Source of the DNA: an uncultured Planctomycetia bacterium
GTDB taxonomy: Bacteria; Omnitrophota; Gorgyraeia; Tantalellales; Tantalellaceae
Direction of reading: 5' to 3'
Length of the DNA: 64,000 nt
Assembly: GCA_964572255.1 (NCBI GenBank)
Contig: CAZNEE010000001.1
Span: 66,223-130,222 of the forward strand
Part shown: positions 1 through 64,000 of the stretch, piece after piece
Numbering within the stretch: the stretch's first letter is position 1
How the letters are laid out: every line of letters begins with the position of its first letter
Position numbers and translations under genes: made by a program
Notes under the pieces: generated by a model
The model's database searches: none
What the model was told of the DNA's origin: nothing
Seen by the model: the letters and a program-made list of their open reading frames with translations, nothing else

Positions 1-127
1 AAGAGTTAATGAACTTACACGATATTTACTGGGGGTAAAGGATTCTACGGATGAACTAAAAAAACAGAAAGTTTTTGAAGATACTCTTACAGATCAAGGA
101 CTTGAAGTAGCAGGAAAATTACGCGCT

Positions 128-3100
128 ATGAGCACCAAAACCTCAATAGTCTTGGCAAATTATACTCCGAAGGAAAAAGCCCAGGCTCTGAGGAACGTGC
201 AAGAGATCGATCCGATCCAGGCCATAGAGGCTTTTCAGGTAATGGAGAATCACTTTACAGGTTTTAAGAATAAGGAGGATTTTATTGCTCTGATCAGATT
301 TTACTGCGTATTTTCTGAAGGTATTGGACATGAATATTCTTCATATAGAAGCGAACTGCGCAGTATATTTACATATTTGTTGCGAGACGTTCGTTTTCCC
401 GATCCCGATCATCCGGAGATCAAGCTGGACCTTGATGATCTTGAAGATATAGCTAAAGCGGTGAGCGATGTAGAGACTGCCGAAAAAGAACTCGGCGTGA
501 GTGCGGTAAGTCAGGATCTTAATGTATCCGCGGAAGATATACCGATGTTCAGAGACCTCCTTTTTGAGGTTTTATATGAACGCCTTTCGGAAATTGAAGA
601 TCCCGATACGTTTTTTACCGTATTAAAGGATTTTTTAAACAGATGGCCTCTGGTCGGGTATTCCGAGATGATCAATATGGAGAGCCAGTATTTGCATATT
701 GACCCGAAACCCATTCTGGATCCCGGAGAAGTCAAATCTAGGTATGAAGGGATCGTGAAAAAAGGCATCCGGTTCATAGGGTCATCAGGGCCTGTATCCG
801 GAGATGATCCGGAAGTCCTGGAGCGCCTTATGATGGTGAGCTTCTTTTTGAAGGATATGTTTATAAAGTCCACCGTGCAGGAAGATCTTGCGATGAGGAT
901 AACGGAAAATATGGATTTTGAAGATGCGCTTGATTTTACCGAGAATTCCTACCACCCGCAAAACCCCTCCGGATTCCTTAGCTGCTGGGAGTACTTGATC
1001 GAAGAAAAGGCCCGGACCACGCAGCAATTGGATATATTGGGCGAAAAAATATTTAACATTTTGAGCGTTGACTCTGAAGGCATGGCGAAGACTTTCGGGA
1101 ATATTGCGGGATTTGACTGGCTTTCTGACCGCGTATTCGATGACAAACTGTTTTCTCTTCTGGCCTTGATGGAATCCGGCCAGAGCGACCAGAACTTAAG
1201 GTCATATCTTTTTTCAAAATGGTATGACAAATATAAGAAGTTTATAGATCCCGCAGAGGCGACCGAAATAGATTCCGGCGAACTGGAAGAGTGGGCCTCT
1301 GAAAATCCTGAAACGGTCATGCAAGAGGTTACTCGTGCTGACTATGATATCGGCAAATTATATTTCCCTTTGCAAAAATCAATGGAACAACTTTACAGGA
1401 TGGGCTTTAAAAGCAAATATGTTCTATTGAGGAAGCTGCTGGCAGGCAGAAACGGTGTTCTGCGCTTATATGAAAATAGAAAATTGCTGCTGAATGATTT
1501 CCTCAAGAGCAGCGTATCGTTTGAGGACGGGGGAAAGAAAGCAGAAGAGGTAATAACGGATATTTTAAGTAAGTTCTTTGAAGAGGCAGAGGAAGATCAG
1601 CTTTATTTTATGCTAAATCCGATCCTTATGGACCGCATCGGTGTTCCGCCCAGGGAACCTACACCATGGCATGATATTCCCGAGGTCAAAGATGAATTTC
1701 ATGAGATCGTGGACTACCTTTCCCATTATGATGTATTTCCTAAAGCGGGAATGGACGAAGTGGAAACGGCCGTTACAAAAAGGCTCTTAACATGGATATA
1801 TGGCTACACCCCGAAAGACCTGGATGAATCCGTCTTGGAAGAGAGCGAAGACCCGGACGATAAGTTTTTATCCCTGGCAGGTACAAGCACTTCCGGAGAA
1901 GGGATAGAACAGCTTACCTCAATAGGCCTGATCCTGCAGGTCGCAAAAAGGCTTGGTGCTCCCGGTGTAAGATTCCTTCAGCTTTTAGGGCAATTCATTG
2001 ATCTCCCCGATGAATATTCCGATGAATTCATGGATGTATATGATTCGATGGTAGGACAGTCAAGACTTTCAGCTTACCAGCTCCTGAAAAGGGAATGCCC
2101 CGAATATGTAAAAAGGATAAAAAAATTCAAACCCAGGGTCGGAGGCGGCTCACTCATGACGGTGTATGAAGTCGAGCTGGATGATGGGGCCAGGGAAGTC
2201 GTAAAGGTGCGTAACCCCAACGCCAGGTATTTTGCCGAGAGGTCTATCGAGCTCTTAGAGAAAGTTTTACGGGAGCTGTCGGAGGAAGATGAAAGGTACG
2301 AACAGGCGCTTGCGCTTCTTGATGACCTGCGGGAGTGGATCGAGGGGGACCTTACCGACGATGCATTTGCCGAAAATGATAAGATTTTCAGAAAGACCAA
2401 TGATGGATATAAGCCGAAGAAATTTAATTACAAGATAAGGGTATTCGAAAGCCATGACAGCGGTTCTCCGTACGTGATAAGAGAAAGATTTGTTGAGGGA
2501 ACGGACCTCACGAGAATTAATGACACAGATTTGCACCAGGATGAAAGAAAAGAAATCGCCGGCTTGATCATAAGAAATTATCTTGACCAGATCAAGGGGA
2601 GCTTACTTAAGGGGACTGCACTAGTGCATGCAGATGTTCATCCCGGTAATTTCAGGGTGACCGGGGATAAAGAAGTTGCGATACTCGACCGCAGTTCATA
2701 TATCGAATTGACGCTTGAAGATAGACTGTTGGTCAACAGTTTAGCAAAAGCCGGGAATATAGAGGAAAGATTAAAGATATTCCTTAAATATCTTGCAAAA
2801 CAAGAGGGGAATCAACATCTTAAGGACGCCAAGGAAGAAGAAAAAATTCGTTCTTTTGTATTGTCCAAATTAGATACAAATAAGAAGGACTTGGAAAAAG
2901 CCGTCTTGGATATCATCGTGCATCTCAAGAGGAGGAACGTGAAAATACCTCTTAAGATAACACTGCTTGTTAAAAACTTACATATACTCAGCAAGTGGGC
3001 AAAGGATGCCGGATTTGATTCGCTTCAGGAAGCGGCTGAATTCAATCCTAAGAAGCAAAAAGGCAAAGCCGATAGTACCGGAAAAACCTTACATATGAAA

Positions 3101-6100
3101 GGCATAGCTACGATCCTGGGAGTTATTATAGGTTTTGTAGTGGGAATGCCGGCATTAGGTCTTGGTATAGGAGTTCTGGCGGATATTGTTTTTGCGCTTC
3201 CGGCCGGATGGATAAGCGTTTTCATCAAAGCTGTCCGCAAGGAAGTGAAATATTTTATCGGTGTCGGTACGGGCGCGCTGATCACGCTTCTTATATTGAT
3301 GTGCGTTCCTGCGGACCATGCCAGAGGGAGCAGCGGATTGGTCAGCGAACCCAGCATGGTATTTTTCGGGGATAGTTATAAAACCGGTATTCCCGCGGCA
3401 AGGCTTGAGGACATCGAACCTGAACCGCTATTCGGTCAAGAGCCGGAGGAAAGGCTCGAGGGGCCCGGTGACGGCAAGCCTTATAGTACCGTTAAAATAG
3501 GATTTGAAGAGGTGAGAGATGCATATATTCCTCTCAGGAACAGGAGAAGCGGAAAAAATGCCGATAAAAATACATTGACCGCTGCAGGTAACTTGATCGA
3601 TCTGGTGTTGGAACATACCGATATAGACATGTCTGATGAGTACAGAAAGAACGTGAAGTTCCAGCTGATCATGACGATGATGGTGGAAAGCGACCAGTTT
3701 GCAGCACGTTTTCAGTACGGCGGAGGCCCTAACAGGGGGCTTGCACAGTTAAATCCCCGGGATGCCGGGAGGATCATTGATTATGTAGACAGAAGGTCGG
3801 GAAGGGAACTGTTCAAAAATGTTCTCCTGAAAACCATCGGCGAAGACTGGCAAGAGACCATTCTTGATAAGTCTGTCGATGAAATAACGGCCATGGTACA
3901 GGGGAAAGCCGGTGCGGAAGAAAAAGAAAAAGCAGAATGGACCACCCGGGTCGGCGGATTCAAATCATTTCTCATATATTCCAAGTTCAAGGTCCTTATT
4001 GCAAAGGCTCTGGATGCTGATTGGAGTTCGATCACAGCCATGACAGATCAGGAAATAGCCCAGAAGCTGGCTGATAATGATCTGCTCACGGCCGTAATGA
4101 GCCGCGCATATTATTTCATGAGCCCGGGGCTTGTTCCGGACAGAGGGGATCTGGAAGCCGTATACGAGTATTATCTCGCGACATGGGATCCCGACCCGCC
4201 CGTTTCCATGGACAGGTTTAAAAAGATGGCGGAAGTGGTCAATGAAAGCGGCATCATTGAAGGCCCGAGCGCAGTGATCGTAAAAACGGCAGCTGAAGAT
4301 AAAACCAAGGTTGTCCGGGAAGCCGTCCGTGAAAAAACGCCGGAAGACGCACAAACCGAAAGAAGCATCGAATCTGCTATGGGCAAGGATATCCCATTAA
4401 GGAACAGAACAGCCGAAAGAAGGCCAAGCAAAGAGTCCTTAAGAGCTTTGGCGGAGATTATAGACATTATCCTTGAACATACAGACAGGGAGATGACAAC
4501 GGAGTATAAGGAGAACGTAAAGAACCAGATAATCATGACAATAATGGTCGAGAGCGACCAGCTTGCGGCGCGGCAGCAGTACAAAGGAGGACCTGCCAGG
4601 GGCCTCGCGCAGTTCGAACCTTTGACCGCGGAATATGTCAGGGATTATATAGGAAAGAGATCCGAAGCCGGAGGGTTCACAAATGTAGTAAAAAGGGTGT
4701 TTGGTGAAAATTGGGAAGAGGCAGTATTCACAATGTCCCATGAAGAAATAATCGATAAGTTGGCGCAGCAGTTGGCGAATAAGCCGGATCAGACGCCGAA
4801 AGAAGAGAAAAAGCTCATAGAAAAGATCATTAAAGGCAAAGTCCGGAATTTCAGGTCATTTTTGGTATATTCAAGGTTCAGGTTCCTCATCATAAAGGCA
4901 TTGGGTTCGGATTGGGGATCAGTTACGGCCATGAGCGGCCAAGAATTGGGGGACAGGATGGCGAAAGGTGCGGGAAGGGACGTGTTCGCCATTACCATGA
5001 GCCGTGCGAATTATTTCAGGGATCCGAGGCTTATTCCTGACAGGAGGGACACGGAAGCCGTATATAGATATTATCTCGAGAACTGGCGTCCCGGAAAACC
5101 CGTTCCTTTTTCAAGATTCAGGGATCTTGTCCGGATGGTCAATGAAAGCGGTATTTTCAAGACAGAAGAAGTGGTTACCCCGGAACCGTTCGAAACACAG
5201 GAGATGCAAACGGAACCGCTTGTGCCGGCTGCCGGCAGTTGGTTCAGCGACCCCGAATATGCCCGGAAAAAAGCATGGTGGATCGAGACCCTGATATCTT
5301 TTGGAGTTGGAACGGTTACTGCGCTTACATTGGCGCTGGCGGGGCTTGCGAATGCCATTCCTTTAACGGCTTCTATCGCGGCCGCGGTCACTTTCTGGCT
5401 TCCTCATTTATTATTCGATAACAAAAAAGCGGCTTTTGATCATTCTGTTCTTTCTCTGTCGCTTGTTACATGGCTTTTCTCTATGGCAGCTTTCTTGCCG
5501 GTTTATTTCGGGGCAGCCCTTCCTATATCTATAGGGGCGGTCGTTTTTTCAGGTGTTTCATTGGCATTAATGCACAGGAAGATGAATCTGGGCATAAGAG
5601 CTATACCCAAATTATTTTTATTCATAATATTGTGTCTGTTAAGCCGCGGACAGGCAAAAGCGGATGAGTTTGAGGATGACCTTCAATTCATGCCGACATT
5701 TGAATTAGTGCCGGATGGAGATGGAGATCCGATACCGAAGATCGGTTTTTATTTTAAATGGACGTTCGGGGGCGATTCGGAAGATTATACCTATTACAGA
5801 GAAAAGCGGCCTTCTTTGGATACATGGAGCCGCGTCGGGCTGACAAGCCTTTTGGTGCTGGGCACGCATTACTATGATAAAGATGCCGGCGATACACGGC
5901 CTTATCTATATGCGAACGTGTTAAGTTCGGCTCTATTGGGCACTTTTGGATCATGGCAGCATGACCAGGATATACTGGACAACACGATATACGGGGGTTT
6001 AGCCGGACTTACGATGTATGCGGGCAAACGCTTTACGGGAGATATGCTTGATGAGCCGGGTTACTGGAGTTTTCTCGGAAGGCCCATCCATTCAGTCGGT

Positions 6101-9100
6101 GTTTCGATGAGAAATAATATTTTAATAGGAGAGGCGCCTTTCAGCAGGCTTGAATTTGATTTCGGGCCGGCACTCTTTAGTTTTGTACCGAAAGACGATC
6201 ATATGGATGTGGGTTTTTGCCTGCTTCCGTATCCTTTATGGGGCATGAGCCACGGTCTTGTTTCCGGAGGGAAGATCGATTGGAGGAGCACTTTCAAGGT
6301 AGGTGCTTTGGTTTTTGAAGGCAACAAAAGCGATCCATATTTGGCCGGTGCAGCCGGAGTGGCAATAGGTAATGTTATATTTCGTAGGCCTGACAGTTAT
6401 TTTGAAGGCAGAGAAGAATTCTTCAAGCCTGTTTTATATCACGAATTTATTCATACGACGCAATATAATGATCTTAGTAGCTTGTGGTATTTTTTCATGC
6501 ACCTCTCAGATGTTGACAGAAAAGGAATGATAGACTTTTCCAGAAATTATTGGTTGAGGATCGATAGACTGGCCCCTTGGGGGACAGGTATGTTATGGAA
6601 TTGGCATGAAAAATCACAGGATATTGAACATGATGATATGCTTATTGAGTTGGAAACAACGGCATTCGAGGAATGGTATAAAGACTCCCATGAAATAGAA
6701 TTACCATGGTCTCACCATTTCCGGTTTCCGAAATACATCTGGGATGAGTTCGAGAGACGTCTTATAGAAAACCCCGAAATAAGCTCGGATGTTTACAAAC
6801 AGGTCAAGATCAACGGCCTTGCCTGGAGAGATGCGAGAAGTAAGCTTCACTGGCTTGATGAAATGATCGGGGAAGAGGATTTCGAGAGAGTTTTAACTCA
6901 GGCTAAAGACGCCATAAATGCCGTTAAAAAAGGATCTTCAAGAAAAGTAGCGGATATATCCGAAGTTAGAGATGTAGTCCTGTACCATGAGTTGATACAT
7001 TCTAGTTTTCATGATGTAAAGTATAAGGAGCTGATCAAAGGCTTATGGCAGAAATTGTACGAAAAAACGGGGCCGCTTCATGAAAATCACCCGTTTATCA
7101 CCGCCTTCAGGAAAGTATACGGTGAACCTCACGGGATCGAAACCACATCCCTGGACAGGATCGGCTGGTATCTTGAGGAATTTCTCACCTTATCCATTCA
7201 GGAGAAAAATGTCTTTAATGATGAATATGCCGTTATCAACAGGATGGATTATGATGACCCGGACTTCCTCAAAAAAGCTTTGACAGAGGTCCTTGACACT
7301 AAGATAGCCAGGGATCTTATGAGATTTTTACCGGAGAAAGCCATTAAATATAAAGACGGCACATCTAATGCGGAAACTAAAGTATTGCCCGCGGAAGAAG
7401 ACCCCCGTTTATCCCGGGAAATTCTGGAAATGATAAGGAAAGCGGATACAGTCCGTATCCAGATAGAGCAAAAAAAGAGAAGCAGGACCAAAGCTTTTGA
7501 AGCGGAAGAGGCCAGGACAACAAAAGGAAGGGGCAAGGTAAAAGCGTTCGTGCCTCCCCAAAAAAGAAGCCTTGTCGATACTGCTGTTTTTGAAAATGAA
7601 CTTGCCAGACTGGGCGTTGTAGAGATGAAGAAAGGAAAGTATCACTTCAATATCATTCCAAATCTCAAAATGACCCCTGATGGTGAAGTCAGAATAGATA
7701 TGGAAAAGGCCTTGAGGTATAAAGATTTAATAGCTATACCCGAAAGCTTATCGACAGAAAATGTCAGGATCGTCCAGGAGCTGTATTATCAGGCTGTGAT
7801 ATTGGAACTTAAAGCCAGGAGAACCGAAGGTGAGCAGGCAACTTCTTTATTGATGCAGGCCGAAGTGATGAGAGCAAAAGCCAATAAAATACTTGAAGAT
7901 TGGGAGATAAAGCCCAATGACGCCGTAGTTAAGAAAAATCTGGAGATGATAGAGAAGAAGTTAGCCCCGTATAAAAATGTCAAAGAAACGGCAAAGTTCG
8001 ACAAAGAAAAAGAAAAGAAAAAAGTTATAAAAGTAATGGTGAACCCGAATGGCGAGATCGTAGATAAGCCGGGAACCTTGACCCAGACAATAGAGATCGT
8101 TTTTGATACATGGGATAACCAGCTGGAACTTCCTCTGAAGAAAGTTCATATCAACCTTCGCCAGGCTGTTAAGTATTACAACAGGGCAAATACACCGTCC
8201 GCGAAAATCAAGTTTACAACTACGGTCATTGACAAGATCAAAGAGGAGGAAGCGGAGCAAAATTTTGAAGGAAAAACACAGATAGAACCCTTTGAAGATA
8301 ATTTACCGGGAACTGTGATGAACTCGTCAGACACTATCGGAAAATGGGAAGAAGTCGTGCCTGTTAAATTATCTAAAAAAACAGGCGCACTTGAAGGCAT
8401 TATCATGAACATTGATACGAAAGAGACAATAGACCTTTCCAGGGTAAGCCAGACATGGCTGGATGATCCGAATGAAATGGTATCTTATGTTAACCGCGTT
8501 GAAAATTATATTCAGCAGGCCAGTCCCTCTCCAGAAGAAGGCGAACTCCTTCAGGATATTATAAGACAGTTCAAAGCTCATTTACCCGAACGGATCGTTA
8601 TTGTTAACGAAGGGAAGAAAGGTTTTTTCGGAACGGGAAAAGAGAATTTTATTATTATTGATGAGACGCTTTTGAATGATGATCCTGAAGCCCTCCTTCA
8701 TGAGATCAGTGAATACTTAAAGCACAGTGATCCTGAGATCATAAGCCGCATGGAAAATCTTCTCGATCATTCTAAATCCAATAAATATGCAGGAGGCGTG
8801 TGGCTTGATGAAAAAATGGCAAAATATGAAGCTCAAGGGAGACTGGATTATTTTATTAAGAACAGGGAACATTACGTTATCCGCGCTTTTATACGCCAGG
8901 TATTTAAGGATAAGGACGTGGAGTTGACCCGGGCCATAAAAGAGTCATATTTAACCGATAACGGCACAATGTCTAATCTTAAGGGGATAGACTTAAAGTC
9001 CATGATAGGCGAGAAATTATTAAGTGCATTCACTGAATTAAATAACGGGAAGAGGCCTCAGATCATAAACGTATCCGGGCAATATGAGGATGTTGCAGCC

Positions 9101-10390
9101 GAACAGGAGAAAAAGATGAAGGATATTCCGGATGACGAGTATGTTATCGTGACCTTGTCTGATTCTATTCAAAGTTTCGAGTACTATGTCGATTATTACC
9201 GCATTGCGGTCGACAAAGCGGGCATTTTCAGGGACAGACATTTTAAGAAGCTTTGGGAAGAAAACGGCGATCTCGGGCGGGATTTTGAATTTGTCTTTAG
9301 TTTCCGGATATTTCAGAACTTAAGCGTTGAAATAGGCGATGTTGCCGTAGGCAAACATAAAAGCATGGATCTTGAAGATCTGAAGAGAGTTGATGAATTA
9401 AGAGGCAAGGGAATAGTGTCCGAGGCTTTCAGCATTCTCGCAAAGAGGCTCGAGGAAGATCTGGGAGGGAAAAATATAGTTACCAGGTCTTTAGAGGAAA
9501 CAGAGAAAGAGGAAGAGGAATTTAAGATCATACCGCATCTTATGAGGAAGCATTTTGACGCGCAAAAAGTCGGTTACAATACATACATCGGGAAGATAAG
9601 AACCAGGATCGACCCCGAACTCCCGGCTTTAACGAGCCTGGAAGAGGAAGAAGGCGAGAGGGAACTTAAAGAATATCTTACGGATCTTGTAAGCGAAACG
9701 GCCCAGGGAAGCATGCAGGACCTTATGGACGGTGGAGAGGTAATATTTAACATTCCTCTGAATCCTGAAATGGCAGGTGTAACGGATGAAGTAAGATCAA
9801 AATTCTACAACAGGATATATGAAGCCCGCAGATTATCGAACGATCTGGTCCAGACCTTTAACCTCGGGAATATCATGATAAATTTCTTCGAAGAATCTGC
9901 TGAAGGGAGAAGCGAACTTTTAGCCAGAATGCAGAAGGCTATCGGCAAGTGGGGCGACATTACAATCGAGGATAAAAAAAGAAGGGTCATAACTTTCTCT
10001 TTTGAGAAGAGCGAAGAAATAGAGAGGGAATCATTTGTTGTTTATTTGGAAGGTGCTAAAAAAGGTGAAAAAACCGCAACACCTACGCCGATATCGGCTT
10101 GTGTCGCCGCGGGAATAAGAATAGTGAACCTGTTCGATCTCACCAGATCCGATAGAGAGGCGAAGCCTGATAAGGATCAGATCGAAGATGCCGTCAGAAA
10201 AGCGGCCAGAGGAATAGTTGCGTTATCGGGCTCGATAAATAAGCAATTATTGGATTCCCTGGTCGCCAGGATCCAAAAAGAAGGATTACTTGAACTGTCG
10301 GGAAAATTATTCGTGAAAATCAGACCTATAAATTGGGGCGAGGTAATTTTATATCATGAAGCTGAAGCGGAAGCGCTTAGATCACTGTAA
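128..10390 (+). CDS. Giant multidomain membrane protein, 3,420 aa from the first ATG. The reading frame has no stop between position 2 and 128, so the gene very likely continues upstream of the window (5'-partial). Contains an ABC1/UbiB-type kinase-like domain, two tandem SLT-like repeats, two TM clusters and two LYHExIH motifs.
   Basis: Single uninterrupted ORF in the supplied track. I read codons 2-127 by hand and found no stop. Motif reading: GGGS...VVKV...HADVHPGNF...ILDRSS (ABC1-like); MVESDQ...GGPxRGLAQ twice (SLT-like); hydrophobic stretches at about 3100-3310 and 5280-5640; HEFIH at 6440-6454 and HELIH at 6986-7000. Confidence 0.8.
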   Translation: MSTKTSIVLANYTPKEKAQALRNVQEIDPIQAIEAFQVMENHFTGFKNKEDFIALIRFYCVFSEGIGHEYSSYRSELRSIFTYLLRDVRFPDPDHPEIKLDLDDLEDIAKAVSDVETAEKELGVSAVSQDLNVSAEDIPMFRDLLFEVLYERLSEIEDPDTFFTVLKDFLNRWPLVGYSEMINMESQYLHIDPKPILDPGEVKSRYEGIVKKGIRFIGSSGPVSGDDPEVLERLMMVSFFLKDMFIKSTVQEDLAMRITENMDFEDALDFTENSYHPQNPSGFLSCWEYLIEEKARTTQQLDILGEKIFNILSVDSEGMAKTFGNIAGFDWLSDRVFDDKLFSLLALMESGQSDQNLRSYLFSKWYDKYKKFIDPAEATEIDSGELEEWASENPETVMQEVTRADYDIGKLYFPLQKSMEQLYRMGFKSKYVLLRKLLAGRNGVLRLYENRKLLLNDFLKSSVSFEDGGKKAEEVITDILSKFFEEAEEDQLYFMLNPILMDRIGVPPREPTPWHDIPEVKDEFHEIVDYLSHYDVFPKAGMDEVETAVTKRLLTWIYGYTPKDLDESVLEESEDPDDKFLSLAGTSTSGEGIEQLTSIGLILQVAKRLGAPGVRFLQLLGQFIDLPDEYSDEFMDVYDSMVGQSRLSAYQLLKRECPEYVKRIKKFKPRVGGGSLMTVYEVELDDGAREVVKVRNPNARYFAERSIELLEKVLRELSEEDERYEQALALLDDLREWIEGDLTDDAFAENDKIFRKTNDGYKPKKFNYKIRVFESHDSGSPYVIRERFVEGTDLTRINDTDLHQDERKEIAGLIIRNYLDQIKGSLLKGTALVHADVHPGNFRVTGDKEVAILDRSSYIELTLEDRLLVNSLAKAGNIEERLKIFLKYLAKQEGNQHLKDAKEEEKIRSFVLSKLDTNKKDLEKAVLDIIVHLKRRNVKIPLKITLLVKNLHILSKWAKDAGFDSLQEAAEFNPKKQKGKADSTGKTLHMKGIATILGVIIGFVVGMPALGLGIGVLADIVFALPAGWISVFIKAVRKEVKYFIGVGTGALITLLILMCVPADHARGSSGLVSEPSMVFFGDSYKTGIPAARLEDIEPEPLFGQEPEERLEGPGDGKPYSTVKIGFEEVRDAYIPLRNRRSGKNADKNTLTAAGNLIDLVLEHTDIDMSDEYRKNVKFQLIMTMMVESDQFAARFQYGGGPNRGLAQLNPRDAGRIIDYVDRRSGRELFKNVLLKTIGEDWQETILDKSVDEITAMVQGKAGAEEKEKAEWTTRVGGFKSFLIYSKFKVLIAKALDADWSSITAMTDQEIAQKLADNDLLTAVMSRAYYFMSPGLVPDRGDLEAVYEYYLATWDPDPPVSMDRFKKMAEVVNESGIIEGPSAVIVKTAAEDKTKVVREAVREKTPEDAQTERSIESAMGKDIPLRNRTAERRPSKESLRALAEIIDIILEHTDREMTTEYKENVKNQIIMTIMVESDQLAARQQYKGGPARGLAQFEPLTAEYVRDYIGKRSEAGGFTNVVKRVFGENWEEAVFTMSHEEIIDKLAQQLANKPDQTPKEEKKLIEKIIKGKVRNFRSFLVYSRFRFLIIKALGSDWGSVTAMSGQELGDRMAKGAGRDVFAITMSRANYFRDPRLIPDRRDTEAVYRYYLENWRPGKPVPFSRFRDLVRMVNESGIFKTEEVVTPEPFETQEMQTEPLVPAAGSWFSDPEYARKKAWWIETLISFGVGTVTALTLALAGLANAIPLTASIAAAVTFWLPHLLFDNKKAAFDHSVLSLSLVTWLFSMAAFLPVYFGAALPISIGAVVFSGVSLALMHRKMNLGIRAIPKLFLFIILCLLSRGQAKADEFEDDLQFMPTFELVPDGDGDPIPKIGFYFKWTFGGDSEDYTYYREKRPSLDTWSRVGLTSLLVLGTHYYDKDAGDTRPYLYANVLSSALLGTFGSWQHDQDILDNTIYGGLAGLTMYAGKRFTGDMLDEPGYWSFLGRPIHSVGVSMRNNILIGEAPFSRLEFDFGPALFSFVPKDDHMDVGFCLLPYPLWGMSHGLVSGGKIDWRSTFKVGALVFEGNKSDPYLAGAAGVAIGNVIFRRPDSYFEGREEFFKPVLYHEFIHTTQYNDLSSLWYFFMHLSDVDRKGMIDFSRNYWLRIDRLAPWGTGMLWNWHEKSQDIEHDDMLIELETTAFEEWYKDSHEIELPWSHHFRFPKYIWDEFERRLIENPEISSDVYKQVKINGLAWRDARSKLHWLDEMIGEEDFERVLTQAKDAINAVKKGSSRKVADISEVRDVVLYHELIHSSFHDVKYKELIKGLWQKLYEKTGPLHENHPFITAFRKVYGEPHGIETTSLDRIGWYLEEFLTLSIQEKNVFNDEYAVINRMDYDDPDFLKKALTEVLDTKIARDLMRFLPEKAIKYKDGTSNAETKVLPAEEDPRLSREILEMIRKADTVRIQIEQKKRSRTKAFEAEEARTTKGRGKVKAFVPPQKRSLVDTAVFENELARLGVVEMKKGKYHFNIIPNLKMTPDGEVRIDMEKALRYKDLIAIPESLSTENVRIVQELYYQAVILELKARRTEGEQATSLLMQAEVMRAKANKILEDWEIKPNDAVVKKNLEMIEKKLAPYKNVKETAKFDKEKEKKKVIKVMVNPNGEIVDKPGTLTQTIEIVFDTWDNQLELPLKKVHINLRQAVKYYNRANTPSAKIKFTTTVIDKIKEEEAEQNFEGKTQIEPFEDNLPGTVMNSSDTIGKWEEVVPVKLSKKTGALEGIIMNIDTKETIDLSRVSQTWLDDPNEMVSYVNRVENYIQQASPSPEEGELLQDIIRQFKAHLPERIVIVNEGKKGFFGTGKENFIIIDETLLNDDPEALLHEISEYLKHSDPEIISRMENLLDHSKSNKYAGGVWLDEKMAKYEAQGRLDYFIKNREHYVIRAFIRQVFKDKDVELTRAIKESYLTDNGTMSNLKGIDLKSMIGEKLLSAFTELNNGKRPQIINVSGQYEDVAAEQEKKMKDIPDDEYVIVTLSDSIQSFEYYVDYYRIAVDKAGIFRDRHFKKLWEENGDLGRDFEFVFSFRIFQNLSVEIGDVAVGKHKSMDLEDLKRVDELRGKGIVSEAFSILAKRLEEDLGGKNIVTRSLEETEKEEEEFKIIPHLMRKHFDAQKVGYNTYIGKIRTRIDPELPALTSLEEEEGERELKEYLTDLVSETAQGSMQDLMDGGEVIFNIPLNPEMAGVTDEVRSKFYNRIYEARRLSNDLVQTFNLGNIMINFFEESAEGRSELLARMQKAIGKWGDITIEDKKRRVITFSFEKSEEIERESFVVYLEGAKKGEKTATPTPISACVAAGIRIVNLFDLTRSDREAKPDKDQIEDAVRKAARGIVALSGSINKQLLDSLVARIQKEGLLELSGKLFVKIRPINWGEVILYHEAEAEALRSL
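2100..2760 (+). other. ABC1/UbiB (aarF-domain) atypical kinase-like domain inside the 128-10390 ORF.
   Basis: Gly-rich loop GGGSLMTVYEV, a VVKVRNPN lysine strand, and HADVHPGNFRV followed by AILDRSS. These match the ABC1-family signature HADPHPGN. Confidence 0.5.
3527..4265 (+). other. SLT-like (lysozyme-fold, ES...GLxQ...AYxF) module, copy A of a tandem intragenic duplication.
   Basis: IPLRNRRSG...MTMMVESDQFAARFQYGGGPNRGLAQ...SRAYYFMSPGLVPDRGDLEAVYEYYL...VNESGII. This is a paralogous copy of 4391-5160, about 45% aa identity by eye. Confidence 0.45.
4391..5160 (+). other. SLT-like module, copy B of the tandem duplication.
   Basis: IPLRNRTAERR...MTIMVESDQLAARQQYKGGPARGLAQF...SRANYFRDPRLIPDRRDTEAVYRYYL...VNESGIF. 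The unit spacing is about 864 nt. Confidence 0.45.
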
Positions 10391-12002
10391 TATTGTTATG
10401 AAACTGATATCCATCGTGGTTATCCTATCTCTCAGTGTGCCCGATTCGGCCATGGCACTGGCTCCCGCGAACAGATTTAATCCGATCGAGGATGCGGAAG
10501 AAAGGCAGGCCTGGGATGAAGAAACGGTCAGGAGCGTTAAAGCAGGCGAAGTGCTCGGTAAATCCTTCAGGAACAGGGTCGCTTTCCGTGATATGAGTAT
10601 TTTGATAGGGAAATACCTTCATTCGGGCATATCAAAATACACTCTCGTTCAGGAAATTAAAGAACATATAGACGCGGCAGAACTTGCTTTGAGCAAGACA
10701 CACCGGGATCCGCTCCTGGCGGGGTTTGAGATCGATGAATTGGAATATCGTGAAGATGAGAATGCATTTTATCTGCCTTTATACCGACAAGGAAAAAAAG
10801 CGTTTTATTACAAGTATTATACGGAAAAGGACGAAAAGAACCCACCCCACATCACGATCCCCCTTGGTAACGGAGAGTACGTTTATGTTGATGTGGTAAA
10901 GATCCTTCCGGATGAAGAAAATGAAGTATCGATAAACAATAAGGAAATGTCATCGGAGGAAGAGCAAAACATGTACATAGAATTAATGCTCAGGTTGAGG
11001 AAAGAATACCCCTGGCGTCAGTGCGCGGAACTTTCGAGCATACTGAAAGGCGAGCTTGAAAAAATGGGGGTAAAAGCCACAGTGTACACTACCCCAGTAT
11101 TTCTTGAACATTATAATATTGATCATGTCTGGGTTGTGACCGAGAAGGGATGGACACTGGATGCTTATCCGGAAGGTTCCAGGATGCCTAAGAAATTTGA
11201 TCATTTATGGAAAGAGACCAAAGGAGTTATAGCATTAGGCCCCGACTCCATCGGAAAATACCCGTATAATTCCGAAAGAGTTGAGATGGAGGTTGGTGAA
11301 GAGATAATAGGATATTTTTCAAAACGCGGATCCGAGTCTGAAGGGTTCGGTTCGATGGAAAAACTTGCCGCTGAGAGATCAATAGAACCCACTCCGGGAT
11401 CAGAGAAAAAACATGCTGTTCTTTTTAAAGATGCTGTTAAAATTAGCCAGGTAAGGGAAGAGGAGAAGATTTCATTTATCGCTCTTGGTACAAGCTGGAT
11501 CAAAGGCTATAAGAAGGGCATATTCCTTCAATATGATGCCTTGAATCCCCTGATCAAGTCTGTCAGAAAATTTTGTGAAGATAATGGCATACGTTTTGTA
11601 GAAGGGGACGATGAAACGATAGTAGGGGCCGTAAAAGATATTAAAGAAAAAGACCCCGGCGCCAGGGGCGTGGTATTGGCCGGCGAAGGTGTTGTCAATA
11701 TTCTTGAGGAATGTTTTGAAAATGCAGGCCTTGAGAACGATGACAGTGTTTTATTTGCCGGCGTTGACAATGGAAATCTCACCGTCGATAGTTATATAAG
11801 ATTTTTAGAGATGTTAACGATTGCGTTAAGATTATCAGCACGCGATTCTGTAAATGAAAATATCATAAAAGTTCTCCAAGTAAGATATCCGCAATTGGGA
11901 TTAGAGCTTGTGCATGGCAGACGCATTAAATTCATTCCCAAAGCCGAACCCCTGGACTATGAACTGTTCAAAGAGATCTGCGAAGTTCAAATCTGCGCTT
12001 AA
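10356..12002 (+). CDS. Hypothetical secreted protein (548 aa) with a putative transglutaminase-like cysteine-protease core (Cys in WRQCAEL, His-x-Trp in DHVWVV, Asp in GWTLDAY). The start at 10356 overlaps the stop of the upstream giant ORF by 35 nt; an alternative start is at 10398.
   Basis: ORF track. N-terminal signal-peptide-like KRKR...MKLISIVVILSLSVPDSAMA|LAP. A GAGGT Shine-Dalgarno-like sequence lies 13 nt before 10356. The core motif resembles G.C...H.W.E...GW..D of the Transglut_core family. Confidence 0.7.
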   Translation: MKLKRKRLDHCNIVMKLISIVVILSLSVPDSAMALAPANRFNPIEDAEERQAWDEETVRSVKAGEVLGKSFRNRVAFRDMSILIGKYLHSGISKYTLVQEIKEHIDAAELALSKTHRDPLLAGFEIDELEYREDENAFYLPLYRQGKKAFYYKYYTEKDEKNPPHITIPLGNGEYVYVDVVKILPDEENEVSINNKEMSSEEEQNMYIELMLRLRKEYPWRQCAELSSILKGELEKMGVKATVYTTPVFLEHYNIDHVWVVTEKGWTLDAYPEGSRMPKKFDHLWKETKGVIALGPDSIGKYPYNSERVEMEVGEEIIGYFSKRGSESEGFGSMEKLAAERSIEPTPGSEKKHAVLFKDAVKISQVREEEKISFIALGTSWIKGYKKGIFLQYDALNPLIKSVRKFCEDNGIRFVEGDDETIVGAVKDIKEKDPGARGVVLAGEGVVNILEECFENAGLENDDSVLFAGVDNGNLTVDSYIRFLEMLTIALRLSARDSVNENIIKVLQVRYPQLGLELVHGRRIKFIPKAEPLDYELFKEICEVQICA

Positions 12003-12062
12003 ATACCTATAATTATTAAACTTATATAAAATTAAGGTTTAAAAAAGCTGGAAATTATAGCT

Positions 12063-12091
12063 TTGTGTTTTTGTTATATTTCTGATACAAT
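12063..12091 (+). promoter_or_regulatory. Candidate sigma70-like promoter for the 10-kaa giant gene: TTGTGT, 17-nt spacer, TACAAT.
   Basis: Hexamers read in the AT-rich 216-nt gap between 12002 and 12219. No other strong signal was seen in that gap. Confidence 0.3.
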
Positions 12092-12218
12092 ATAACAGAT
12101 AACATAACAAAAAGCTAGATTTTAGTGGAAGGTAGCCTATCACTCTTCAAATTCATGGGGATTGAACTAAAAGAGGGTAGGCTACAGTTATATATAGGAA
12201 AGTTAAATATTTTAAAAT

Positions 12219-15200
12219 ATGTTTAATATCAATAATAATATAATAACTGAAAATAATACCAGACCTCTTATTATGGACTGGCAAAGCTCCAGAAATAAGA
12301 AGTGGATCAGGACCATAGCGTTAATAGTCATATTCTGCTTTACACATCAATCAATAGGATGGACCGAAAACGGAACCCCCGTATGGACAAGATCAGTTAA
12401 CCTTCCGTCAAATATCGCCGCAAAAGAAGAAGTATTCACCTCAAAAGGAATTAACGGCGACAAGACTATTATCAATATACAGGATGCCCACGCTTCCTTA
12501 AGCGCCCAGGAATCTATTGTATCCGTACTGGATTCATTAGTGTCCAATTACGATCTGAAACTCATAGCTGTTGAAGGATCCGCGGGGCGCATCGACACGT
12601 CACTTTTAAGGACTTTTCCGGATAAAGAAATAAGAGAAAGGTCCGCATACCACCTTATGAAAAAAGGAAAGATGTCGGCTGGAGAATTTTTCTCGATAAC
12701 TTCTGATAAGGAAGTTGCACTTTATGGCGTTGAAGAGAAAGATCTTTATAGGAAAAATGTCGATCAATTTCGCGGCATCTATGAAACGAATCAGGTTATC
12801 CAGAAGGATATACTGAATCTTATCAGCGTTTTAGATGTTTTAAAAGACAACATTTATTCGCAAGAATTAAAAGAGCTTGAGAATAATTCCGTTTTACATG
12901 AGAAGGGAAGCATAACCCTGAAGGAGAGATGGTCTTTTCTCGGCAAGCTGGCCCGTAGATCGGGAGTAAGTCACAAGGAGAAGAAAAACATATCAAAACT
13001 TGTTCAATGTCTTGAGCTGGAGGAAGAGATAGATTTTGAAAAGGCCAATAGCGAAAGATCCGCTCTTATAGATATCTTAAGTAAAGAATTGTCCAAGGAA
13101 GCGCTCGAAGAATTCGTTCTCAAGTCTCTTTCGTATAAGGAAGGCGGGATAACTCAGGGCGAATATCATTTATATCTCCGGAACTTGATGAAAGAGGCAG
13201 GGATCCCTTCCGTGACATATAAAGATCTGAACAAGTTTACAGACTATATTTTTCTCTATGAATCGATAGATATTATCAGTATTTTTGAAGAGATAAAAAC
13301 CTTTGAAAATGAGATAAAAGACAAGTTATTCAAAAACCGCGACCAGAGGGATCTGGACGCATTTTCAAGATACATGGAAACGATCAGGGACCTTTTCGAG
13401 ATAAGACTCGTTAACAGTGATTTCGGGTATATTGTTCAAAACAAAGATAAGTTTACCGCTTCAAATCTTTCAGAATTCATAAGAAATTCTTCCTCAAAGT
13501 ACGGTGTCAGGGTAAAGTGCGATTTTGATCTGGCCAGGATATTCTCCGGCATACCTAAAGCTCTTGAATTTTACAGAACTGTAGAGGAGAGGAACTCCGC
13601 GATACTCGCGAATACCATCAAGGAAATGGACGAAAAAGGACAGAGTATAGCAGCCCTTATCACCGGAGGTTATCATACCAGGGGCTTGAAAGAACTTTTA
13701 AAGAGAGAAGAGACTTCTTATATCGTGATACTTCCTAAATTTGATGATTCGGAAGAGACAAAACGCCCTTACATAGCGATCCTTACCAATAAAAAGGAAC
13801 CCTATCAGGAGCTTTTGGATTCCGGGAGATATTATCTTGCCACAAGCGCTTATTGCGAAGGGATAATAGATCTTTTCAAGAGTTCAGACTCTTTAGAGGG
13901 CGATATCCGGGAAAAATACTTTGAACTGGTGGATAATTACGGGGAAATATTCATTCATAATGTCGTTATGTGGGTTACGGGAGAGTCGGATCCTGATAAG
14001 GCGGCCGGGGTTTTCAGGAGGAAATTCAGGAGCAATCCCGAAAGGATACACAAGGAATGCGCGGATCTTATTGACAGCTGGTCGGGGAGTTACAAAAGTT
14101 TTTACGATGGATGCGAGGACAAGGAACTGTTGATCTCCCCTGAAGAGACTAAAAGGTTCCTGGAGTTTTTGGTCGAAGAGAAGCTCGGAGCTACACGTGA
14201 AAGCAAAGAAGAGCCGGTATTACTGCAGGGAGAGGAAAAAGATCTGCAGGATGAGTCTTATGTTGTCAGAAGCGTTATAGAGAGGATCACTAGTCTTGGC
14301 GGCGATATAAGTGATCTTGACAGGGCTTGCAGGATCTTAGGGGTGACCCCCACACCAGGCATACGGGAAGAGGTTTTAGGGCAGTTAGGAAAGATGGAAG
14401 GTGCAGAAGATGCTGAGGTGTCTCCTAAGGAAGAGATATCTGAACCCGAAGAAAAAACTTTGATTGCAGAAGAGGCCGGAACAGTCGAGGAAGATATAAG
14501 GAAAACTGAACCATCCAAAGAAAAGGGTTATGAGGAGCATGCTTTCACGGTCAGGTCGGCTGAGAAGGCGATCATAGTCAGCATTTTATTGTCTTTATTG
14601 AGCTTTGCCGGTGCGGTCAGTTTATTGATATTTAACTATACTTCTCTTTGTTATGTTGTTTTCTGCGGCCTTCTGTCGTTAGCAGGCGTTTATTTTATTT
14701 TTGCCGCTATAAGATATTTTATCATCAAAGAGGATGTTGAGGAAAGATTAACGAGGCGCCTTGTAACGCTTGGCCTTAGCGAGGAAGAGGCCAGCAAAGT
14801 CGTCAAACATATCGCTATAACACATTCCTCGATAGATTACTATGATCATGTGGGGCCGCAATACGGAAAGTTAAAGGAAGAACAGATCCTCCCCAGTAAA
14901 AAGATAAGGGATGAATTTTTGCCTAAGGATAAGGAAGAGAGAAATAAATACATTGCAATATTTAAAGAAGCGGCACTGATTTCGTTCAAGAATATGCACC
15001 CGGACAGTGTTAAAAATTATAACAGAGTTCTTTTAATCAAGCATGAGTCTTTCAGTCATATCAGAGGCTTATTAGCTATCACGCCTATCAGCCTGCATAA
15101 TGCCGCAATATTCGGAAATGCCCTGACATTTTTATCATTTATCGGAATCTGGATCTATCTTTTCGTAAAGGATAATATCAGCATGCCGCTGGCCGGCGGT

Positions 15201-18200
15201 GTTATTATCGCGGTCTTGACCTTGGACATTTTCACGCAGCTGCTGATTTTTATAAAAACTTTCATAGGCCTGCAAAGTAAATTTGTAGAAGCCAATACGG
15301 GATTGAAGGTGTTTTCCGTATCAACGATCCTATTTCTGATCTCATTTCTGGTATTGATCTCCATCAATCCCGCGCTTTTCTCATGGGGCGTTCTTTTGTG
15401 GGCGGTGATAACCGATCTTCTTTTGGCCGGGTTTTTGGCGTTATATCTGACTAAGAGCGAAGAATGGCACGCAGTAGTTATACCCGTTTTGACATTACTG
15501 ATCGGGGCGGGGTGCATATATCACTTTAAAATAAAAGAGGCCTTTCTCAGCACATCCGAACTTGCGGCAAAAGCTGCTTTCACAAGGGAGCCAGACGTGA
15601 AGGAAGAAACGGTATTCCAGATATTGGCGCACAAGGATAGGGAAGAAGTGATCCCGGAGATGGTAAAGAACCTTAACAGCAATAACAGAAAACTCGACAA
15701 TTTTTCCGTGCAAATGCTTGATGTATTAAAATGGGAACCCGAAAGCCTGAGGGAAGAGGTCGAATATCATGTTGCCAGAAGGGATGAAAAGAGATTCCAG
15801 CCGCTTAAGGATGGGATGATCGGTCTTCTTATAGATATCGTTAAAAGAGAGGACGCCGACAGCGGAGCGCGTTTATTCAGCGCCATGCTGTTGGCAAGAG
15901 AATGTGACAAGAGGGTCATAGAACCCGTTCTTGATATGTGGCATAAGATAGGGATCATCTCTTCTTCCGGGTTAAAGGAGGAATATTCTCTTGAAGCTGA
16001 TCTTAAGATGCTTATTGAGAACCATGGGAGTATAATTTATCCCCATCTCAAAAGATTCATTGTTGATGAAGAATGGAAGAAGCGTGATCCCGAGAAAAGC
16101 GTAATAGATTCCAATTGGCTGAGAAGACAGGTTATTGCAAGAGTTCTTGCGGAGATAAACGATCCCGGAACGGTTGATCTCCTCGCCATCATCCTTGAGG
16201 ATAATATCGATGAGAACCGGAACATTGCGGTAGAGACTTTGATCAGAATAGGAAAGCCCGCCATTTCCGCCCTTAAAAATATTCTGGAAAGTTCAAAATT
16301 TTCAAAAGCCCGCGAATCTGCGGCAATGATCTTGAAAACAATAGGAGGGGAAGAAGCCAAGGCCATTTTACTCCAGGCAAGATCGGATGGATCACCCAGG
16401 GTGAGGAAGGCTGTCGCCGATGCTTTAAATGCTTTAGGATGGGCGCCCGGCGAAGAGCAGGAAAAGATCGACCATTTTATTGACAATGAGTATTGGGATA
16501 AGATAGCCGAGATAGGCGCTCCGGCGATATACCTGCTCGAGAGGAGACTGGATTCCGATGACATCCAGTATCGCCGCAGGATAATTTACGCGCTCGGGAA
16601 TATAAAAGATCCGCGCGCGGCTGAGATCATTCTGCCGCTATTGTATGATGATAAATCGGATATCAGGATATCGGCAGCGGATGCTTTGGGGGCATCAGGC
16701 GATAAACGCGCAGTTGAGCCTTTGATGGAACTATTGGGGCATAGCTATTCGCCCGTACGCGGATCCGCGGCCAGAGCTCTTGGAAAAATACGGGACATTC
16801 GCGCAATAAAAACTCTTATAAAATCTTTGGAGACTGAGGATAAATCGGATGCAAAAATAGAAATGATCTCAGCCTTAAAAAAATTCAAGGATAAAAGTGC
16901 GAAGGATATACTTATCAAAGTATTGTATGATGATGAGGAAGGCGTGAAAGAATCCGCCAAGAAAGCTTTAAGAGCGATCTTGGATATGGAAGGGATGCTG
17001 GATGAATTGGATCAGGCATACGAAGGAAATGACAGAGAAAAGATCTCTACACTTGAGAAACTGCTTACAGAAGTTGATAAACCCGCCCTCATCCAATGGA
17101 AACAGGACCGCATGAAAAAACAGGCGCCCACTTTCAAGAAATACCTCACAATAGGCGGTATAGCTACGCTCGCGCTGGCCGTTCTTAGTGTAATTTTCCT
17201 CGTGGTAAGAAAGCTCTTTAAAGTGAAAAAAGTTTCCGGGGAAAAAGATGACTCCACGCATGCATTTACCGCCTTAAGCGGTTTTATTGGCTCGGGCATA
17301 ACGGCACTCTTGTCCGGCGGAACATTCATGGGCGCTGTTTTTGCGTTCGGCGCGGGAAGCATGGCGCTGAATATTATCGGATCCTTTGCGGTAATTGTCG
17401 GTTTTTATTTAGGTATTGCCGCTATGAGATATTTTTTCCTGGGGAGGGCTACTTATACCGCCATGCGCGATGAAAAGCTGCCCTTCAAAAGATCTCTTAC
17501 CGAACCCATAGCCAGATCTGACGAAACCCAACACAAAGCATTTGATCACCTGAAAGATAAATATAAGGAACTTATCAAGAAACACGAATGGCATGAAAAT
17601 CATTTTATAGGCATGCTGGGGATACTATTATTTCCGAGCATAACTGTTAGCGAAACCGCCTGGACCTGGGACAGACGGATCAACATTGTTAGATTAAAAT
17701 GGGTAAGTATTATTTTAAGTTATATTTCTCTTGCAGCGATCGGTATTTACGCAATACCCATAGCGGACTTGGTCGTATTGCCCGGCGCCGCAGCCGTTAT
17801 TTCCGCGGTTCTTGCTGTTAATCTTTTCATGCAGCTTGTTATTATACTGAAATCTTATGTTGAATATGGTCTTTTTGAACCACCGGTTCTGGTGTTTCCT
17901 GCCTTAGCTGCCGCAAGTATGCTGATCTTGAATTTAGTAAATCCACTTTTTCTTTTTCCGGCTACATTTTGGGCAATTTTCACTGCGAGCATTGGAGCCA
18001 CGGCGTTTGTTAGCGATAGTTTACGTGACCGGTTTACAATCGCATTTGCAGTTTTATTATTTGTATTATCTTTTGCGGTTTTACCTTATAAGGTCTGGTG
18101 CGCGGGCAAAGAAACGGATGCTGTTATTAAGGTAGGCATAGAGCATTTTAGCAGAAAGAAAAAATTAGATCCATTCGCCTACCAGATATCGGCCAACAGG

Positions 18201-21200
18201 AAAAGGGAAGAGATCATACCTAAAATAGTCGAGTTACTTCATAATGATAAATATTCCAGGGAATTCGCTGTCCGCATGCTTGAAGAACTTAAGTGGGAAC
18301 CGCAGAATATAGAAGAAAAAGTTCTGTACCTGGCGACAAAAGAAAGGTTTGATGAAATAAAACTTCTGGGCCGGCCTGCTATAGACATTATCGTCAAGGG
18401 TTTAACGGACAAATCCTCAGTTAGTCGGAAGTTTTCCGCTGATATCCTTAAAAAAATAGAGTGGGAGCCGAAAACGCAGAAAGAAAAACTGTCTTATCAC
18501 ATTGCCGATAAAAATTGGGATGTTTTGGCCGAAAGGGGCGATATCGCCATAGAACAGCTGAGAACATGCCTGGAAGATGAGGATAGAGAGGTGCGCAAGG
18601 GGGCGGCAAAAGTTTTGGATAAGTTAAGCTGGCAGGCTGAAACGCAGGCAGAAAAAATAACTTATTCTATAGCTAAAGAGGATCAGGAAATGCTTATCGA
18701 AATAGGTGCTCCGGCAGCCGATGATCTTATCAAGATGCTCAAAGACAAAGATCCGAATGCACGTATATTTGCGATCAAAGTTTTGGAGCAGATAGATGAT
18801 GAAAGAGTTGAAAGGCTTCTTACCGTCAGGGCATTGGAAGATGAAGACGAGAATGTCAGTACAGCCGCAGGCGATACATTAAAAGATATGATCGATGTTG
18901 CAGAACTATTACAGAGATTGGATTGGGCTTACGAAAAAGATAATAGGGCGAAAATAAAAGAAATAGAAGACGTGCTTTTAAGGACCGATAATAAAGAGGC
19001 TCTCGTCAAGTGGAAGCAGGACCGCATGAAAAAACAGGCGCTCGCTTTCAAGAAATACCTTATCGTAGGCGGTATAGCTACGCTTGCCTTGGTCGTCCTG
19101 AGCGGGCTATTTCTTGCGGTTAAGAAGCTATTTAAGGTGAAAAGATCCGGCAGTACTCCCAAACTTCCGCTTATCATTTTATTTGTACTGCTTTCACTCT
19201 TTTCGGCCAGAGGGATAAAGGCCCAGGAAGTTCCGGCCCCAACACCCCTCCCAACGCCTCAAGAAGAGATCAAAACAGAAAAGATCCCCGATGTCGACGC
19301 TTTAATAGAAAAGTTAAAAGATAATGATATGGATATTCGGGCATCTGCCATAAAGAAGTTGGGAGAGATGAAGGAGGTAAAAGCGGTAGATCCTCTTATA
19401 GAGATCGTAAAGAAAAAATGCTCAAGAAAAATATATATTGAAAAAGGCTTGGTAGAGTCATTAACAGTGGAAATGCCTGACGGCACTAAAATAATATGCC
19501 TGCCTGATGATGTTGCTTGCCGGGTACAGGCGGCTAAAGCTCTGGGAAATATCTGCGATAAAAGAGCGGTAGATGCCCTTATCGAAGCTTTAAAGGATGA
19601 ACTTTCAGGCGAACCGAGAAGTTCCATAATAACGGATTTGACCTTAGCCGAAGCCCATATAGGTGAGGCTTTGGCAAAAATAGGGGAACCGGCGATCGAA
19701 CCCTTGAAGAAAGCTTTATCCGAAGCTGACCACCATACCAAACGGGAGAGAATAGCCAATATTTTGCGCAAGATCGAAAGCGCTAAAGCAGCCGAGGCTT
19801 TATTAGAGAGCTATAAAAAAGAAAAAGAAGACCCCAAATGGGTGTATGTAAACGTTTACAACGGTTTAATAGATATAGGCAGACCCGCGGTAGAAGTCCT
19901 TATAAAAGCATCGAAAGATGAGGATATTTGGATTCGCCGCCTTGCGTTAGACGTATTAGGAGAGATAGAAATAGGAACCAAAGAAGCTAGCGAAGAGGCG
20001 GTAGATGCGCTTATAAATGCTTTAAAAAGCGGAAAGAATCATAGTTTGGATATGGGGCCGGCGTTTATCAACATGAGCAAGAAGAACACTTATGTGGTAG
20101 ATGCTCTCATAGAAGCGCTGAAAGATGAAGATTATTCCGTGCGTATCGATGCGGCATCAGCTCTCAGCAGGATATGCGACCAGAAAGCTGCAAGCCCTCT
20201 TTTAGATGCTTTTCTGAAAGAAAAGGATGAAATAGCGCGTCAGGCGATTGCGTCTGCTCTTACTGAAATAAAAGACCCGAACGCAATAGAAGCATTAAAG
20301 AAGGCGCTGGAAGATGAAAGCAGCCGCGTTCGTGCGGTAGCGGCGTGGGCTCTTGAAAGAGTTGATGTAATGACCCCTGAACTTAAGATAATAAGGTATG
20401 CCAAGGATCTGGAGGATGAAAGCGTTGAAGTCCGCGTAAAAGCGGCAAAAGCTCTCAGCATGATGCATGGTCAAAAATCGAAAACAGCTCTTATAAAAGC
20501 CCTTTGCGACGAGGAAGAAGATGTCCGCAAGCTTGCAGAAAAAGCGGCTGAAATGCTGGAGACAAAGCTTATTCTTGAAGAATTGGAAAAGGCCTATGAC
20601 CGGGATGAAGATAGAGAGAAGATCATTGCGATAGAGAAATTTATCATCAAGACCAATAAGCCTGCCCTAAACGAATGGAAACGAAACCGGATGAAACAAC
20701 GGACTTCGCCCTTTAAAAAATACCTTGTCTGGATCGGGATCGGCACTTTGATCCTGGTATTTCTTGGCGGGATAGCCATCGCCGTTAAAAAGGTCTTTAA
20801 GTTCAAAAGATCAGGTAAAACACCAAAACTGCCGCTTATCATTTTATTCGTATTGCTTTCGGTGTTTTCAGCTAAAGGGGTAAGGGCCCAGGAAGCCCCC
20901 GTTCCGGCGCCTCAGGAGCAGGAGGAGGTAGAAAATGAGAAAGAGGTGGATCGGCTGATAAAAGACCTTGGAGATAAAGATGAATCTATCCGTAATAGAG
21001 CCGCTAAAGCGCTTGGAGAGATAGGGGGCCCTAAGGCGATAGAGGCCCTTATAAAAAATATGGCAGTAACGCATGACTTGCATGGCATTAAAATAGTAGA
21101 TCCCAGAGCCTGCATGGATGCTCTTGTTAAAATAGGCGAACCGGCGGTGAAACCGCTTATAAAAAGCCTTGAAGATAAGGATGGGACCATACGAGCATGT

Positions 21201-24200
21201 GCCGCAGCCGCGCTTGATAGATTGGGCGTTTTGACGCTGGAACACAAGATCACCAAATGGTCTGCCGACCTAAAAGATATTGATAAGAAAATTACTGTTT
21301 CAGAGATAAGAGAGTTTGATGAGATAAAAGATCCGGATGTAAGGGTAGATCTCCTCATAGCGGCTTTAATACGCGGAGATGGTCGCGAACAGGCGGAACA
21401 GTCGCTGAAAGAGATCAATGTAATGACGCCTGATATTTTGATAAAAAAGTTAAGCCATTACCTGGACAGCGGAAATGATATTTTCCGCAGAGGCGCCGCT
21501 AAAGAACTTATCAAGATAGAGGATCCGAAGGTTATTGACATTCTTGTTAAAATGATGGGCTCTAAAGATGAAGTCGTTCACGATCTAGCTGTCGAAAAGC
21601 TGATAGAGATAGAATGGCAGCCTAAGGGCCCGGAAGAAGAGGTCCTTTATATCGATTCTTTAGCTGAAGAATTAAAAGGTTATTGTACTCCTGAAGAACA
21701 GCAGCTTATTTTCACGGCTTTGCTTAAAATAGGCAGTAAAAAGGCGGTAAAGGCGATCATAGAAGCTTGCGGGAATGAAAAACAAGAAAGGTCTTTATAT
21801 GCAATTAGAGTGCTGGTAGCGATAGGCCCTCCCGCAGTCGATCCTCTTATAGAAGCTTTAGAATCGAAGAGCGAACGTATCCGTAAGATGGCTGCCAAGG
21901 CATTGGAGATCATAGGCGATAAACGCGCTGCGCCGGGTCTGATCAAAATGGCAAAGAAGGCGAAGGATGAGGAAGCTTATTGGGAAAGTATAGATGCGAT
22001 CAAAGCTTTGGGCGGGATCGGGGATGCAAGCGCTGTGGATTTTCTCACTTCTGTTGTGGAAAACAAGAAATTAGGACAAATTATGCGCACTGAAGCTGCC
22101 GAGGCATTGGGTAAGATCGGTGATCCTAAGGCTGTAGATGCTTTATTGAAGGCGAAGAACAGTAAGCATTATTCCCTAAGAATTGCAGCGATACTGGCTT
22201 TAGGCGAGATAGGAGATCCGAGGCCGGTAGAGGCGCTGATAAAGGAAGTCGGGAACACAAGCATGCAAAACCATTCATACGAAGCGATAGTAGCCCTTGG
22301 AAATATAGGCGACCCAAGGGCCGTAGAGCCTCTTTCAAAAATTTTAGACCCGGAAGTTTATCGTAGTTCTTATCAAAAAAAGGCTGCGTTCATATCCTTA
22401 ATGCAGATCGGCCGGCCCGCGGCTGAAATACTTGTTCCTGACTGGAAAAAGAGGTACGAATCTTTTCTGTATAACTTGCCCAGAGAGTTCAAAGAAGAAT
22501 TGGAGATGAAAAGGATAAAAGAGCTGGCGCTGAAGTTTTTAACGGGATCATTAAAAAATGAAAAGACAATAATGCGCAAAAACGCGGCAGAAGGTTTGGA
22601 TGATCTGGAATGGAAGCCCGCGACACAGGAAGAAAAAATAATATATTGCATCGCAAAAGAGGACTGGAAAGCTCTATCAGAAACCGGAGAAGCAGCCATC
22701 CCGCTTTTGGAGGAAGCTTTGAGGTATGAAGATCCGAGCATAAGCTCATCCATCGCGGAGATCCTGAAAAAGATGGAGTGGAAGCCGGAAGTACAGGAAG
22801 AGGAAATATATTATTTTATCGCGAAAACCGATGCTGATGCGCTTGCAAAAATAGGCGAACCCGCCGTTGAGGCGCTTGCAGAGCTTTTAGAGAGCGATTA
22901 TGTGAGTGCGCAGAATTTTGCGAAAAGGCTTTTAAAGCAGTTCGGTACAAAAGTATTATTAGAGCAATTAGAACAGGCTTACGCTGAAGGGGACAGGGAA
23001 AAAATCAACATGCTTGAGAGAAGGATCAATTTATATGATGAGGAAGCTCTTATTAAATGGAAGCGGGAGCGATTGGAGAAAGGCGCTCCTCCCTTCTGGA
23101 AATACCTTGCGGTAGCCGCAGGCATGTTCGTTTTTGTTTTATTAGGCGGAATGATCCTTGCCGTCGGAAAGGTTCTAAAGGCCAAAAAAGCCGAAAAAGA
23201 TAATTCTACCCACGCTTTCAGGGCTTTAAGCGGGTTTATTGCAGGCGGCGTAACTGCTTTGTTGGCCGGGGGAGTATTTAGAGCAGCGATCCTTACCTTT
23301 GGCATAGGAGGCCTGACATTTAATATTATCGGGGGGCTTGTTTTATCTATAGGAATTTATTCAGCCATAGCTGCAGTAAGGTATTTTTTCTTAAGTAAAG
23401 CTACTTATAATGCCATGCGCAAAGAAGGACTTTCTTTTAAAGACGCTCTTATTAAGCCCATAGCACAGTCTAACAGTAAGACTGGCGCTCTTATCGTTCA
23501 TAAAAAAGCGCATGATCTTCTCCCTGACAAATATAAAAAAGCAATTATTATGCATGAATCCTATAAAAGCCATTTTATAGGCATGCTCGCGATGCCGTTT
23601 TCACTCATTCATGATCTGTTAAACCAGCGTGTTGTAAGTGCGATCACCATGATCAATTTATATGCGATGGTGATTTATGAATTTATCGTATGGAACACAG
23701 TATCACAGCTCGGTTTGACGATCATTACCGCTGCATTAGCTATGAATATAGGGCTGCAAATTCTTGTCGGTATAAAGATGCTTATCGATAGAAATAAGAG
23801 CGGCCCTGATTTTGTGTCGTTGGTCTGGATAGCGATAAATTGCGGATTTATTCTTTTAAATTGCATAAATCCGGCGCTTTTATCTCCGGCAGTATTATTA
23901 ATATTCGTTATGGTCGCCGCACTTTCAGTTACTGCGGACATAGAGAAAAAGGCGGATCGAATAGATGCGCCGGTAGCTTTTTTTATTATGATGATCGGCT
24001 TTTTTGTAGTTTTTCTACTTGGTTACGGCAAGTTGAATATGGCCTTCATGGATACCCCGGAGATGCTGGACCATGCTGTTCATATTACTGATGATCAGAG
24101 CTCTCAAAATAAGAATTTTTACACTGTAAGAAGATGGGTGAGAAAATACTGGGCTGCTGAGATTCTTGCTAATAGAAAAGAAGAGGAAGTTGTTCCGGAA

Positions 24201-27200
24201 TTATTAAAGGAGATGAAAGGTGCGGATCAGCATGCAAGAGATATAATCTTTAAGGTCATTAAGAAAATAGACTGGGAACCCGGAACTGTTGAGGAAAAAA
24301 TCTCATATTATACCGCTAAGGGAGATATTGAAAAACTGGTCTCTTTAAGAGAACCGGCCATAGGGGCTTTGTTGGATATATTGGAGGATGGAACCATAGA
24401 GAATAAAGCCGCAGCCGAAGAGGCGCTTGGCAGGATCAAAGTTCCTAAAACGGTGAAGGTAAAAGCTGAAAAGGATGAGCCCACTGAAAAGGATCCCGAA
24501 CTTGCCGAAACTACCATCTCTGGAATTTGTCCTCCGGCTAAATCATTCTCGACGTTAATACAGGACTTAAAAAGTTATAAAGCAGGGACACGTTTGGATG
24601 CGGCTAAAGCTTTGGGGGATTTGGGGAATAGAGATGCCGTGCCCTATCTTATTGAGATGTTGCACTGGAAGATACCATATGAAAATGATCATTTAACGCC
24701 GGATTGGTCTCCGACTAAAGCTGACGTAAGAAAGAAAGCTTTAGAGGTCCGCTCAGCTGTAGTGGAAGCTTTGGGGAAACTCAAAGATCCGAGGGCTGTT
24801 GATCATATTTTAAGTATAGCGACAGAACGCAGTTCATCGCACGGCTATATCCTGACAGAAACGGCAGTTATTGCCCTGGGGAAAATAGGCTCGCCGAAAG
24901 CCGCAAAAAGTATTATAGAGACTTTGGCTGATTGGAGTTATAAAGATATATCAATCGAGGCTTTAGTCAATATAGGCAAGCCGGCAGTTCCTGATCTATT
25001 GGAAGGAATTAAGACTAAGGGCGAGCGCAGCAGCTATACTCGTGCTCGTGATTACAGTAAAAATATCCGTGCATTTTGCGCTGAAGCTTTAGGAAGAATA
25101 CAGGATGAAAGGGCCTTAAAGCCTCTTATAAAGGCTTTAAGGGATGGAGACAGACTTGTTCGAGAACATGCCGCTATTGGATTGGGATATTTAAAAGATA
25201 GCAAAGCTTTGCAGCCCCTCCTCAATGCCTTAAAAGACAAGGAAAGTGATGTCCGTTCCGCTGCGGCGATAGCTTTGGGAAGAATAGAGGATGAGCGCGC
25301 TTTCAATGCCTTGATAAAAGCTTATAAAACGGAGAATAAAGGATACGGCGAGGAAGAATCTCTTGTCAGGGCGATAGGACATTTTAATAATTTTCTGGCA
25401 ATAAATATTTTAGCGAGTCATGCGGAAGAAGGGACTTCTGATCTCAATAAGTTCATTTCAGAAAGATTAGTCGAAATAGGCGAGCCGGCTGTTAAGTTCT
25501 TGATAAGACGTATAAATTATGACGAAGCCAGAAATATATTAATCAAGATCGGTGATCCCGCGATAAAGCCCATTCTGGAAATCTTTAGAAATGGCGATCG
25601 CCAACAGCGCATTAGTGCATATACGGCTCTTAAGAGGATGGATAATCTTCCCAAAGGGCCGTTCATCGAAAAGCTCGGACATAAGGATCTTCTAATGCGT
25701 GAACAATCCATTGAGATATTGACCAAATTAGGATGGGAACCCGGCACTCAGGAAGAAAAGATCTATTATTATATTGCCAATAAGGATTATGACGCAGTGT
25801 CAAAAATAGGCGAACCCGCAGTGGATGTCCTTATTGAAGCTTTGGAATATGAAGATGTAGGGTCGAGAGAGAACGCTGCCAGGATTTTAGGAGAACTCGG
25901 CAGTAAAAGGGCCGTTTTACCTCTTGCCAATATTTTGGAAGATAAAGATCTTAGAAATGATGTTTCCGCAGCCTTGAGAAAGATCGTAAAGACATCTGAA
26001 GCTTTAGAGGAGTTGGAGGAAGCTTATAAAGTGGGAGACAGGGAAAGAATAGATGCTCTTGAGAAGATCCTGACGGAGATCGATAAACCTGCTCTAGTTA
26101 CATGGAAGCAGGAGAGGATGAAGAAACAAGTCCCAGCTTTTAAGAAATACCTCACCCTGGGCGGTATCAGCTTGCTTGTCCTGACTCTCTTAGGCGGAGT
26201 TATTGCTGCGATAAGAAAAGTCTCAAAAGTCAAAAAAACCAAAGCCGAAAAAGATGACTCCGGTCACGCTTTTAGGGCTTTAAGCGGAGTGGCAGCTTCG
26301 GGTATAGCTCTGCTGTTTACAGGAGGGGCTTTTGTAGGTGTTTTTTATGCATGGAGCGCCGGGGGATTGGTGCTTAATATCGCAGGAGGGGCTGCTTTAT
26401 CTTTCGGCATTTACCTGGCCGTAGTTTCAGCGAGGTATTTTTTCTTGGGTAGAGCCACTTATATTGCCATGCGCGATGAAAAACTATCCTTTAAAGACGC
26501 TCTCACTATACCCATAGCAACAGCTAACATATCCCGCCATCGCCACAAAGCATATGAAGGTCTTTCATATAAAAATAAAAAATTGATCGACCTGCACGAG
26601 TCTTACAAAAGCCATTTTATAGGCATGCTCGCTTTAATGTTTTCGTTCATTCCGGGCCTGGTAAGCTCCAAGGCAATTAACAGGCTTACAATGATATCCA
26701 TTCTTTCTATGACGGTTTATAAATTGTGCGTTTGGAATGCGGCTTCAGCGTTTGCTTCCGGCATAATAACGAATCTTTTGGTGGTGCATCTGGCTTGGCA
26801 GGTTTTAATTTTCATGAGAGTTATATTTGAGAAGTTTTTCGGGACAAGTTGGGGGTACTTGCACGAAGGCTCCGAGAGCTTTATATCGCTTTCCATGATA
26901 CTTGTAAACGGCGCTTTTCTTTATTTAGGTCTCCTGAACCCCGCGCTTTTATCCCCTGTTGTTCTATTTTTCGCTCTTGCCGTTCTTATGTATGCAAATG
27001 ACGATCATCAGTACAGAAGCAGCGTTATAGAATTTTCCTTTTTGCCGATCGTTCTTTTCTTGGTACTTGGCGTATCTTTATTTACCAAGGTAAAAATGGC
27101 TTCCATGGATACCGTTGAAGTGATGAAAACAGCGGTGCAAGTCAAAGACGTCAGGAATCCGCGCAATATGCGTTACATGATGAGAAGATACTGGGCCGCA

Positions 27201-30200
27201 GAGGTTTTAGCGAACAGAAAAAAGGAAGAAGTGATACCGCAGCTTGTCAGTGAACTGAACAATGAAAATATGGATATAAGAGAGATCGCCGCTGAAGCAC
27301 TTTATAAATTGAACTGGGAGCCCAAAAACGCCGAAGAGGAATTTCTGTATCATGTTGCCGGGAGAGATATTGAAAAATTATCCTCTTTAGGCAAGGCCGC
27401 CACCAAGCCCCTGTTGGACATTTTAAAAGAGGGGAATAGGGATGAAAAGATCGCCGCCGCAAAAGCTATCGGCAGAATTAAAGACCCCGAGACGGGCCCG
27501 GGACTCCTGGATGCTTTAAAAACCGCATCAAGCAAATATTACGGAGATCCGAAACTGGAAATAGTTTTGATCGAGGCTATAGGAAATATAAGATTCGGTA
27601 AAGCCGTACCGCTATTATTAAATGAGCTTAAAGAGGGAAATACTGCGGCAAGGAAGGCTCTTGTTAAAATAGGCGAACCCGCTGTAGAGCCTTTGGTGAA
27701 GATGCTCGAACATGAGAAAACAGTGTTTAAGCGGGAAAAGTATGAGGGAATATTAATAGAAATAGGCAAGCCGTCAGCAGCTGTTGAAAGACTTCTGGAA
27801 GGTGGATCTTTCCATAACCGTGAGTCAGCCGCGAAGATACTTTTCAAGATAGGGCTTTACACTAAAGAGCTCAGGATAAAACGCTGCAAAGCAGACCTTA
27901 AGGATGAAAACTGCAGCGATATCGCCAAGGCTAAAGCGGAGGAAGCGCTTCGTAAGCTTGGTGAAGTTCCGGAAGAAGGAAAGACATATAAAGATATATG
28001 GGATTCGGAAGAAGCTCGAAAAGAAAAGATCGGTAAGTTGATCAAAGATTTTGAAAGCAACGATGAGAAAAAGCAGTCCGCTGCTGTAAGAGAGCTGGTA
28101 AGAATAGGAAAACCCGCCGTTCTTGACCTGATCGAAGCTTTGCAGGAAAATTTTGCTCCTGTGGAACAGTCCGCGGCTAAAGCTCTTGCGGAAATAAAAG
28201 ACCCCAGAGCTATCCAGCCTTTATTTGATAAGATGGAGAATGACGATTTTGACGAGACGAGAATGGTTGCGGCCGAAGCGCTCAAACAGATGGGCTGGGA
28301 ACCTAAGACCGATCATGAAAAAGCCGTTTATTATATCGCGATCCAGGCCTGGGATAAATTAGTTGAAATAGGCCCGGCCGCTGTTCCAAAAATTATTCCG
28401 CGGCTTAAGGATGATTCACCGCGCGTAAGGATCAATATTATTAACACGTTAGGAAGGATCAAAGATCCGAGCGTCATTACGCGTCTTATCCAGTCATTAA
28501 GGGATGAACCTATAAATGAAAATGTTCAGTGGAATAAGGAGCATTACGCAGAGGTGTTGGGAGCGCTAAAAAGAGCATTAAAAGCTTTTGGTGAAGAGAT
28601 AGTTCCTCATCTTAAGAGGGAACTTAAAGAAGGCAATGGGAAAAGCAAAAAATGGTCTATAGATATCCTTGAAGATGCGGGAGCCTTAAGTAAAACCGAT
28701 CTTTTAGAGGCTTTAAAGGATGAACATTATTCCGTTCGGGAGTTTGCGGTACTGGCTTTAGGTCGGAGAAATGACCCCTCAGTTATCGATAGACTGATAG
28801 AGGTTTTTAATGCCGAAAAATTTGAGGTCAAGAAATTTTCAAAAAGCGGAGGTTTTGCTGTCAGGGAAGCGGTTGTCGTTGCTTTAAGCGATATCGGCGG
28901 GGAAAAGGCGGCCGGGTTTCTTATAAAGGCTTTAAAGGATAAAGACTGGGATGTACGCGAAAAGGCCGCAACGGGACTTGGAAAGCTGGAAGAAAAGAGA
29001 GCGGTCAGGCCTCTTATAACAGCTTTAAAGGATAGTAATGTTGATGTAAGGAAACAGGCAGCATGGGCATTGGGTCAAATAGGCGGTAAAGAGGCGATCA
29101 ATGCGCTTCTTGGTGCTTTAGAGGATGATGCTAAAGATGTTCGCGAGGCGGCAAAAGACGCTTTAAGAAAAATAGTGATCGCGGGAGAGAAGCTCAAAGA
29201 GCTCGAAGAAGCTTATAAGAAAGAAGACAGAGAAAAAATAACGGAGATCGAGGACATATTAAGTATCGTCAATAAAGACGCGCTTGAAGAGTGGAAACAA
29301 GATCGGATGAAAAAGGAATTTCCGAAGTTCGGTAAGTATTTAACTGTCGGCGGTATTATAGTTTTTCTTTTTGCCCTGATAAGCGCATTCGGGATCGCTG
29401 TATGGAAGACGATCAAAAAGCGCAAGAACCTTCTTCTAAGCATACTTCTTGCCGTTACATGCGCCGGAGCTTTTTATTATTTGAACGAAGCTTTTCAATT
29501 TGCTGATGAGGGCGGGATCTTTTCTTTGGCCGGTGCTCCTTTCTTTCCTGTCGGCGGGATCATAACGGAAGGCGGAATTGATCCGATCCTTGCTAAAGAA
29601 ATGACAAAGTTCCATAAGCTGATGGTGAAGTCCGCTAAGAAAAAGATAATAGGGCAGGACCTTCGCGCTCCTTACGAGTTTACCAGAAGGGACAGAAGAA
29701 GATGGGCGAATTTCATTAATAAATACAGAAGTGAGATGGGGATAACGAAGGCCTTCATTAAAGGGGCAAGGTATGTTTACGGCGACAGGATGCGCACTCC
29801 CGACGATGAAGAAAAATTCATAAAGATCTTTAAGTCTTTGGATCTTAAGGCTATTGCCGATGCTGACCCGGTGGATGTTGATCTTGAAGACCTTCTTAAG
29901 ACGGGGAATATAGAATATTTTACCGAACTTATAGGAAGCAACCCTGCGGCTTTATATTCTTTCTGCGTGAGGTCAGACGATGATGTCGTTAAAGAAATAA
30001 CGGATATGATTTCAAGCGAGGATATAGATGCCCAGAAAAAAGGCATCTTAAGCTGGGCGTTCCTGCCGGACGATGTTGCGGAATACCTTGTTGCTTATGG
30101 GTTACATTTTGATGACCACAGGCTGATCGAAGCCGCGGTCCGGGTAGCGGGAAGAAAAAAAATCTCTAATTTCAACTCTCAAATACTGAAGTTCTCCAGG

Positions 30201-33200
30201 AACGGAGATATGGAGCTGGCCGCATCATCTTTAGAGACTTTAGCGGAAACAGGTGACGCCGAGATCGCCAGTGAAGTATTTAAGGATCTCATGACATCCG
30301 GTGATCAGCTTTTTAAGATATTCAAAACAAGAGCCAGGGTAGTGGCGCTTCTGGGTCACGACAAGGATGAATACATCGAAAAGTTCCTGAGATCCCTTGA
30401 GAATTCTTTAGGCGCTAATTTCCCTCAGGAAGCAAGGGATGTTCTGGTGGACGCGATCGTGGAATTGGGCGGCAGAAAGATAGCGGAAAATAGCTTAATT
30501 GCCATACAGCATGCTGCAGCCGGCAGTGTCAGGTCTGATGTTAATAAAGTTCTTTTAAGACTAAAGCAGTCACAAGGGATGGGGAAGAACGATCATTTGC
30601 ATTTTGCCGATCAAGAGGTTGTTGAGCTGGGGAAAAAGCTAAAAGGGATCTCCAGAAGCATTTCATCAGGTTTCAGAAGAGCTTTAATTGAGAACTCAGC
30701 GCGTTATCAGGATTTTTCCGAGAATCCCGAGATCTTCTACAGGAACGGAAGATCATTACAGTTCATCGATACCAAACTGCCCATAAACGGGAGAGATGAA
30801 GATAAAGGCTTTGTCCCGGATGAATCCACGACCCGTATCGTACCTATATTAAGAACGGTGCAGGACCTTGAGAAGATAGCCCAGGCGGCAGAGATGGAAG
30901 ATCCTCTGCTTCTTGTGGGCGAAACGGGTGTAGGGAAAACAACACTTATAAGATACCTGGCAAGGCTCAGCAACAATAACGTCCGAAGGTTCAACCTGAA
31001 CGGCCAGACCGATAAATTCGAATTTATCGGCGGCTATAAACCCGAACAATATACCTTATCCAGGGATCAGGCTTACAACGTTGTTGAGGGCCTGTTGAAA
31101 AAGGAAACGGGTCACTCAAAAGAAGAGATCGTAAGAGCTGTCAGGATCATAAGCGGTCAGGATAAAACTTGCGAACAGGCCAAAGATATCCTGCGCCAGG
31201 CTTTTGAGAACAAAAATAGCGAAACGATTTCAGCTATCGCCGAAGCTGTGATGAACAAGTCATTTGAATTTAAGTGGCATTACGGCGTGTTGATAGAGGC
31301 CATGAGGAGAGGTCATTGGCTGATATTGGATGAGATAAACCTGGCCGAACCCGAGATCGTTGAAAGGATCAGGTATCTTTTGGACGCGCATTCCCATCTG
31401 AAACTAAGTGAATACAACAATGAGAACTGGATCGATTCACGTGATTATGATGAGATGGTCGCAAAATACATCAAAAAGCATGAAAGGTCCGGGAAAGACA
31501 AAGAAACGCTTACGAAAGAAATTGTTGAAGATCTCACCAGGCAAGGCATCCACAGGATCCATCCCAATTTCAGGCTTTTTGCCACTATGAACCCCTTCGG
31601 GTATGAAGGAAGAAAAGAGCTTTCTGCGGCGCTCATGAACAAGTTCAATGTTAAATACATAAAACAGTTCGAGCCGGATGATATTAAAGGTATCTTAAAG
31701 ACCAAGTATAATTTCAGTGAAGATCTTTTGGATAAGATCATAAGCATTCATTTTGGATTGACCGATGTATCGGGCGTAGGCGGAATGCTCGGCAGGAATG
31801 AGGGCATTACTTATTACTATACGATAAGACACGTCTTCAGATTGGCTGAGAGGTTGAAAAGGGATTCTGAGAATACAGGAGATACTGTTATAAAGGATTA
31901 TCTGCTTCAAAAAGAAATTATTGAAATTTACGGAGACGGACTAAGGACTGAGGATGATGAAAAGATATTCAGCAGCATTTTATATAAAGTTATACCTTCA
32001 TCCAGGTTCATGAAGAACGATACATCTAAGAAAGTAACGGATAACACCGAAGAAGGGACCGTTAGAATAGGCGATGTGGTTTTACCCGTAAATCCGGATG
32101 GAGGCAGTTTAGTCCCCGGTGAAGATTCAAAGCTTCTTCTTGTAAAGACGACAAGAGAATGGCTTGAGAAAATAGCAAAATGTATCCTGATGGATGAAAA
32201 ATCTCTTTTTATCGGACCTACAGGCGCCGCAAAGACCTCAATGCTTCGTTATATAGCTCACCTCACTAACAATGAGTTTATAAGGGTCAACCTTGATTCT
32301 TATGCCGACACGTCGGATCTGATAGGTAAGTACATACCCAAGGAAGACACGAAGGGCGAACTTAGATGGGAGGATGGCGTTCTTATCAAGGCCATGGAGA
32401 AAGGACAATGGATGCTTCTTGATGAATTCAATCTGGCCGATCCGGATATTCTGGAGAGGATAAATTCCCTTCTTGACGATGACGGGGCGCTTGTTGTTAC
32501 TGAACATAATCACGAAAGATGGGTGCCGCACGAAAAGTTCGACAGACTTAAAGCCGCGGGACACGATATGAGCGGCCTGAGAAGGATCCATCCCAATTTC
32601 AGGATATTCGCCGCGATGAACCCCGAAAGATATGCGGGAAGGAACAGGCTTTCAAGGGCGATGATGAACAAGTTCAATGAAAAATGGATCAGCGGTTACA
32701 TGAGTGAAGATGAAATAAAGCATATAGCATATTTTTACGCTACTGACGGATCTATCATGGAGGAAGAACCCCTGGAGGGAGAGATCGCGGATCAAGCATC
32801 AGCAATATTAAGCGCAGTTTATCTGCGGGTAAGAGAGATGCTTGAGAAGAACGAGCTGGGTAGAGGCAAGATAAGCGGGATAAACGCCGAAGAATATAAT
32901 TTCAGTCTCAGGGACCTTAAAGATTGGAGCAAATTTGTCAGAAAATTGCATGGTGAGATGGGGATAAACAGGGCGATAATCGAAGGAGCGCTGTACGTGT
33001 TCAGGGACAGGCTGGAAGGGATAGATGATAAAGGTATTTTCAGGGACGAAATTTTAAAGCGAATAATACAGATAGGCAACGGGCATGAAAGTGTGGATAT
33101 AGACAGATTAGATGTTCTCGAGGAAGAAGGAAAAAGCGCTGAAGAACTTATAACCGATGTCAAGGTCACGGACGATGATATGAATGTGCTCCAGAGGACC

Positions 33201-36200
33201 GAGATCGCGGAGATCGTTGATATGTTCGATAACTTGTGCATGAATTTCCCTAAATATTTACATGATGATCAGGGATTGAACGAGATCCGCAGAAGACTGT
33301 TGACCCCGGGCAGCGAAGCTGCCGGCATCAGGGGTTTTGCTCTTCTTCCGGAGGATGTTGCGGAACTGCTGCTGGATATCGTCCTGGACAGCGTAAATCC
33401 CGAACTGTTGATGGCGGGATGTGAAGTTGCCGGCCATTTAAAGATTGATTCCTGTAATGATAAGCTTCTTTTCCTCCTGAAACACGATGATTTTAATGTC
33501 AGGGCAGCCGCGGCATTTGCGATCGAGAATGTGGGTTTAAGATTTAGGGATAAAGATCTGGGAAGGCCGGAAAAACTGGAAAAGAAAGTGTTAGGAAAAA
33601 TATTATTGACGGAGAAGGAAGGGGGTCAGTCGGTCGGGGATTATCTCGGACTTAAGTGGATCTTTAGGCGTTTGTGGATACCGTGCCTCGGGACAATGAT
33701 CCCGTTTCTTGGTCTTCTTTTCTGGATGCCCCTGCCGTATTGGCAGGCTGCGGGCGGACTCCTTTTCTCGCTTTCAGCAGTATATATTTTCTCTTATATA
33801 GTTCTTATAAAATTCGCGTATCCCTTTATATACGGCGAACAATCGGAAGCAATTAAAAAGCGTTACGAAACTTTACCCTTAACATTAGATGATTATTATA
33901 AGTTATATGAGCCCGGCAACAGATATAAGATCAAACTTCCTTATCATTTGAAATCAAAGCCTGTTTTCGGCGAAGACAGTAAACTCAGAGCTTATGCGCT
34001 TCCTATCTTTTCCATGGCAGGCATGGTTTTTGCCGCTTTTACAGGTTACGGCGGTTATATCGGAGGGTTTACAACCGTCTCAGGCATGATAACACTTGTT
34101 ATATTTGAAATTTTGATGGCAGTGATGGGATTATTTTTCAGCATAGGATTTTTTGTATTGCTGACCAGCTGGATCGCAACCATGGGGGAAGTTTTCTCCA
34201 AGCCTTTAATGAAACGGTTTTTAAAAGGGCCGGAACCGGAAGATGACGGATTTAAAATAACGCTTCCTTATTCTGAAGGAACGATCGAATTGTTCGAGCG
34301 ATACAAGCAGGATCAGGAAGCGAAAAGAAAAGCTTTATTGAGCAAAGGTTTGGCCGGTGAGGCGAAAAGTCCGGAAGATATTATAGGGGTCATGAAGGAC
34401 GAAAAAATAGTTATAAAAGACGGAAAGATAATAATAGACAATATAGAACTTGATATGAAAAATTCCCCGGAAGCTCTTGTACCTGACAAAGAAGCGGCAA
34501 AGCTTATAAATACCATCTCGGCCGTTAGAAATATGAAAAAGGTCGCTATATCACTTTTACTTAATGAACCGGCTCTTCTGGTCGGAGAAAGCGGTGTAGG
34601 TAAGACTTCGGTCGTCAGGTACCTGGCATCTCTTGTGAACTGGGGGTTCAGGAGGTTCAATCTTAACGGCCAGACAGAGAAAACCGAACTTATAGGAGGT
34701 TTTAGGCCGGACGAGAACGGTCAGTTCAAATGGGTTGACGGCATATTGATCAACGCTATGAGGGAGGGGAGCATTCTGGTCCTTGATGAGATCAACCTGG
34801 CAGAATCACAGGTGCTTGAAAGGATAAATTCCCTTCTTGATGATGACAGGCATATAAGCATTCCGGAGAAAGACAACATGCAGTGGATAGATTCGAGAAA
34901 ATACGATCTCAAGGTAAAGGAAGTAACAGAAAAAAATAAAGTGACCGAAGAAGAAGCCCGAGAGATCCTCACTGAAAAGAAAATTTTCAGGATCCATCCC
35001 GATTTTCGTCTTATTGCCACGATGAACCCCGTGGAATACGCCGGCAGAAATATTCTTTCACCGGCTTTGATGAACCGTTTCAAGGTCAAATGGATCGATG
35101 AGATGTATTCGCTGGAAAGGGTGGCCATATTCAACAATATGTTCAAAAATTCCGCGGGAGGGCCTCTTTTGGATCTTAATATAGTTGATAGGCTGGACTG
35201 GCTGCATACAAGGATCAAGGATACCGCTCAGGCCCGGAGTATCGGGGAGCAGGAGGTCGACCCTTATTATTATTCAATAAGAGATTTTATCAAACTCGGG
35301 TTTAGGATAAAAGAAGCGATCGGTAAAAAAGAGAGGGACGAGGACCGTAAACTTAATAGAGAAGAAAGAACGGATATAGCGATAAGAGAATCCGTATTAG
35401 TTTATGTGGACAGGATAAGGGATGCTGAGGAAAGAAACAGGCTTATCAGCGTGGTTGAGGATTTTCTGGGGGGTTTTGACACATCCGGGATTGAAGCCGC
35501 GGGAATAAGTGATACACCGGATAAAGTAAGGATCGGCGATATTGTTCTTGATAAGAACGACGGCAGGGGCCCTTATGTTCCGGGCAAAAAGTCGGTTCTT
35601 TTTGATACTCCTACAACGAATCGTTATCTTGCCAAACTCGCCGAGATGGTGCATTTAAATGAAACACCGCTTATGGTAGGGCCGACCGGATCCGCCAAGA
35701 CCTCTATAGTAAGATATCTTTCCTATTTAACAAAAAACAATTTTGTGAGAGTGAATCTTGACGCGCAGACGGACACTTCCGAGATAATCGGATCATATAT
35801 TCCGGTCGAGGATCGGGAAGGGGAATTCGAATGGAGGGACGGTCTTTTGGTGACGGCTCTTAGAAAGGGTTACTGGGTCCTTTTGGATGAGCTTAACCTG
35901 GCCGATCCTGAGATATTGGAAAGGATCAATTCGCTGATAGATGACGAGGGTTGTCTTATAATTACCGAGCATGAAGGCGAGAAGATAATGTCGGCCAAAG
36001 AGTACGACAGAAAGGTTGCCGAATATGTAAGAGGGAGAAAAATAGTGTCCGATCCAAGGAGTGAAGAGGAACTCACCCTGGAGGCGAAGGAGCATTTAGA
36101 GAAGGAAAAGATATACAGGGTACATCCCAACTTCAGGCTGTTCACAGCCATGAACCCGGCAAGGTATTCGGGCAGGAACAGGCTTTCGCTTGCCATGAGA

Positions 36201-39200
36201 AACAAGCTCAGCGAGATATGGATCTCCGGAGAGATGGATGAACATGAATACAAGAGAATAATTTCGGGATATCTTACGGACAATCCCAGCAAAAGAAAGA
36301 TGGTCATATCCATGACAGAGATCCATCTTGGCATGCTTGAGGTCGTTAATATGCTGGATGAAGGCACCATAGATAAATACCAGTTCAGCATGAGAGATAT
36401 TAAGGCATGGGCCAATTATGTGAACATGTACGGTCCCAAAATAGGATGGGATGAAGCTTTTGCAAAAGGGGCTGTTTATATTTATTATGACCGGCTGACA
36501 AAAGCGGAACATAGAAAAGAGTTCATGAGCTTTTTCAGCGAGCTGCTTAAAGAAGCCTCCTATTCTAAGGCCTATAAGCATGCCGTTAATTTTACGGCGC
36601 GCAGCATAAGCACAAAAGATAAAGAAAAAGTTACCACGAGGAATAACGGCTTCATTGATGTGTTAGAGACGACTTTAGAGGTGAATCGATCTCCGATATC
36701 AAAGGAATTGGTCCCGAAAGAAGATGTTGCCAAACTTATTCATACGGATTCGGCGATGAAGGATCTTGAAAAAGTGGCCCAGGCCGCTTACCTGAACGAA
36801 CCTTCGCTCCTTATCGGGGAAACGGGAGCCGGCAAGACATCCCTCGTAAGATATCTTGCGCACCTTACCAATAACGCCTTCCAGAGGTTTAATATAAGCG
36901 GACAGACCGAAAAGAGGGATTTTATCGGAGGATATCATCCTGATGAAGATGGTAAGTTTGTATGGAAAGACGGTATTTTGATCGAAGCCATAAAGAAGGG
37001 CGAATGGCTTGTTGTTGATGAGATCAACTTAGCCCCGTCACAGGTCATTGAAAGGATGAATTCCCTTCTCGATGATGACGGTTTTATAGTAGTTACCGAA
37101 CACAAGGGCGAAAAATATATAAGGCAGTCTGAATACGATAAGAAAGTGGATGAATACGCTTATATAATAATGCAAAAAGAAAAGTGTTCGATGGAAGAAG
37201 CTGTCAGAAAAGCAAAAGAAGAGCTAACAAAAGAGCTAGTCTTCCCGATACATCCCAATTTCAGGTTCTTCGCGACCATGAATCCTTCCGAATATGCCGG
37301 AAGACAGGTTTTCTCAAAGGCCCTCATTAACAGGTTCAGGGTCAAATGGATAGATATTCCCGATAAAGAAGATGTCCGGGAGATACTGAAGGAGAAGTAT
37401 AAAGGCAAACTCCCGCAAAAAATAATAAATAAGGCGATCGAAGTCCATTACGAGATGATAGAAGGAAGCAGCGGGATAGATGAAGATAAAGTTCATTATA
37501 CCATCAGGCATCTTATCAGGTGGATGGAACGGTTAGTTCTTGGTTTAGAGAAAGAATGGGATACTGATGTTAATAGGCTTGCGTTTACCGAAGGTGCGGC
37601 CATATATGGCGATGGCCTGCCGATCGAAGAGGACCAGGAAGATAGTTTAAGTAATGAATACGGGGGGATAGATAATATCCAGTTATTATATAATATGCTG
37701 GAAGAGGCGCTTGAGGCCAGGTTCGGAAAACCCCAGGGCGAGGAAAATATAGAGATCACTGAAGATGAGGATCTTGTCAGTTTCGGAGAGGTCAGTTTAC
37801 CTGAAAATAAAGAAGAGAGGAAGTTCTATGTATCCGGTCCCGAGCTGAAAAATACCGGATCCATGAAAAGATTCCTTAAAAGGATAGCAAGATCCGTTTT
37901 GGCGGTTGAGAATATCCTGCTTCTGGGTCTTACCGGCGGAGGGAAATCGGAACTTGTACGGCACCTGTCGGATTTGACGAATAATAATTTTATCGCGATG
38001 GATCTTGACGGGCAGACTGACGTATCACAGCTTATCGGCCAGTATGTGCCGCTTGAGGGCGAAGACCGTTTCCAGTGGGTGCAGGGAAGTCTTCTTGAGG
38101 CCATGGAACACGGTGCCTGGATACTGATAGATGAGTTGAATCTGGCGGAACCCGAGATCATAGAAAGGCTGAATTCTTTGCTTGACGACGACGCTTCGCT
38201 TACTGTTAACGAGCATAAAGGAGAAAAATGGATCCCCGCTAAGCTGTACGATGAATTAGAGGCCAATGGACATGATATGACCTATTTGAAGAAGATCCAC
38301 GAGAATTTCAAGCTTTTCTGCGCGATGAATCCCGCGCATTATGCGGGAAGGACAAAGATGTCAAAGGCAATGCTTAATAAGTTTTATCAGCTCTGGATAC
38401 CCCAGGAAGGTACGTTCGAAGAGGAGGCAGAGATCACGGTGCATTATCTCGATGCAGAAGCTTCCTTTTCCGATGTCTCGGAAGAAAAACTCCGGATGGA
38501 AGGGGTGATAGAAAAAAATACCGAGCTGGCGGAAGCTGCAAGATATGTAAATTCTTCGAGTTTATACCTCGGGATGAACGGTTTCGGCGCTTTGGCTTAT
38601 ATTTTTGATCAGATAAAGAGCTGGAGGAAAAAGCGAAAAGATGACCAGAATAAAAAGCTGGAGCTCAAGAGTTTAAATCCGCAGTATTTGTTGGAGAAGT
38701 CCGGCGAAGAAGAAGATGAAGACATGGGGTGGCTCAAGAAAATAAGGATGAAAAGGGGCGATAAGAAGGTAAATAAAATACTTAAAAATGTTTCTTTCAT
38801 GAAAGAATTTTATTCCGGAGAATTCAACACGGATATCAGGCCGGGCGCCGGATGGGCGATAGACTTGTCGACAACGCCTCCCACGCTTATATATCCTAAA
38901 AAAGATCTGGAGGAAAGAAGCGCTGATTATATATGCGGCGTTACAATGCATGAAACCGGTCACAGGGATATAAGCTTTTTGGTCGAAAAGTTCTTTAAGA
39001 AAGAAAGCACGAGGTTTTTACTTAATGCCGTGGAAGATCCCAGAGTGAATAATTGGGGCATGGTCAAGGTCCCCGGAACTAAAAGGTACTTTAAGACTAT
39101 GTATGATGAAGATTCTCCCGCCAGCGGCAGAATATCCATGGCTGATTTCTCAAAAGTGCTGCCTCACATACAGTTTGGCCTGGGGATAATACACCACTGG

Positions 39201-42200
39201 TATAGCGGCAAGGAGCATCCTTATATTAAGAATCCGCGTGTTCTAGAGGCTCTTCAGGAAACAAGACCAGCAGTTACTGAGGCATATAGCCTGCTTCCCG
39301 GGACCATACGCGTAAAAAGGTATGATAAAGAACGGATAGTGGTCGATTCTTCGACGGGAAGGAAAAGGTTTATTCCTTTACCTCCTGTCGGACATACTGT
39401 GAGTGTGGGAAAAACCGATGTTCAAAGTGTAGAAAGAGTGGATGAAGATACTATTATTGTGACTACACGAAAAGAATCAAGAGAGATATCCGTTCCCGAG
39501 GAAGGCGGATGGGAAACATTATTGAATAACATAAAACCCAGTAACGATGAGAAGAAAGCAATAGCCGTAAAATCAGCTAAGATAATAGAGGAAAAGGTTC
39601 TGCCGGCTTATGAAAAGCTGGTGCAGGAGTCCATAGACCAGATGAAAAAGCAGATGTCGGGCCAGGGATCAGGTCAAAGCGGGCAGGAGCAGGATCAGCC
39701 GGGACAGGGAGGCGTGGAAGCGCAAGCTGAAGAAGAAGTAGAGAAGCAGTCAAAAGAATTTGCCGATGACCTGGAAGGAAAACTGCCCCGGGGTGAAGAG
39801 GAAAAGAAAGAAGAGATGAAGAAAAAGAGAGAAGAAAGGTGGAAGAAGCCGCAGGATGAGGGGAAATCCAAAGCAGGCGATAAAGATGAGGAGAAAGGTG
39901 AAGGCGGCGGCGGAGATGAAAAAACGGAAGAAGATAAAGAAGGAGGAGATGAAAAGGGAGAAGGCGCCGGAGAAAAGGATGAAGAAAAAGACCAAAAGGG
40001 CGTAAGTTCAGGTGGAGAGGACAGCGCGGAAGATAAAAATGAAGTAAGTTCTGAATCCAGCGAAAGAAGCAGCGGGGGAGAAGATAAAAGCAGATCGGAT
40101 TCAGCAGAAGAAAAACGCCAGAAGAGAGAGCCCTCAGAAGACGGTACTAAAAAAGAAAGCGCTGCTGATGCGGAAGGCGAGAAGCAGGAAACCGCCCAGG
40201 AAGAAGATCGCTCAAAAGGCAAGCCGTCCCCGGTCGATTTTGGCAGAAGACTTACAATGAAAGACAGGCTTAAGCTGGACATAAAATTAAGAGAGAAGAT
40301 AAAAGTAGAACATAAAGACAAGTATGATAAATATTATTCGCAGGCAATCCGTTTGATCGAACGCCTGTTCGGTACTCTTGACAACGAGCTTGTGAAGGAT
40401 AAAAAACCGAGGTATAAAGGCTGGTTTGAGGCGGGCAAGCTTCGCAGGATGAATAAAGCCATGACAATGAAGAAGACGGGGGATATGCGGATATGGGAAA
40501 GAAGAAGCAATCCTACAAAGAGAAGTTTTAAATTCAGCATCGTTCTTGATGAAAGCGGATCCATGGGCATGGGACATTCTGAATCTGAGACTTCCCAGGA
40601 TGCCCTGAAAGCCCTTGTACTTTTCATGGAAGTCTTATCCAGGCTTGATATTGATTTTTCAGTTATCGGTTTCAGTGACGCTCCTTCTGTTCATAAGAGT
40701 CTGCAGGAAAGTTTTAAGTACAAGAACAAGGACGAGCTGATCAATGAGATCATTGAGTATATGGGGAGAGGATTGGGGACATATGATGCCGCGGCCGTAA
40801 ATCTGGCCGTGAATCAGCTTGAGCAGGAATCCAGCGATTCAAAAGTCATTATTGTCATTACTGATGGTTATGGAAACGGTCCCGTTGAAGTGGAAAAAAT
40901 GATAAGAGAGGCAAGGAAAAAAGGTATTGAAGTCATAGGCGTTGGTGTAGGCAACGGCATGCAGTATGTTAAGAGCGTTTATCATCCGAATGCCACTGTC
41001 CGGACAATGGAAGAGCTGCCCGGTGTGATCGCGAAACTTTTGATCGATATCATTGTATATAGAAAATACACGCCAATTGATCATGAAGAAAAAAATCAGC
41101 CTATTAATGCAATAAAACTTTCTATCGCTTCACTTGTGAACATTTTTGCCGGGATCGGATCCATGTTTCTAACGGATCTTGCCCCGGGTTCCGTTCTTCC
41201 TTGGATGTTGGGGATATTTTCAGGAGCTTGTATCGCAAGTGCGCTTATATATCTTGTTACAACAATGTTTATAGAAATGGTCTTCCAGATCGGCAGGGAA
41301 ACGGCCTTTCGTTCCGAGGAAAGAAAGATAGCCAGAACTGTAACTTATCCGGACGGGACAAAACGGATAGAGACAGAACCTGAGTTTGATAAACTTCCCT
41401 GGATAATAAGGAAATTTATCATCATGCATGAAAAGGTCCACGTTGCCGGTTTCGGCGAATTTATGGCATACGCGTTCCCATGGATCGGTCTTTTTGTTAA
41501 GACATCAGGGAAAAATAAAAAGTCCATGATCGGCGGCGATCCGGAAATTGCCATAGGCATTCATAAGAACGTTTCTGATGAAGTATTTACTGAAATTATT
41601 AATATTCTGGATGAAAAAGTAAATATTATAGTAACTGAGAGTGAAGAAGAATTTGCGGAGGCGATCGAAGATGCAAATTTTACAGGTATTTTTATCGACG
41701 AGAGCATAACACTGGATTCAATAATGACCGAGAAGGTAAGAAAAGATATCTATTCAATAAAGTTAATGAAGACGTATAAAGGGATTTTAAAGGTAAACGA
41801 AATAAGCCCTGAAACTAGGGACAAAATAGCTGAGACTATAAAGAAAATCATACCGGAGATAGACAAAGTGGATATTGACAGCGTGCTGGGCACAGCACGT
41901 GAGATCATGGCAAAGGATGCTGATCTTTACAAGAATATCATGAGTTTACAGGGCCTGGTCGCAAAACGAAAAAATGAGATAGCTTCTGTCTATAATAATA
42001 TGAAGATGGACGAGGCGGTAAACTACGGCGGTAATCTGGTGGTTGCTACAACTGAAAGAATAGCGGAATTCGACCCGTTTGCGTTCGATAACATGCAAAA
42101 AACAGAAGGCCGGAGCATCGTAAATTACTTCATTTACGGTGATAACATCAAGGACATCGATGAGGCAAAGAAGTTCGCCAGAGCGAGCGGGTATAAGGGG

Positions 42201-42617
42201 GATCTAAATAACATCAAGTTTATTGATAAACGCGGCCTTTCATATAAAGAATTAATATTGAAGATATCGTCAGAGGAAGGTATCACGCCTGACAATATAG
42301 GTATTAGAGCTTGTGAGGGAGAATTTGAAAAAGAAAGATCAGAATTCCGGTACGGAAAACTCCTGGAAGTCAAAGCAATAGACGCGGGCGGAGAGAAGGT
42401 ATATGTAGGTATTAATACATATCAAATACTGTTAAAGATACTGGTGAGCACGCAAAATACAGATGATATTTTCTATGACACAATTGATCTTCCGGGCGTT
42501 TCTTATGACGCTGGGAAGGGAATATTCACGTATTTACCGCGGTCTATTCCTATCGATTATCATAAAGAAATAAGGATCTACAGGAACGCGATGAGGATCA
42601 TAAATTCTGCCGCGTAA
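12219..42617 (+). CDS. Giant (10,132 aa) membrane-embedded modular protein. Order of parts: N-terminal TM anchor plus soluble region; four copies of a multi-TM domain (X0-X3); six HEAT/PBS-lyase-type repeat arrays, each closed by a conserved LEELEEAY...WKQDRMKKQ junction plus TM helix; a midasin-like cassette of six tandem AAA+ domains split by a membrane hairpin; an HETGH motif; a D/E/K-rich linker; a VWA/MIDAS domain; C-terminal TM helices and a tail.
   Basis: Single ORF in the track with no internal stops. Six Walker-A loops (GETGVGKTT, GPTGAAKTS, GESGVGKTS, GPTGSAKTS, GETGAGKTS, GLTGGGKSE), each followed by DGxL..A...G.W..LDE.NLA...(I/V)LER.NSLLDD and (I/V)HPNFR.FA.MNP...GR. A DESGSMG...VIVITDG MIDAS-type VWA signature. 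Dozens of D..VR..AA.ALG.IGD.RAVEPLI..L.D repeats. Confidence 0.85.
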   Translation: MFNINNNIITENNTRPLIMDWQSSRNKKWIRTIALIVIFCFTHQSIGWTENGTPVWTRSVNLPSNIAAKEEVFTSKGINGDKTIINIQDAHASLSAQESIVSVLDSLVSNYDLKLIAVEGSAGRIDTSLLRTFPDKEIRERSAYHLMKKGKMSAGEFFSITSDKEVALYGVEEKDLYRKNVDQFRGIYETNQVIQKDILNLISVLDVLKDNIYSQELKELENNSVLHEKGSITLKERWSFLGKLARRSGVSHKEKKNISKLVQCLELEEEIDFEKANSERSALIDILSKELSKEALEEFVLKSLSYKEGGITQGEYHLYLRNLMKEAGIPSVTYKDLNKFTDYIFLYESIDIISIFEEIKTFENEIKDKLFKNRDQRDLDAFSRYMETIRDLFEIRLVNSDFGYIVQNKDKFTASNLSEFIRNSSSKYGVRVKCDFDLARIFSGIPKALEFYRTVEERNSAILANTIKEMDEKGQSIAALITGGYHTRGLKELLKREETSYIVILPKFDDSEETKRPYIAILTNKKEPYQELLDSGRYYLATSAYCEGIIDLFKSSDSLEGDIREKYFELVDNYGEIFIHNVVMWVTGESDPDKAAGVFRRKFRSNPERIHKECADLIDSWSGSYKSFYDGCEDKELLISPEETKRFLEFLVEEKLGATRESKEEPVLLQGEEKDLQDESYVVRSVIERITSLGGDISDLDRACRILGVTPTPGIREEVLGQLGKMEGAEDAEVSPKEEISEPEEKTLIAEEAGTVEEDIRKTEPSKEKGYEEHAFTVRSAEKAIIVSILLSLLSFAGAVSLLIFNYTSLCYVVFCGLLSLAGVYFIFAAIRYFIIKEDVEERLTRRLVTLGLSEEEASKVVKHIAITHSSIDYYDHVGPQYGKLKEEQILPSKKIRDEFLPKDKEERNKYIAIFKEAALISFKNMHPDSVKNYNRVLLIKHESFSHIRGLLAITPISLHNAAIFGNALTFLSFIGIWIYLFVKDNISMPLAGGVIIAVLTLDIFTQLLIFIKTFIGLQSKFVEANTGLKVFSVSTILFLISFLVLISINPALFSWGVLLWAVITDLLLAGFLALYLTKSEEWHAVVIPVLTLLIGAGCIYHFKIKEAFLSTSELAAKAAFTREPDVKEETVFQILAHKDREEVIPEMVKNLNSNNRKLDNFSVQMLDVLKWEPESLREEVEYHVARRDEKRFQPLKDGMIGLLIDIVKREDADSGARLFSAMLLARECDKRVIEPVLDMWHKIGIISSSGLKEEYSLEADLKMLIENHGSIIYPHLKRFIVDEEWKKRDPEKSVIDSNWLRRQVIARVLAEINDPGTVDLLAIILEDNIDENRNIAVETLIRIGKPAISALKNILESSKFSKARESAAMILKTIGGEEAKAILLQARSDGSPRVRKAVADALNALGWAPGEEQEKIDHFIDNEYWDKIAEIGAPAIYLLERRLDSDDIQYRRRIIYALGNIKDPRAAEIILPLLYDDKSDIRISAADALGASGDKRAVEPLMELLGHSYSPVRGSAARALGKIRDIRAIKTLIKSLETEDKSDAKIEMISALKKFKDKSAKDILIKVLYDDEEGVKESAKKALRAILDMEGMLDELDQAYEGNDREKISTLEKLLTEVDKPALIQWKQDRMKKQAPTFKKYLTIGGIATLALAVLSVIFLVVRKLFKVKKVSGEKDDSTHAFTALSGFIGSGITALLSGGTFMGAVFAFGAGSMALNIIGSFAVIVGFYLGIAAMRYFFLGRATYTAMRDEKLPFKRSLTEPIARSDETQHKAFDHLKDKYKELIKKHEWHENHFIGMLGILLFPSITVSETAWTWDRRINIVRLKWVSIILSYISLAAIGIYAIPIADLVVLPGAAAVISAVLAVNLFMQLVIILKSYVEYGLFEPPVLVFPALAAASMLILNLVNPLFLFPATFWAIFTASIGATAFVSDSLRDRFTIAFAVLLFVLSFAVLPYKVWCAGKETDAVIKVGIEHFSRKKKLDPFAYQISANRKREEIIPKIVELLHNDKYSREFAVRMLEELKWEPQNIEEKVLYLATKERFDEIKLLGRPAIDIIVKGLTDKSSVSRKFSADILKKIEWEPKTQKEKLSYHIADKNWDVLAERGDIAIEQLRTCLEDEDREVRKGAAKVLDKLSWQAETQAEKITYSIAKEDQEMLIEIGAPAADDLIKMLKDKDPNARIFAIKVLEQIDDERVERLLTVRALEDEDENVSTAAGDTLKDMIDVAELLQRLDWAYEKDNRAKIKEIEDVLLRTDNKEALVKWKQDRMKKQALAFKKYLIVGGIATLALVVLSGLFLAVKKLFKVKRSGSTPKLPLIILFVLLSLFSARGIKAQEVPAPTPLPTPQEEIKTEKIPDVDALIEKLKDNDMDIRASAIKKLGEMKEVKAVDPLIEIVKKKCSRKIYIEKGLVESLTVEMPDGTKIICLPDDVACRVQAAKALGNICDKRAVDALIEALKDELSGEPRSSIITDLTLAEAHIGEALAKIGEPAIEPLKKALSEADHHTKRERIANILRKIESAKAAEALLESYKKEKEDPKWVYVNVYNGLIDIGRPAVEVLIKASKDEDIWIRRLALDVLGEIEIGTKEASEEAVDALINALKSGKNHSLDMGPAFINMSKKNTYVVDALIEALKDEDYSVRIDAASALSRICDQKAASPLLDAFLKEKDEIARQAIASALTEIKDPNAIEALKKALEDESSRVRAVAAWALERVDVMTPELKIIRYAKDLEDESVEVRVKAAKALSMMHGQKSKTALIKALCDEEEDVRKLAEKAAEMLETKLILEELEKAYDRDEDREKIIAIEKFIIKTNKPALNEWKRNRMKQRTSPFKKYLVWIGIGTLILVFLGGIAIAVKKVFKFKRSGKTPKLPLIILFVLLSVFSAKGVRAQEAPVPAPQEQEEVENEKEVDRLIKDLGDKDESIRNRAAKALGEIGGPKAIEALIKNMAVTHDLHGIKIVDPRACMDALVKIGEPAVKPLIKSLEDKDGTIRACAAAALDRLGVLTLEHKITKWSADLKDIDKKITVSEIREFDEIKDPDVRVDLLIAALIRGDGREQAEQSLKEINVMTPDILIKKLSHYLDSGNDIFRRGAAKELIKIEDPKVIDILVKMMGSKDEVVHDLAVEKLIEIEWQPKGPEEEVLYIDSLAEELKGYCTPEEQQLIFTALLKIGSKKAVKAIIEACGNEKQERSLYAIRVLVAIGPPAVDPLIEALESKSERIRKMAAKALEIIGDKRAAPGLIKMAKKAKDEEAYWESIDAIKALGGIGDASAVDFLTSVVENKKLGQIMRTEAAEALGKIGDPKAVDALLKAKNSKHYSLRIAAILALGEIGDPRPVEALIKEVGNTSMQNHSYEAIVALGNIGDPRAVEPLSKILDPEVYRSSYQKKAAFISLMQIGRPAAEILVPDWKKRYESFLYNLPREFKEELEMKRIKELALKFLTGSLKNEKTIMRKNAAEGLDDLEWKPATQEEKIIYCIAKEDWKALSETGEAAIPLLEEALRYEDPSISSSIAEILKKMEWKPEVQEEEIYYFIAKTDADALAKIGEPAVEALAELLESDYVSAQNFAKRLLKQFGTKVLLEQLEQAYAEGDREKINMLERRINLYDEEALIKWKRERLEKGAPPFWKYLAVAAGMFVFVLLGGMILAVGKVLKAKKAEKDNSTHAFRALSGFIAGGVTALLAGGVFRAAILTFGIGGLTFNIIGGLVLSIGIYSAIAAVRYFFLSKATYNAMRKEGLSFKDALIKPIAQSNSKTGALIVHKKAHDLLPDKYKKAIIMHESYKSHFIGMLAMPFSLIHDLLNQRVVSAITMINLYAMVIYEFIVWNTVSQLGLTIITAALAMNIGLQILVGIKMLIDRNKSGPDFVSLVWIAINCGFILLNCINPALLSPAVLLIFVMVAALSVTADIEKKADRIDAPVAFFIMMIGFFVVFLLGYGKLNMAFMDTPEMLDHAVHITDDQSSQNKNFYTVRRWVRKYWAAEILANRKEEEVVPELLKEMKGADQHARDIIFKVIKKIDWEPGTVEEKISYYTAKGDIEKLVSLREPAIGALLDILEDGTIENKAAAEEALGRIKVPKTVKVKAEKDEPTEKDPELAETTISGICPPAKSFSTLIQDLKSYKAGTRLDAAKALGDLGNRDAVPYLIEMLHWKIPYENDHLTPDWSPTKADVRKKALEVRSAVVEALGKLKDPRAVDHILSIATERSSSHGYILTETAVIALGKIGSPKAAKSIIETLADWSYKDISIEALVNIGKPAVPDLLEGIKTKGERSSYTRARDYSKNIRAFCAEALGRIQDERALKPLIKALRDGDRLVREHAAIGLGYLKDSKALQPLLNALKDKESDVRSAAAIALGRIEDERAFNALIKAYKTENKGYGEEESLVRAIGHFNNFLAINILASHAEEGTSDLNKFISERLVEIGEPAVKFLIRRINYDEARNILIKIGDPAIKPILEIFRNGDRQQRISAYTALKRMDNLPKGPFIEKLGHKDLLMREQSIEILTKLGWEPGTQEEKIYYYIANKDYDAVSKIGEPAVDVLIEALEYEDVGSRENAARILGELGSKRAVLPLANILEDKDLRNDVSAALRKIVKTSEALEELEEAYKVGDRERIDALEKILTEIDKPALVTWKQERMKKQVPAFKKYLTLGGISLLVLTLLGGVIAAIRKVSKVKKTKAEKDDSGHAFRALSGVAASGIALLFTGGAFVGVFYAWSAGGLVLNIAGGAALSFGIYLAVVSARYFFLGRATYIAMRDEKLSFKDALTIPIATANISRHRHKAYEGLSYKNKKLIDLHESYKSHFIGMLALMFSFIPGLVSSKAINRLTMISILSMTVYKLCVWNAASAFASGIITNLLVVHLAWQVLIFMRVIFEKFFGTSWGYLHEGSESFISLSMILVNGAFLYLGLLNPALLSPVVLFFALAVLMYANDDHQYRSSVIEFSFLPIVLFLVLGVSLFTKVKMASMDTVEVMKTAVQVKDVRNPRNMRYMMRRYWAAEVLANRKKEEVIPQLVSELNNENMDIREIAAEALYKLNWEPKNAEEEFLYHVAGRDIEKLSSLGKAATKPLLDILKEGNRDEKIAAAKAIGRIKDPETGPGLLDALKTASSKYYGDPKLEIVLIEAIGNIRFGKAVPLLLNELKEGNTAARKALVKIGEPAVEPLVKMLEHEKTVFKREKYEGILIEIGKPSAAVERLLEGGSFHNRESAAKILFKIGLYTKELRIKRCKADLKDENCSDIAKAKAEEALRKLGEVPEEGKTYKDIWDSEEARKEKIGKLIKDFESNDEKKQSAAVRELVRIGKPAVLDLIEALQENFAPVEQSAAKALAEIKDPRAIQPLFDKMENDDFDETRMVAAEALKQMGWEPKTDHEKAVYYIAIQAWDKLVEIGPAAVPKIIPRLKDDSPRVRINIINTLGRIKDPSVITRLIQSLRDEPINENVQWNKEHYAEVLGALKRALKAFGEEIVPHLKRELKEGNGKSKKWSIDILEDAGALSKTDLLEALKDEHYSVREFAVLALGRRNDPSVIDRLIEVFNAEKFEVKKFSKSGGFAVREAVVVALSDIGGEKAAGFLIKALKDKDWDVREKAATGLGKLEEKRAVRPLITALKDSNVDVRKQAAWALGQIGGKEAINALLGALEDDAKDVREAAKDALRKIVIAGEKLKELEEAYKKEDREKITEIEDILSIVNKDALEEWKQDRMKKEFPKFGKYLTVGGIIVFLFALISAFGIAVWKTIKKRKNLLLSILLAVTCAGAFYYLNEAFQFADEGGIFSLAGAPFFPVGGIITEGGIDPILAKEMTKFHKLMVKSAKKKIIGQDLRAPYEFTRRDRRRWANFINKYRSEMGITKAFIKGARYVYGDRMRTPDDEEKFIKIFKSLDLKAIADADPVDVDLEDLLKTGNIEYFTELIGSNPAALYSFCVRSDDDVVKEITDMISSEDIDAQKKGILSWAFLPDDVAEYLVAYGLHFDDHRLIEAAVRVAGRKKISNFNSQILKFSRNGDMELAASSLETLAETGDAEIASEVFKDLMTSGDQLFKIFKTRARVVALLGHDKDEYIEKFLRSLENSLGANFPQEARDVLVDAIVELGGRKIAENSLIAIQHAAAGSVRSDVNKVLLRLKQSQGMGKNDHLHFADQEVVELGKKLKGISRSISSGFRRALIENSARYQDFSENPEIFYRNGRSLQFIDTKLPINGRDEDKGFVPDESTTRIVPILRTVQDLEKIAQAAEMEDPLLLVGETGVGKTTLIRYLARLSNNNVRRFNLNGQTDKFEFIGGYKPEQYTLSRDQAYNVVEGLLKKETGHSKEEIVRAVRIISGQDKTCEQAKDILRQAFENKNSETISAIAEAVMNKSFEFKWHYGVLIEAMRRGHWLILDEINLAEPEIVERIRYLLDAHSHLKLSEYNNENWIDSRDYDEMVAKYIKKHERSGKDKETLTKEIVEDLTRQGIHRIHPNFRLFATMNPFGYEGRKELSAALMNKFNVKYIKQFEPDDIKGILKTKYNFSEDLLDKIISIHFGLTDVSGVGGMLGRNEGITYYYTIRHVFRLAERLKRDSENTGDTVIKDYLLQKEIIEIYGDGLRTEDDEKIFSSILYKVIPSSRFMKNDTSKKVTDNTEEGTVRIGDVVLPVNPDGGSLVPGEDSKLLLVKTTREWLEKIAKCILMDEKSLFIGPTGAAKTSMLRYIAHLTNNEFIRVNLDSYADTSDLIGKYIPKEDTKGELRWEDGVLIKAMEKGQWMLLDEFNLADPDILERINSLLDDDGALVVTEHNHERWVPHEKFDRLKAAGHDMSGLRRIHPNFRIFAAMNPERYAGRNRLSRAMMNKFNEKWISGYMSEDEIKHIAYFYATDGSIMEEEPLEGEIADQASAILSAVYLRVREMLEKNELGRGKISGINAEEYNFSLRDLKDWSKFVRKLHGEMGINRAIIEGALYVFRDRLEGIDDKGIFRDEILKRIIQIGNGHESVDIDRLDVLEEEGKSAEELITDVKVTDDDMNVLQRTEIAEIVDMFDNLCMNFPKYLHDDQGLNEIRRRLLTPGSEAAGIRGFALLPEDVAELLLDIVLDSVNPELLMAGCEVAGHLKIDSCNDKLLFLLKHDDFNVRAAAAFAIENVGLRFRDKDLGRPEKLEKKVLGKILLTEKEGGQSVGDYLGLKWIFRRLWIPCLGTMIPFLGLLFWMPLPYWQAAGGLLFSLSAVYIFSYIVLIKFAYPFIYGEQSEAIKKRYETLPLTLDDYYKLYEPGNRYKIKLPYHLKSKPVFGEDSKLRAYALPIFSMAGMVFAAFTGYGGYIGGFTTVSGMITLVIFEILMAVMGLFFSIGFFVLLTSWIATMGEVFSKPLMKRFLKGPEPEDDGFKITLPYSEGTIELFERYKQDQEAKRKALLSKGLAGEAKSPEDIIGVMKDEKIVIKDGKIIIDNIELDMKNSPEALVPDKEAAKLINTISAVRNMKKVAISLLLNEPALLVGESGVGKTSVVRYLASLVNWGFRRFNLNGQTEKTELIGGFRPDENGQFKWVDGILINAMREGSILVLDEINLAESQVLERINSLLDDDRHISIPEKDNMQWIDSRKYDLKVKEVTEKNKVTEEEAREILTEKKIFRIHPDFRLIATMNPVEYAGRNILSPALMNRFKVKWIDEMYSLERVAIFNNMFKNSAGGPLLDLNIVDRLDWLHTRIKDTAQARSIGEQEVDPYYYSIRDFIKLGFRIKEAIGKKERDEDRKLNREERTDIAIRESVLVYVDRIRDAEERNRLISVVEDFLGGFDTSGIEAAGISDTPDKVRIGDIVLDKNDGRGPYVPGKKSVLFDTPTTNRYLAKLAEMVHLNETPLMVGPTGSAKTSIVRYLSYLTKNNFVRVNLDAQTDTSEIIGSYIPVEDREGEFEWRDGLLVTALRKGYWVLLDELNLADPEILERINSLIDDEGCLIITEHEGEKIMSAKEYDRKVAEYVRGRKIVSDPRSEEELTLEAKEHLEKEKIYRVHPNFRLFTAMNPARYSGRNRLSLAMRNKLSEIWISGEMDEHEYKRIISGYLTDNPSKRKMVISMTEIHLGMLEVVNMLDEGTIDKYQFSMRDIKAWANYVNMYGPKIGWDEAFAKGAVYIYYDRLTKAEHRKEFMSFFSELLKEASYSKAYKHAVNFTARSISTKDKEKVTTRNNGFIDVLETTLEVNRSPISKELVPKEDVAKLIHTDSAMKDLEKVAQAAYLNEPSLLIGETGAGKTSLVRYLAHLTNNAFQRFNISGQTEKRDFIGGYHPDEDGKFVWKDGILIEAIKKGEWLVVDEINLAPSQVIERMNSLLDDDGFIVVTEHKGEKYIRQSEYDKKVDEYAYIIMQKEKCSMEEAVRKAKEELTKELVFPIHPNFRFFATMNPSEYAGRQVFSKALINRFRVKWIDIPDKEDVREILKEKYKGKLPQKIINKAIEVHYEMIEGSSGIDEDKVHYTIRHLIRWMERLVLGLEKEWDTDVNRLAFTEGAAIYGDGLPIEEDQEDSLSNEYGGIDNIQLLYNMLEEALEARFGKPQGEENIEITEDEDLVSFGEVSLPENKEERKFYVSGPELKNTGSMKRFLKRIARSVLAVENILLLGLTGGGKSELVRHLSDLTNNNFIAMDLDGQTDVSQLIGQYVPLEGEDRFQWVQGSLLEAMEHGAWILIDELNLAEPEIIERLNSLLDDDASLTVNEHKGEKWIPAKLYDELEANGHDMTYLKKIHENFKLFCAMNPAHYAGRTKMSKAMLNKFYQLWIPQEGTFEEEAEITVHYLDAEASFSDVSEEKLRMEGVIEKNTELAEAARYVNSSSLYLGMNGFGALAYIFDQIKSWRKKRKDDQNKKLELKSLNPQYLLEKSGEEEDEDMGWLKKIRMKRGDKKVNKILKNVSFMKEFYSGEFNTDIRPGAGWAIDLSTTPPTLIYPKKDLEERSADYICGVTMHETGHRDISFLVEKFFKKESTRFLLNAVEDPRVNNWGMVKVPGTKRYFKTMYDEDSPASGRISMADFSKVLPHIQFGLGIIHHWYSGKEHPYIKNPRVLEALQETRPAVTEAYSLLPGTIRVKRYDKERIVVDSSTGRKRFIPLPPVGHTVSVGKTDVQSVERVDEDTIIVTTRKESREISVPEEGGWETLLNNIKPSNDEKKAIAVKSAKIIEEKVLPAYEKLVQESIDQMKKQMSGQGSGQSGQEQDQPGQGGVEAQAEEEVEKQSKEFADDLEGKLPRGEEEKKEEMKKKREERWKKPQDEGKSKAGDKDEEKGEGGGGDEKTEEDKEGGDEKGEGAGEKDEEKDQKGVSSGGEDSAEDKNEVSSESSERSSGGEDKSRSDSAEEKRQKREPSEDGTKKESAADAEGEKQETAQEEDRSKGKPSPVDFGRRLTMKDRLKLDIKLREKIKVEHKDKYDKYYSQAIRLIERLFGTLDNELVKDKKPRYKGWFEAGKLRRMNKAMTMKKTGDMRIWERRSNPTKRSFKFSIVLDESGSMGMGHSESETSQDALKALVLFMEVLSRLDIDFSVIGFSDAPSVHKSLQESFKYKNKDELINEIIEYMGRGLGTYDAAAVNLAVNQLEQESSDSKVIIVITDGYGNGPVEVEKMIREARKKGIEVIGVGVGNGMQYVKSVYHPNATVRTMEELPGVIAKLLIDIIVYRKYTPIDHEEKNQPINAIKLSIASLVNIFAGIGSMFLTDLAPGSVLPWMLGIFSGACIASALIYLVTTMFIEMVFQIGRETAFRSEERKIARTVTYPDGTKRIETEPEFDKLPWIIRKFIIMHEKVHVAGFGEFMAYAFPWIGLFVKTSGKNKKSMIGGDPEIAIGIHKNVSDEVFTEIINILDEKVNIIVTESEEEFAEAIEDANFTGIFIDESITLDSIMTEKVRKDIYSIKLMKTYKGILKVNEISPETRDKIAETIKKIIPEIDKVDIDSVLGTAREIMAKDADLYKNIMSLQGLVAKRKNEIASVYNNMKMDEAVNYGGNLVVATTERIAEFDPFAFDNMQKTEGRSIVNYFIYGDNIKDIDEAKKFARASGYKGDLNNIKFIDKRGLSYKELILKISSEEGITPDNIGIRACEGEFEKERSEFRYGKLLEVKAIDAGGEKVYVGINTYQILLKILVSTQNTDDIFYDTIDLPGVSYDAGKGIFTYLPRSIPIDYHKEIRIYRNAMRIINSAA
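14520..15540 (+). other. Multi-TM domain X0, the first of four paralogous membrane domains (HAF...RYF...).
   Basis: Runs of hydrophobic helices beginning HAFTVRSAEKAIIVSILLSLLSFAGAV. Confidence 0.45.
17098..17190 (+). repeat. Intragenic nucleotide repeat: the WKQDRMKKQ-junction/TM segment, about 88% identical at nucleotide level to 19011-19103. Related copies lie near 20676, 23058, 26103 and 29291.
   Basis: Aligned by eye: tggaaacaggaccgcatgaaaaaacaggcgc...ggcggtatagctacgct versus tggaagcaggaccgcatgaaaaaacaggcgc...ggcggtatagctacgct. Confidence 0.7.
17240..18110 (+). other. Multi-TM domain X1 (KDDSTHAFTALSGF...HEWHENHFIGML...).
   Basis: Paralogous to 23200-24060 and 26250-27120. The nucleotide 17-mer cattttataggcatgct is shared by all three copies. 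Confidence 0.5.
19160..19240 (+). repeat. Intragenic nucleotide repeat encoding an internal signal-peptide-like segment (KLPLIILFVLLSLFSARGIKAQEVP), highly similar to 20822-20905 (KLPLIILFVLLSVFSAKGVRAQEAP).
   Basis: aaacttccgcttatcattttatttgtactgctttc...gcccaggaag versus aaactgccgcttatcattttattcgtattgctttc...gcccaggaag. Confidence 0.7.
23200..24060 (+). other. Multi-TM domain X2 (KDNSTHAFRALSGF...HESYKSHFIGML...).
   Basis: A 26-nt stretch (23565-23590) is identical to 26607-26632. Confidence 0.5.
26250..27120 (+). other. Multi-TM domain X3 (KDDSGHAFRALSGV...HESYKSHFIGML...).
   Basis: Paralogous to X1 and X2, with the same flanking junction before it and the same MASMDT...ANRKKEEVIP entry into the HEAT array after it. 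Confidence 0.5.
30850..31990 (+). other. AAA+ domain 1 of the midasin/MoxR-like (AAA_5-type) cassette.
   Basis: P-loop GETGVGKTT at 30918-30944; GVLIEAMRRGHWLILDEINLAEPEIVERIRYLLD; IHPNFRLFATMNPFGYEGRKELSAALMNKF. Confidence 0.65.
32150..33060 (+). other. AAA+ domain 2.
   Basis: P-loop GPTGAAKTS at 32214-32240; GVLIKAMEKGQWMLLDEFNLADPDILERINSLLDDDG; IHPNFRIFAAMNPERYAGRNRLSRAMMNKF. Confidence 0.65.
34520..35470 (+). other. AAA+ domain 3.
   Basis: P-loop GESGVGKTS at 34584-34610; GILINAMREGSILVLDEINLAESQVLERINSLLDDD; IHPDFRLIATMNPVEYAGRNILSPALMNRF. Confidence 0.65.
35620..36540 (+). other. AAA+ domain 4.
   Basis: P-loop GPTGSAKTS at 35679-35705; GLLVTALRKGYWVLLDELNLADPEILERINSLIDDEG; VHPNFRLFTAMNPARYSGRNRLSLAMRNKL. 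Confidence 0.65.
36760..37640 (+). other. AAA+ domain 5.
   Basis: P-loop GETGAGKTS at 36816-36842; GILIEAIKKGEWLVVDEINLAPSQVIERMNSLLDDDG; IHPNFRFFATMNPSEYAGRQVFSKALINRF. Confidence 0.65.
37870..38420 (+). other. AAA+ domain 6.
   Basis: P-loop GLTGGGKSE at 37926-37952; GSLLEAMEHGAWILIDELNLAEPEIIERLNSLLDDD; IHENFKLFCAMNPAHYAGRTKMSKAMLNKF. Confidence 0.6.
39660..40240 (+). other. D/E/K/G-rich low-complexity acidic linker between the AAA cassette and the VWA domain. It is analogous in position to the D/E-rich region of eukaryotic midasin.
   Basis: QGSGQSGQEQDQPGQGG...EEKKEEMKKKREERWKK...GDKDEEKGEGGGGDEKTEEDKEGGDEKGEG...SSERSSGGEDKSRSD read from the translation. Confidence 0.7.
40527..41050 (+). 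other. von Willebrand factor A (MIDAS) domain.
   Basis: FKFSIVLDESGSMG (DxSxS at 40548-40562)...DFSVIGFSD...KVIIVITDGYGNG...IEVIGVGVGNG. Confidence 0.65.
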
Positions 42618-43308
42618 TTACTTGCCTTTGCGTCAGTGTCGGAATCCCCGTTGATTTAATGTAGCTGATGTGTTTTTTGAATTCGTCTATATGCGTGAAG
42701 AAGCGGTAGGGAGCGTCCCTGTGAGCGCTTTTTGTGTTCTTGTCCGAGACAAGATGAAAAACTTCAATAAGCCACAGGTCTTTTTTACTTACTATTTCGA
42801 TGAGTTTCTCATATTCAGCCATAGGGATATCGGTCGTTATGCAGGTGCCCGTTATCGAATACGGGTCTTTCACGGGGAGTTCATTAAAAGCGAAACTTTC
42901 CGTCGATATTCTTGATGAGGTGTAATATTCAGACGCAAGGGTACGCAGAGATGAAGTCTGGTTATTCTTTATAAAAGGAAACACGAAGGATTCTATGCGG
43001 CCTCCGAACTTCTCTTTCAGGATATCTTTTGACCTCTTCATTTCGCTTTTTACCGCTTTCTCGCCTTCGGAGTTAAATACATCCAGCATGTTGCGGTGTG
43101 TTAAGCTATGAGCGGCTATCTCATGGCCGTTATTTACGAGATATTTTACGTCTTCTTCGCTTATTACATCTCTGTTCTCAAGTGTCTTACCTATATAGGA
43201 GGAGGGAATGGCAAAAGTGGCGGGGATACCATTTTCTGTCAGAAGTTCAGCACAGTGCTTAAAAGTGTCCTTATACCCGTCATCAAAAGCTATGGTTATG
43301 ATTCCCAT
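42598..43308 (-). CDS. Polysaccharide deacetylase (NodB homology domain / CE4 family), 236 aa. Its 3' end overlaps the stop of the giant ORF by 20 nt (convergent).
   Basis: ITIAFDDGYKD (TFDDG-type motif 1) and NGHEIAAHSLTH (HxxxH motif 2). An AAGGGGA Shine-Dalgarno-like sequence precedes the ATG on the minus strand. Confidence 0.85.
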   Translation of the reverse strand: MGIITIAFDDGYKDTFKHCAELLTENGIPATFAIPSSYIGKTLENRDVISEEDVKYLVNNGHEIAAHSLTHRNMLDVFNSEGEKAVKSEMKRSKDILKEKFGGRIESFVFPFIKNNQTSSLRTLASEYYTSSRISTESFAFNELPVKDPYSITGTCITTDIPMAEYEKLIEIVSKKDLWLIEVFHLVSDKNTKSAHRDAPYRFFTHIDEFKKHISYIKSTGIPTLTQRQVITRQNL

Positions 43309-43367
43309 AAATTCCCCTTGTAGCTATTTCCTTTTTTTAGTATATTAGCTTATACAATTGTAACTTG

Positions 43368-43520
43368 CAACAGTTTTAGAGTATTCTTACCGGGGGAGTC
43401 CAATTTACTCCAGCGGTAAATTGGACTCCAAAAAAGTTGTTCTAATCCGTGCACTTCGTGCTTGGATACCAAGCTAGAACAACTTTTTGAGGTCCCGTAC
43501 AGAATACTCTAAAACTGTTG
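43368..43520. repeat. Nested inverted-repeat (cloverleaf-like) element filling the divergent intergenic region. An outer 23-bp stem (43368-43390 / 43497-43520, one bulge) encloses two perfect 14-bp hairpins: 43395-43408/43416-43429, and 43431-43444/43475-43488 with an internal cttgg-ata-ccaag mini-hairpin.
   Basis: The reverse complement of cagttttagagtattct (43371-43387) equals agaatactctaaaactg (43501-43517). The pairs ggagtccaatttac/gtaaattggactcc and aaaaagttgttcta/tagaacaacttttt were verified by hand. Confidence 0.6.
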
Positions 43521-43548
43521 AAAAATAATAATAATTTCGGAAAAACAC

Positions 43549-45282
43549 ATGGATAACAAAGAAATCGCCGACATATTTTCAAAAATAGCGGATATCCTGG
43601 AGATAAAGGATGAAAACGTCTTCAAGGTCCGCGCATACCGCACCGCCGCGCTTAATATCACCGGCCTTTCGCGCCAGCTCAAAGATCTCTACAAAGAGGA
43701 CCCCGAGTCCATCGGGAATATTCCCGGTATAGGTAAAGATCTTAAAGAAAAGATCATCGAGATGCTTGAAACAGGCAAGCTTAAGCAATTCGATAAGCTT
43801 ATGAAAGAATTCTCGCCGGGGTTTTTAGATCTGCTTAATCTGGAGGGGTTGGGGCCTAAAAAACTGAAGAAACTCAGAGATGAGCTGAAGATAAAAGATG
43901 TCGACGATCTGGTAAAAGCCTGCGAAAAGGGAAAACTGGAAAAGATGGAAGGCATGGGCGCGAAAACCCAGGAGAAACTGCTCGGCGCGATAAAGCATTT
44001 CAAGAAACGCGCGGGAAGGATGCTGCTTCCTGAAGCCGATGAATATGCGGACCAGATCATAGAGTATCTGAGTAAGTCTAAAAATTTCAAAAGATTGGAA
44101 AAAGCCGGCTCCTTGCGTAGAGGCAAAGAAACCGTGGGCGACCTGGATATACTTTCCGTTGCGAAAGACGCAGATAAAGCGATGGAGCACTTCACTTCTT
44201 TTCCGAGAACAGAGAACATTATCGCTAAGGGCAAAACAAAATCGAGTATAGCGATAAAGAACGGTCCTCAGGTAGACTTGCGCGTTATAGATGAATCATG
44301 TTTCGGCGCGGCTTTTATGTATTTTACCGGATCAAAACAGCATAACGTAAAACTCAGGACGATCGCTAAAAGCAGCGGCTATAAGGTGAGTGAGTACGGC
44401 ATTTTTTCGGTCAGCAGGTCGGGAAAAGAAAAGTTCATAGCCGGCAAGACCGAGAAAGACGTTTACGCTAAACTCGGCATGGAATGGGTGCCCCCGGAAC
44501 TCAGGGAAGACCAGGGAGAGATAGAAGCGGCTTTAAAGAAAAAACTTCCCAAAAACCTTATCGAGGAAAAAGACATAAAAGGGGATCTGCATATTCACAC
44601 GACCGAGAGTGACGGACGAGCTACCATAGAAGAGATCGCCAAGGCAGCTAAGAAAAAAGGGTATGAGTATATAGGAATAACGGAACACTCTAAACTTGTG
44701 CGTGTCGCGCACGGGCTTGATGAGAAGAGAATGATGAGGCATATCGAGCGGATACGCAAGGCCGATAAAAAGATAAAAGGCTTGAAAATATTGGCCGGCA
44801 TAGAGGTAGATGTCCTGACGGACGGAAAACTTGACCTAAAAGATTCGGTATTAAAAGAACTTGATATAGTAATAGCCGCCATACATTCAAAATTCTCGCT
44901 GGATAAGGAAAAACAGACAGAACGTCTGCTCAAGGCTATCGATAATAAATACGTCAATGCCGTTGCGCATCCTTCAGGAAGGCTTATTACAACGAGAAGC
45001 CCGCTTCAATTGGACTTTCCCCGTATTTTTAAAGCCGCGCGGGACGCTAAGGTATATCTTGAGGTCAATACTCACGGTGAAAGGATAGATCTTAATGATG
45101 TCAATTGCAGGGCCGCAAAAGATATCGGCGCTAAAATTATCATTAACAGCGACGCGCATGATACTGAGCAGCTTGATAAGCTTATCTACGGCATTATCAC
45201 TGCAAGAAGAGGATGGATAGAGAAAAAAGATGTTATAAACACATTGCCGCTCGATAAACTTATGAAGGCGCTGAAAAGGTAA
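43549..45282 (+). CDS. polX: DNA polymerase X family protein with C-terminal PHP (polymerase/histidinol phosphatase) domain, 577 aa.
   Basis: N-terminal ...KVRAYRTAALNI..., palm motif GSLRRGKETVGDLDIL, PHP motif GDLHIHTTESDG, and later HP...NTHGE. Confidence 0.9.
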   Translation: MDNKEIADIFSKIADILEIKDENVFKVRAYRTAALNITGLSRQLKDLYKEDPESIGNIPGIGKDLKEKIIEMLETGKLKQFDKLMKEFSPGFLDLLNLEGLGPKKLKKLRDELKIKDVDDLVKACEKGKLEKMEGMGAKTQEKLLGAIKHFKKRAGRMLLPEADEYADQIIEYLSKSKNFKRLEKAGSLRRGKETVGDLDILSVAKDADKAMEHFTSFPRTENIIAKGKTKSSIAIKNGPQVDLRVIDESCFGAAFMYFTGSKQHNVKLRTIAKSSGYKVSEYGIFSVSRSGKEKFIAGKTEKDVYAKLGMEWVPPELREDQGEIEAALKKKLPKNLIEEKDIKGDLHIHTTESDGRATIEEIAKAAKKKGYEYIGITEHSKLVRVAHGLDEKRMMRHIERIRKADKKIKGLKILAGIEVDVLTDGKLDLKDSVLKELDIVIAAIHSKFSLDKEKQTERLLKAIDNKYVNAVAHPSGRLITTRSPLQLDFPRIFKAARDAKVYLEVNTHGERIDLNDVNCRAAKDIGAKIIINSDAHDTEQLDKLIYGIITARRGWIEKKDVINTLPLDKLMKALKR

Positions 45283-45289
45283 GCGTAGA

Positions 45290-47275
45290 ATGTCGAAAGA
45301 TATCAAAAAAAGAATAGAAGAGCTCAGAAAAGAGATAATAAAACATAATAAGCTTTATTATGAAAAGGGCGCGCCTGTAATTTCAGATTCCGGGTATGAT
45401 AAACTCATGAAGGAACTGAAAGAGCTTGAAAACAGACATCCGGAATATATTACATCAGATTCCCCGACTTTGACGGTAGGCGCTCCGCCCGCGGAGAAAT
45501 TAAAAAAAGTCAAGCATACCTCACCCATGCTCAGCCTTGAAAGCGTGAACGAGGAGAGTGAAGCGGAACATTTTGACGAAACCTGCAGGAAAGATCTCGG
45601 CAAGAAGGATGTCGATTACATGTGCGAGCCAAAACTTGACGGGCTCAGCATAGAGCTGTTTTATGAGAACGGCGTTTTTACAAGGGGGTCAACGCGCGGT
45701 GACGGCATGGTGGGCGAGGAAGTCACGAATAATTTAAGGACCATCTCAAGCGTTCCGCGCAAACTTCAAGGGAAAGATCTTCCTAAACGCTTCGCCGTGC
45801 GCGGCGAGGTCATGATGCATATAAAGGATTTCCAGGCGCTTAATAAAGAACAGACAGAACAGGGAAAAGATACATTTGCGAATCCGCGCAATGCCGCAGC
45901 CGGCTCCATGAGACAACTCGATCCTTCCATAACCGCGCAGAGAACATTAAACGTTTATTGCTACAGGATACTCGATACATCAGATAAATTGCCGGACACT
46001 CAAGAGAAGTGTCTGGATCTGATCAAAAGTCTTGGATTTAAAATATCTCCTGGCGCGAAACATTGCAAAACCATGGATGATGTGATCAAGTATCATCACG
46101 ATCTTGAGAAGAAAAGGGATGAATTAAATTACGAAATAGACGGCGTGGTCGTAAAGGTCAACCGCCTGGATCATCAGGAAAAATTGGGCAGAAGAACAAC
46201 AAACCCTAAGTGGGCGGTTGCATACAAGTTTGAACCCCGCAAGGAGGTCACGAAAATAGAGGATATAGCCGTTCAGGTGGGGAGAACGGGACTCATAACT
46301 CCGGTCGCTCTTATGCATCCGGTTGAGGTCGGAGGCGTTACGGTATCAAGAGCGACTCTCCACAACATGGATGAAATTGAAAGGCTCGGCGTAAAGATAG
46401 GAGATTATGTTAAAGTGCAAAGAGCGGGGGATGTCATCCCAAAAGTTACGGAAGTCATAAAAGAGAAAAGGACAGGCAGGGAAAAAGCCTTTCACATGCC
46501 GGTTAAATGTCCGAGCTGCGGAACGAAACTGGAGAAAGAGGATGTTTTTTACCGCTGTCCGGCGGGTTTGGCTTGTCCTGCACAATTAAAAGAAGCTATA
46601 ACACATTATGCCAGTAAAGGCGCGGTGGATATAGAAGGTTTTTCGGATAAAACGGTGGAGCTATTTCATGATAAAGGTCTTATTAACAGTATTTCCGATA
46701 TATATACTTTGAAAAGAGAAGATATCCTGGGGCTTGAAGGATGGAAAGAGAGAAAGATAAATAATCTTTTGAGGGCCATAGAGAACGCGAAAGATGTTTC
46801 CCTGGACAGGTTTATCTTCGGCCTGGGGATAAAAAATGTAGGGAAACATATAGCGACGCTTTTAGCCGAAAAATACGGTTCACTGGAGAAGCTGGAGAAG
46901 ACAAAAGAAGAAGAATTGCTCCGGATAAATGAGATCGGCCCTGAGATAGCCGTAAGTATAACAGCTTTCTTCAGCGAAAAGAAGAATGTTGGAGAAATAG
47001 AGAAGCTTAAGAAATGCGGCGTAAAGATCCGTGAAAAAAAGATTAAAGGGAAGCTTGCCGGCAAGAAAATAGTCTTTACGGGGTCGCTCCAGACCATGTC
47101 GCGTTCAGAAGCTAAAAAACAGGTGGAAGCCGAAGGCGGGGAAGCATTATCAAGCGTTTCGGATAACGTGGATTTCGTTGTTGTAGGCGACAAACCAGGT
47201 TCAAAGCTCGATCAAGCCAAGAAAAAAGGCATAACTATTATTTCAGAAAAAGAATTTAAAAAAATCCTGGGATAA
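45290..47275 (+). CDS. ligA: NAD+-dependent DNA ligase, 661 aa.
   Basis: Adenylation motif CEPKLDGLSIEL (KxDG), Zn-finger CPSCGTKL...RCP..ACPAQ, HhH region, and C-terminal BRCT (KIVFTGSL...VVVGDKPGSKLDQAKKKGI). Confidence 0.95.
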   Translation: MSKDIKKRIEELRKEIIKHNKLYYEKGAPVISDSGYDKLMKELKELENRHPEYITSDSPTLTVGAPPAEKLKKVKHTSPMLSLESVNEESEAEHFDETCRKDLGKKDVDYMCEPKLDGLSIELFYENGVFTRGSTRGDGMVGEEVTNNLRTISSVPRKLQGKDLPKRFAVRGEVMMHIKDFQALNKEQTEQGKDTFANPRNAAAGSMRQLDPSITAQRTLNVYCYRILDTSDKLPDTQEKCLDLIKSLGFKISPGAKHCKTMDDVIKYHHDLEKKRDELNYEIDGVVVKVNRLDHQEKLGRRTTNPKWAVAYKFEPRKEVTKIEDIAVQVGRTGLITPVALMHPVEVGGVTVSRATLHNMDEIERLGVKIGDYVKVQRAGDVIPKVTEVIKEKRTGREKAFHMPVKCPSCGTKLEKEDVFYRCPAGLACPAQLKEAITHYASKGAVDIEGFSDKTVELFHDKGLINSISDIYTLKREDILGLEGWKERKINNLLRAIENAKDVSLDRFIFGLGIKNVGKHIATLLAEKYGSLEKLEKTKEEELLRINEIGPEIAVSITAFFSEKKNVGEIEKLKKCGVKIREKKIKGKLAGKKIVFTGSLQTMSRSEAKKQVEAEGGEALSSVSDNVDFVVVGDKPGSKLDQAKKKGITIISEKEFKKILG

Positions 47276-47296
47276 TTTGACTGCCTTTTCATTTCA

Positions 47297-47326
47297 TTGA
47301 CGCATCTCGCGAATATTTGGTAAAAT
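47297..47326 (+). promoter_or_regulatory. Sigma70-like promoter: TTGACG, 18-nt spacer, TAAAAT. Downstream there is a ggaaaacattttcc palindrome at about 47388-47401 and the RBS AAGGAGGTG.
   Basis: Hexamers read in the 152-nt gap before the 47428 ORF. Confidence 0.45.
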
Positions 47327-47427
47327 AATAGTTAATACACTTTTAAATTATCTCCACGATGTAAAATATCTTTAGGGTAGTACATAACAGGAAAACATTT
47401 TCCTTCCAAAAATAAGGAGGTGGCAGG

Positions 47428-50400
47428 ATGTCTACATCAAAAAAGCCTCTCTACAAGTTCATTTCAGTTCTGGTTACGATCACTTTTTTTATAAGTAATA
47501 TAAGTTGGGCAGTTCCGCCGGAGGGCGGAAGTTACACGCCTTTTGACGATAATCAGCAGCAAAGCGATTATCTCTCATCCGAACAGCTTCAGGAATACGC
47601 CGATGTAAAAACTTCCTTAATAGAGAAACACAATAGTGAAGCGCCTCAACCGCTATCCAACGAAGAAGAGGTAATACAATATCTTTACAGTCTGCTTGCG
47701 GCGGATGTGACGGCGAATCTCTCTCAGCTTGAGAATAATTATGATGCAAGTGTTTCCGGCAGACAATCCGTGCAGGCCGAGTATATAGAACTCCAGAACC
47801 TGCTTACAAGTTATTATCAGGAGGAGCAGAACGCAAGAGCCAATATCCAGAATGTAGACAATCAGATCGCGATCTACAACAGCAGAATAAGCGCTATCGA
47901 AGAGGAAAAAGAAAGGGTGCAGGGACTTATCAGCGACATTGACTCAGAGATCGGGACGAAAGAAGCCAGCATGCCGTCTTTGATCGATACCGTTGGAATA
48001 CTCCAGAGCGATCTTACGGATCTTCTTGTTTCTCTCAACGGGAAAGAAACAGAACTGGGAACGGCACAAAATCTTCTTGTTGCCGCTCAAAGTGAATATG
48101 ATGACGCGTTAGCGGTGGTGCATGCGGAGCTTGGCGACAATTTTGATGTTCATTCTCCTGACGTTGAAAAAGTTTATGATGGCGAAGGAAATCTTACAGA
48201 AGTCATTCTTCCCGCGGAGTACCAGATATTGCCGGATATTGACCAGATCGAATTACATGTCCTGGACGCTCTATTAAGATACGACGATCTTGAGGCGGCG
48301 CAGAATGTAGTTGATCAAAAAGAGGCTGAACGGGACCAGGCGAGTACCCTTTATTATGATAAACAGTCAGAACTTCTCTCAACGTGCGAAAGAGCAAAGT
48401 TGATAGAGTTTGATATTTCAGTTCTAAATGAGATAAAAGATACGAGAACGGCCCAGTATGATGACTTGGTGAGTGCATCTGTTGGAATAAATAATAGCAT
48501 TACGGGCCTTCAAGATCTGAGAAATGATCTTGAAGCCCAGCTTCTTTTAAGTCAGGAACAAATAGAGACAGAAGTTCCCGGGATCATCGACGCGATAAAC
48601 GAAACAGGAGAGATCCTGCAATCGGCGATCGGAAGAGAAGAGGAAGCGAAGTCGCTTTACGAGGAAGCTTTGGAAGCTATTAAAAGCAGCGTGGATGAAC
48701 TAATAGTTTCCGATGAAGAAGTGCGGTCAGGGATACTTTCAGCTTTGATCGGTCGCGAAGAGGGCGAAACAGAACAAGAGTATCTTCAAAGAATAGAGAA
48801 CATGACGGATCAGGAAATTGATGAGTACATGTTCTACGCGCAGGATCGGCTGGTTCTTATCAACGGGAAAATAGTCGATTCGGAAGAAGTAAACAGAGTC
48901 ATCATCAGGGATATTTTAAGGGAGAATTTCAAGAAAATATTCGGGAAAGAGCCGGGCGATAATTTATTGAATGTAATGCGTGATATCATTTTCAGGGTCA
49001 AGATCCCCGCGATAAGAGTGTTTGAGGTTATCAGCAGGATCGAGAACAGTAAAATCGAAGCCACTGAAAAAGATGAAAAACTTGAGGATGAAAAGGATGA
49101 AAAAGATGCGGCCCGAAGCGAAATTGATCAACTGCTGGAAGCCGCGATCATAGAAGATATGATCAGCGATATTCTCGGAGAAGAGAATGAGGATCTCCTT
49201 AACAGGATAGTGGATAGATTGACCGCGCAGGGATTAGGTCCAACATTATTAAATGACACCATAGGTTATTTAAGTTCGATCCCGACGGGTCTTGTTTCCT
49301 GCGGGGCTATTGCGCTTTCCGGGTTATTTAACAGTATCGGAATGGATCTTTCTGTCGCAGGAATAACAGAGGAAGCCGTTCTTACCGATGTCATTGAGGG
49401 ATCCATGAAAGCAGGCGAAAGCGGGCTTAATCTTTCTCTCTTTGCGCTCAAGGAAACCGCCGCAGATCATGGATTAGAGCTTTACGGCCAAAAAATTGAT
49501 CCCGAAAATATTGTAAATATAGAGGGGCCTTTTGTAGCCCATGTTAACGATAATCATTATGTTCTTGTGAAAAATATTGAAGAGGATAGGGTTGCATTTT
49601 TTGATCCGGATCCTTACAGGGATAACACTTCAAGTTTACAGGAATTCAGCGAAAGTTTTACAGGCTATGCTCTAACCCTCGCCGATACAGAGGGGGCAAC
49701 ATCGCTTGAGGATAGCCAGATGAAAGAAGTTCTCGGTGCCGGATGGTTCTCAAGAGCGGTAAGTAAGGTAAAAAGCGCGGTGAAGAGCGCTGTCAAGAAA
49801 GTTTCGAGCGCGGCAAAAAGCGTAGCCAAAAAGGTATCAAGCGCAGCAAAGAGCGTCGCCAGCAAGGTATCAAGTGCTGCGAAAAGCGTGGCAAGCAAAG
49901 CGAAAAGCGCGGTAAAGAGCGTTGCCAGCAAAGTTTCAAGCGCCGCAAAGAGCGTTTCTAATAAAGCAAAGAGCACTTACAATAAAGCCAAGAGCAAAGT
50001 TTCAGAAACATATAACGCCGCAAAAGATAAAGTTACAGAAAAATGTAGTGAAGTAAAAGCAGAAGTTACAAATTGGATAAGCGAAACGAAAGAAGAGGTT
50101 TCTAATTGGATAAGCGAGAAGAAGGGGACTGTTAATTCTATGATAGAAAGCGGCAAAGAAAAAGTATCAGCCATGTGGACTACCGTGAAGGAAAAATATG
50201 CTAAGGCGAAAGAAACTTACGAAAATTACAAAAAGGAACAAGCTGAAAAGGCCAAAGAGAAGTCCAATCAGGAAGGCGAAAAATCCTTTATTAATTCTCT
50301 TGTGGATTTCTTAACGATCATCCCCAGGGTTAGCGCAACCGCAGATATTGAAACTACTGTAGCCGAAGATCCCTCTCTTTCAGGTGATAATGTATTTGGA

Positions 50401-52926
50401 GTCCAGACCTACGGGGTTCAAGATCCCCAAGTTTGCTCTATTGATAATCCTGAATACATGGCTTACCTGGAGGCATTTAATAACAGCCTGGAAAGCAGCA
50501 ATCTAAGTTCGAATAATGTTAAAACGGTTGTAATTATAAATGAGGATAATACAGCTACGATATACACAATTCAGTTACCGCCTGAAGCGGTTCAGAATAA
50601 TTCAGAACGTGAAGTTGCGTATACTGCTCAAGGTAATGCCGATTCTATTGAAAAAGATCAAGTAACAATTTTAGACCTGAGAGATCAAACTGTTTCTGTA
50701 GTTTCTTTTGAAACTCAAAAAGATTCATCATTTTCACCGTTTATTCCCGTTGAAGGAACCTCTAAAGGGCTCTCAATGGCTCAACTTAATCTTCCAAGCT
50801 ATATTACAGAACAGGATCTTCTTAACGCGCTTCCTGAGTCTATCGATCAGGTCCATCTTCCCGGAGGACAAATACCCACGGAAGGAGTGACTATCGATAT
50901 AGGCGGCGGGATCATCAGCAGGAACAAAGATGCCATAAATGTAGATGCCCGTGCGATAGCCAGCGGGGATAATGCGTTTATCAGAACTACGGGAGCGACC
51001 GGTTCACATCTTGAGATACCTGAAGTTCTGGAATACTTAAATAGCAGGGGAGTCAAGGCTGATAAAATATTTCTTGAAAATGTGCCTTGGGATGATGTTC
51101 AAACTCCCCGTATCTTGGATGCGAGCGGAGAACTTTTGAAATCGGGCAGCGGGACCATGCAAATTGTTCTTCCTCCGACTGTAGATGCTGATAGGTTTGT
51201 TGCTCAGTTCGCTGATTCAATAGACGGAACTTTTTCAGGGCCTGTAATAGGCGATCTTGTTCCGGTAAAAACAGACCTTCCCTCGGGAGTAAAAGTCAGT
51301 TATCCGGATGCTAAAATTTACACGGTAACGAAGACACAAAGCAACTTCCTGCTCGATGCGATCGATGATTTTAGGGGCATGTCCCGCTTGGGGAAAGGGC
51401 TAGTCATTGCTGATATTGCGATTTCAACCTATGATATTGGAAGCGGTATACATAAAGATGCGACAGAAGGGTTTGATTGTCATTCGACCGAAGCGGTCGG
51501 TCGTGTAGCCGCCGGCTCATATGGCGCCTTTAAGTGCGCTGCTTTGGCCAGTCCATTAAGCCCATTGGCTTCGTTCATAGCAGGCGCTGCCTGCGGTATA
51601 GTTGGCGGCTGGCTAGGAGGTGAAATTGGAAGGAGCCCCTGCGATACTCCTGAAATTTATATTCCAAATCAAGGGACCATGATAATCAACGATCCTATGG
51701 ACCTGTCGTCATATTTCAGTGCAAATCAGATAAAAAACAACCATCTGGACATACCGCTGGATCCTGATGTTATAGGGGAAAGAAAATCTATACCCGGTGA
51801 AACTGTTACTTATACAGACATGGGTCCGGATTTTCTGCCGGGTTTTACTTCTTATACGTATTCCACATGGTCAGGTGCCGAAGGCAGCAAAGAACCGCAA
51901 GTAACCGCGGCCGATGTTCTTAAAGCTATAGATGCAGCTAATAACAGTTCTGGCAGCACAGCTATTCCCGAAACGATATTTTATCAGCCTCCCCAGATAC
52001 CGTTCCCATCAGTTTCAAATATTTCACTAAACGATAATATATCAGAAGTAACTTCGGAAAATGCGACAGTTGATATCGGCGCTGATTCTGATGGGGTAAA
52101 ATCTTCAAAAGTTGTAAATTTTATGAAAAAAATGGCGGTCACCACATTAGGGCCGGTTTATACTGCCGCCAAAATCGTTCAAAGTGTTTGTAATTGGGCG
52201 ACAGGGTATCCGGAGAGATACTCAAAAAGGTATCTGGAATCGCGTGAATTAGGCTCATCAGAAGGCATAGCTAATCTTGAAGCTTTTGCGTATGCAGCAG
52301 GCGGCCATATAATCGAAGAGGCATCACGAAATGCACAGGAAAGGTATAAGACAAGAAGGGACGTGCAAATTGATGCCGGTCGTCCGCCGCTCGGTGCTAA
52401 AATTTTTGCCGGCTTTCAAACTGTAGGTGATTTTACAGGATGGACAAAAGCTGCCAGCGCGATAAACGGGAGAGATTCAGTCACTTATCAGCCGATAAGC
52501 AGTGAGGAAAGAATACAGCTTGGCATTGAAGGGGCTGTGGAATCCGCTTTTTCCGTTTTTGCTTTGGCAAAAGCGGGGCAAGTCGCAAAAGGGGCATGGC
52601 AGAACAAGGGAAATCTTTTTAAGATGGGCAAGAAGGGTCAGTTTTATGGAGGAAAACCCAAAGCATCTCCGAAAGTGACCCGGAAAGTTGATGTTAATAT
52701 TGGCGGAAAAAAGACTAAAGCGATCATTGTTTCAAAAGATGTAAATCATCCCTTTCAGCCCCACGTGCATTTTACGAATAAGGGACAAAGTGTTAAGATC
52801 AATTTTAAGAGCATGCCGGAACTTAAGGTAAAACTGAAAGATGCCGGATTTGGCAAATTGCTTAAGGACGGGAATTTTCTTTCACAGGCTGAAGAAGTTC
52901 TTCTTAAGGCCGGATATATTTCCTAA
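47428..52926 (+). CDS. Large (1,832 aa) secreted or membrane-anchored protein: N-terminal signal/TM, long coiled-coil region, putative C39-like papain-fold peptidase domain, Lys/Ser/Ala-rich 11-aa tandem repeats, and a C-terminal ~880-aa domain of unknown function.
   Basis: KKPLYKFISVLVTITFFISNISWAVPPEG (signal/TM); heptad-like Q/E/L-rich stretches from 47700 to 48650; VSCGAIALSGLF and GPFVAHVNDNHYVLVKNIEEDRVAFFDPD (C39-like Cys and His/Asp elements); (KKVSSAAKSVA)n. Confidence 0.85.
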   Translation: MSTSKKPLYKFISVLVTITFFISNISWAVPPEGGSYTPFDDNQQQSDYLSSEQLQEYADVKTSLIEKHNSEAPQPLSNEEEVIQYLYSLLAADVTANLSQLENNYDASVSGRQSVQAEYIELQNLLTSYYQEEQNARANIQNVDNQIAIYNSRISAIEEEKERVQGLISDIDSEIGTKEASMPSLIDTVGILQSDLTDLLVSLNGKETELGTAQNLLVAAQSEYDDALAVVHAELGDNFDVHSPDVEKVYDGEGNLTEVILPAEYQILPDIDQIELHVLDALLRYDDLEAAQNVVDQKEAERDQASTLYYDKQSELLSTCERAKLIEFDISVLNEIKDTRTAQYDDLVSASVGINNSITGLQDLRNDLEAQLLLSQEQIETEVPGIIDAINETGEILQSAIGREEEAKSLYEEALEAIKSSVDELIVSDEEVRSGILSALIGREEGETEQEYLQRIENMTDQEIDEYMFYAQDRLVLINGKIVDSEEVNRVIIRDILRENFKKIFGKEPGDNLLNVMRDIIFRVKIPAIRVFEVISRIENSKIEATEKDEKLEDEKDEKDAARSEIDQLLEAAIIEDMISDILGEENEDLLNRIVDRLTAQGLGPTLLNDTIGYLSSIPTGLVSCGAIALSGLFNSIGMDLSVAGITEEAVLTDVIEGSMKAGESGLNLSLFALKETAADHGLELYGQKIDPENIVNIEGPFVAHVNDNHYVLVKNIEEDRVAFFDPDPYRDNTSSLQEFSESFTGYALTLADTEGATSLEDSQMKEVLGAGWFSRAVSKVKSAVKSAVKKVSSAAKSVAKKVSSAAKSVASKVSSAAKSVASKAKSAVKSVASKVSSAAKSVSNKAKSTYNKAKSKVSETYNAAKDKVTEKCSEVKAEVTNWISETKEEVSNWISEKKGTVNSMIESGKEKVSAMWTTVKEKYAKAKETYENYKKEQAEKAKEKSNQEGEKSFINSLVDFLTIIPRVSATADIETTVAEDPSLSGDNVFGVQTYGVQDPQVCSIDNPEYMAYLEAFNNSLESSNLSSNNVKTVVIINEDNTATIYTIQLPPEAVQNNSEREVAYTAQGNADSIEKDQVTILDLRDQTVSVVSFETQKDSSFSPFIPVEGTSKGLSMAQLNLPSYITEQDLLNALPESIDQVHLPGGQIPTEGVTIDIGGGIISRNKDAINVDARAIASGDNAFIRTTGATGSHLEIPEVLEYLNSRGVKADKIFLENVPWDDVQTPRILDASGELLKSGSGTMQIVLPPTVDADRFVAQFADSIDGTFSGPVIGDLVPVKTDLPSGVKVSYPDAKIYTVTKTQSNFLLDAIDDFRGMSRLGKGLVIADIAISTYDIGSGIHKDATEGFDCHSTEAVGRVAAGSYGAFKCAALASPLSPLASFIAGAACGIVGGWLGGEIGRSPCDTPEIYIPNQGTMIINDPMDLSSYFSANQIKNNHLDIPLDPDVIGERKSIPGETVTYTDMGPDFLPGFTSYTYSTWSGAEGSKEPQVTAADVLKAIDAANNSSGSTAIPETIFYQPPQIPFPSVSNISLNDNISEVTSENATVDIGADSDGVKSSKVVNFMKKMAVTTLGPVYTAAKIVQSVCNWATGYPERYSKRYLESRELGSSEGIANLEAFAYAAGGHIIEEASRNAQERYKTRRDVQIDAGRPPLGAKIFAGFQTVGDFTGWTKAASAINGRDSVTYQPISSEERIQLGIEGAVESAFSVFALAKAGQVAKGAWQNKGNLFKMGKKGQFYGGKPKASPKVTRKVDVNIGGKKTKAIIVSKDVNHPFQPHVHFTNKGQSVKINFKSMPELKVKLKDAGFGKLLKDGNFLSQAEEVLLKAGYIS
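49250..49640 (+). other. Putative peptidase C39-like (bacteriocin-processing, papain-fold) domain.
   Basis: The Cys in a CG.A context at about 49301 and the HYVLV...DPD strand at about 49552-49610 fit the C39 pattern CGxA...HyVVl..i..d.v.i.DP. Confidence 0.45.
49765..49965 (+). repeat. Tandem 33-nt (11-aa) repeats, about 5-6 units, encoding K-(K/S)-V-S-S-A-A-K-S-V-A.
   Basis: Units start at about 49798, 49831, 49864, 49897 and 49930. The spurious minus-strand ORF 49665-49976 (LFALLETLFAALETLL...) is the mirror image of this repeat. Confidence 0.7.
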
Positions 52927-52947
52927 ATGAGAGGAATGCCATTCCAT

Positions 52948-52985
52948 AAGGGGGCAGATAATATTATCTGCCCCCTTATTATACC
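52948..52985 (+). terminator. Rho-independent terminator candidate downstream of the 1,832-aa gene.
   Basis: Perfect hairpin aagggggcagataat / attatctgccccctt (52948-52978) followed by an A/T-rich tail (attatacctt). Confidence 0.55.
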
Positions 52986-53009
52986 TTATATCCAGAATGC
53001 GAATTTATC

Positions 53010-53039
53010 TTGCAAAATTTCCACTTCCATTGCTATAAT
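53010..53039 (+). promoter_or_regulatory. Sigma70-like promoter: TTGCAA, 18-nt spacer, TATAAT, upstream of the LbH-glmM pair.
   Basis: Hexamers read in the 168-nt gap. Confidence 0.45.
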
Positions 53040-53094
53040 ATAGCTTCTTTAATAATATTACTAATTATTTAACCTGTTTTAATAAGGTGTTTAT

Positions 53095-53916
53095 ATGCTA
53101 AGACCCGAAGATTTTTTTGATCTCAGCCGGACCGGATATGCCGATCTCTTTGACGGGGTTGAATACGTCTGGGAAGCTTTGAGCAAATTAAAGGGTTACA
53201 TAAAAGAGAAGATCTCGCCTAATATGCCCAAAGTGGTTTCAAAAGGGAGTCTTATAGATTCCACTATTGTCATATATAACGGTAAGGTGATCGAGGGTGA
53301 ATTTTGCGTGGAAATGGGAAATGCCTCGAAAGGTGAGCTGGTCGTTAAAAAGAACGGTGAAGTTCTGTCCGGTGCGTCGATAATTTGCGCCGGTGCCGTT
53401 CTTATGGATGATATAGAGATAGGAAAAGGTTCCATCATCGAACCGGGGGCATTGATAAAAGGGCCTACTATAATAGGAGATAATACGGAAGTACGTCAGG
53501 GTGCTTATATCAGAGGGAACGTGCTTGTTGGTTCCGGATGTGTTGTCGGGCATACAACAGAGATGAAATCCGCTGTCATGCTCGGTGAAAGCAAAGCAGG
53601 GCATTTCGCGTATATCGGTGACAGTATTTTAGGCAAGGTTAATCTTGGCGCGGGAACGAAGCTTGCTAATTTAAAGATCACTGATACGGAAGTCATTCTT
53701 AGGATAAAGGGCAAGAAATATGAAACCGGCCTTAGGAAATTCGGTGCGATTTTGGGGGATGGGGTGGAAACGGGTTGCAACACTGTAACGTCACCCGGGA
53801 CAATTCTTTCCAAGGGCGTACTTGTTTATCCGAATTCCATGGCCAGCGGGTATCATGAGGAGAATACGATAATTAAATTAAGACAAAAACAGGAAATCAA
53901 AAAGAAGGGCGAGTAA
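53095..53916 (+). CDS. Hexapeptide-repeat (left-handed beta-helix) transferase family protein, 273 aa. It is translationally coupled to glmM (TAA immediately followed by ATG), so a GlmU-like acetyltransferase role is possible.
   Basis: Imperfect [LIV]-G-x-x-x-x hexapeptide periodicity through GSIIEPGALIKGPTIIGDNTEVRQGAYIRGNVLVGSGCVVGHTTEMKSAVMLGESKAGHFAYIGDSILGKVNLGAG. Confidence 0.75.
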   Translation: MLRPEDFFDLSRTGYADLFDGVEYVWEALSKLKGYIKEKISPNMPKVVSKGSLIDSTIVIYNGKVIEGEFCVEMGNASKGELVVKKNGEVLSGASIICAGAVLMDDIEIGKGSIIEPGALIKGPTIIGDNTEVRQGAYIRGNVLVGSGCVVGHTTEMKSAVMLGESKAGHFAYIGDSILGKVNLGAGTKLANLKITDTEVILRIKGKKYETGLRKFGAILGDGVETGCNTVTSPGTILSKGVLVYPNSMASGYHEENTIIKLRQKQEIKKKGE

Positions 53917-55266
53917 ATGGGAAAATTATTCGGAACGGACGGAATAAGGGGTATAGCGAACAGCGCACCGATGACTGTCGATATGGCGCTGAAAGTCGGA
54001 CAGGCGGTCGGTTATCTTTTCAGGAGAAGAGGCAATCACTCCAGGATCCTGATCGGCAAAGATACCAGGCTTTCAGGATATATGCTGGAAAACGCTATAG
54101 CCTCGGGAATAAACTCCATGGGAACAGATGTTATTTTTGTCGGTCCCATGCCTACGCCGGGGATAGCTTTTATTACCGAAAATATGGACGCGGATTGCGG
54201 TATTGTCATTTCTGCTTCTCACAATCCTTTTGCAGATAACGGAATAAAGATATTTACTCCCGAAGGCCTAAAACTTACAGATGATCAGGAGCAGGAGATG
54301 GAAGAGTTGATCTCATCAAGTCGGCTCTCAACGCTCTTGTCCCCTCCGGAAGAGATCGGAAGGGCCTGGAGGGAAGAAGACGCTTTAGGCAGATATATAG
54401 TGTTTTTGAAGCATACTTTCCCCAGATACATGAATTTGAAAGGATTTAAGATCGTTATGGATTGCGCTAACGGCGCCACTTATAAGGTTGCTCCCACGCT
54501 TTTCAGGGAGATGAGGGCCGAGACCGTTAATATGAACGTGAACCCCAATGGTGAAAATATTAATCTTAACTGCGGTACGCTTCATCCCGAAAATCTTGTT
54601 AAAAAAGTTATACAGGAAAATGCTGACATCGGGCTTGCTTTTGACGGAGACGGGGATAGAGTGATCGCGATAGATGAAAAAGGCGGGATACTTACGGGAG
54701 ATCAGATGCTCGCTATTTGCGCGAAAAGGATGAAAGACGAGGGAACTCTCGCAAATGATCTTGTTGTATCGACAGTTATGAGTAACATAGGCTTTATACG
54801 CGCGCTTGAGGAGATAGGCATCAGAAATGTCCAGTCACAGGTCGGGGACAGGTATGTACTTGAAGAGATGCGCAAGAACGGAGCGGTTCTGGGCGGAGAA
54901 GATTCAGGGCATATTATTTTCGCCCAGCATCATACGACCGGTGACGGCATTCTTACGGCGCTTCAGCTTTTAGCTGTTATAAAGAAGGAAGATAAACCGC
55001 TTTCCGAGCTTAAAAAGATCATGAAAGTATATCCCCAGATCCTTATTAACATAGATGTTTCGGAAAAACCGCCGCTTGATACCGTGCCGGAGATACAAAA
55101 TATAATAAAAGAAGTCGAGAGCGAACTGGGAGACAACGGACGGGTACTTGTCAGATATTCAGGCACACAAAATATGTGCAGAGTGATGGTCGAAGGTCCA
55201 ACAGAAGATACCACTAAAGTATTGGCGCAGAAAATAGCCGATGTTGTCAGCACAAGGTTAAGATAA
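53917..55266 (+). CDS. glmM: Phosphoglucosamine mutase, 449 aa.
   Basis: N-terminal MGKLFGTDGIRG, the active-site Ser loop SASHNPFADNGIKIF, and the overall alpha-D-phosphohexomutase layout. Confidence 0.95.
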   Translation: MGKLFGTDGIRGIANSAPMTVDMALKVGQAVGYLFRRRGNHSRILIGKDTRLSGYMLENAIASGINSMGTDVIFVGPMPTPGIAFITENMDADCGIVISASHNPFADNGIKIFTPEGLKLTDDQEQEMEELISSSRLSTLLSPPEEIGRAWREEDALGRYIVFLKHTFPRYMNLKGFKIVMDCANGATYKVAPTLFREMRAETVNMNVNPNGENINLNCGTLHPENLVKKVIQENADIGLAFDGDGDRVIAIDEKGGILTGDQMLAICAKRMKDEGTLANDLVVSTVMSNIGFIRALEEIGIRNVQSQVGDRYVLEEMRKNGAVLGGEDSGHIIFAQHHTTGDGILTALQLLAVIKKEDKPLSELKKIMKVYPQILINIDVSEKPPLDTVPEIQNIIKEVESELGDNGRVLVRYSGTQNMCRVMVEGPTEDTTKVLAQKIADVVSTRLR

Positions 55267-55302
55267 GAGACGGTTTAGCGTATATTAATATAGTATTTTT
55301 AC

Positions 55303-55331
55303 TTGCATCATTATATATCTATTGTTATAAT
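55303..55331 (+). promoter_or_regulatory. Sigma70-like promoter for the tRNA pair: TTGCAT, 17-nt spacer, TATAAT. It ends 15 nt before the tRNA-Lys 5' end.
   Basis: Hexamers read directly. Confidence 0.5.
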
Positions 55332-55346
55332 ACGCACCGATAAGGT

Positions 55347-55422
55347 GCCCGCATAGCTCAGCTGGCAGAGCAACTGACTCTTAATCAGTGGGTCCAAGGT
55401 TCGAATCCTTGTGCGGGTACCA
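55347..55422 (+). tRNA. tRNA-Lys (anticodon CTT), with encoded CCA.
   Basis: Cloverleaf folded by hand: acceptor gcccgca/tgcgggt (G1-U72 wobble), D-stem gctc/gagc, anticodon stem actga/tcagt with loop ctCTTaa, T-stem caagg/ccttg with loop ttcgaat, discriminator A. Confidence 0.85.
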
Positions 55423-55458
55423 AAGTTAGCCTAAAACACAGTTTATTAATGATTGCGA

Positions 55459-55534
55459 GCGGGTGTAGCTCAGTTGGTAGAGCATCACGTTGCCAACGTG
55501 ATTGTCGTCGGTTCGAGCCCGATCACCCGCTCCA
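55459..55534 (+). tRNA. tRNA-Gly (anticodon GCC), with encoded CCA.
   Basis: Acceptor gcgggtg/cacccgc, D-stem gctc/gagc, anticodon stem tcacg/cgtga with loop ttGCCaa, T-loop ttcgagc, discriminator U. Confidence 0.85.
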
Positions 55535-55584
55535 TTTTCATCTATCCCTGGAATTTTGATCAAACGATACAAGGAGCGAGAGGC

Positions 55585-56058
55585 ATGAAAATCAGTGAGA
55601 TGTTAAGCGGCAATGCTATTAACGTTGATTTAAAAGCTACCGATAAAGAAGGTATTATCGAAGAACTTGTCGATCTTTTGGTGTCTTCCGGCAGCATAAA
55701 AAAAGCTCAGAAAGAAGAAATATTATCCAAGCTCAAAGAAAGAGAAGTACTTGGGTCCACCGGTATCGGTAAAGGAGTGGGGATTCCTCACGCAAAGAGT
55801 AAAAGCGTCAAAAAAATGATCGCGGCTTTCGGCGTATCTAAAAAAGGCGTTGATTTTAAATCGCTGGACGGCTCTCCGGCAAATATATTTTTCCTTTTGA
55901 TCGCCCCCGGAGAGACTCCCGGACCTCATCTTAAGGCATTGGCGAAGATATCGCGTTTACTTGATGATAAATTTATCCGTGAAAGGTTGCGTTCAGCTGC
56001 TTCAACTAAAGAGGCCATTAAGATCATGATAGATGAAGAGCAAAAAGCCGCCCAATAA
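55585..56058 (+). CDS. ptsN: PTS EIIA (fructose/nitrogen-type, PtsN-like) regulatory protein, 158 aa. The track ORF 55453-56058 starts inside tRNA-Gly; the real start is the ATG at 55585, preceded by AAGGAG.
   Basis: NAINVDLKATDKEGIIEELV...GIGKGVGIPHAKS (phosphorylatable His loop)...IFFLLIAP. Confidence 0.75.
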   Translation: MKISEMLSGNAINVDLKATDKEGIIEELVDLLVSSGSIKKAQKEEILSKLKEREVLGSTGIGKGVGIPHAKSKSVKKMIAAFGVSKKGVDFKSLDGSPANIFFLLIAPGETPGPHLKALAKISRLLDDKFIRERLRSAASTKEAIKIMIDEEQKAAQ

Positions 56059-56082
56059 AAAAATGATATTTAGGAAAAATTA

Positions 56083-57330
56083 ATGAAGAACTTGAAATGG
56101 CTTTATCCAGGAATGCTTATCAAACGATGGATAGCTCTCGCTGTATTCGGCATGCTGATGGTATCGATGGGTTTTGTCATAGTTATTTTTGAACGCAGCC
56201 CGGAGAACAAGTCAGTTGCCGGCCTTATTATAATCCTTGGAATAATCTGCGTAATAATATCCGTCAAAAGGATATTAAAAACTTTCATGACGGCTTTGGC
56301 TTTGGAACCGGTAATTGACAGCAATATCGTGGATAAGATCTATGCTAAGCGTATTCTGGAAAAAGGCGCTAAGATCGTTGTAATAGGGGGAGGCACGGGC
56401 CTGTTCACGCTTCTTACGGGCCTCAAACAAAGGACAAGCAATCTTACCGCTATTGTCACGGTCGCGGATGAAGGCGGGTCGTCCGGCCGTCTTAGAGAAG
56501 AGTTGGATGTTCTGCCTCCGGGAGATATCCGTAACTGTTTGGTGGCTTTGGCCGATTCTGAAGATCTCTTAAGATCGCTTTTCCAGTTTCGCTTCCAGGA
56601 AGGAAAAAGTCTGTCCGGACATAATTTCGGCAATCTTTTCATAAGCGCATTATCCAAAGTTACGGGGGATTTCAACCGGGCGATCAAGGAATCAAGCAAG
56701 GTTCTTGCTATCAGAGGCAACGTATATCCCGCTACATTGCAAAAGGTAAGACTTGTAGCAAAAAGGATCGACGGCAGAGAAACGGTGGGAGAGAGCCATA
56801 TAAGGGAAGAAAGAGAAAGTCCTATCGATCGGCTGGTTATTTCACCGGCTAATTGTGCTGCGACGCGCGAATCCGTCGAGGCAATACGCCGAGCTGATGC
56901 GATCATTCTCGGCCCGGGCAGTTTATATACAAGCGTTATGCCGAACATAATCATCAGCGGCATCAAGAATGAGATCATTAAGTCAAGAGCGGCAAAAATT
57001 TATGTATGCAATGTCATGACCGAACCGGGTGAGACGGATGATTATTCGGTAAGCGATCATGTAAGAGCCATAATTAAACATACGGATTCCGGTATGGTGG
57101 ATTATTGTATCGCCAATGTTTCGTCTATTCCCCAGCACTTGTATGATAAATATAAGCTTGAGGACAAGCATCCCGTTCAATTGGATGAAAAGGATGAAAA
57201 ATGGTTCAAACAGAACAAGATAAAATTGGTAAAGGCACGCATAGCAAGTATGGAAGAGTTTGTCAGGCATAACTCCGATAAACTTTCCGATGTGATCATA
57301 GAGATAATAAGCAACCGGCAAAAGAGGTAA
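56083..57330 (+). CDS. yvcK: YvcK/CofD-family (UPF0052, gluconeogenesis-factor-like) protein with an N-terminal two-helix membrane anchor, 415 aa.
   Basis: VVIGGGTGLFTLLTGLK...NLTAIVTVADEGGSSGRLREELDVLPPGDIRNCLVALA. Two hydrophobic helices in the first 70 aa. Confidence 0.85.
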   Translation: MKNLKWLYPGMLIKRWIALAVFGMLMVSMGFVIVIFERSPENKSVAGLIIILGIICVIISVKRILKTFMTALALEPVIDSNIVDKIYAKRILEKGAKIVVIGGGTGLFTLLTGLKQRTSNLTAIVTVADEGGSSGRLREELDVLPPGDIRNCLVALADSEDLLRSLFQFRFQEGKSLSGHNFGNLFISALSKVTGDFNRAIKESSKVLAIRGNVYPATLQKVRLVAKRIDGRETVGESHIREERESPIDRLVISPANCAATRESVEAIRRADAIILGPGSLYTSVMPNIIISGIKNEIIKSRAAKIYVCNVMTEPGETDDYSVSDHVRAIIKHTDSGMVDYCIANVSSIPQHLYDKYKLEDKHPVQLDEKDEKWFKQNKIKLVKARIASMEEFVRHNSDKLSDVIIEIISNRQKR

Positions 57331-57336
57331 TTTAAA

Positions 57337-59367
57337 GTGAAAAAAGCTAAATTGGCAATGGCGTTTCATTGTTATCAGCCTGTCGATAATTTCGACTGGA
57401 CGATCGAAGAGGCTTATCAAAAAGCATATAAGCCTCTTGTGGAGACGCTGGAAGGGTTCCCGGCCATCAAAGCGTCATTCCATTTTTCAGGCAACTTGCT
57501 TGAATGGCTGGAGAAAAAACATCCCCGTTACATTGATAAACTTTCACTGCTTCTCAGAAAAGGGCAGATAGAACTGATCGGCGGCGGGTTTTGCGAGCCT
57601 ATAATGGCTTTGATCCCTGAAAGGGACAGGAGGGGTCAGATAGAAAAAAACGAGGGAATTCTTAGAAGAATATTCAAGGCGGAACCAAGGGGGGCATGGA
57701 TCACTGAAAGGGTATGGGTCCCGGAGCTTGCGGATACTTTATTATCCTCAAATTTTGAATATACGATACTTGATGATTATCATCTTTTTCAAGCCGGGAT
57801 AGAAGCCGATGAGGTGTTTAATCCATACCTTGTTCACGGCAAAAACGGTTCTTTGACATTTTTTCCGTCATCGACAAGATTAAGGTATTACATACCGTTT
57901 AGGACGCCAAAGGCGGTCATTAATTATCTGAAGGACGTGACTCAAAACAGCCTTAACGATATTTCCTGTTTCTTTTTTGCAGATGATGGGGAAAAGTTCG
58001 GATTCTGGCCGCATACACACTGGTGGGTTTATAAGAAAAAATGGCTCAGCAATTTTTTCTCCGCTTTGGAAAATAATTCAGATTGGCTCCAGACCCTTAA
58101 ATATTCCGATGTGAAAGATAAAGTATCGCCAAAAAAAGCAATAGACATCCCGGAATCAAGTTATGCGGAAATGACGGAATGGAGCGGGGGGAATTTTAAA
58201 AATTTCCTCAAGAAGTATCCGGGGTCTCACCGCATGCACAGAAGAATGATGTCTGTCAGCGACAGGATCGACAAGATGAAAAGCCTCGCGACCCGTCAGG
58301 TCGAGGAAGAAAAAATAGACAAGGCGCAGACCGAACTTTATAAAGCACAATCCGGTTGTGCTTACTGGCACGGTACTTTCGGAGGTTTTTATTTTCCGCA
58401 CTTAAGGTCCGGCATTTACGGGCATTTAATCAAGGCGCAGAGTATCATAGACCTGATGAACCGGGAAGGGACCAAACACGTGAAGTCCATTGAACACGAT
58501 ATGGGCGGTTCAAAACAAGAGACGATCATACGTAATAAATTCATAGATCTCTTTGTAAAATCCCATAATGGCGGGGCGATAAGTGAATTGGACTTTAAAC
58601 CTTTCAATGTCAATTTGATGAATACCATATCACGGATCAGGGAAGAGTATCATAAAAAGCTGAAAAAAGGGTACAAAAGACGTATCAAGCATGCGCGAAA
58701 AAGCATCTTTAAAGGCGAATTTACCGATATTCATGATCTTTTAGGCATTAGCGAAAAAGGGCTTAAGAAAATGATGTTTTACGATGATTACCAGCGGGCA
58801 TCTTTTCTTACCCATGTTTTGAAGAACGGAAGATCATGGAAAAGCATGAACAGGGGAATAACGAGCGAGGTGAAATTCCTTGAAGGCGCGTATTCTTCGG
58901 AGATCAGTGACAGCGGAGATAACATAATACAGACTCTGCGAAAAAGAGCAAAAGTGTTTATGGATAACAGCAGGTCCTTTGATCTGGAAGTCGTAAAGGA
59001 TATAAATGTCGGTACGGACGCGGGGGCGGAATTTTCTCATAAGATCATAAAACATTTCGGCAGCGACCTCCCTTTAAAATATGCCGTGGAATTCAATTTT
59101 TCCATTAAAGATAAAGATACTGCTTCGAAGCCGCGTCTTGAAAGGACTGATAACCTCAAGTTCCATGATGAGTATTCAGGACTTGATCTGAAGTTTTTCC
59201 TTAACAGAGAGTTTACGGTGTTCACCTATCCGATATATACAGTCAATGAATCGGAAGCGGGGCTTGAGAAGATTTATCAGGGGATATCGATATTGATCGG
59301 AGAAGATTGCGTTTTGGCTCGTGACGGAGATGAACGCAGCATGCAGATTAAGCTTGAAATAGCATAA
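57337..59367 (+). CDS. Glycoside hydrolase family 57 protein (alpha-glucan-active; 4-alpha-glucanotransferase / branching-enzyme-like), 676 aa.
   Basis: All four GH57 signature regions in order: FHCYQP (HQP), GQIELIGGG, WITERVW (nucleophile Glu), FADDGEKFG (acid/base Asp). Confidence 0.9.
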   Translation: MKKAKLAMAFHCYQPVDNFDWTIEEAYQKAYKPLVETLEGFPAIKASFHFSGNLLEWLEKKHPRYIDKLSLLLRKGQIELIGGGFCEPIMALIPERDRRGQIEKNEGILRRIFKAEPRGAWITERVWVPELADTLLSSNFEYTILDDYHLFQAGIEADEVFNPYLVHGKNGSLTFFPSSTRLRYYIPFRTPKAVINYLKDVTQNSLNDISCFFFADDGEKFGFWPHTHWWVYKKKWLSNFFSALENNSDWLQTLKYSDVKDKVSPKKAIDIPESSYAEMTEWSGGNFKNFLKKYPGSHRMHRRMMSVSDRIDKMKSLATRQVEEEKIDKAQTELYKAQSGCAYWHGTFGGFYFPHLRSGIYGHLIKAQSIIDLMNREGTKHVKSIEHDMGGSKQETIIRNKFIDLFVKSHNGGAISELDFKPFNVNLMNTISRIREEYHKKLKKGYKRRIKHARKSIFKGEFTDIHDLLGISEKGLKKMMFYDDYQRASFLTHVLKNGRSWKSMNRGITSEVKFLEGAYSSEISDSGDNIIQTLRKRAKVFMDNSRSFDLEVVKDINVGTDAGAEFSHKIIKHFGSDLPLKYAVEFNFSIKDKDTASKPRLERTDNLKFHDEYSGLDLKFFLNREFTVFTYPIYTVNESEAGLEKIYQGISILIGEDCVLARDGDERSMQIKLEIA

Positions 59368-59648
59368 TGAAAGTACAAAAAGACATAATAGTAAAGAATA
59401 AAACAGGCCTACATGCCAGGCCTGCCGCTATGTTCGTGCAGATCGCTAACAAGTATGACAGCGATATTACCATAATAAAAGAGGATCAGGAAGTTGACGG
59501 CAAATCAATAATGGGGATATTGATGCTGGCGGCAGAGAAAGGTTCGGCTATAACTATAGTTGCGGACGGTGATGACGCTGAAAAAGCGGTAGAAGAGTTA
59601 TCCAAAATGCTGCTCAGTGATGAGATCGATGTGAATAAAGTAGGGTGA
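59367..59648 (+). CDS. ptsH: Phosphocarrier protein HPr, 93 aa. It overlaps the GH57 stop by 1 nt (TAATG).
   Basis: KNKTGLHARPAAMFV (His15 loop), with a Ser46-region GKS present. Confidence 0.95.
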   Translation: MKVQKDIIVKNKTGLHARPAAMFVQIANKYDSDITIIKEDQEVDGKSIMGILMLAAEKGSAITIVADGDDAEKAVEELSKMLLSDEIDVNKVG

Positions 59649-59661
59649 AAAGGACAGATTT

Positions 59662-62215
<2,554 letters not shown>

Positions 62216-62227
62216 AAGGAGAAAGAA

Positions 62228-64000
<1,773 letters not shown>

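What the first reader, a model, noticed from the sequence alone, without database searches (positions are those of the whole stretch)
30850..41050. Midasin-like cassette (six tandem AAA+ domains, acidic linker, MIDAS/VWA) inside a bacterial membrane protein
Six consecutive AAA+ units share the same signature set:
- a GxxGxGK(T/S) P-loop;
- a G.W..LDE.NLA...(I/V)LER.NSLLDD sensor/Walker-B region;
- an (I/V)HPNFR.FA.MNP...GR..LS.A..N(K/R)F arginine-finger region.
These are the hallmarks of the dynein/midasin/MoxR (AAA_5) clade. They come in three pairs: AAA1/2, AAA3/4 and AAA5/6, each odd member followed by an (R/G)IGD(V/I)VL...PTG connector. After them come ~190 residues rich in D/E/K/G and then a VWA domain with an intact DxSxS MIDAS motif (DESGSMG). 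That domain order, six AAA then a D/E-rich linker then MIDAS, is the defining architecture of eukaryotic midasin (Rea1/MDN1), a ribosome-assembly remodelling motor. Here it is fused to a membrane-embedded HEAT-repeat giant. That suggests an ATP-driven MIDAS 'hand' pulling on a ligand at the membrane.
Basis: partly seen in the sequence, partly recalled or inferred. Interest (0 to 1): 0.85.

Follow-up and report, generated by a model that had tools for sequence, protein, structure and literature searches.

The report
Bacterial single-chain six-AAA ring with MIDAS
A 10,132-residue membrane protein of an Omnitrophota-like bacterium carries six dynein/midasin-type ATPase domains, a zinc-protease-like domain, a floppy acidic tether and a metal-dependent 'sticky' domain in one chain, a layout so far described only for eukaryotic midasin and dynein but built here from a widespread bacterial two-gene system.

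Summary
The ORF at 12219-42617 (10,132 aa) contains six AAA_5 units (Pfam E 2e-144). All six keep Walker A, Walker B, sensor 1 and the arginine finger. They are followed by a 211-aa tether (31% D/E) and a VWA domain with a complete MIDAS motif (DESGS...T...D).

- A conserved four-helix membrane insert with a HEAT repeat splits the array 2+4.
- An orphan even-type lid lies upstream (aa 5778-5883) and unit 6 has no lid. This is a cyclic permutation that gives six lids for six cores.
- A conserved HExxH...EDPR zincin-like domain sits between unit 6 and the tether.
- The midasin N-terminal and linker domains are absent.

The cassette is not a transferred midasin. Many bacterial and DPANN-archaeal genomes encode a stand-alone HExxH-tether-VWA protein beside an AAA_5 ATPase with one unit or two tandem units (A-B). 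Omnitrophota giants carry (A-B)x3 fused to that partner.

The VWA model matches Rea1/MDN1 MIDAS domains best, then NorD.

I read the cassette as a membrane-tethered, single-chain NorQD/midasin-like remodeller, possibly with proteolytic activity. I rate it a new variant of a known kind. It is relevant to how single-chain AAA+ rings arise.

The parts
12219..42617 (+). Giant ORF of 10,132 aa. It has an N-terminal signal-anchor-like segment, repeated modules of transmembrane clusters plus HEAT repeats (aa ~790-5760), then the AAA-protease-VWA cassette and a C-terminal tail.
29550..29867 (+). Orphan AAA lid ('lid0', aa 5778-5883). It is even/B-type and carries the sensor-2-like motif YEFTRRD. It is the proposed lid for unit 6 (cyclic permutation).
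   Evidence: Pfam AAA_lid_7 E 1.8e-5. Unit profile positions 218-305. It scores 56 bits against the even-lid profile and 31 bits against the odd-lid profile.
30834..32051 (+). AAA unit 1 (A/odd type, aa 6206-6611) with its lid. It has a ~70-aa insertion after the H2 region.
32130..33140 (+). AAA unit 2 (B/even type, aa 6638-6974) with its lid.
33141..34499 (+). Insert between units 2 and 3 (aa 6975-7427). It holds one HEAT repeat (aa ~7049-7106) and about four transmembrane helices arranged as two hairpins (aa 7152-7322, nt 33672-34184). K/R-rich stretches lie on both flanks and in the middle loop.
   Evidence: Conserved in P0123, P0124, P0125, P0128 and P0129.
34500..35510 (+). AAA unit 3 (A/odd type, aa 7428-7764) with its lid.
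35595..36611 (+). AAA unit 4 (B/even type, aa 7793-8131) with its lid.
36732..37721 (+). AAA unit 5 (A/odd type, aa 8172-8501) with its lid.
37842..38624 (+). AAA unit 6 (B/even type, aa 8542-8802). Only the large domain is present. No lid follows it.
38730..39458 (+). HExxH zincin-like domain followed by a small beta domain (aa 8838-9080). HETGH lies at aa 8911-8915 (nt 38949-38963) and NAVEDPR at aa 8936-8942. H, E, H, E, D and R are invariant in 11 relatives.
39606..40238 (+). Low-complexity acidic/polyampholyte tether (aa 9130-9340): 31% D/E, 19% K/R, 14% G.
40242..41096 (+). VWA/MIDAS domain with an N-terminal helical extension and a conserved basic loop (aa 9342-9626). DESGS lies at aa 9444-9448 (nt 40548-40562), with T9521 and D9549.
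   Evidence: Pfam VWA E 5e-18. Alignment A4. Model. Foldseek hits to Rea1/MDN1 MIDAS and NorD. Motifs.
41118..41288 (+). Transmembrane hairpin after the VWA domain (aa 9634-9690).
41289..42614 (+). C-terminal tail of 442 aa with no Pfam match. It is not conserved in relatives.

Best explanation
The cassette is a complete AAA_5-plus-VWA remodelling machine written into one polypeptide and stapled to the cytoplasmic face of the membrane.

Proposed origin. The machine derives from a widespread prokaryotic gene pair. One gene encodes an AAA_5 ATPase with one unit or two tandem units (A-B). The adjacent gene encodes a zincin-like domain, a flexible tether and a MIDAS-VWA domain. In the Omnitrophota lineage the A-B pair was triplicated to (A-B)x3. 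The last lid was relocated to the N-terminus. The partner protein was fused to the C-terminus. A four-helix membrane anchor was inserted between units 2 and 3.

Proposed mechanism (inferred, not shown):
1. Six large domains and six lids close into a hetero-hexameric ring, as in midasin and dynein. lid0 completes the ATP site of unit 6.
2. The tethered VWA domain docks on the ring, probably with a conserved basic loop in the pore, as in NorQD, CbbQO and Rea1.
3. Its MIDAS Mg2+ captures an acidic residue of a client.
4. ATP hydrolysis around the ring moves the VWA domain relative to the membrane- and HEAT-anchored body. This pulls on or remodels the client.
5. The adjacent HExxH domain may cleave the client, or the giant protein itself.

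Shown here: domain identities, motif integrity, conservation of the architecture, and the A/B ancestry.
Inferred: ring closure, cytoplasmic topology, VWA docking, and proteolysis.
For: Identity of the parts. Pfam hits AAA_5, AAA_lid_7 and VWA. The PDB sequence search puts midasin first at E 1.7e-117, with per-domain scores up to 80-110 bits, against CobS, NorQ and CbbQ at 25-33 bits.

Active sites. All catalytic motifs are intact in the six units.

Conserved architecture. The order lid0-U1-U2-[TM]-U3-U6-HExxH-tether-VWA recurs in P0123 (7,557 aa), P0125 (6,708 aa), P0124, P0129 and the Omnitrophota loci L015-L020.

Bacterial gene pair. 46 loci encode the HExxH domain. Stand-alone HExxH+VWA proteins of 640-890 aa occur in CPR, Gammaproteobacteria, Elusimicrobiota, Bacillota, UBP9, Anammoxibacter and DPANN archaea. 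The adjacent gene is an AAA_5 ATPase with two units or one unit. Intermediate fusions exist: two units plus HExxH plus VWA in L033 and L044, and four or more units in L028.

A/B ancestry. Profile scores alternate A,B,A,B,A,B in every multi-unit relative that was tested. The reciprocal test agrees.

Lid permutation. The lid order is even-odd-even-odd-even-odd with no lid after unit 6. The same permutation is already present in the two-unit Anammoxibacter and Elusimicrobia proteins.

VWA domain. The model is closest to Rea1/MDN1 MIDAS and NorD. It shares their N-terminal extension, with about 275-290 aligned columns against about 200 for integrins.

Mechanistic precedent. VWA finger-in-pore docking is described for NorQD, CbbQO and midasin (PMC13036017).

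Topology. AAA sites need cytoplasmic ATP. K/R-rich stretches flank the TM hairpins. A 2026 preprint reads Omnitrophota giants as membrane-anchored cytoplasmic proteins.
Against: - No structure of the ring could be computed because the cassette exceeds the 1,200-aa limit. Ring closure and the lid0-U6 pairing are therefore inferences from domain counts and types.
- No client, ligand or UBL-like partner was identified. Gene neighbourhoods of the simpler systems give no consistent functional hint.
- Deep nodes of the unit tree have very low bootstrap support.
- Topology was judged by hydrophobicity and the positive-inside rule only.
- A 450-aa membrane insert inside a ring is unprecedented and might prevent closure. 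In that case units 1-2 and 3-6 would act as separate assemblies.
Confidence: 0.6

Rival explanations
1. It is a true midasin orthologue: either a bacterial copy acquired from a eukaryote, or the direct six-AAA ancestor of midasin.
For: After the Omnitrophota fragments, the next best hits in 5.8 billion proteins and in the exhaustive 1.84-billion search are hundreds of eukaryotic midasins at E ~1e-125 to 1e-145. The units are 29-33% identical to midasin units, which is as close as midasin units are to each other. The MIDAS fold is closest to Rea1/MDN1.
Against: Whole-protein E-values are inflated by summing over six units. There is no colinear AAA1-6 correspondence. The Omnitrophota units form their own group (bootstrap 89) and follow the bacterial A/B types. 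The HExxH domain and the partner-protein architecture are prokaryotic and widespread. There is no midasin N-terminal domain or linker. GC content is uniform across the gene. A second, independent triplication is seen in P0127.
Confidence: 0.07
2. It is a metal-cofactor insertion chaperone, like the chelatases, CobST or NorQD. It would load a metal into a membrane enzyme or into other domains of the giant protein. The HExxH site would serve as a metal-binding or metal-delivery site rather than as a protease.
For: Relatives hit CobT_C and VWA_CoxE, and weakly CobS and GvpN. CobS, NorQ and CbbQ are the next PDB relatives. NorD is the second-best fold match of the VWA domain. NorQD acts on a membrane enzyme.
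Against: All CobS, CobT and GvpN matches are far below the family cut-offs. No cobalamin, NOR, RuBisCO or gas-vesicle genes lie in the window. The invariant HExxH + E/D + R pattern is typical of hydrolytic zincins.
Confidence: 0.15
3. It is an ATP-dependent processing protease. The AAA ring would unfold a client, or segments of the giant polyprotein itself, and feed them to the zincin domain. This is FtsH-like logic and resembles the predicted MoxR-vWA-peptidase systems.
For: The HExxH...EDPR domain is invariant and always sits between the AAA module and the VWA domain. Zhang and Aravind predicted MoxR-vWA-peptidase degradation systems (PMC3495828). Peptidase fusions to the vWA component are reported in MoxR ternary systems.
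Against: AAA_5/MoxR-clade rings are not known to thread substrates. The zincin fold match is weak. No cleavage data exist.
Confidence: 0.15
4. The units do not form one ring. Units 1-2 and units 3-6 are separated by the membrane insert. They would act as separate partial assemblies or would oligomerise between molecules.
For: The 450-aa TM and HEAT insert is conserved. L028 and P0126 encode four units plus HExxH plus VWA in reading frames that are open or begin at the contig end, so their unit number is not settled. Two-unit relatives must oligomerise.
Against: Exactly six cores and six lids are conserved, with matching types. P0127 also has six units with a different split, 4+2, and no TM segments.
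Confidence: 0.1

Closest known systems
Midasin (Rea1/MDN1), the eukaryotic pre-60S ribosome remodelling AAA+ protein
   Same: Six AAA_5 units lie in one chain with midasin-type lids (AAA_lid_7). An odd/even alternation of unit types is present. A flexible charged region precedes a C-terminal VWA domain with a full MIDAS motif. That VWA domain is structurally closest to the Rea1/MDN1 MIDAS domain, including the N-terminal helical extension.
   Different: There is no one-to-one orthology of units. [quoted passage not shown] Unit 6 lacks a lid and an orphan lid precedes unit 1. A four-helix membrane insert lies between units 2 and 3. An HExxH zincin-like domain lies before the tether. All six sites keep canonical motifs. 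The protein is bacterial, membrane-anchored and embedded in a HEAT-repeat giant.
NorQ/NorD, CbbQ/CbbO and CobS/CobT: MoxR-type AAA_5 hexamers with VWA partners
   Same: The AAA_5 core and a VWA partner with MIDAS and an N-terminal extension are shared. NorD is the second-best fold match. Relatives hit CobT_C and VWA_CoxE. The ancestral arrangement is a gene pair.
   Different: In those systems the ring is a homo-hexamer of single-unit proteins and the VWA partner is a separate chain. Here the A and B units are differentiated and concatenated, and the partner is fused. Sequence similarity to solved CobS, NorQ and CbbQ is low at 25-33 bits. The partner's N-terminal domain is an HExxH domain with no Pfam model.
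Cytoplasmic and axonemal dynein heavy chains
   Same: A single-chain six-AAA ring of the same broad clade. Pfam dynein models AAA_6, AAA_7 and AAA_8 give secondary hits.
   Different: There is no stalk or microtubule-binding domain, no N-terminal mechanical linker and no VWA in dynein. The hits to dynein models are weaker than those to AAA_5.
BchD/ChlD subunit of Mg-chelatase
   Same: The order 'AAA-like module, acidic/proline-rich linker, C-terminal integrin-I/VWA domain with MIDAS' occurs in one chain (established knowledge of BchD, not tested here).
   Different: BchD has one degenerate AAA unit and works with BchI hexamers. It has no HExxH domain and belongs to a different AAA subfamily (Mg_chelatase).
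'Archaeovorin'-type giant proteins of Omnitrophota (West-Roberts et al. 2023, bioRxiv 10.1101/2023.11.21.568195)
   Same: Giant, multi-transmembrane Omnitrophota proteins in which HEAT_2 is the most frequent domain. AAA_5 is listed among the top 20 domains.
   Different: That work does not describe a six-AAA ring, a MIDAS domain or the HExxH module. It predicts HEAT repeats to be extracellular. Here at least the HEAT repeat at aa 7049-7106 is on the same side as the ATPase units. Homology to the named archaeovorins was not tested.

Membership tests
AAA_5 (PF07728), the H2-insert clade of AAA+ (MoxR / midasin / dynein) | Profile match above the curated threshold | tested here: met
   475 bits against a cut-off of 22, in 7 stretches.
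AAA_5 (PF07728), the H2-insert clade of AAA+ (MoxR / midasin / dynein) | Walker A, Walker B, sensor 1 and arginine finger in each unit | tested here: met
   All six units carry them. Sensor-2-like (Y/F)x(F/Y)(S/T)xR(D/H) motifs are present in five lids and in lid0.
AAA_5 (PF07728), the H2-insert clade of AAA+ (MoxR / midasin / dynein) | Helix-2 beta-hairpin insert and pre-sensor-1 insert seen in a structure | not tested
   Sequence segments of the right length and position exist.
Midasin (Rea1/MDN1) | Six AAA units in one polypeptide | tested here: met
   Six units are present, but they are interrupted by a 450-aa membrane insert.
Midasin (Rea1/MDN1) | Units orthologous to AAA1-AAA6 position by position | tested here: not met
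   The alignment to Rea1 is non-colinear. All Omnitrophota units form one NJ group (bootstrap 89), separate from the six midasin clades.
Midasin (Rea1/MDN1) | N-terminal domain and ~1,700-aa helical linker between the ring and the D/E-rich region | tested here: not met
   Only about 330 aa lie between unit 6 and the tether, and they form an HExxH domain. There is no match to Rea1 residues ~2,400-4,000.
Midasin (Rea1/MDN1) | D/E-rich region before the MIDAS domain | tested here: met
   211 aa with 31% D/E in this protein. In relatives the tether ranges from 8% to 43% D/E and from 0 to 440 aa, so it is a flexible tether rather than a conserved acidic domain.
Midasin (Rea1/MDN1) | C-terminal VWA domain with the DxSxS-T-D MIDAS motif and a midasin-like fold | tested here: met
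   The motif is complete. Foldseek top hits are 6qt8 and 8ql1 at E 2e-13 to 3e-11, with TM-scores 0.57-0.72.
Midasin (Rea1/MDN1) | Binds UBL domains of Ytm1/Rsa4 and acts on pre-60S particles | not testable with these tools
   No ligand was identified.
MoxR-VWA two-component chaperones (NorQD, CbbQO, CobST) | AAA_5 ATPase functionally coupled to a MIDAS-VWA partner | tested here: met
   The two are fused here. In 30 or more loci they are adjacent genes.
MoxR-VWA two-component chaperones (NorQD, CbbQO, CobST) | Membership of a curated family (CobS, CobT, GvpN, NorQ) by profile cut-off | tested here: not met
   All NCBIfam hits are far below the cut-offs, for example PD_CobS at 45 bits against 558 and GvpN at 97 bits against 267.
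MoxR-VWA two-component chaperones (NorQD, CbbQO, CobST) | VWA 'finger' inserted in the ring pore | not testable with these tools
   The candidate is a conserved basic loop at aa ~9394-9432. It has low pLDDT but contains invariant G, W, P, R and F residues.
Zincin / gluzincin metallopeptidases | HExxH motif on a helix plus a downstream acidic third ligand | tested here: met
   H8911, E8912, H8915, E8939 and D8940 are invariant in 11 sequences. The motif lies in helix 92-108 of the model and is followed by helix 119-140.
Zincin / gluzincin metallopeptidases | Significant fold or profile match to a known peptidase family | tested here: inconclusive

The most novel reading that the evidence does not exclude
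The bacterial family uncovered here consists of differentiated A-B tandem AAA_5 units with midasin-type lids, working with a tethered MIDAS-VWA partner. It may be the prokaryotic sister group, or the ancestral type, of eukaryotic midasin and hence of the midasin/dynein lineage. Concatenation of a whole hexameric ring into one chain would then be a recurrent outcome that happened at least three times: in Omnitrophota giants, in the soluble 4,005-aa P0127 type, and in stem eukaryotes. It would not be a unique eukaryotic invention.
Probability: 0.3. Interest if true: 0.85.

Novelty: new variant of a known kind. Interest (0 to 1): 0.72.

Why it matters
Reviews and structural papers describe midasin and dynein as unusual in having all six AAA+ modules in one polypeptide. 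They place the origin of that arrangement early in eukaryotic evolution, from a MoxR-like precursor (PMC4047620; PMC3495828).

This locus and its relatives show the same solution in bacteria. They also provide a graded natural series: one unit plus a partner gene, two units plus a partner gene, two units fused to the partner, and six units fused to the partner. The series includes a cyclic permutation of the last lid.

This makes the question of how a homo-oligomeric AAA+ ring becomes a single asymmetric chain directly testable with bacterial proteins. It also offers candidates for the prokaryotic relatives of midasin.

In addition, it assigns a concrete, testable machine to part of one of the enigmatic giant proteins of Omnitrophota. 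It argues that at least this part of such giants is cytoplasmic.

Tried and rejected
- A homology search with the full 3,427-aa cassette timed out. A 1,471-aa query worked.
- The HExxH region gave no Pfam, NCBIfam or PADLOC family. I therefore do not file the system under any defence system. PADLOC hits to the AAA units are generic P-loop matches.
- A word-indexed search with the HExxH domain alone returned only two proteins. A pattern scan of GTDB genomes was far more productive.
- NJ bootstrap did not resolve the deep relations between the A and B types, midasin units and outgroups (supports 0-23%). I relied on reciprocal profile scoring instead.
- Assignment of midasin AAA1-6 to the bacterial A/B types was attempted twice. 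With two-unit-protein profiles, AAA2 and AAA4 are B-like in 98/98 midasins and AAA3 and AAA5 are A-like in 93% and 81%. With Omnitrophota odd/even profiles, AAA2 looks odd-like. I treat this as unresolved and do not claim it.
- GETG versus GPTG P-loops are not a reliable A/B marker, because both units of the two-unit proteins have GPTG/GPTA.
- A second HExxH (MHEKVH, aa 9737) in the C-terminal tail is not conserved in any relative. I reject it as a functional site.
- The 'Thermoproteota archaeon' label of P0127 is not trusted, because its contig carries LpxB, ClpC-type, RadA and UvrD genes.
- Gene neighbourhoods of five simpler loci gave no consistent functional association.
- The AFDB fold library was unavailable.
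A 7-row alignment was used instead.

Full report
**What is there**

The window holds a 30.4-kb ORF (12219-42617, + strand) encoding 10,132 aa with no stop codon under code 11. GC content is even across it at 0.42-0.46. The flanking genes are ordinary bacterial housekeeping genes: PolX, LigA, GlmM-type mutase, PtsI and MetK. The same MetK occurs on JGI and ENA metagenome contigs. The closest relatives of the giant protein, at 45-65% identity, are fragments annotated as Candidatus Omnitrophota.

The first 5,700 residues alternate clusters of hydrophobic helices with HEAT_2 / HEAT_PBS repeats.

**Check of the observation**

- Pfam reports AAA_5 (E 2e-144), AAA_lid_7 'Midasin AAA lid' (E 5e-20) and VWA (E 2e-17).
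- A profile built from the units finds six complete units.
- Every unit keeps Walker A, Walker B (hhhhDE), sensor 1 (xxMNP) and the GR arginine finger.
- Odd units (1, 3, 5) are 39-47% identical to each other, even units about 44%, and odd versus even 33-39%. The 'three pairs' are real.
- The tether at aa 9130-9340 is 31% D/E, 19% K/R and 14% G.
- The MIDAS motif is complete: DESGS, T9521, D9549.

All of this is far beyond chance.

1. Units 2 and 3 are separated by about 450 aa containing a HEAT repeat and about four transmembrane helices. The helices form two hairpins, with K/R-rich flanks and a K/R-rich middle loop.
2. An orphan lid domain lies at aa 5778-5883, about 320 aa upstream of unit 1. 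Unit 6 has no lid.
3. The ~330 aa between unit 6 and the tether contain a strongly conserved domain with invariant HExxH and (N)A(V/I)EDPR motifs.
4. A further transmembrane hairpin and a non-conserved 442-aa tail follow the VWA domain.

**Conservation**

The order lid0-U1-U2-[TM cluster]-U3-U4-U5-U6-HExxH-tether-VWA recurs in other giant proteins:

- P0123 (7,557 aa), P0125 (6,708 aa), P0124/P0266 and P0129.
- Six GTDB loci from Omnitrophota MAGs, some labelled Planctomycetia (L015-L020).

A soluble 4,005-aa protein (P0127) has six units split 4+2, the HExxH domain and a VWA domain, but no hydrophobic segments. Its 'Thermoproteota' label is doubtful because the contig carries LpxB, a ClpC-type ATPase, RadA and UvrD.

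**Origin of the cassette**

I scanned one genome per GTDB species for two motifs of the HExxH domain. This gave 46 loci.

- In most loci the domain is the N-terminal part of a 640-890-aa protein that ends in a VWA domain with a DxSGS motif. These loci come from CPR phyla, Gammaproteobacteria, Elusimicrobiota, Bacillota, Vulcanimicrobiota, UBP9, Anammoxibacter, Margulisiibacteriota, Bdellovibrionales and DPANN archaea.
- The neighbouring gene is an AAA_5 ATPase with two tandem units (L023-L027, L029-L031, L053) or one unit (L035-L037, L041, L046-L051, L054, L055).
- The two-unit ATPase of UBP9 also hits the midasin lid model at E 3e-20.
- Elusimicrobial proteins fuse two units to the HExxH-VWA partner (L033, L044). 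L028/P0126 has at least four units.

I built profiles from the first (A) and second (B) units of five two-unit ATPases. They score every multi-unit relative in strict alternation A,B,A,B,A,B. This holds for the giant, Omni16, Omni19, Omni28, P0127 and L044. The reciprocal test with Omnitrophota odd and even profiles agrees.

In NJ trees the Omnitrophota units form one group (bootstrap 89) with odd (85) and even (86) subclades. The P0127 units cluster by type among themselves, which suggests a separate triplication. Deep nodes are unresolved.

**The lid permutation**

- In the giant and its six-unit relatives the order is EVEN(lid0)-ODD-EVEN-ODD-EVEN-ODD, with nothing after unit 6.
- Canonical two-unit ATPases (Bacillota, Vulcanimicrobiota, UBP9, Burkholderiales) have A-lidA-B-lidB.
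- The Anammoxibacter and Elusimicrobia proteins already have lidB-A-lidA-B.

The array therefore contains six cores and six lids of matching types, cyclically shifted. This is what one expects if the chain closes into a ring in which lid0 completes unit 6. It is an inference. The ring itself could not be modelled.

**Relation to midasin**

Against solved structures, midasin is by far the best match (E 1.7e-117). Per-domain scores reach 80-110 bits, against 25-33 bits for CobS, NorQ and CbbQ. An exhaustive HMMER search of 1.84 billion representatives with unit 5 lists Omnitrophota-type giants first and then midasins. Those whole-protein scores are inflated by six-fold repetition.

On a trimmed alignment the units are 29-33% identical to every midasin unit class. 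Midasin classes are 25-34% identical to one another. Six single-unit plasmid AAA_5 proteins are 23-30% identical to the units. The matches to Rea1 are not colinear, and no unit pairs with a specific midasin position.

Midasin units themselves alternate, with 1/3/5 versus 2/4/6 by identity. Their assignment to the bacterial A and B types is not robust. One profile pair calls AAA2 and AAA4 B-like in 98/98 midasins, and AAA3 and AAA5 A-like in 93% and 81%. The other profile pair disagrees for AAA2.

The VWA model (pLDDT 74) is a classical alpha/beta VWA fold with an N-terminal helical extension. Its best PDB matches, in order, are:

| Target | Foldseek E-value |
|---|---|
| Rea1 MIDAS, C. thermophilum (6qt8) | 1.9e-13 |
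| Human MDN1 MIDAS (8ql1; TM 0.58-0.72) | 1.6e-12 to 3.3e-11 |
| NorD | ~1e-10 |
| Integrin I domains | ~1e-8 |

**The HExxH domain**

**Mechanism**

The best-supported reading is a membrane-tethered, single-chain version of a MoxR-type AAA_5 ring with its VWA adaptor. It would work like NorQD, CbbQO and midasin.

In those systems a finger of the VWA domain sits in the ring pore, the MIDAS ion holds an acidic residue of the client, and ATP hydrolysis moves the VWA domain relative to a second attachment point (PMC13036017). Here the second attachment would be the membrane and the HEAT scaffold.

A conserved basic loop just before beta-1 of the VWA domain (aa ~9394-9432) has invariant G, W, P, R and F residues but low model confidence. 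It is a candidate finger.

The zincin-like domain suggests that remodelling may be coupled to cleavage, in line with predicted MoxR-vWA-peptidase systems. No client was identified, and neighbourhoods of the simpler systems are uninformative.

**Prior knowledge and novelty**

[quoted passage not shown] It places that arrangement early in eukaryotic evolution.
- Searches for bacterial or prokaryotic midasin found nothing relevant.
- The giant-gene preprint lists AAA_5 among frequent archaeovorin domains but does not interpret it. It predicts HEAT repeats to be extracellular.
- A 2026 Omnitrophota preprint does not mention these domains and favours a cytoplasmic, membrane-anchored reading of such giants.

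I therefore rate the finding a new variant of a known kind, the AAA_5-VWA remodellers. It has several unprecedented features and clear evolutionary interest.

Noticed in passing
window 128-10390 (+) and 10356-12002 (+): Directly upstream lies another very large ORF (3,420 aa). Its only Pfam hit is an ABC1 atypical-kinase domain (aa 665-872). A 548-aa ORF with no Pfam hit overlaps its end.
   Followed up: partly
window 47428-52926 (+): A 1,832-aa ORF with a Peptidase_C39 domain (aa 665-754) and an apolipoprotein-like helical region. This is a third large, mostly unannotated protein in the window.
   Followed up: no
window 33363-33536 (aa 7049-7106 of the giant): A HEAT repeat lies between AAA unit 2 and the membrane insert. 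It is therefore on the same (ATP-containing) side as the ATPase. This conflicts with the published prediction that HEAT repeats of Omnitrophota giants are exclusively extracellular.
   Followed up: partly
L011 7601-9478; L012 17652-18605: HEAT_2 proteins recur near simpler members of the family. A 625-aa HEAT protein lies immediately after the stand-alone HExxH-VWA gene P0122. A 317-aa HEAT protein lies 5 kb from the soluble six-unit P0127. This hints that the HEAT association is older than the giant fusion.
   Followed up: no
L023 5603-7345 and L024 5849-6955: In a Bacillota MAG and a Vulcanimicrobiota MAG, the two-unit ATPase and HExxH-VWA operon sits directly downstream of a peptide chain release factor gene, preceded by thymidine kinase in L023. 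I could not tell whether this reflects function or shared synteny.
   Followed up: no
L012 (GCA_042576685.1, protein MFC1753351.1): The soluble 4,005-aa six-AAA+HExxH+VWA protein is labelled 'Thermoproteota archaeon'. Its contig carries LpxB, a ClpC-type ATPase, RadA and UvrD, so the contig looks bacterial and probably mis-binned.
   Followed up: partly
window 41427-41441 (aa 9737-9741): A second HExxH (MHEKVH) lies just after the post-VWA transmembrane hairpin. It is absent from all relatives examined, so it is probably fortuitous.
   Followed up: yes
window 29868-30833 (aa 5884-6205) and 12219-14573 (aa 1-785): Two long stretches have no Pfam match: the 320-aa spacer between the orphan lid and unit 1, and the 785-aa N-terminal region that follows a signal-anchor-like segment.
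   Followed up: no
L006 3456-5621; L010 3285-5630: VWA partners of more distant plasmid-borne AAA_5 ATPases (a haloarchaeon and Alkaliphilus) also start with an HExxH motif (AIHEAGHILYTD, AHEAFHILFTD). They do not match the HExxH-domain profile. An N-terminal metallopeptidase-like domain may be a more general feature of AAA_5-associated VWA proteins.
   Followed up: partly

Follow-up and report, generated by a model that had tools for sequence, protein, structure and literature searches.

A palindromic element in front of polX

The window analyzed here is a 64-kb stretch of DNA from an uncultured bacterium, and the question it raises concerns the short region from which a polysaccharide deacetylase gene and a polX gene are divergently transcribed. 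A preliminary description, made from the letters alone, had placed 240 nt between the two gene starts (43308 on the minus strand and 43549 on the plus strand), a distance that we confirmed. It had also reported a set of nested inverted repeats in this gap, for which it considered a MITE-like or repeat element, a structured or cis-regulatory RNA, and a binding platform for a regulator shared by the two genes. What is this element, and how did it come to lie between these genes? The features of the locus are as follows.

42598..43308, minus strand: polysaccharide deacetylase gene (Pfam); its start is 57 nt from the left end of the element
43318..43346, plus strand: promoter-like block, −35-like TTGTAG (43318–43323), 17-nt spacer, −10-like TATATT (43341–43346); common to the related contigs L033 and L036
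43365..43523, no strand assigned: whole palindromic element, 159 bp, non-coding, outer stem and two hairpins
43365..43394, no strand assigned: left terminal inverted repeat, perfect core 43368–43387, CAACAGTTTTAGAGTATTCT
43395..43429, no strand assigned: inner palindrome 1, GGAGTCCAATTTAC-tccagcg-GTAAATTGGACTCC, 14 bp, perfect
43431..43488, no strand assigned: inner palindrome 2, AAAAAGTTGTTCTA-30 nt-TAGAACAACTTTTT, 14 bp, perfect
43494..43523, no strand assigned: right terminal inverted repeat, perfect core 43501–43520
43549..45282, plus strand: polX, family X DNA polymerase with a PHP domain (Pfam and PolX-named homologues from Candidatus Omnitrophota); first gene 3′ of the element
45290..47275, plus strand: ligA, NAD-dependent DNA ligase (Pfam), 7 nt after polX and presumably co-transcribed with it

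The PolX homologues place the organism in Candidatus Omnitrophota, the nearest PolX outside its own population being 73% identical. Four contigs from NCBI, JGI, Logan, and ENA, up to 526,890 bp long, carry an identical PolX (P0121; window 43549–45279), so that far longer sequence of this genome is publicly available. The window otherwise consists of housekeeping genes and two giant ORFs on the plus strand, both upstream of the deacetylase gene (128–10390, 3,420 aa, and 12219–42617, 10,132 aa), the second of which overlaps the 3′ end of the deacetylase gene by 20 nt. Omnitrophota have been reported to carry giant genes (bioRxiv 10.1101/2023.11.21.568195; PMC10066038).

Anatomy and folding of the element

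A repeat finder recovered the anatomy given in the preliminary description (nested stems, two 14-bp hairpins, and a mini-hairpin) almost to the base. The outer inverted repeat (43368–43387 with 43501–43520) is 20 bp long and perfect, both on reading the sequence and in the output of the repeat finder. It extends to 23 bp if C43500 is bulged, with TAC at 43388–43390 pairing with GTA at 43497–43499, and to 30 nt at 87% (43365–43394 with 43494–43523) if one mismatch and a second bulged C are admitted. The segment between the perfect 20-bp repeats (43388–43500) measures 113 bp and is itself nearly symmetric. According to the repeat finder, hairpin 1 has arms at 43395–43408 and 43416–43429 around a 7-nt loop, and hairpin 2 has arms at 43431–43444 and 43475–43488 around a 30-nt loop, with A6 and T5 tracts at the base of this second palindrome. 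The larger loop holds the mini-hairpin CTTGG-ATA-CCAAG (43461–43473), which has 6 bp when written as GCTTGG/CCAAGC at 43460–43474, and a competing small hairpin, GCAC-TTC-GTGC, at 43451–43461. The longest open frame in the 159 bp comprises 52 codons and has no homologue.

When folded as a single strand, positions 43365–43523 form a three-way junction composed of the outer stem and the two hairpins. The minimum free energy of the plus-strand RNA is −81.9 kcal/mol (z = −12.7), that of the minus-strand RNA is −80.0 kcal/mol (z = −11.3), and the DNA fold has a value of −53 (z = −14.1). Not one of 200 shuffles folded as well as the element. The 64-kb window has seven inverted repeats that measure 14 nt or more (within 300 nt), and three of them belong to the element. 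The earlier view that the stems are unlikely to be coincidental is thus upheld by z-scores between −11 and −14. None of the 48 base pairs in the three main stems is a G–U pair. Because G–U pairs are lacking, both strands are equally stable, and perfect palindromes are arranged in a hierarchy, the symmetry of the element points to an origin at the DNA level rather than to an RNA shaped by selection.

Occurrence in other assemblies and strain variation

Five other public assemblies share the 240-nt gap with the window (six in total), without a single base difference and in one orientation; the six derive from several samples. One of these, the Logan contig L039, is 100% identical to the window. 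Two others, L029 from JGI and L040 from ENA, are approximately 99.87% identical to it over 6.9 kb, whereas L045 (ENA) and L046 (JGI) are approximately 98.6% identical over 1.36 kb. Since the element occurs in six assemblies, it is no assembly artefact and has become fixed in the population sampled. A chance palindrome or an artefact of assembly, for which the single copy is the sole point in favor, retains practically no probability: the z-scores of −11 to −14, the absence of any equally stable sequence among 200 shuffles, and the identical sequence in six assemblies from JGI, ENA, and Logan refute both.

The most divergent strain has no differences from the window in the 240-nt gap and 19 in 1,119 flanking coding bases, which gives a nominal P of about 0.02. 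Thirteen of the 19 differences between the window and L045/L046 cluster within 130 nt in the 3′ half of the deacetylase gene (42826–42954), and because of this clustering the strain differences are unusable as a test of constraint; the test was dropped, as no significance is left once the 13 differences are set aside. Of the clustered differences, 11 are at third codon positions, and the cluster may stem from recombination or represent an allele that diverges locally. L045 and L046, both short, end in a 42-nt fold-back copy of polX sequence that yields an apparently truncated PolX of 198 aa; these ends look like an assembler artefact.

The promoter-like block and the polX locus of relatives

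The polX locus was compared in five relatives whose PolX is 70 to 73% identical to that of the window. The upstream neighbor of polX and the length of the gap are given here for each.

L033: deacetylase, 50 nt
L030: deacetylase, 95 nt
L038: deacetylase, 106 nt
P0004 contig: deacetylase, 135 nt
L036: sigma-factor gene, 106 nt
This window: deacetylase, 240 nt

The arrangement of the deacetylase gene with polX–ligA is thus kept in most relatives (L030, L033, L038, and the P0004 contig), and polX–ligA synteny holds in every relative fetched that has sequence beyond polX. When the window was aligned with L033 and L036, a block, CCTTGTAG-N8-TTTTTTAGTATATTA-CTTA, proved invariant in the three sequences. 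Conservation ends at about 43353, just before the element. The promoter-like block scores 8/12 against the sigma-70 consensus in a looser hexamer scan; at the threshold of the tool, the sigma-70 scan reported no site, the block included. L036 retains the block beside a different upstream neighbor, which indicates that it belongs to polX, and the block at 43318–43346 is likely to be the promoter of polX–ligA.

A covariance model of the element found no counterpart in the polX upstream gaps of the relatives, and these gaps fold at −8 to −20 kcal/mol, against −88 kcal/mol for the gap of the window. Because the gaps of the relatives are shorter and lack the element, and because similarity ends before it, the element is, judging from these alignments, a lineage-specific insertion of about 160 bp located 3′ of the promoter-like block and not an ancestral part of a divergent promoter; at 70 to 73% PolX identity, the relatives are too distant to define the exact empty site. 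The 240-nt "promoter region" of the window would then be composed of an ancestral region of about 50 to 135 nt and an insertion of about 160 bp. The preliminary description had the element filling the divergent promoter region. The size of the gap stands, but as phrased this does not hold: the promoter-like block lies to the left of the element, which is situated 3′ of the block, in the presumed 5′ leader of polX. When the putative leader (43350–43580) was folded, the element adopted the same structure independently of its surroundings, and the A-rich region around the AUG stayed unpaired. The shared regulator proposed for the two divergent genes is weakened as a candidate, since most relatives keep the gene pair and the promoter-like block without the element.

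Some further observations concern the leaders and spacers of this locus. In the window, polX has no clear Shine–Dalgarno sequence (43520–43548: AAAAATAATAATAATTTCGGAAAAACAC-ATG), unlike L030, which has a strong GGGAGGTG upstream of polX. In L033, a −10-like hexamer (9990–10000) ends 13 nt before the ATG, which implies a nearly leaderless polX mRNA. The operon of these relatives holds perfect hairpins, each specific to its lineage. In the 98-nt polX–ligA spacer of L033, which is 7 nt long in the window, a perfect 17-bp stem precedes a T-rich run (11746–11800); the polX leader of L036 contains a stem of 8 bp, TTAGATCG...CGATCTAA (9937–9968). Small palindromic insertions appear to come and go around the polX–ligA genes.

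Copy number and mobility

The preliminary description had named multiple copies in the genome as the sign of a mobile or repeat element. Searches for such copies were negative wherever they were run, that is, in 72.2 kb of the same genome and, by exact 18-mer, in collections that do not hold this locus. No second copy of the element occurs in the 72.2 kb (the window plus its extension, contig L042). Within the 64-kb window, neither the 18-mer core of the outer repeat nor either inner arm recurs outside the element, even with two to three mismatches allowed. In a scan of 268 kb of sequence with a covariance model of the element, only self matches were obtained.

No two-armed match to the exact 18-nt repeat core was found in 185,579 species genomes, the JGI metagenome collection, and IMG/VR. 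These collections did not return the locus itself, from which it follows that the source genome is absent from them, and they are silent on the copy number in this genome. Single-arm 18-mer matches numbered eight in the genome contigs, 18 in the metagenome contigs, and two in the viral contigs, which by our estimate is about the level expected by chance. Follow-up by blastn showed that similarity at these matches does not extend beyond 18 to 26 nt; the longest, of 26 nt (L001), comes from Dysgonomonas sequence that is unrelated and lacks a partner arm. Judged by these large scans, a widespread family with this exact repeat core is excluded. Several other searches were negative as well: blastn of the element against plasmids and phages gave no match, viral contigs contained neither the hairpin-1 and hairpin-2 patterns nor the two-arm gapped pattern, and the 52-aa open frame of the element retrieved no candidate mis-called copy from a database of 5.8 billion proteins. 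No locus with two copies of the 18-mer, as might mark a parent IS, was seen in the genome, metagenome, and viral scans (exact 18-mers only), and no transposase, integrase, or invertase was identified among the window ORFs scanned with Pfam, a set from which the giant ORFs of 3,420 and 10,132 aa were left out.

Assembly behavior bears on the same point. A Logan contig passes through the element without a break, yet contigs from the same run end in a genuinely repeated 30-nt unit and, nearby, in a perfect palindrome of 34 nt. As assemblies of this kind break at repeated k-mers, the continuity of the contig would argue against near-identical copies of the element in that Logan sample.

MITEs are described as short (<500 bp), non-coding, and bounded by terminal inverted repeats of approximately 4 to 30 bp, with flanking direct repeats that are present at least in young copies and fade with time (PMC10969869). 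Several dispersed copies, or another sign of mobility such as an empty site in a close relative, and an autonomous IS with matching ends also belong to this description. At 159 bp and without coding capacity, the element falls within the first two limits, and its terminal repeats (20 bp perfect, 30 nt at 87%) fall within the third. Flanking direct repeats are not part of it: no convincing target-site duplication was found, only matches of 2 to 4 nt at asymmetric boundaries with A/T-rich flanks. A duplication that has faded is a less apt explanation here, because the perfect stems argue that the copy is young. Of the three candidates in the preliminary description, the MITE-like element fits best, being lineage-specific, DNA-symmetric, and non-coding; what speaks against it is that there is neither a second copy in the 72.2 kb nor a target-site duplication.

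Tests for known RNAs and DNA sites

Rfam 15 at gathering thresholds gave no match at the element, and only two tRNAs in the window passed. Under permissive settings, the element matched miRNA-hairpin models only, with 13 to 19 bits against thresholds of 58 to 195 and E > 1. ARAGORN reported neither a tRNA nor a tmRNA at the element. Homologues of the element for a covariation test were not found, the orthologous polX leaders being devoid of it. The structured or cis-regulatory RNA of the preliminary description finds no support, given the lack of an Rfam match, of homologues for covariation, and of the element in relatives.

Four more specific identities were considered and rejected. For an intrinsic terminator or attenuator, the scan flagged nothing within 43365–43523; such a site would combine a G+C-rich, short-looped hairpin with a U-run, whereas hairpin 2 ends in a U5 tail but has an A/U-rich stem and a loop of 30 nt. 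A three-way-junction ribozyme of the hammerhead type would have core motifs, of which there are none, and there is no Rfam hit. No box matching a LexA-type operator is present. The attC sites of integrons have the consensus RYYYAAC / GTTRRRY, which the ends of the element (TTGCAAC / GTTGAAA) fit poorly, and the element has no unpaired central spacer or L-box bulge and no cassette context.

The two tRNAs, supported by both Rfam and ARAGORN, are tRNA-Lys(CTT) at 55347–55422 and tRNA-Gly(GCC) at 55459–55534. An ORF at 55453–56058 overlaps the tRNA-Gly at its 5′ end, and its TTG start is doubtful because of this overlap; in a Logan record, the gene annotated here starts at about 55585 and encodes a 157-aa PTS EIIA. 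The Logan contig L041 begins at window position 55509, inside the tRNA-Gly.

Other palindromes of the genome

In the same genome, approximately 5 to 7 kb beyond the 3′ end of the window (L042), a REP-like interspersed unit of about 30 nt, GGGGACGCCCCATTTGGGGACACCCC(A/T)ACA, includes two mini-palindromes of the form GGGG-ACN-CCCC. One copy is a singlet flanked by convergent genes (L042 6166–6197), and two more make up an inverted doublet (6962–6990 and 7042–7070) with 29-nt arms that are 97% complementary and separated by a 51-nt spacer. The RNA fold of the doublet has a free energy of −69 kcal/mol (z = −7.2), and the doublet lies just upstream of a promoter-like site, TTGACC-17-TAAAAT, of a ferredoxin gene. 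L041 ends within the left arm of the doublet. The unit was found neither in the window nor in viral contigs.

At 52946–52979, 20 nt past the stop codon of a 1,832-aa peptidase-C39 protein, the window contains a perfect loopless 34-nt palindrome, ATAAGGGGGCAGATAAT/ATTATCTGCCCCCTTAT, followed by TTATTATA. It looks like an ordinary intrinsic terminator. The Logan contig L039 ends inside it, at window position 52975. We found no paper in the literature on repeat elements in Omnitrophota.

Interpretation of the element

We favor the reading that the element is an orphan, MITE-like palindromic insertion carried passively in the 5′ UTR of polX–ligA, and give it about an even chance of being right; membership in a MITE family is unproven. 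The insertion would have occurred in this Omnitrophota lineage only, about 20 bp 3′ of the −10 hexamer of the likely polX–ligA promoter, and would have arrived by transposition or a related DNA-level event. The element would now be a solitary copy and is probably immobile. Passive transcription would place it at about nucleotides +13 to +170 of the polX–ligA leader, where the RNA is predicted to form, by itself, a highly stable three-way junction and to leave the A-rich sequence around the start codon unpaired. The outer duplex of at least 20 perfect base pairs would be a natural substrate for RNase III, and any effect on expression may come about through processing or stability of the leader, as in Correia elements, rather than through sensing of a ligand or a protein. 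At the left end, the palindromic TTGCAA (43365–43370) is 17 nt from TAATAT on the minus strand; speculatively, it may supply a −35-like hexamer to the deacetylase gene, and the resulting TTGCAA/TAATAT pair would be a hybrid and weak promoter-like arrangement facing that gene.

Perfect stems without decay imply that the element either was inserted recently or is maintained by selection, and the latter would favor a functional reading. One such reading is a young, species-specific, cis-acting leader RNA in which the three-way junction is selected, for instance as a site of RNase III processing or a determinant of mRNA stability, with the level of the repair operon set in this way. The position between the conserved promoter-like block and the start codon speaks for it, as do the extreme stability, the accessible AUG region in the folded leader, the perfect stems, and a 240-nt gap that is unchanged in a strain with 1.4% divergence in its flanks. 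This last point carries little, however, since the lack of differences in the gap is not significant when those in the flanks cluster in the deacetylase gene. No covariation is demonstrable, as the relatives lack the element; Rfam has no match; and the absence of G–U pairs (0 of 48), together with the equal folding of both strands, is a signature of DNA palindromes. We regard such an RNA as unlikely. Inversion of the 113-bp segment by a recombinase encoded elsewhere, with altered expression after initiation, would account for perfect 20-bp repeats placed around this segment between promoter and start codon, a layout like that of the flagellar switch of C. difficile (PMC5386303). All six assemblies show one orientation, although assemblies report the majority form only, and no recombinase gene was found among the ORFs of the 64-kb window that were scanned with Pfam. 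A flip would also change little: the interior is nearly symmetric, either orientation presents hairpin 2 followed by five to six U residues, and neither strand scores as a terminator. A housekeeping repair operon would moreover be an unusual target of phase variation, and an invertible segment is, in our judgment, very unlikely.

The symmetry could also serve at the level of DNA, as an operator or architectural site, as a hairpin for an HUH endonuclease or a primosome protein, or as the relic of a hairpin-ended or single-stranded replicon. Perfect DNA-level palindromes, a very stable single-strand DNA fold, and a T-shaped topology like that of parvovirus terminal repeats fit this idea, to which we nevertheless assign a very low probability: relatives have the same genes and promoter-like block without the element, arms of 14 bp spaced 7 and 30 nt apart do not resemble ordinary operators, the neighborhood has no HUH, Rep, integrase, or phage-like gene, and the viral, phage, and plasmid collections gave no match. 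A bolder functional proposal, which we consider similarly improbable, would see in the T-shaped nested palindrome an invertible or hairpin-recognized switch in the PolX–LigA leader of an ultra-small uncultured omnitrophotal bacterium, with DNA structure, through cruciform extrusion or the action of a recombinase or HUH enzyme, coupled to the expression of gap-filling repair enzymes, and would take the perfect stems of the single copy as the mark of selection.

If the element is a passively carried MITE-like insertion, the polX–ligA mRNA should carry a long double-stranded leader, and the finding would amount to one more small palindromic insertion in a bacterial 5′ UTR, mainly of value for annotation. 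Should the element be multi-copy, it would represent the first described MITE family in Omnitrophota, and should it be invertible, it would matter more.

Comparison with known systems

The terminal repeats of parvoviruses (the AAV ITR) consist of a long outer palindrome around two short internal palindromes and measure approximately 145 to 160 nt in total. The likeness to the present element is one of shape only, as the element is chromosomal, lies between conserved genes, and has neither a Rep or viral gene nor a match in the viral databases. Integron attC sites resemble it in being imperfect long palindromes with bulged bases and in having AAC...GTT near the ends; unlike them, the element has a perfect 20-bp stem and is flanked by syntenic core genes. 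REP and REPIN sequences are likewise short extragenic palindromes, and their doublets form long hairpins. The element shares no sequence with the REP-like 30-nt unit of the same genome, is not repeated, and has no RAYT-type transposase that we could see.

The flgB flagellar switch of C. difficile (Cdi4) is a 5′-UTR segment of 154 bp with 21-bp repeats on either side, and the recombinase of an inverton may be encoded elsewhere, as is RecV in C. difficile (PMC5386303). In both Cdi4 and the present element, inverted repeats of about 20 bp flank approximately 110 to 150 bp between a promoter and the first gene. The element differs in its single orientation in six assemblies, the lack of a recombinase nearby, its near-symmetric interior, and its location in a housekeeping repair operon.

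The closest counterparts are found among MITEs. The Correia and QMITE2 families have tens to hundreds of copies, usually with flanking direct repeats (TA for Correia), whereas the element was seen once in all searchable sequence and is accompanied by neither a target-site duplication nor a related IS. Its interior consists of two further perfect palindromes, in contrast to the simple core of those MITEs. In other respects, the Correia repeat-enclosed elements of Neisseria and QMITE2 of Coxiella are much like it, being non-coding and approximately 100 to 160 bp long with terminal repeats of 20 to 30 bp (PMC10969869; PMC2649163). The ends of MITEs can create promoter hexamers, and Correia elements that are co-transcribed are cleaved by RNase III at their repeats (PMC10969869; PMC2649163). 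Like the element in front of polX, these MITEs are intergenic and lie next to promoters; their transcripts fold into very stable hairpins (PMC10969869; PMC2649163), as is predicted for a transcript of the element.

Follow-up and report, generated by a model that had tools for sequence, protein, structure and literature searches.

C39 peptidases are familiar from textbooks as partners of ABC exporters, and canonical C39 domains act in the reducing cytoplasm. The consensus of C39 leaders has been described as Leu(-12)-X3-Glu(-8)-Leu(-7)...Val(-4)...Gly-Ala (PMC6363468), and the peptidase domains of the AMS/PCAT transporters, such as ComA-PEP, LahT150 and PCAT1, are the structures to which the present domain can be most directly compared. 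C39 domains have also been reported in other settings. StbD, the CdiA-CT of Citrobacter rodentium (8ssk/8ssm), has a C39 toxin domain that processes its own polypeptide in cis at a neighbouring Gly-Gly site (bioRxiv 10.64898/2026.05.07.723447). In giant proteins of Omnitrophota, C39 domains located close to the signal peptide have been suggested to cleave the protein that bears them (bioRxiv 10.1101/2023.11.21.568195). In the polymorphic toxin systems, Tox-PL-C39 is listed as a toxin domain and C39 is absent from the illustrated releasing peptidases (Zhang et al. 2012, PMC3482391).

The window, that is, the whole stretch of 64,000 nucleotides that was analysed, contains a gene (Table 1) whose product would unite such an enzyme and a textbook-like substrate motif in one exported polypeptide. 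Judging from its sequence features, this protein most likely cuts itself, freeing a membrane-targeting, toxin-like C-terminal half.

Table 1. Features of the gene and of the encoded protein, in nucleotide positions of the window.
Feature	Position	Strand	Basis
Sigma-70-like promoter candidate, TTGACG-18-TAAAAT with extended TG	47297..47326	+	top-scoring + strand site
RBS AAGGAGG, 7 nt 5' of ATG	47414..47420	+	direct reading of sequence
ORF, 1,832 aa	47428-52926	+	confirmed as real gene
Signal peptide, or N-in signal anchor, residues 1-28	47428..47511	+	rule-based prediction
Acidic, Pro/Gly-poor helical region, residues 29-611	47512..49260	+	common to query, P0003, P0004
Peptidase C39 domain, residues ~612-752	49261..49683	+	Pfam PF03412, AF2, Foldseek
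Catalytic candidates Cys625, His710, Asp726	49300-49302, 49555-49557, 49603-49605	+	C39 triad
Double-glycine-type motif L760-EDS-Q-M-K-E-V-L-G770-A771, putative scissile bond A771|G772	49705..49740	+	conservation, consensus match
About 14 eleven-residue Lys/Ser/Ala/Val amphipathic repeats, residues 772-925, single register	49741..50202	+	repeat and periodicity analysis
Class-I methyltransferase-like Rossmann domain, residues ~1122-1302	50791..51333	+	AF2 and Foldseek, fold only
Hydrophobic helix and glycine-zipper-like segment, residues 1316-1405	51373..51642	+	hydropathy, relatives' Pfam matches
PT-TG-like pre-toxin module, residues 1575-1722	52150..52593	+	borderline PF14449 match
Basic lineage-specific C-terminal tip, residues 1723-1832, and stop codon	52594..52926	+	divergence from relatives
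Terminator-like perfect 26-nt hairpin GGGGGCAGATAAT/ATTATCTGCCCCC, then TTATTATA	52950..52975	+	by eye

At the N-terminus, the signal peptide or anchor proposed in an earlier note on this DNA is recovered by a rule-based prediction: a basic n-region (MSTSKKPLYK) is followed by a 15-residue hydrophobic core and by SWA|VP, the predicted cut leaving small residues at -3 and -1. A Sec-type signal pattern recurs, by the same kind of rules, in the relatives P0003, P0004 and P0005. Along the whole query protein, Kyte-Doolittle hydropathy exceeds 1.5 only at this segment and at residues 1374-1398. After the signal peptide, a conserved YTPFD..QQQS motif leads into the helical region, whose acidic, Pro/Gly-poor composition was measured over residues 29-590. 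The same note had counted about 300 residues of coiled coil here, an extent that our analyses do not bear out: heptad periodicity rises above the 99th percentile of the shuffles only at about residues 379-420, and residues ~80-245 alone are weakly lamin-coil-like (E 0.009-0.17). The presence of a coiled coil somewhere within residues 29-611 is possible from these sequence properties.

The helical region is followed by a real papain-fold C39 domain. The profile PF03412 matches with 48.8 bits (E = 8e-13) in the whole protein and 55.3 bits (E = 7.8e-15) in the excised segment, compared with a gathering score of 22, the alignment spanning profile positions 40-131 only; its scores in the relatives are 50.8 (P0003) and 43.8 (P0004). 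The papain-like fold, on which the earlier note had made its reading depend, is predicted in the AF2 model of this region (pTM 0.79), whose best Foldseek matches are ComA-PEP, LahT150 and PCAT1 (E 1.4e-6 to 6e-6). The TM-scores on the target are 0.70-0.76 for these top matches, and 0.68-0.76 on the isolated peptidase-domain structures (ComA-PEP, LahT150), over ~144 aligned columns that cover the whole domain, and StbD (8ssk) and the HlyB CLD (3zua, 7sgr) are also among the matches. In the model, helix 625-636 starts with Cys625, strand 710-718 starts with His710, and strand 721-726 ends with Asp726. The Cys and His/Asp elements had been correctly recognized from the letters: Cys625, within VSCGAIAL, aligns to the CG motif found elsewhere among C39 proteins, and His710 and Asp726, within NHYVLV...FFDPD, align to H96 and D112 of ComA, with a Cys-His spacing of 85 (79 in ComA) and a His-Asp spacing of 16 in both. 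These three residues are invariant across lineages that are just 45-49% identical in the C39 region. The Gln located ~6 residues before the Cys, a proposed part of the oxyanion hole, is absent (..IPTGLVSC.., with Pro/Thr in 4/4 lineages); the LahT structure casts doubt on the need for this residue in C39 (PMC6363468). The protein has no ABC_membrane or ABC_tran match, and NCBIfam transporter models reach only 26-35 bits, in the peptidase part only, compared with cut-offs of 500-853. No secretion partner or ABC transporter was found in the neighbourhood of the gene, which consists of housekeeping genes only, and the C39 domain lies outside an ABC-transporter context, as first noted.

Every lineage keeps, 20 residues past the last C39 strand, the motif L760-x3-[QE]-M-K-x-[VI]-x-G770-A771. 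All 4 lineages have the same L, M, K, G and A in it, while the linker just upstream varies, and 5/6 proteins keep a distance of 20 residues between F[TS]GxxL and the motif (a partly manual count). The strict form occurs once per full-length protein, at the same place each time, with 0.09 occurrences expected per shuffled protein. P0010 and P0011 likewise have the motif downstream of their C39 domains, and P0011 heads an ORF of >2,438 aa. In the query, the motif fits the published leader consensus and the helix geometry of the bound leader (PMC6363468), position -8 being Gln, not Glu. AF2 places a helix at residues 762-766, with pLDDT ~94 at residues 760-769, a value that could stem from conservation alone. 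As a leader-type motif is conserved just past the C39 domain, self-processing after A771 can be proposed. The earlier note overlooked this motif directly after the peptidase, which is the most informative feature of the protein.

The AMS/PCAT peptidase domains and the query therefore share their fold, the location of Cys, His and Asp on equivalent elements, a cargo C-terminal to the cut, and the register of the motif (Leu at -12, Glu/Gln at -8, Leu/Met at -7, Val/Ile at -4, Gly at -2 and Ala at -1). In contrast, the C39 domain of the query is neither fused to nor beside an ABC transporter, and it would be exported behind a signal peptide instead of being cytoplasmic. Moreover, enzyme and motif are joined in one polypeptide, with a 'leader' of 771 and a 'cargo' of ~1,061 residues, and the pre-Cys Gln is missing. 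The resemblance to StbD is of another kind: in both cases the C39 domain is part of a large secreted toxin-type protein, and the linker next to it contains a Gly-Gly-type site. Cis auto-processing has been shown experimentally for StbD (bioRxiv 10.64898/2026.05.07.723447), whereas cleavage of the query is deduced from its sequence. The StbD site lies upstream and its C39 is the C-terminal toxin, provided with an immunity protein; in the query, the site lies downstream of an internal domain, there is no immunity gene, and delivery is not by CDI/T5SS.

Beyond the putative cut, the degenerate Lys-rich tandem repeat described earlier is indeed present (49765-49956; period 33 nt, 5.8 copies, 68% matches), but the 'TNWISE...SNWISE' direct repeat that had been set apart from it belongs to one continuous array over residues 772-925, and the basic helical tract runs on to ~residue 950. 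The hydrophobic periodicity of the array is 3.67 residues (power 111, shuffle 99th percentile 55), with Lys at the polar/apolar boundary of the 11-mer, and Ser-rich versions of the repeat occur in P0003-P0007. The 11-residue repeat, the 3.67 periodicity and a weak match to Apolipoprotein A1/A4/E (28 bits, below the gathering score) are shared with lipid binders of that type.

The remaining ~880-aa C-terminal part had been presented as one domain with no recognisable motifs. It does not match any Pfam or NCBIfam family at cut-off, but it is not a single domain, as at least four modules can be distinguished, a make-up that escaped the earlier reading. Nor does it belong to a common housekeeping family, although the same note had said that such a match would count against its reading: there is just a fold-level likeness to methyltransferases and no sequence-family match. 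By fold only, the AF2 model suggests a methyltransferase-type domain that may or may not be active, with pLDDT ~75-89 over residues ~1123-1272. The top 50 Foldseek PDB matches are all SAM-dependent methyltransferases (E 1e-4 to 5e-3), at TM 0.24-0.46; in the model, the helix that normally follows motif I is missing. Methyltransferase-like motifs can be read at D1157-IGGG, at an invariant N1218-V-P1220 located at a strand end, and at L1237-x-x-G; the DIGGG-like motif I is present, and the acidic strand-2 residue (INVD) is not kept in P0006-P0008. At the sequence level, none of the members (8/8) matches a Pfam methyltransferase family, and a PDB profile search gave only noise.

The next module contains the second hydropathy peak mentioned above. 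It is flanked by Cys1351 and Cys1405, a pair present jointly in 6 sequences and missing jointly in 2, and this co-occurrence implies an extracytoplasmic location. Gly-zipper families (PF13488 / PF13441) match 4/8 relatives near the gathering score (best E 5.9e-6 and 1.4e-5), the query's own segment being below Pfam thresholds. The relatives thus share GxxxG-rich hydrophobic segments with Gly-zipper_Omp/YMGG (E about 1e-5 to 1e-6). Compared with known glycine-zipper and 11-mer proteins, the query stays below the Pfam thresholds and carries both elements inside a far larger multidomain protein, and its membrane activity is predicted.

Towards the C-terminus, the sole Pfam match of the module preceding the tip is PT-TG (PF14449), which is sub-threshold at 15.0-20.6 bits, with 17.7 bits in the query and 20.6 bits in P0002 (gathering score 23.5). 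P0003 has three homologous copies of this module, none of which matches PT-TG when searched singly against Pfam. A PT-TG profile search returned nothing, which is a weak negative, as the same search tool also missed the query's own family. The tip region is basic (net charge +14 over residues 1701-1800) and the tip has no match in Pfam or the PDB; an exhaustive phmmer search with the C-terminal 879 aa against 1.84 billion representatives retrieved no tip homologue but that of P0002. Conservation between the query and P0003 extends to ~residue 1722, beyond which the two are wholly unrelated, the tip of P0003 being weakly ParB/Srx-like (E 0.05-0.1), while P0004 is complete and ends without the PT-TG module and tip. 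The closest relative, P0002 (92% identical), shares the tip of the query (96% identity), so that only distant lineages differ by replacement of the tip.

These C-terminal differences bear on the polymorphic-toxin or surface-effector architecture suggested in the earlier note. The divergence of the tip past residue ~1722, the ParB-like tip of P0003 and the PT-TG match are in its favour, whereas full membership in such systems is not sustained. Indeed, the search for neighbouring immunity-like small ORFs that had been recommended found none in the 168-bp gap downstream of the gene, where all ORFs are <=38 aa, and there are no orphan cassettes in the homologous loci, either as orphan tips or as PT-TG copies, in any locus retrieved. 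The query shares with the polymorphic toxin systems (PMC3482391) a general template of secretion signal, long structural region, internal peptidase, borderline pre-toxin-like module and a C-terminal tip that varies between distant lineages. It differs from them in the lack of an adjacent immunity gene or orphan cassettes, in its sub-threshold PT-TG, in a tip that is no known toxin, and in a structural region that is helical instead of built from RHS or haemagglutinin repeats; no recognised toxin family was detected in its C-terminal domain with Pfam and the PDB. Since an immunity gene, orphan cassettes and a tip swap between close relatives are all lacking, the protein must be described as polymorphic-toxin-like and not as a demonstrated member of such systems.

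The reading that we favour, with about even confidence, is a Sec-exported, self-processing modular effector with C39 self-cleavage and a membrane-active payload. What we infer from the features above is the cleavage, be it in cis or in trans, the action on membranes, the target, and whatever enzymatic activity the methyltransferase-like domain or the tip may have. An Omnitrophota-type (PVC) bacterium would export the effector via Sec. After export, the C39 domain (Cys625, His710, Asp726) would recognise the L760-x3-Q/E-M-K-x-V-x-G770-A771 motif located 20 residues downstream and cut after A771, acting in cis or, inside an oligomer held by the N-terminal helical region, in trans. Because the cut falls after A771, the N-terminal 771 residues would constitute a giant 'leader' with its own protease. 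In the ~1,061-residue payload that would be freed, the cationic 11/3 amphipathic repeat helix could lie on anionic membrane surfaces, followed by the methyltransferase-fold domain with its conjectural activity, while the hydrophobic helix and glycine zipper, putatively bracketed by a disulfide, could insert into membranes. The PT-TG-like pre-toxin module would come next and, finally, the small basic tip, apparently exchangeable between lineages. The likely role would be the attack on, or the manipulation of, the envelope of another cell, be it prey, host or competitor. Several observations count against this proposal: the usual Gln before the Cys is replaced, position -8 is Gln in the query, the methyltransferase scores are weak, the glycine zipper and PT-TG of the query are sub-threshold, the domain would be exported, whereas canonical C39 domains are cytoplasmic, and there is no immunity gene, known toxin domain or neighbouring secretion partner.

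The lack of an immunity gene and of a recognised toxin domain would be expected of a non-toxic surface or envelope protein (adhesin, attachment fibre or envelope organiser) matured by its C39 domain, in which the variable C-terminus would reflect differing attachment partners. The long helical N-terminal region, the housekeeping neighbours, among them glmM-type and hexapeptide-transferase-type genes for cell-wall precursors, and the complete P0004, devoid of PT-TG module and tip, also fit this idea, as does the attachment to hosts or prey that has been envisaged for Omnitrophota (PMC10066038). Nevertheless, we consider it unlikely, since PT-TG is all that Pfam matches in the module before the tip, the tip of P0003 resembles the ParB/Srx fold found in known toxins, and a glycine zipper together with cationic amphipathic repeats would more typically be met in membrane-active proteins.

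The C39 domain could also be the effector itself, a Tox-PL-C39-type toxin cutting Gly-Gly sites of the target cell, the adjacent motif being an autoinhibitory pseudo-substrate or a site for freeing the protease, as in StbD. Such toxin domains are on record (PMC3482391), and StbD, which our model matches structurally, cleaves GyrB and ParE in addition to auto-processing at its adjacent GG. However, toxin domains are normally C-terminal, whereas this one lies mid-protein, before ~1,060 conserved payload residues and a PT-TG-like module. In addition, as the motif sits downstream of C39, the cut would keep the protease on the N-terminal region instead of releasing it. The payload is moreover kept in P0005-P0008, including the complete 952-aa gene of P0005, which has no C39 domain, and an immunity gene is lacking, so that a toxic C39 seems improbable. 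Finally, an inert C39-like domain that clamps or chaperones the adjacent leader-like helix intramolecularly, as in RTX transporters, has precedents in the substrate-binding, non-cleaving HlyB CLD structures matched here (3zua, 7sgr) and could account for the absence of the usual Gln before the Cys, but it is very improbable, as inactive CLDs have no catalytic Cys whereas the triad is invariant here across such divergent lineages, and the small-residue Gly-Ala pair is kept precisely at the expected cut site.

Returning to the self-processing effector, its family is very rare, with seven matches in 1.84 billion representatives, and it probably belongs to Omnitrophota, judging from the labels carried by L005 and P0011. 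Scans of reference genomes and of metagenomes added two loci and one locus, respectively, all three in already known lineages. The C39-containing long and giant proteins described in Omnitrophota (West-Roberts et al. 2023; 2026 complete-genome preprint) resemble the query in their phylum-level setting and in having a C39 domain preceded by an N-terminal signal or TM segment; the C39-plus-GA cassette of the query also stands at the head of the P0011 ORF. The query differs from these giants in its length of just 1,832 aa, in the ~580 helical residues between signal peptide and C39, and in lacking glycosyl hydrolase, dockerin or SecA-like domains. Text searches of these preprints on long and giant Omnitrophota proteins found no mention of an adjacent double-glycine motif.

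We tentatively suggest, as a possibility that is clearly on the speculative side, that a C39 domain with a double-glycine site at fixed spacing downstream is a general Omnitrophota self-release cassette for large exported proteins, including the giants, and that the payload described here represents an undescribed type of membrane-inserting effector for predation or parasitism on microbes, combining a cationic 11-mer array, a methyltransferase fold with an invariant NVP, a glycine zipper clamped by a disulfide, and a tip that can be exchanged. The union of enzyme and motif in one exported polypeptide would provide a simple and directly testable model for the processing of large secreted proteins in uncultivated Omnitrophota, on which the literature has so far been speculative. 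The family that the payload defines is very rare and has no annotated function; the payload may belong to the machinery of these ultra-small bacteria against prey or hosts, and a self-contained, sequence-specific self-cleaving module could serve protein engineering.

Regarding its surroundings, the gene is solitary amid housekeeping genes, with the hexapeptide-transferase gene next to it beyond the 168-bp gap. A mobile or foreign-island origin was rejected because the gene does not depart from its flanks in GC content or skew, and a kinship with the giant ORFs located upstream was likewise discarded, as BLASTP revealed no common domain and the parts scanned contain no C39. The earlier note had assigned the gene its own promoter and terminator. 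For the terminator, the hairpin and its TTATTATA tail are visible by eye within the downstream gap, and were missed by a consensus terminator scan, probably because the loop is too short. The promoter, ~100 nt 5' of the ATG, must be considered a candidate only, since the overall count of such sites is not above that of the shuffles. In the locus of P0003, the gene is followed by one encoding a 198-aa membrane protein.

The ORF claimed in the earlier note at 47428-52926 (+) is real, its product has 1,832 residues (the query), and a polX-ligA pair lies on one side of it and a hexapeptide-transferase/glmM-type pair on the other. The remaining downstream window is housekeeping (CofD, GH57, PtsI, nucleotidyl transferase, MetK). 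The GC content and skew of the gene are those of its flanks and, therefore, nothing points to a foreign island. In the N-terminus, which is of the same design in relatives, a basic n-region precedes a 15-residue hydrophobic core and SWA|VP; we read it as a Sec signal peptide. The signal-like segments of the query, P0003, P0004, P0005 and the 10,132-aa ORF share a terminal [IL]-[SGAC]-W-[ATP] (ISWA, IGWA, IAWP, LCWA, IGWT), perhaps a motif for cleavage or sorting that is typical of the lineage.

The C39 signature of the earlier note was recovered by Pfam Peptidase_C39 (48.8 bits with the full protein as input, 55.3 bits with the segment alone; gathering score 22). As the HMM alignment covered the His/Asp half only, separate proof was required for the Cys. 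Cys625 aligned to the CG motif of other C39 proteins, and the spacings from Cys625 to His710 (85 residues) and from His710 to Asp726 (16) compare with 79 and 16 in ComA. In the AF2 model of the domain (mean pLDDT 80.8, pTM 0.79), Cys625 opens a helix and His710 and Asp726 lie on consecutive strands, the placement described for LahT (PMC6363468). The best Foldseek matches were ComA-PEP, LahT150 and PCAT1, with TM of 0.68-0.76 over the whole domain on the isolated peptidase structures (ComA-PEP, LahT150). The triad does not vary among the four full-length sequences (the query, its 92%-identical relative P0002, and the distant P0003 and P0004). The Gln usual ahead of the C39 Cys is absent in the query; its role was questioned by the LahT structure (PMC6363468). 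A part in an ABC exporter was rejected, as neither the protein nor its neighbourhood contains transporter domains.

In these four proteins, from three lineages, a double-glycine-type motif starts exactly 20 residues past the last C39 strand (F[TS]GxxL); all four have its L, M, K, G and A, and differ in the linker directly upstream. If the cut follows Gly-Ala, the register (Leu-12, Glu/Gln-8, Met-7, Val/Ile-4, Gly-2, Ala-1) is the reported consensus of double-glycine leaders, in which residues -4, -7 and -12 occupy a hydrophobic groove and -4 to -11 make up two helical turns (PMC6363468). Each full-length protein has a single copy of the strict pattern, always at this place after C39 (expected ~0.09 per shuffled protein). 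In the AF2 model, residues 760-769 reach pLDDT ~94, and 762-766 are helical. The same motif also follows the domain in two small C39 proteins of Omnitrophota, P0010 and P0011 (spacing 20 and 28, respectively); P0011 stands at the head of an ORF of >2,438 aa. Together, these observations lead us to propose that the query would be processed after A771 by its own C39 domain. A self-processing exported effector is the best-supported mechanism; we infer both that it is cleaved and that it acts on membranes. Cis auto-processing at an adjacent Gly-Gly site is reported for the StbD C39 toxin (bioRxiv 10.64898/2026.05.07.723447), giant proteins of Omnitrophota were speculated to be cleaved by C39 domains that lie close to their signal peptides (West-Roberts et al., 2023; bioRxiv 10.1101/2023.11.21.568195), and a C39 cluster is among the architectures that a 2026 preprint lists for long Omnitrophota proteins. 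Literature text searches retrieved no mention of Omnitrophota C39 domains with a conserved double-glycine site beside them. In P0011, C39 and the GA motif are followed by a Gly-rich hydrophobic segment; its end (MKIVASAA) resembles the start of the next ORF (KIVASAAS), and both are probably one giant gene broken by frameshift or assembly duplication.

Features of the query, its gene and related loci (nucleotides for the window and L loci, residues for proteins)
Sequence	Feature	Position	Strand	Remark
Window	Ribosome-binding site AAGGAGG	7 nt ahead of query ATG	+	
Window	Best sigma-70-like site of region	~100 nt upstream of query ORF		
Window	Query signal-like segment	47428-47511		
Window	Perfect 26-nt hairpin	52950-52975		3' of query stop codon
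Window	3,420-aa ORF	128-10390	+	
Window	548-aa ORF	10356-12002	+	
Window	10,132-aa ORF	12219-42617	+	
Window	Polysaccharide deacetylase	42598-43308	-	
Query	Motif L-EDS-Q-M-K-E-V-L-G-A			
P0002	Motif LEDSEMKGVFGA			
P0003	Motif LSDEEMKGIHGA			
P0004	Motif LSENEMKNIYGA			
Query	11-residue repeat array	772-925		~14 units, one register; strong 3.67-residue hydrophobic periodicity
Query	Methyltransferase-like domain	~1122-1302		AF2 pLDDT ~75-89 up to ~1272
Query	Hydrophobic helix and Gly-rich segment	1316-1405		
Query	PT-TG-like module	1575-1722		Only Pfam family matched is PT-TG, below threshold
Query	Basic tip	1723-1832		
P0003	PT-TG-like copies	~1035-1170, ~1290-1390, ~1880-2040		
L002	PT-TG-like copies of P0003	13361-13720, 15623-16021		
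L002	198-aa and 881-aa genes	16712-17308, 17455-20100		
L004	198-aa and 881-aa genes	9043-9675, 9822-12467		
L004	Split homologue	2229-5126, 4744-8910		Overlapping ORFs
L009	P0011	1-743		
L009	Next ORF, >2,438 aa	801-8113		

The predicted payload begins with the Lys-rich array seen in the earlier note, to which the TNWISE/SNWISE stretch, there listed as a further one, also belongs. Set by hand on an 11/3 helix, its consensus SAAKSVAKKVS presents an Ala/Val face with Lys on both flanks and, we infer, would be the helix type that rests on membrane surfaces; in databases, a weak match to Apolipoprotein is all that supports this. For the methyltransferase-like domain, the best 50 PDB matches of the model were all class-I SAM methyltransferases, with weak scores and no methyltransferase support at the sequence level; eight relatives all keep D1157 and N1218-V-P1220. 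In relatives, the equivalent of the Gly-rich segment matches glycine-zipper families. Cys1351 and Cys1405, which bracket it, are both present in six sequences and both absent in two, suggesting a disulfide and an extracytoplasmic location. Apart from P0002, the tip had no detectable relatives in sequence, Pfam and PDB searches.

The family is very rare: three proteins were retrieved from 5.8 billion clusters, one being the query's own (P0001), and the C-terminal half had seven matches among 1.84 billion representatives. Reference-genome and metagenome scans added loci only from lineages already known, labelled Candidatus Omnitrophota (L005) and Planctomycetia (L004). Conservation between P0003 and the query runs to residue ~1722, after which P0003 has a weakly ParB/Srx-like tip. 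P0004 is a complete gene that ends past the Gly-zipper region, and the relatives P0005-P0008 have only the methyltransferase-like and Gly-zipper core in common, with repeat tracts too in P0005-P0007. As P0004-P0008 keep the core and not the PT-TG module or tip, the core payload is ancient in this group, with module and tip as add-ons. P0003 has three PT-TG-like copies, of which two are full-length. A similar VTY.P...G.ETY..T.P...ATYS segment comes after the first copy and again after the third, as if a pre-toxin unit had been duplicated internally. In the reference MAG locus L004, the homologue is split where the frame changes within its Ser-rich repeats; misassembly and repeat-mediated frameshifting are both possible causes.

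In polymorphic toxin systems, Zhang et al. (2012; PMC3482391) described releasing peptidases and pre-toxin domains, and Tox-PL-C39 as a toxin domain. For the query, such a system is not demonstrated, as no immunity ORF lies in the 168-bp gap downstream, the fetched loci hold no orphan cassettes, and P0002 carries the same tip. The earlier note was largely right in its observations and pointed in the right direction with its polymorphic-toxin or surface-effector reading. Downstream of the P0003 homologue come a 198-aa protein with ~four predicted TM segments, a candidate immunity protein, and then an 881-aa protein without Pfam match; both genes are kept in the syntenic L004.

By BLASTP, the upstream giant ORFs share no domains with the query. 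The 10,132-aa ORF, with no similarity to it, starts with a TM/signal-like segment (WIRTIALIVIFCFTHQSIGW) and shows dense HEAT/ARM repeats in the first 4,000 residues scanned (HEAT_2 E=6e-141). The 3,420-aa ORF matches in Pfam only an ABC1 atypical-kinase-like domain (residues 665-872) and overlaps the 548-aa ORF, which starts with a signal-like segment and matches nothing in Pfam. Of the ORFs in the window (1-64000) that match Pfam or exceed 500 aa, all but the polysaccharide deacetylase are on the + strand, and GC skew is positive in all 2-kb bins, so that cumulative skew climbs monotonically.
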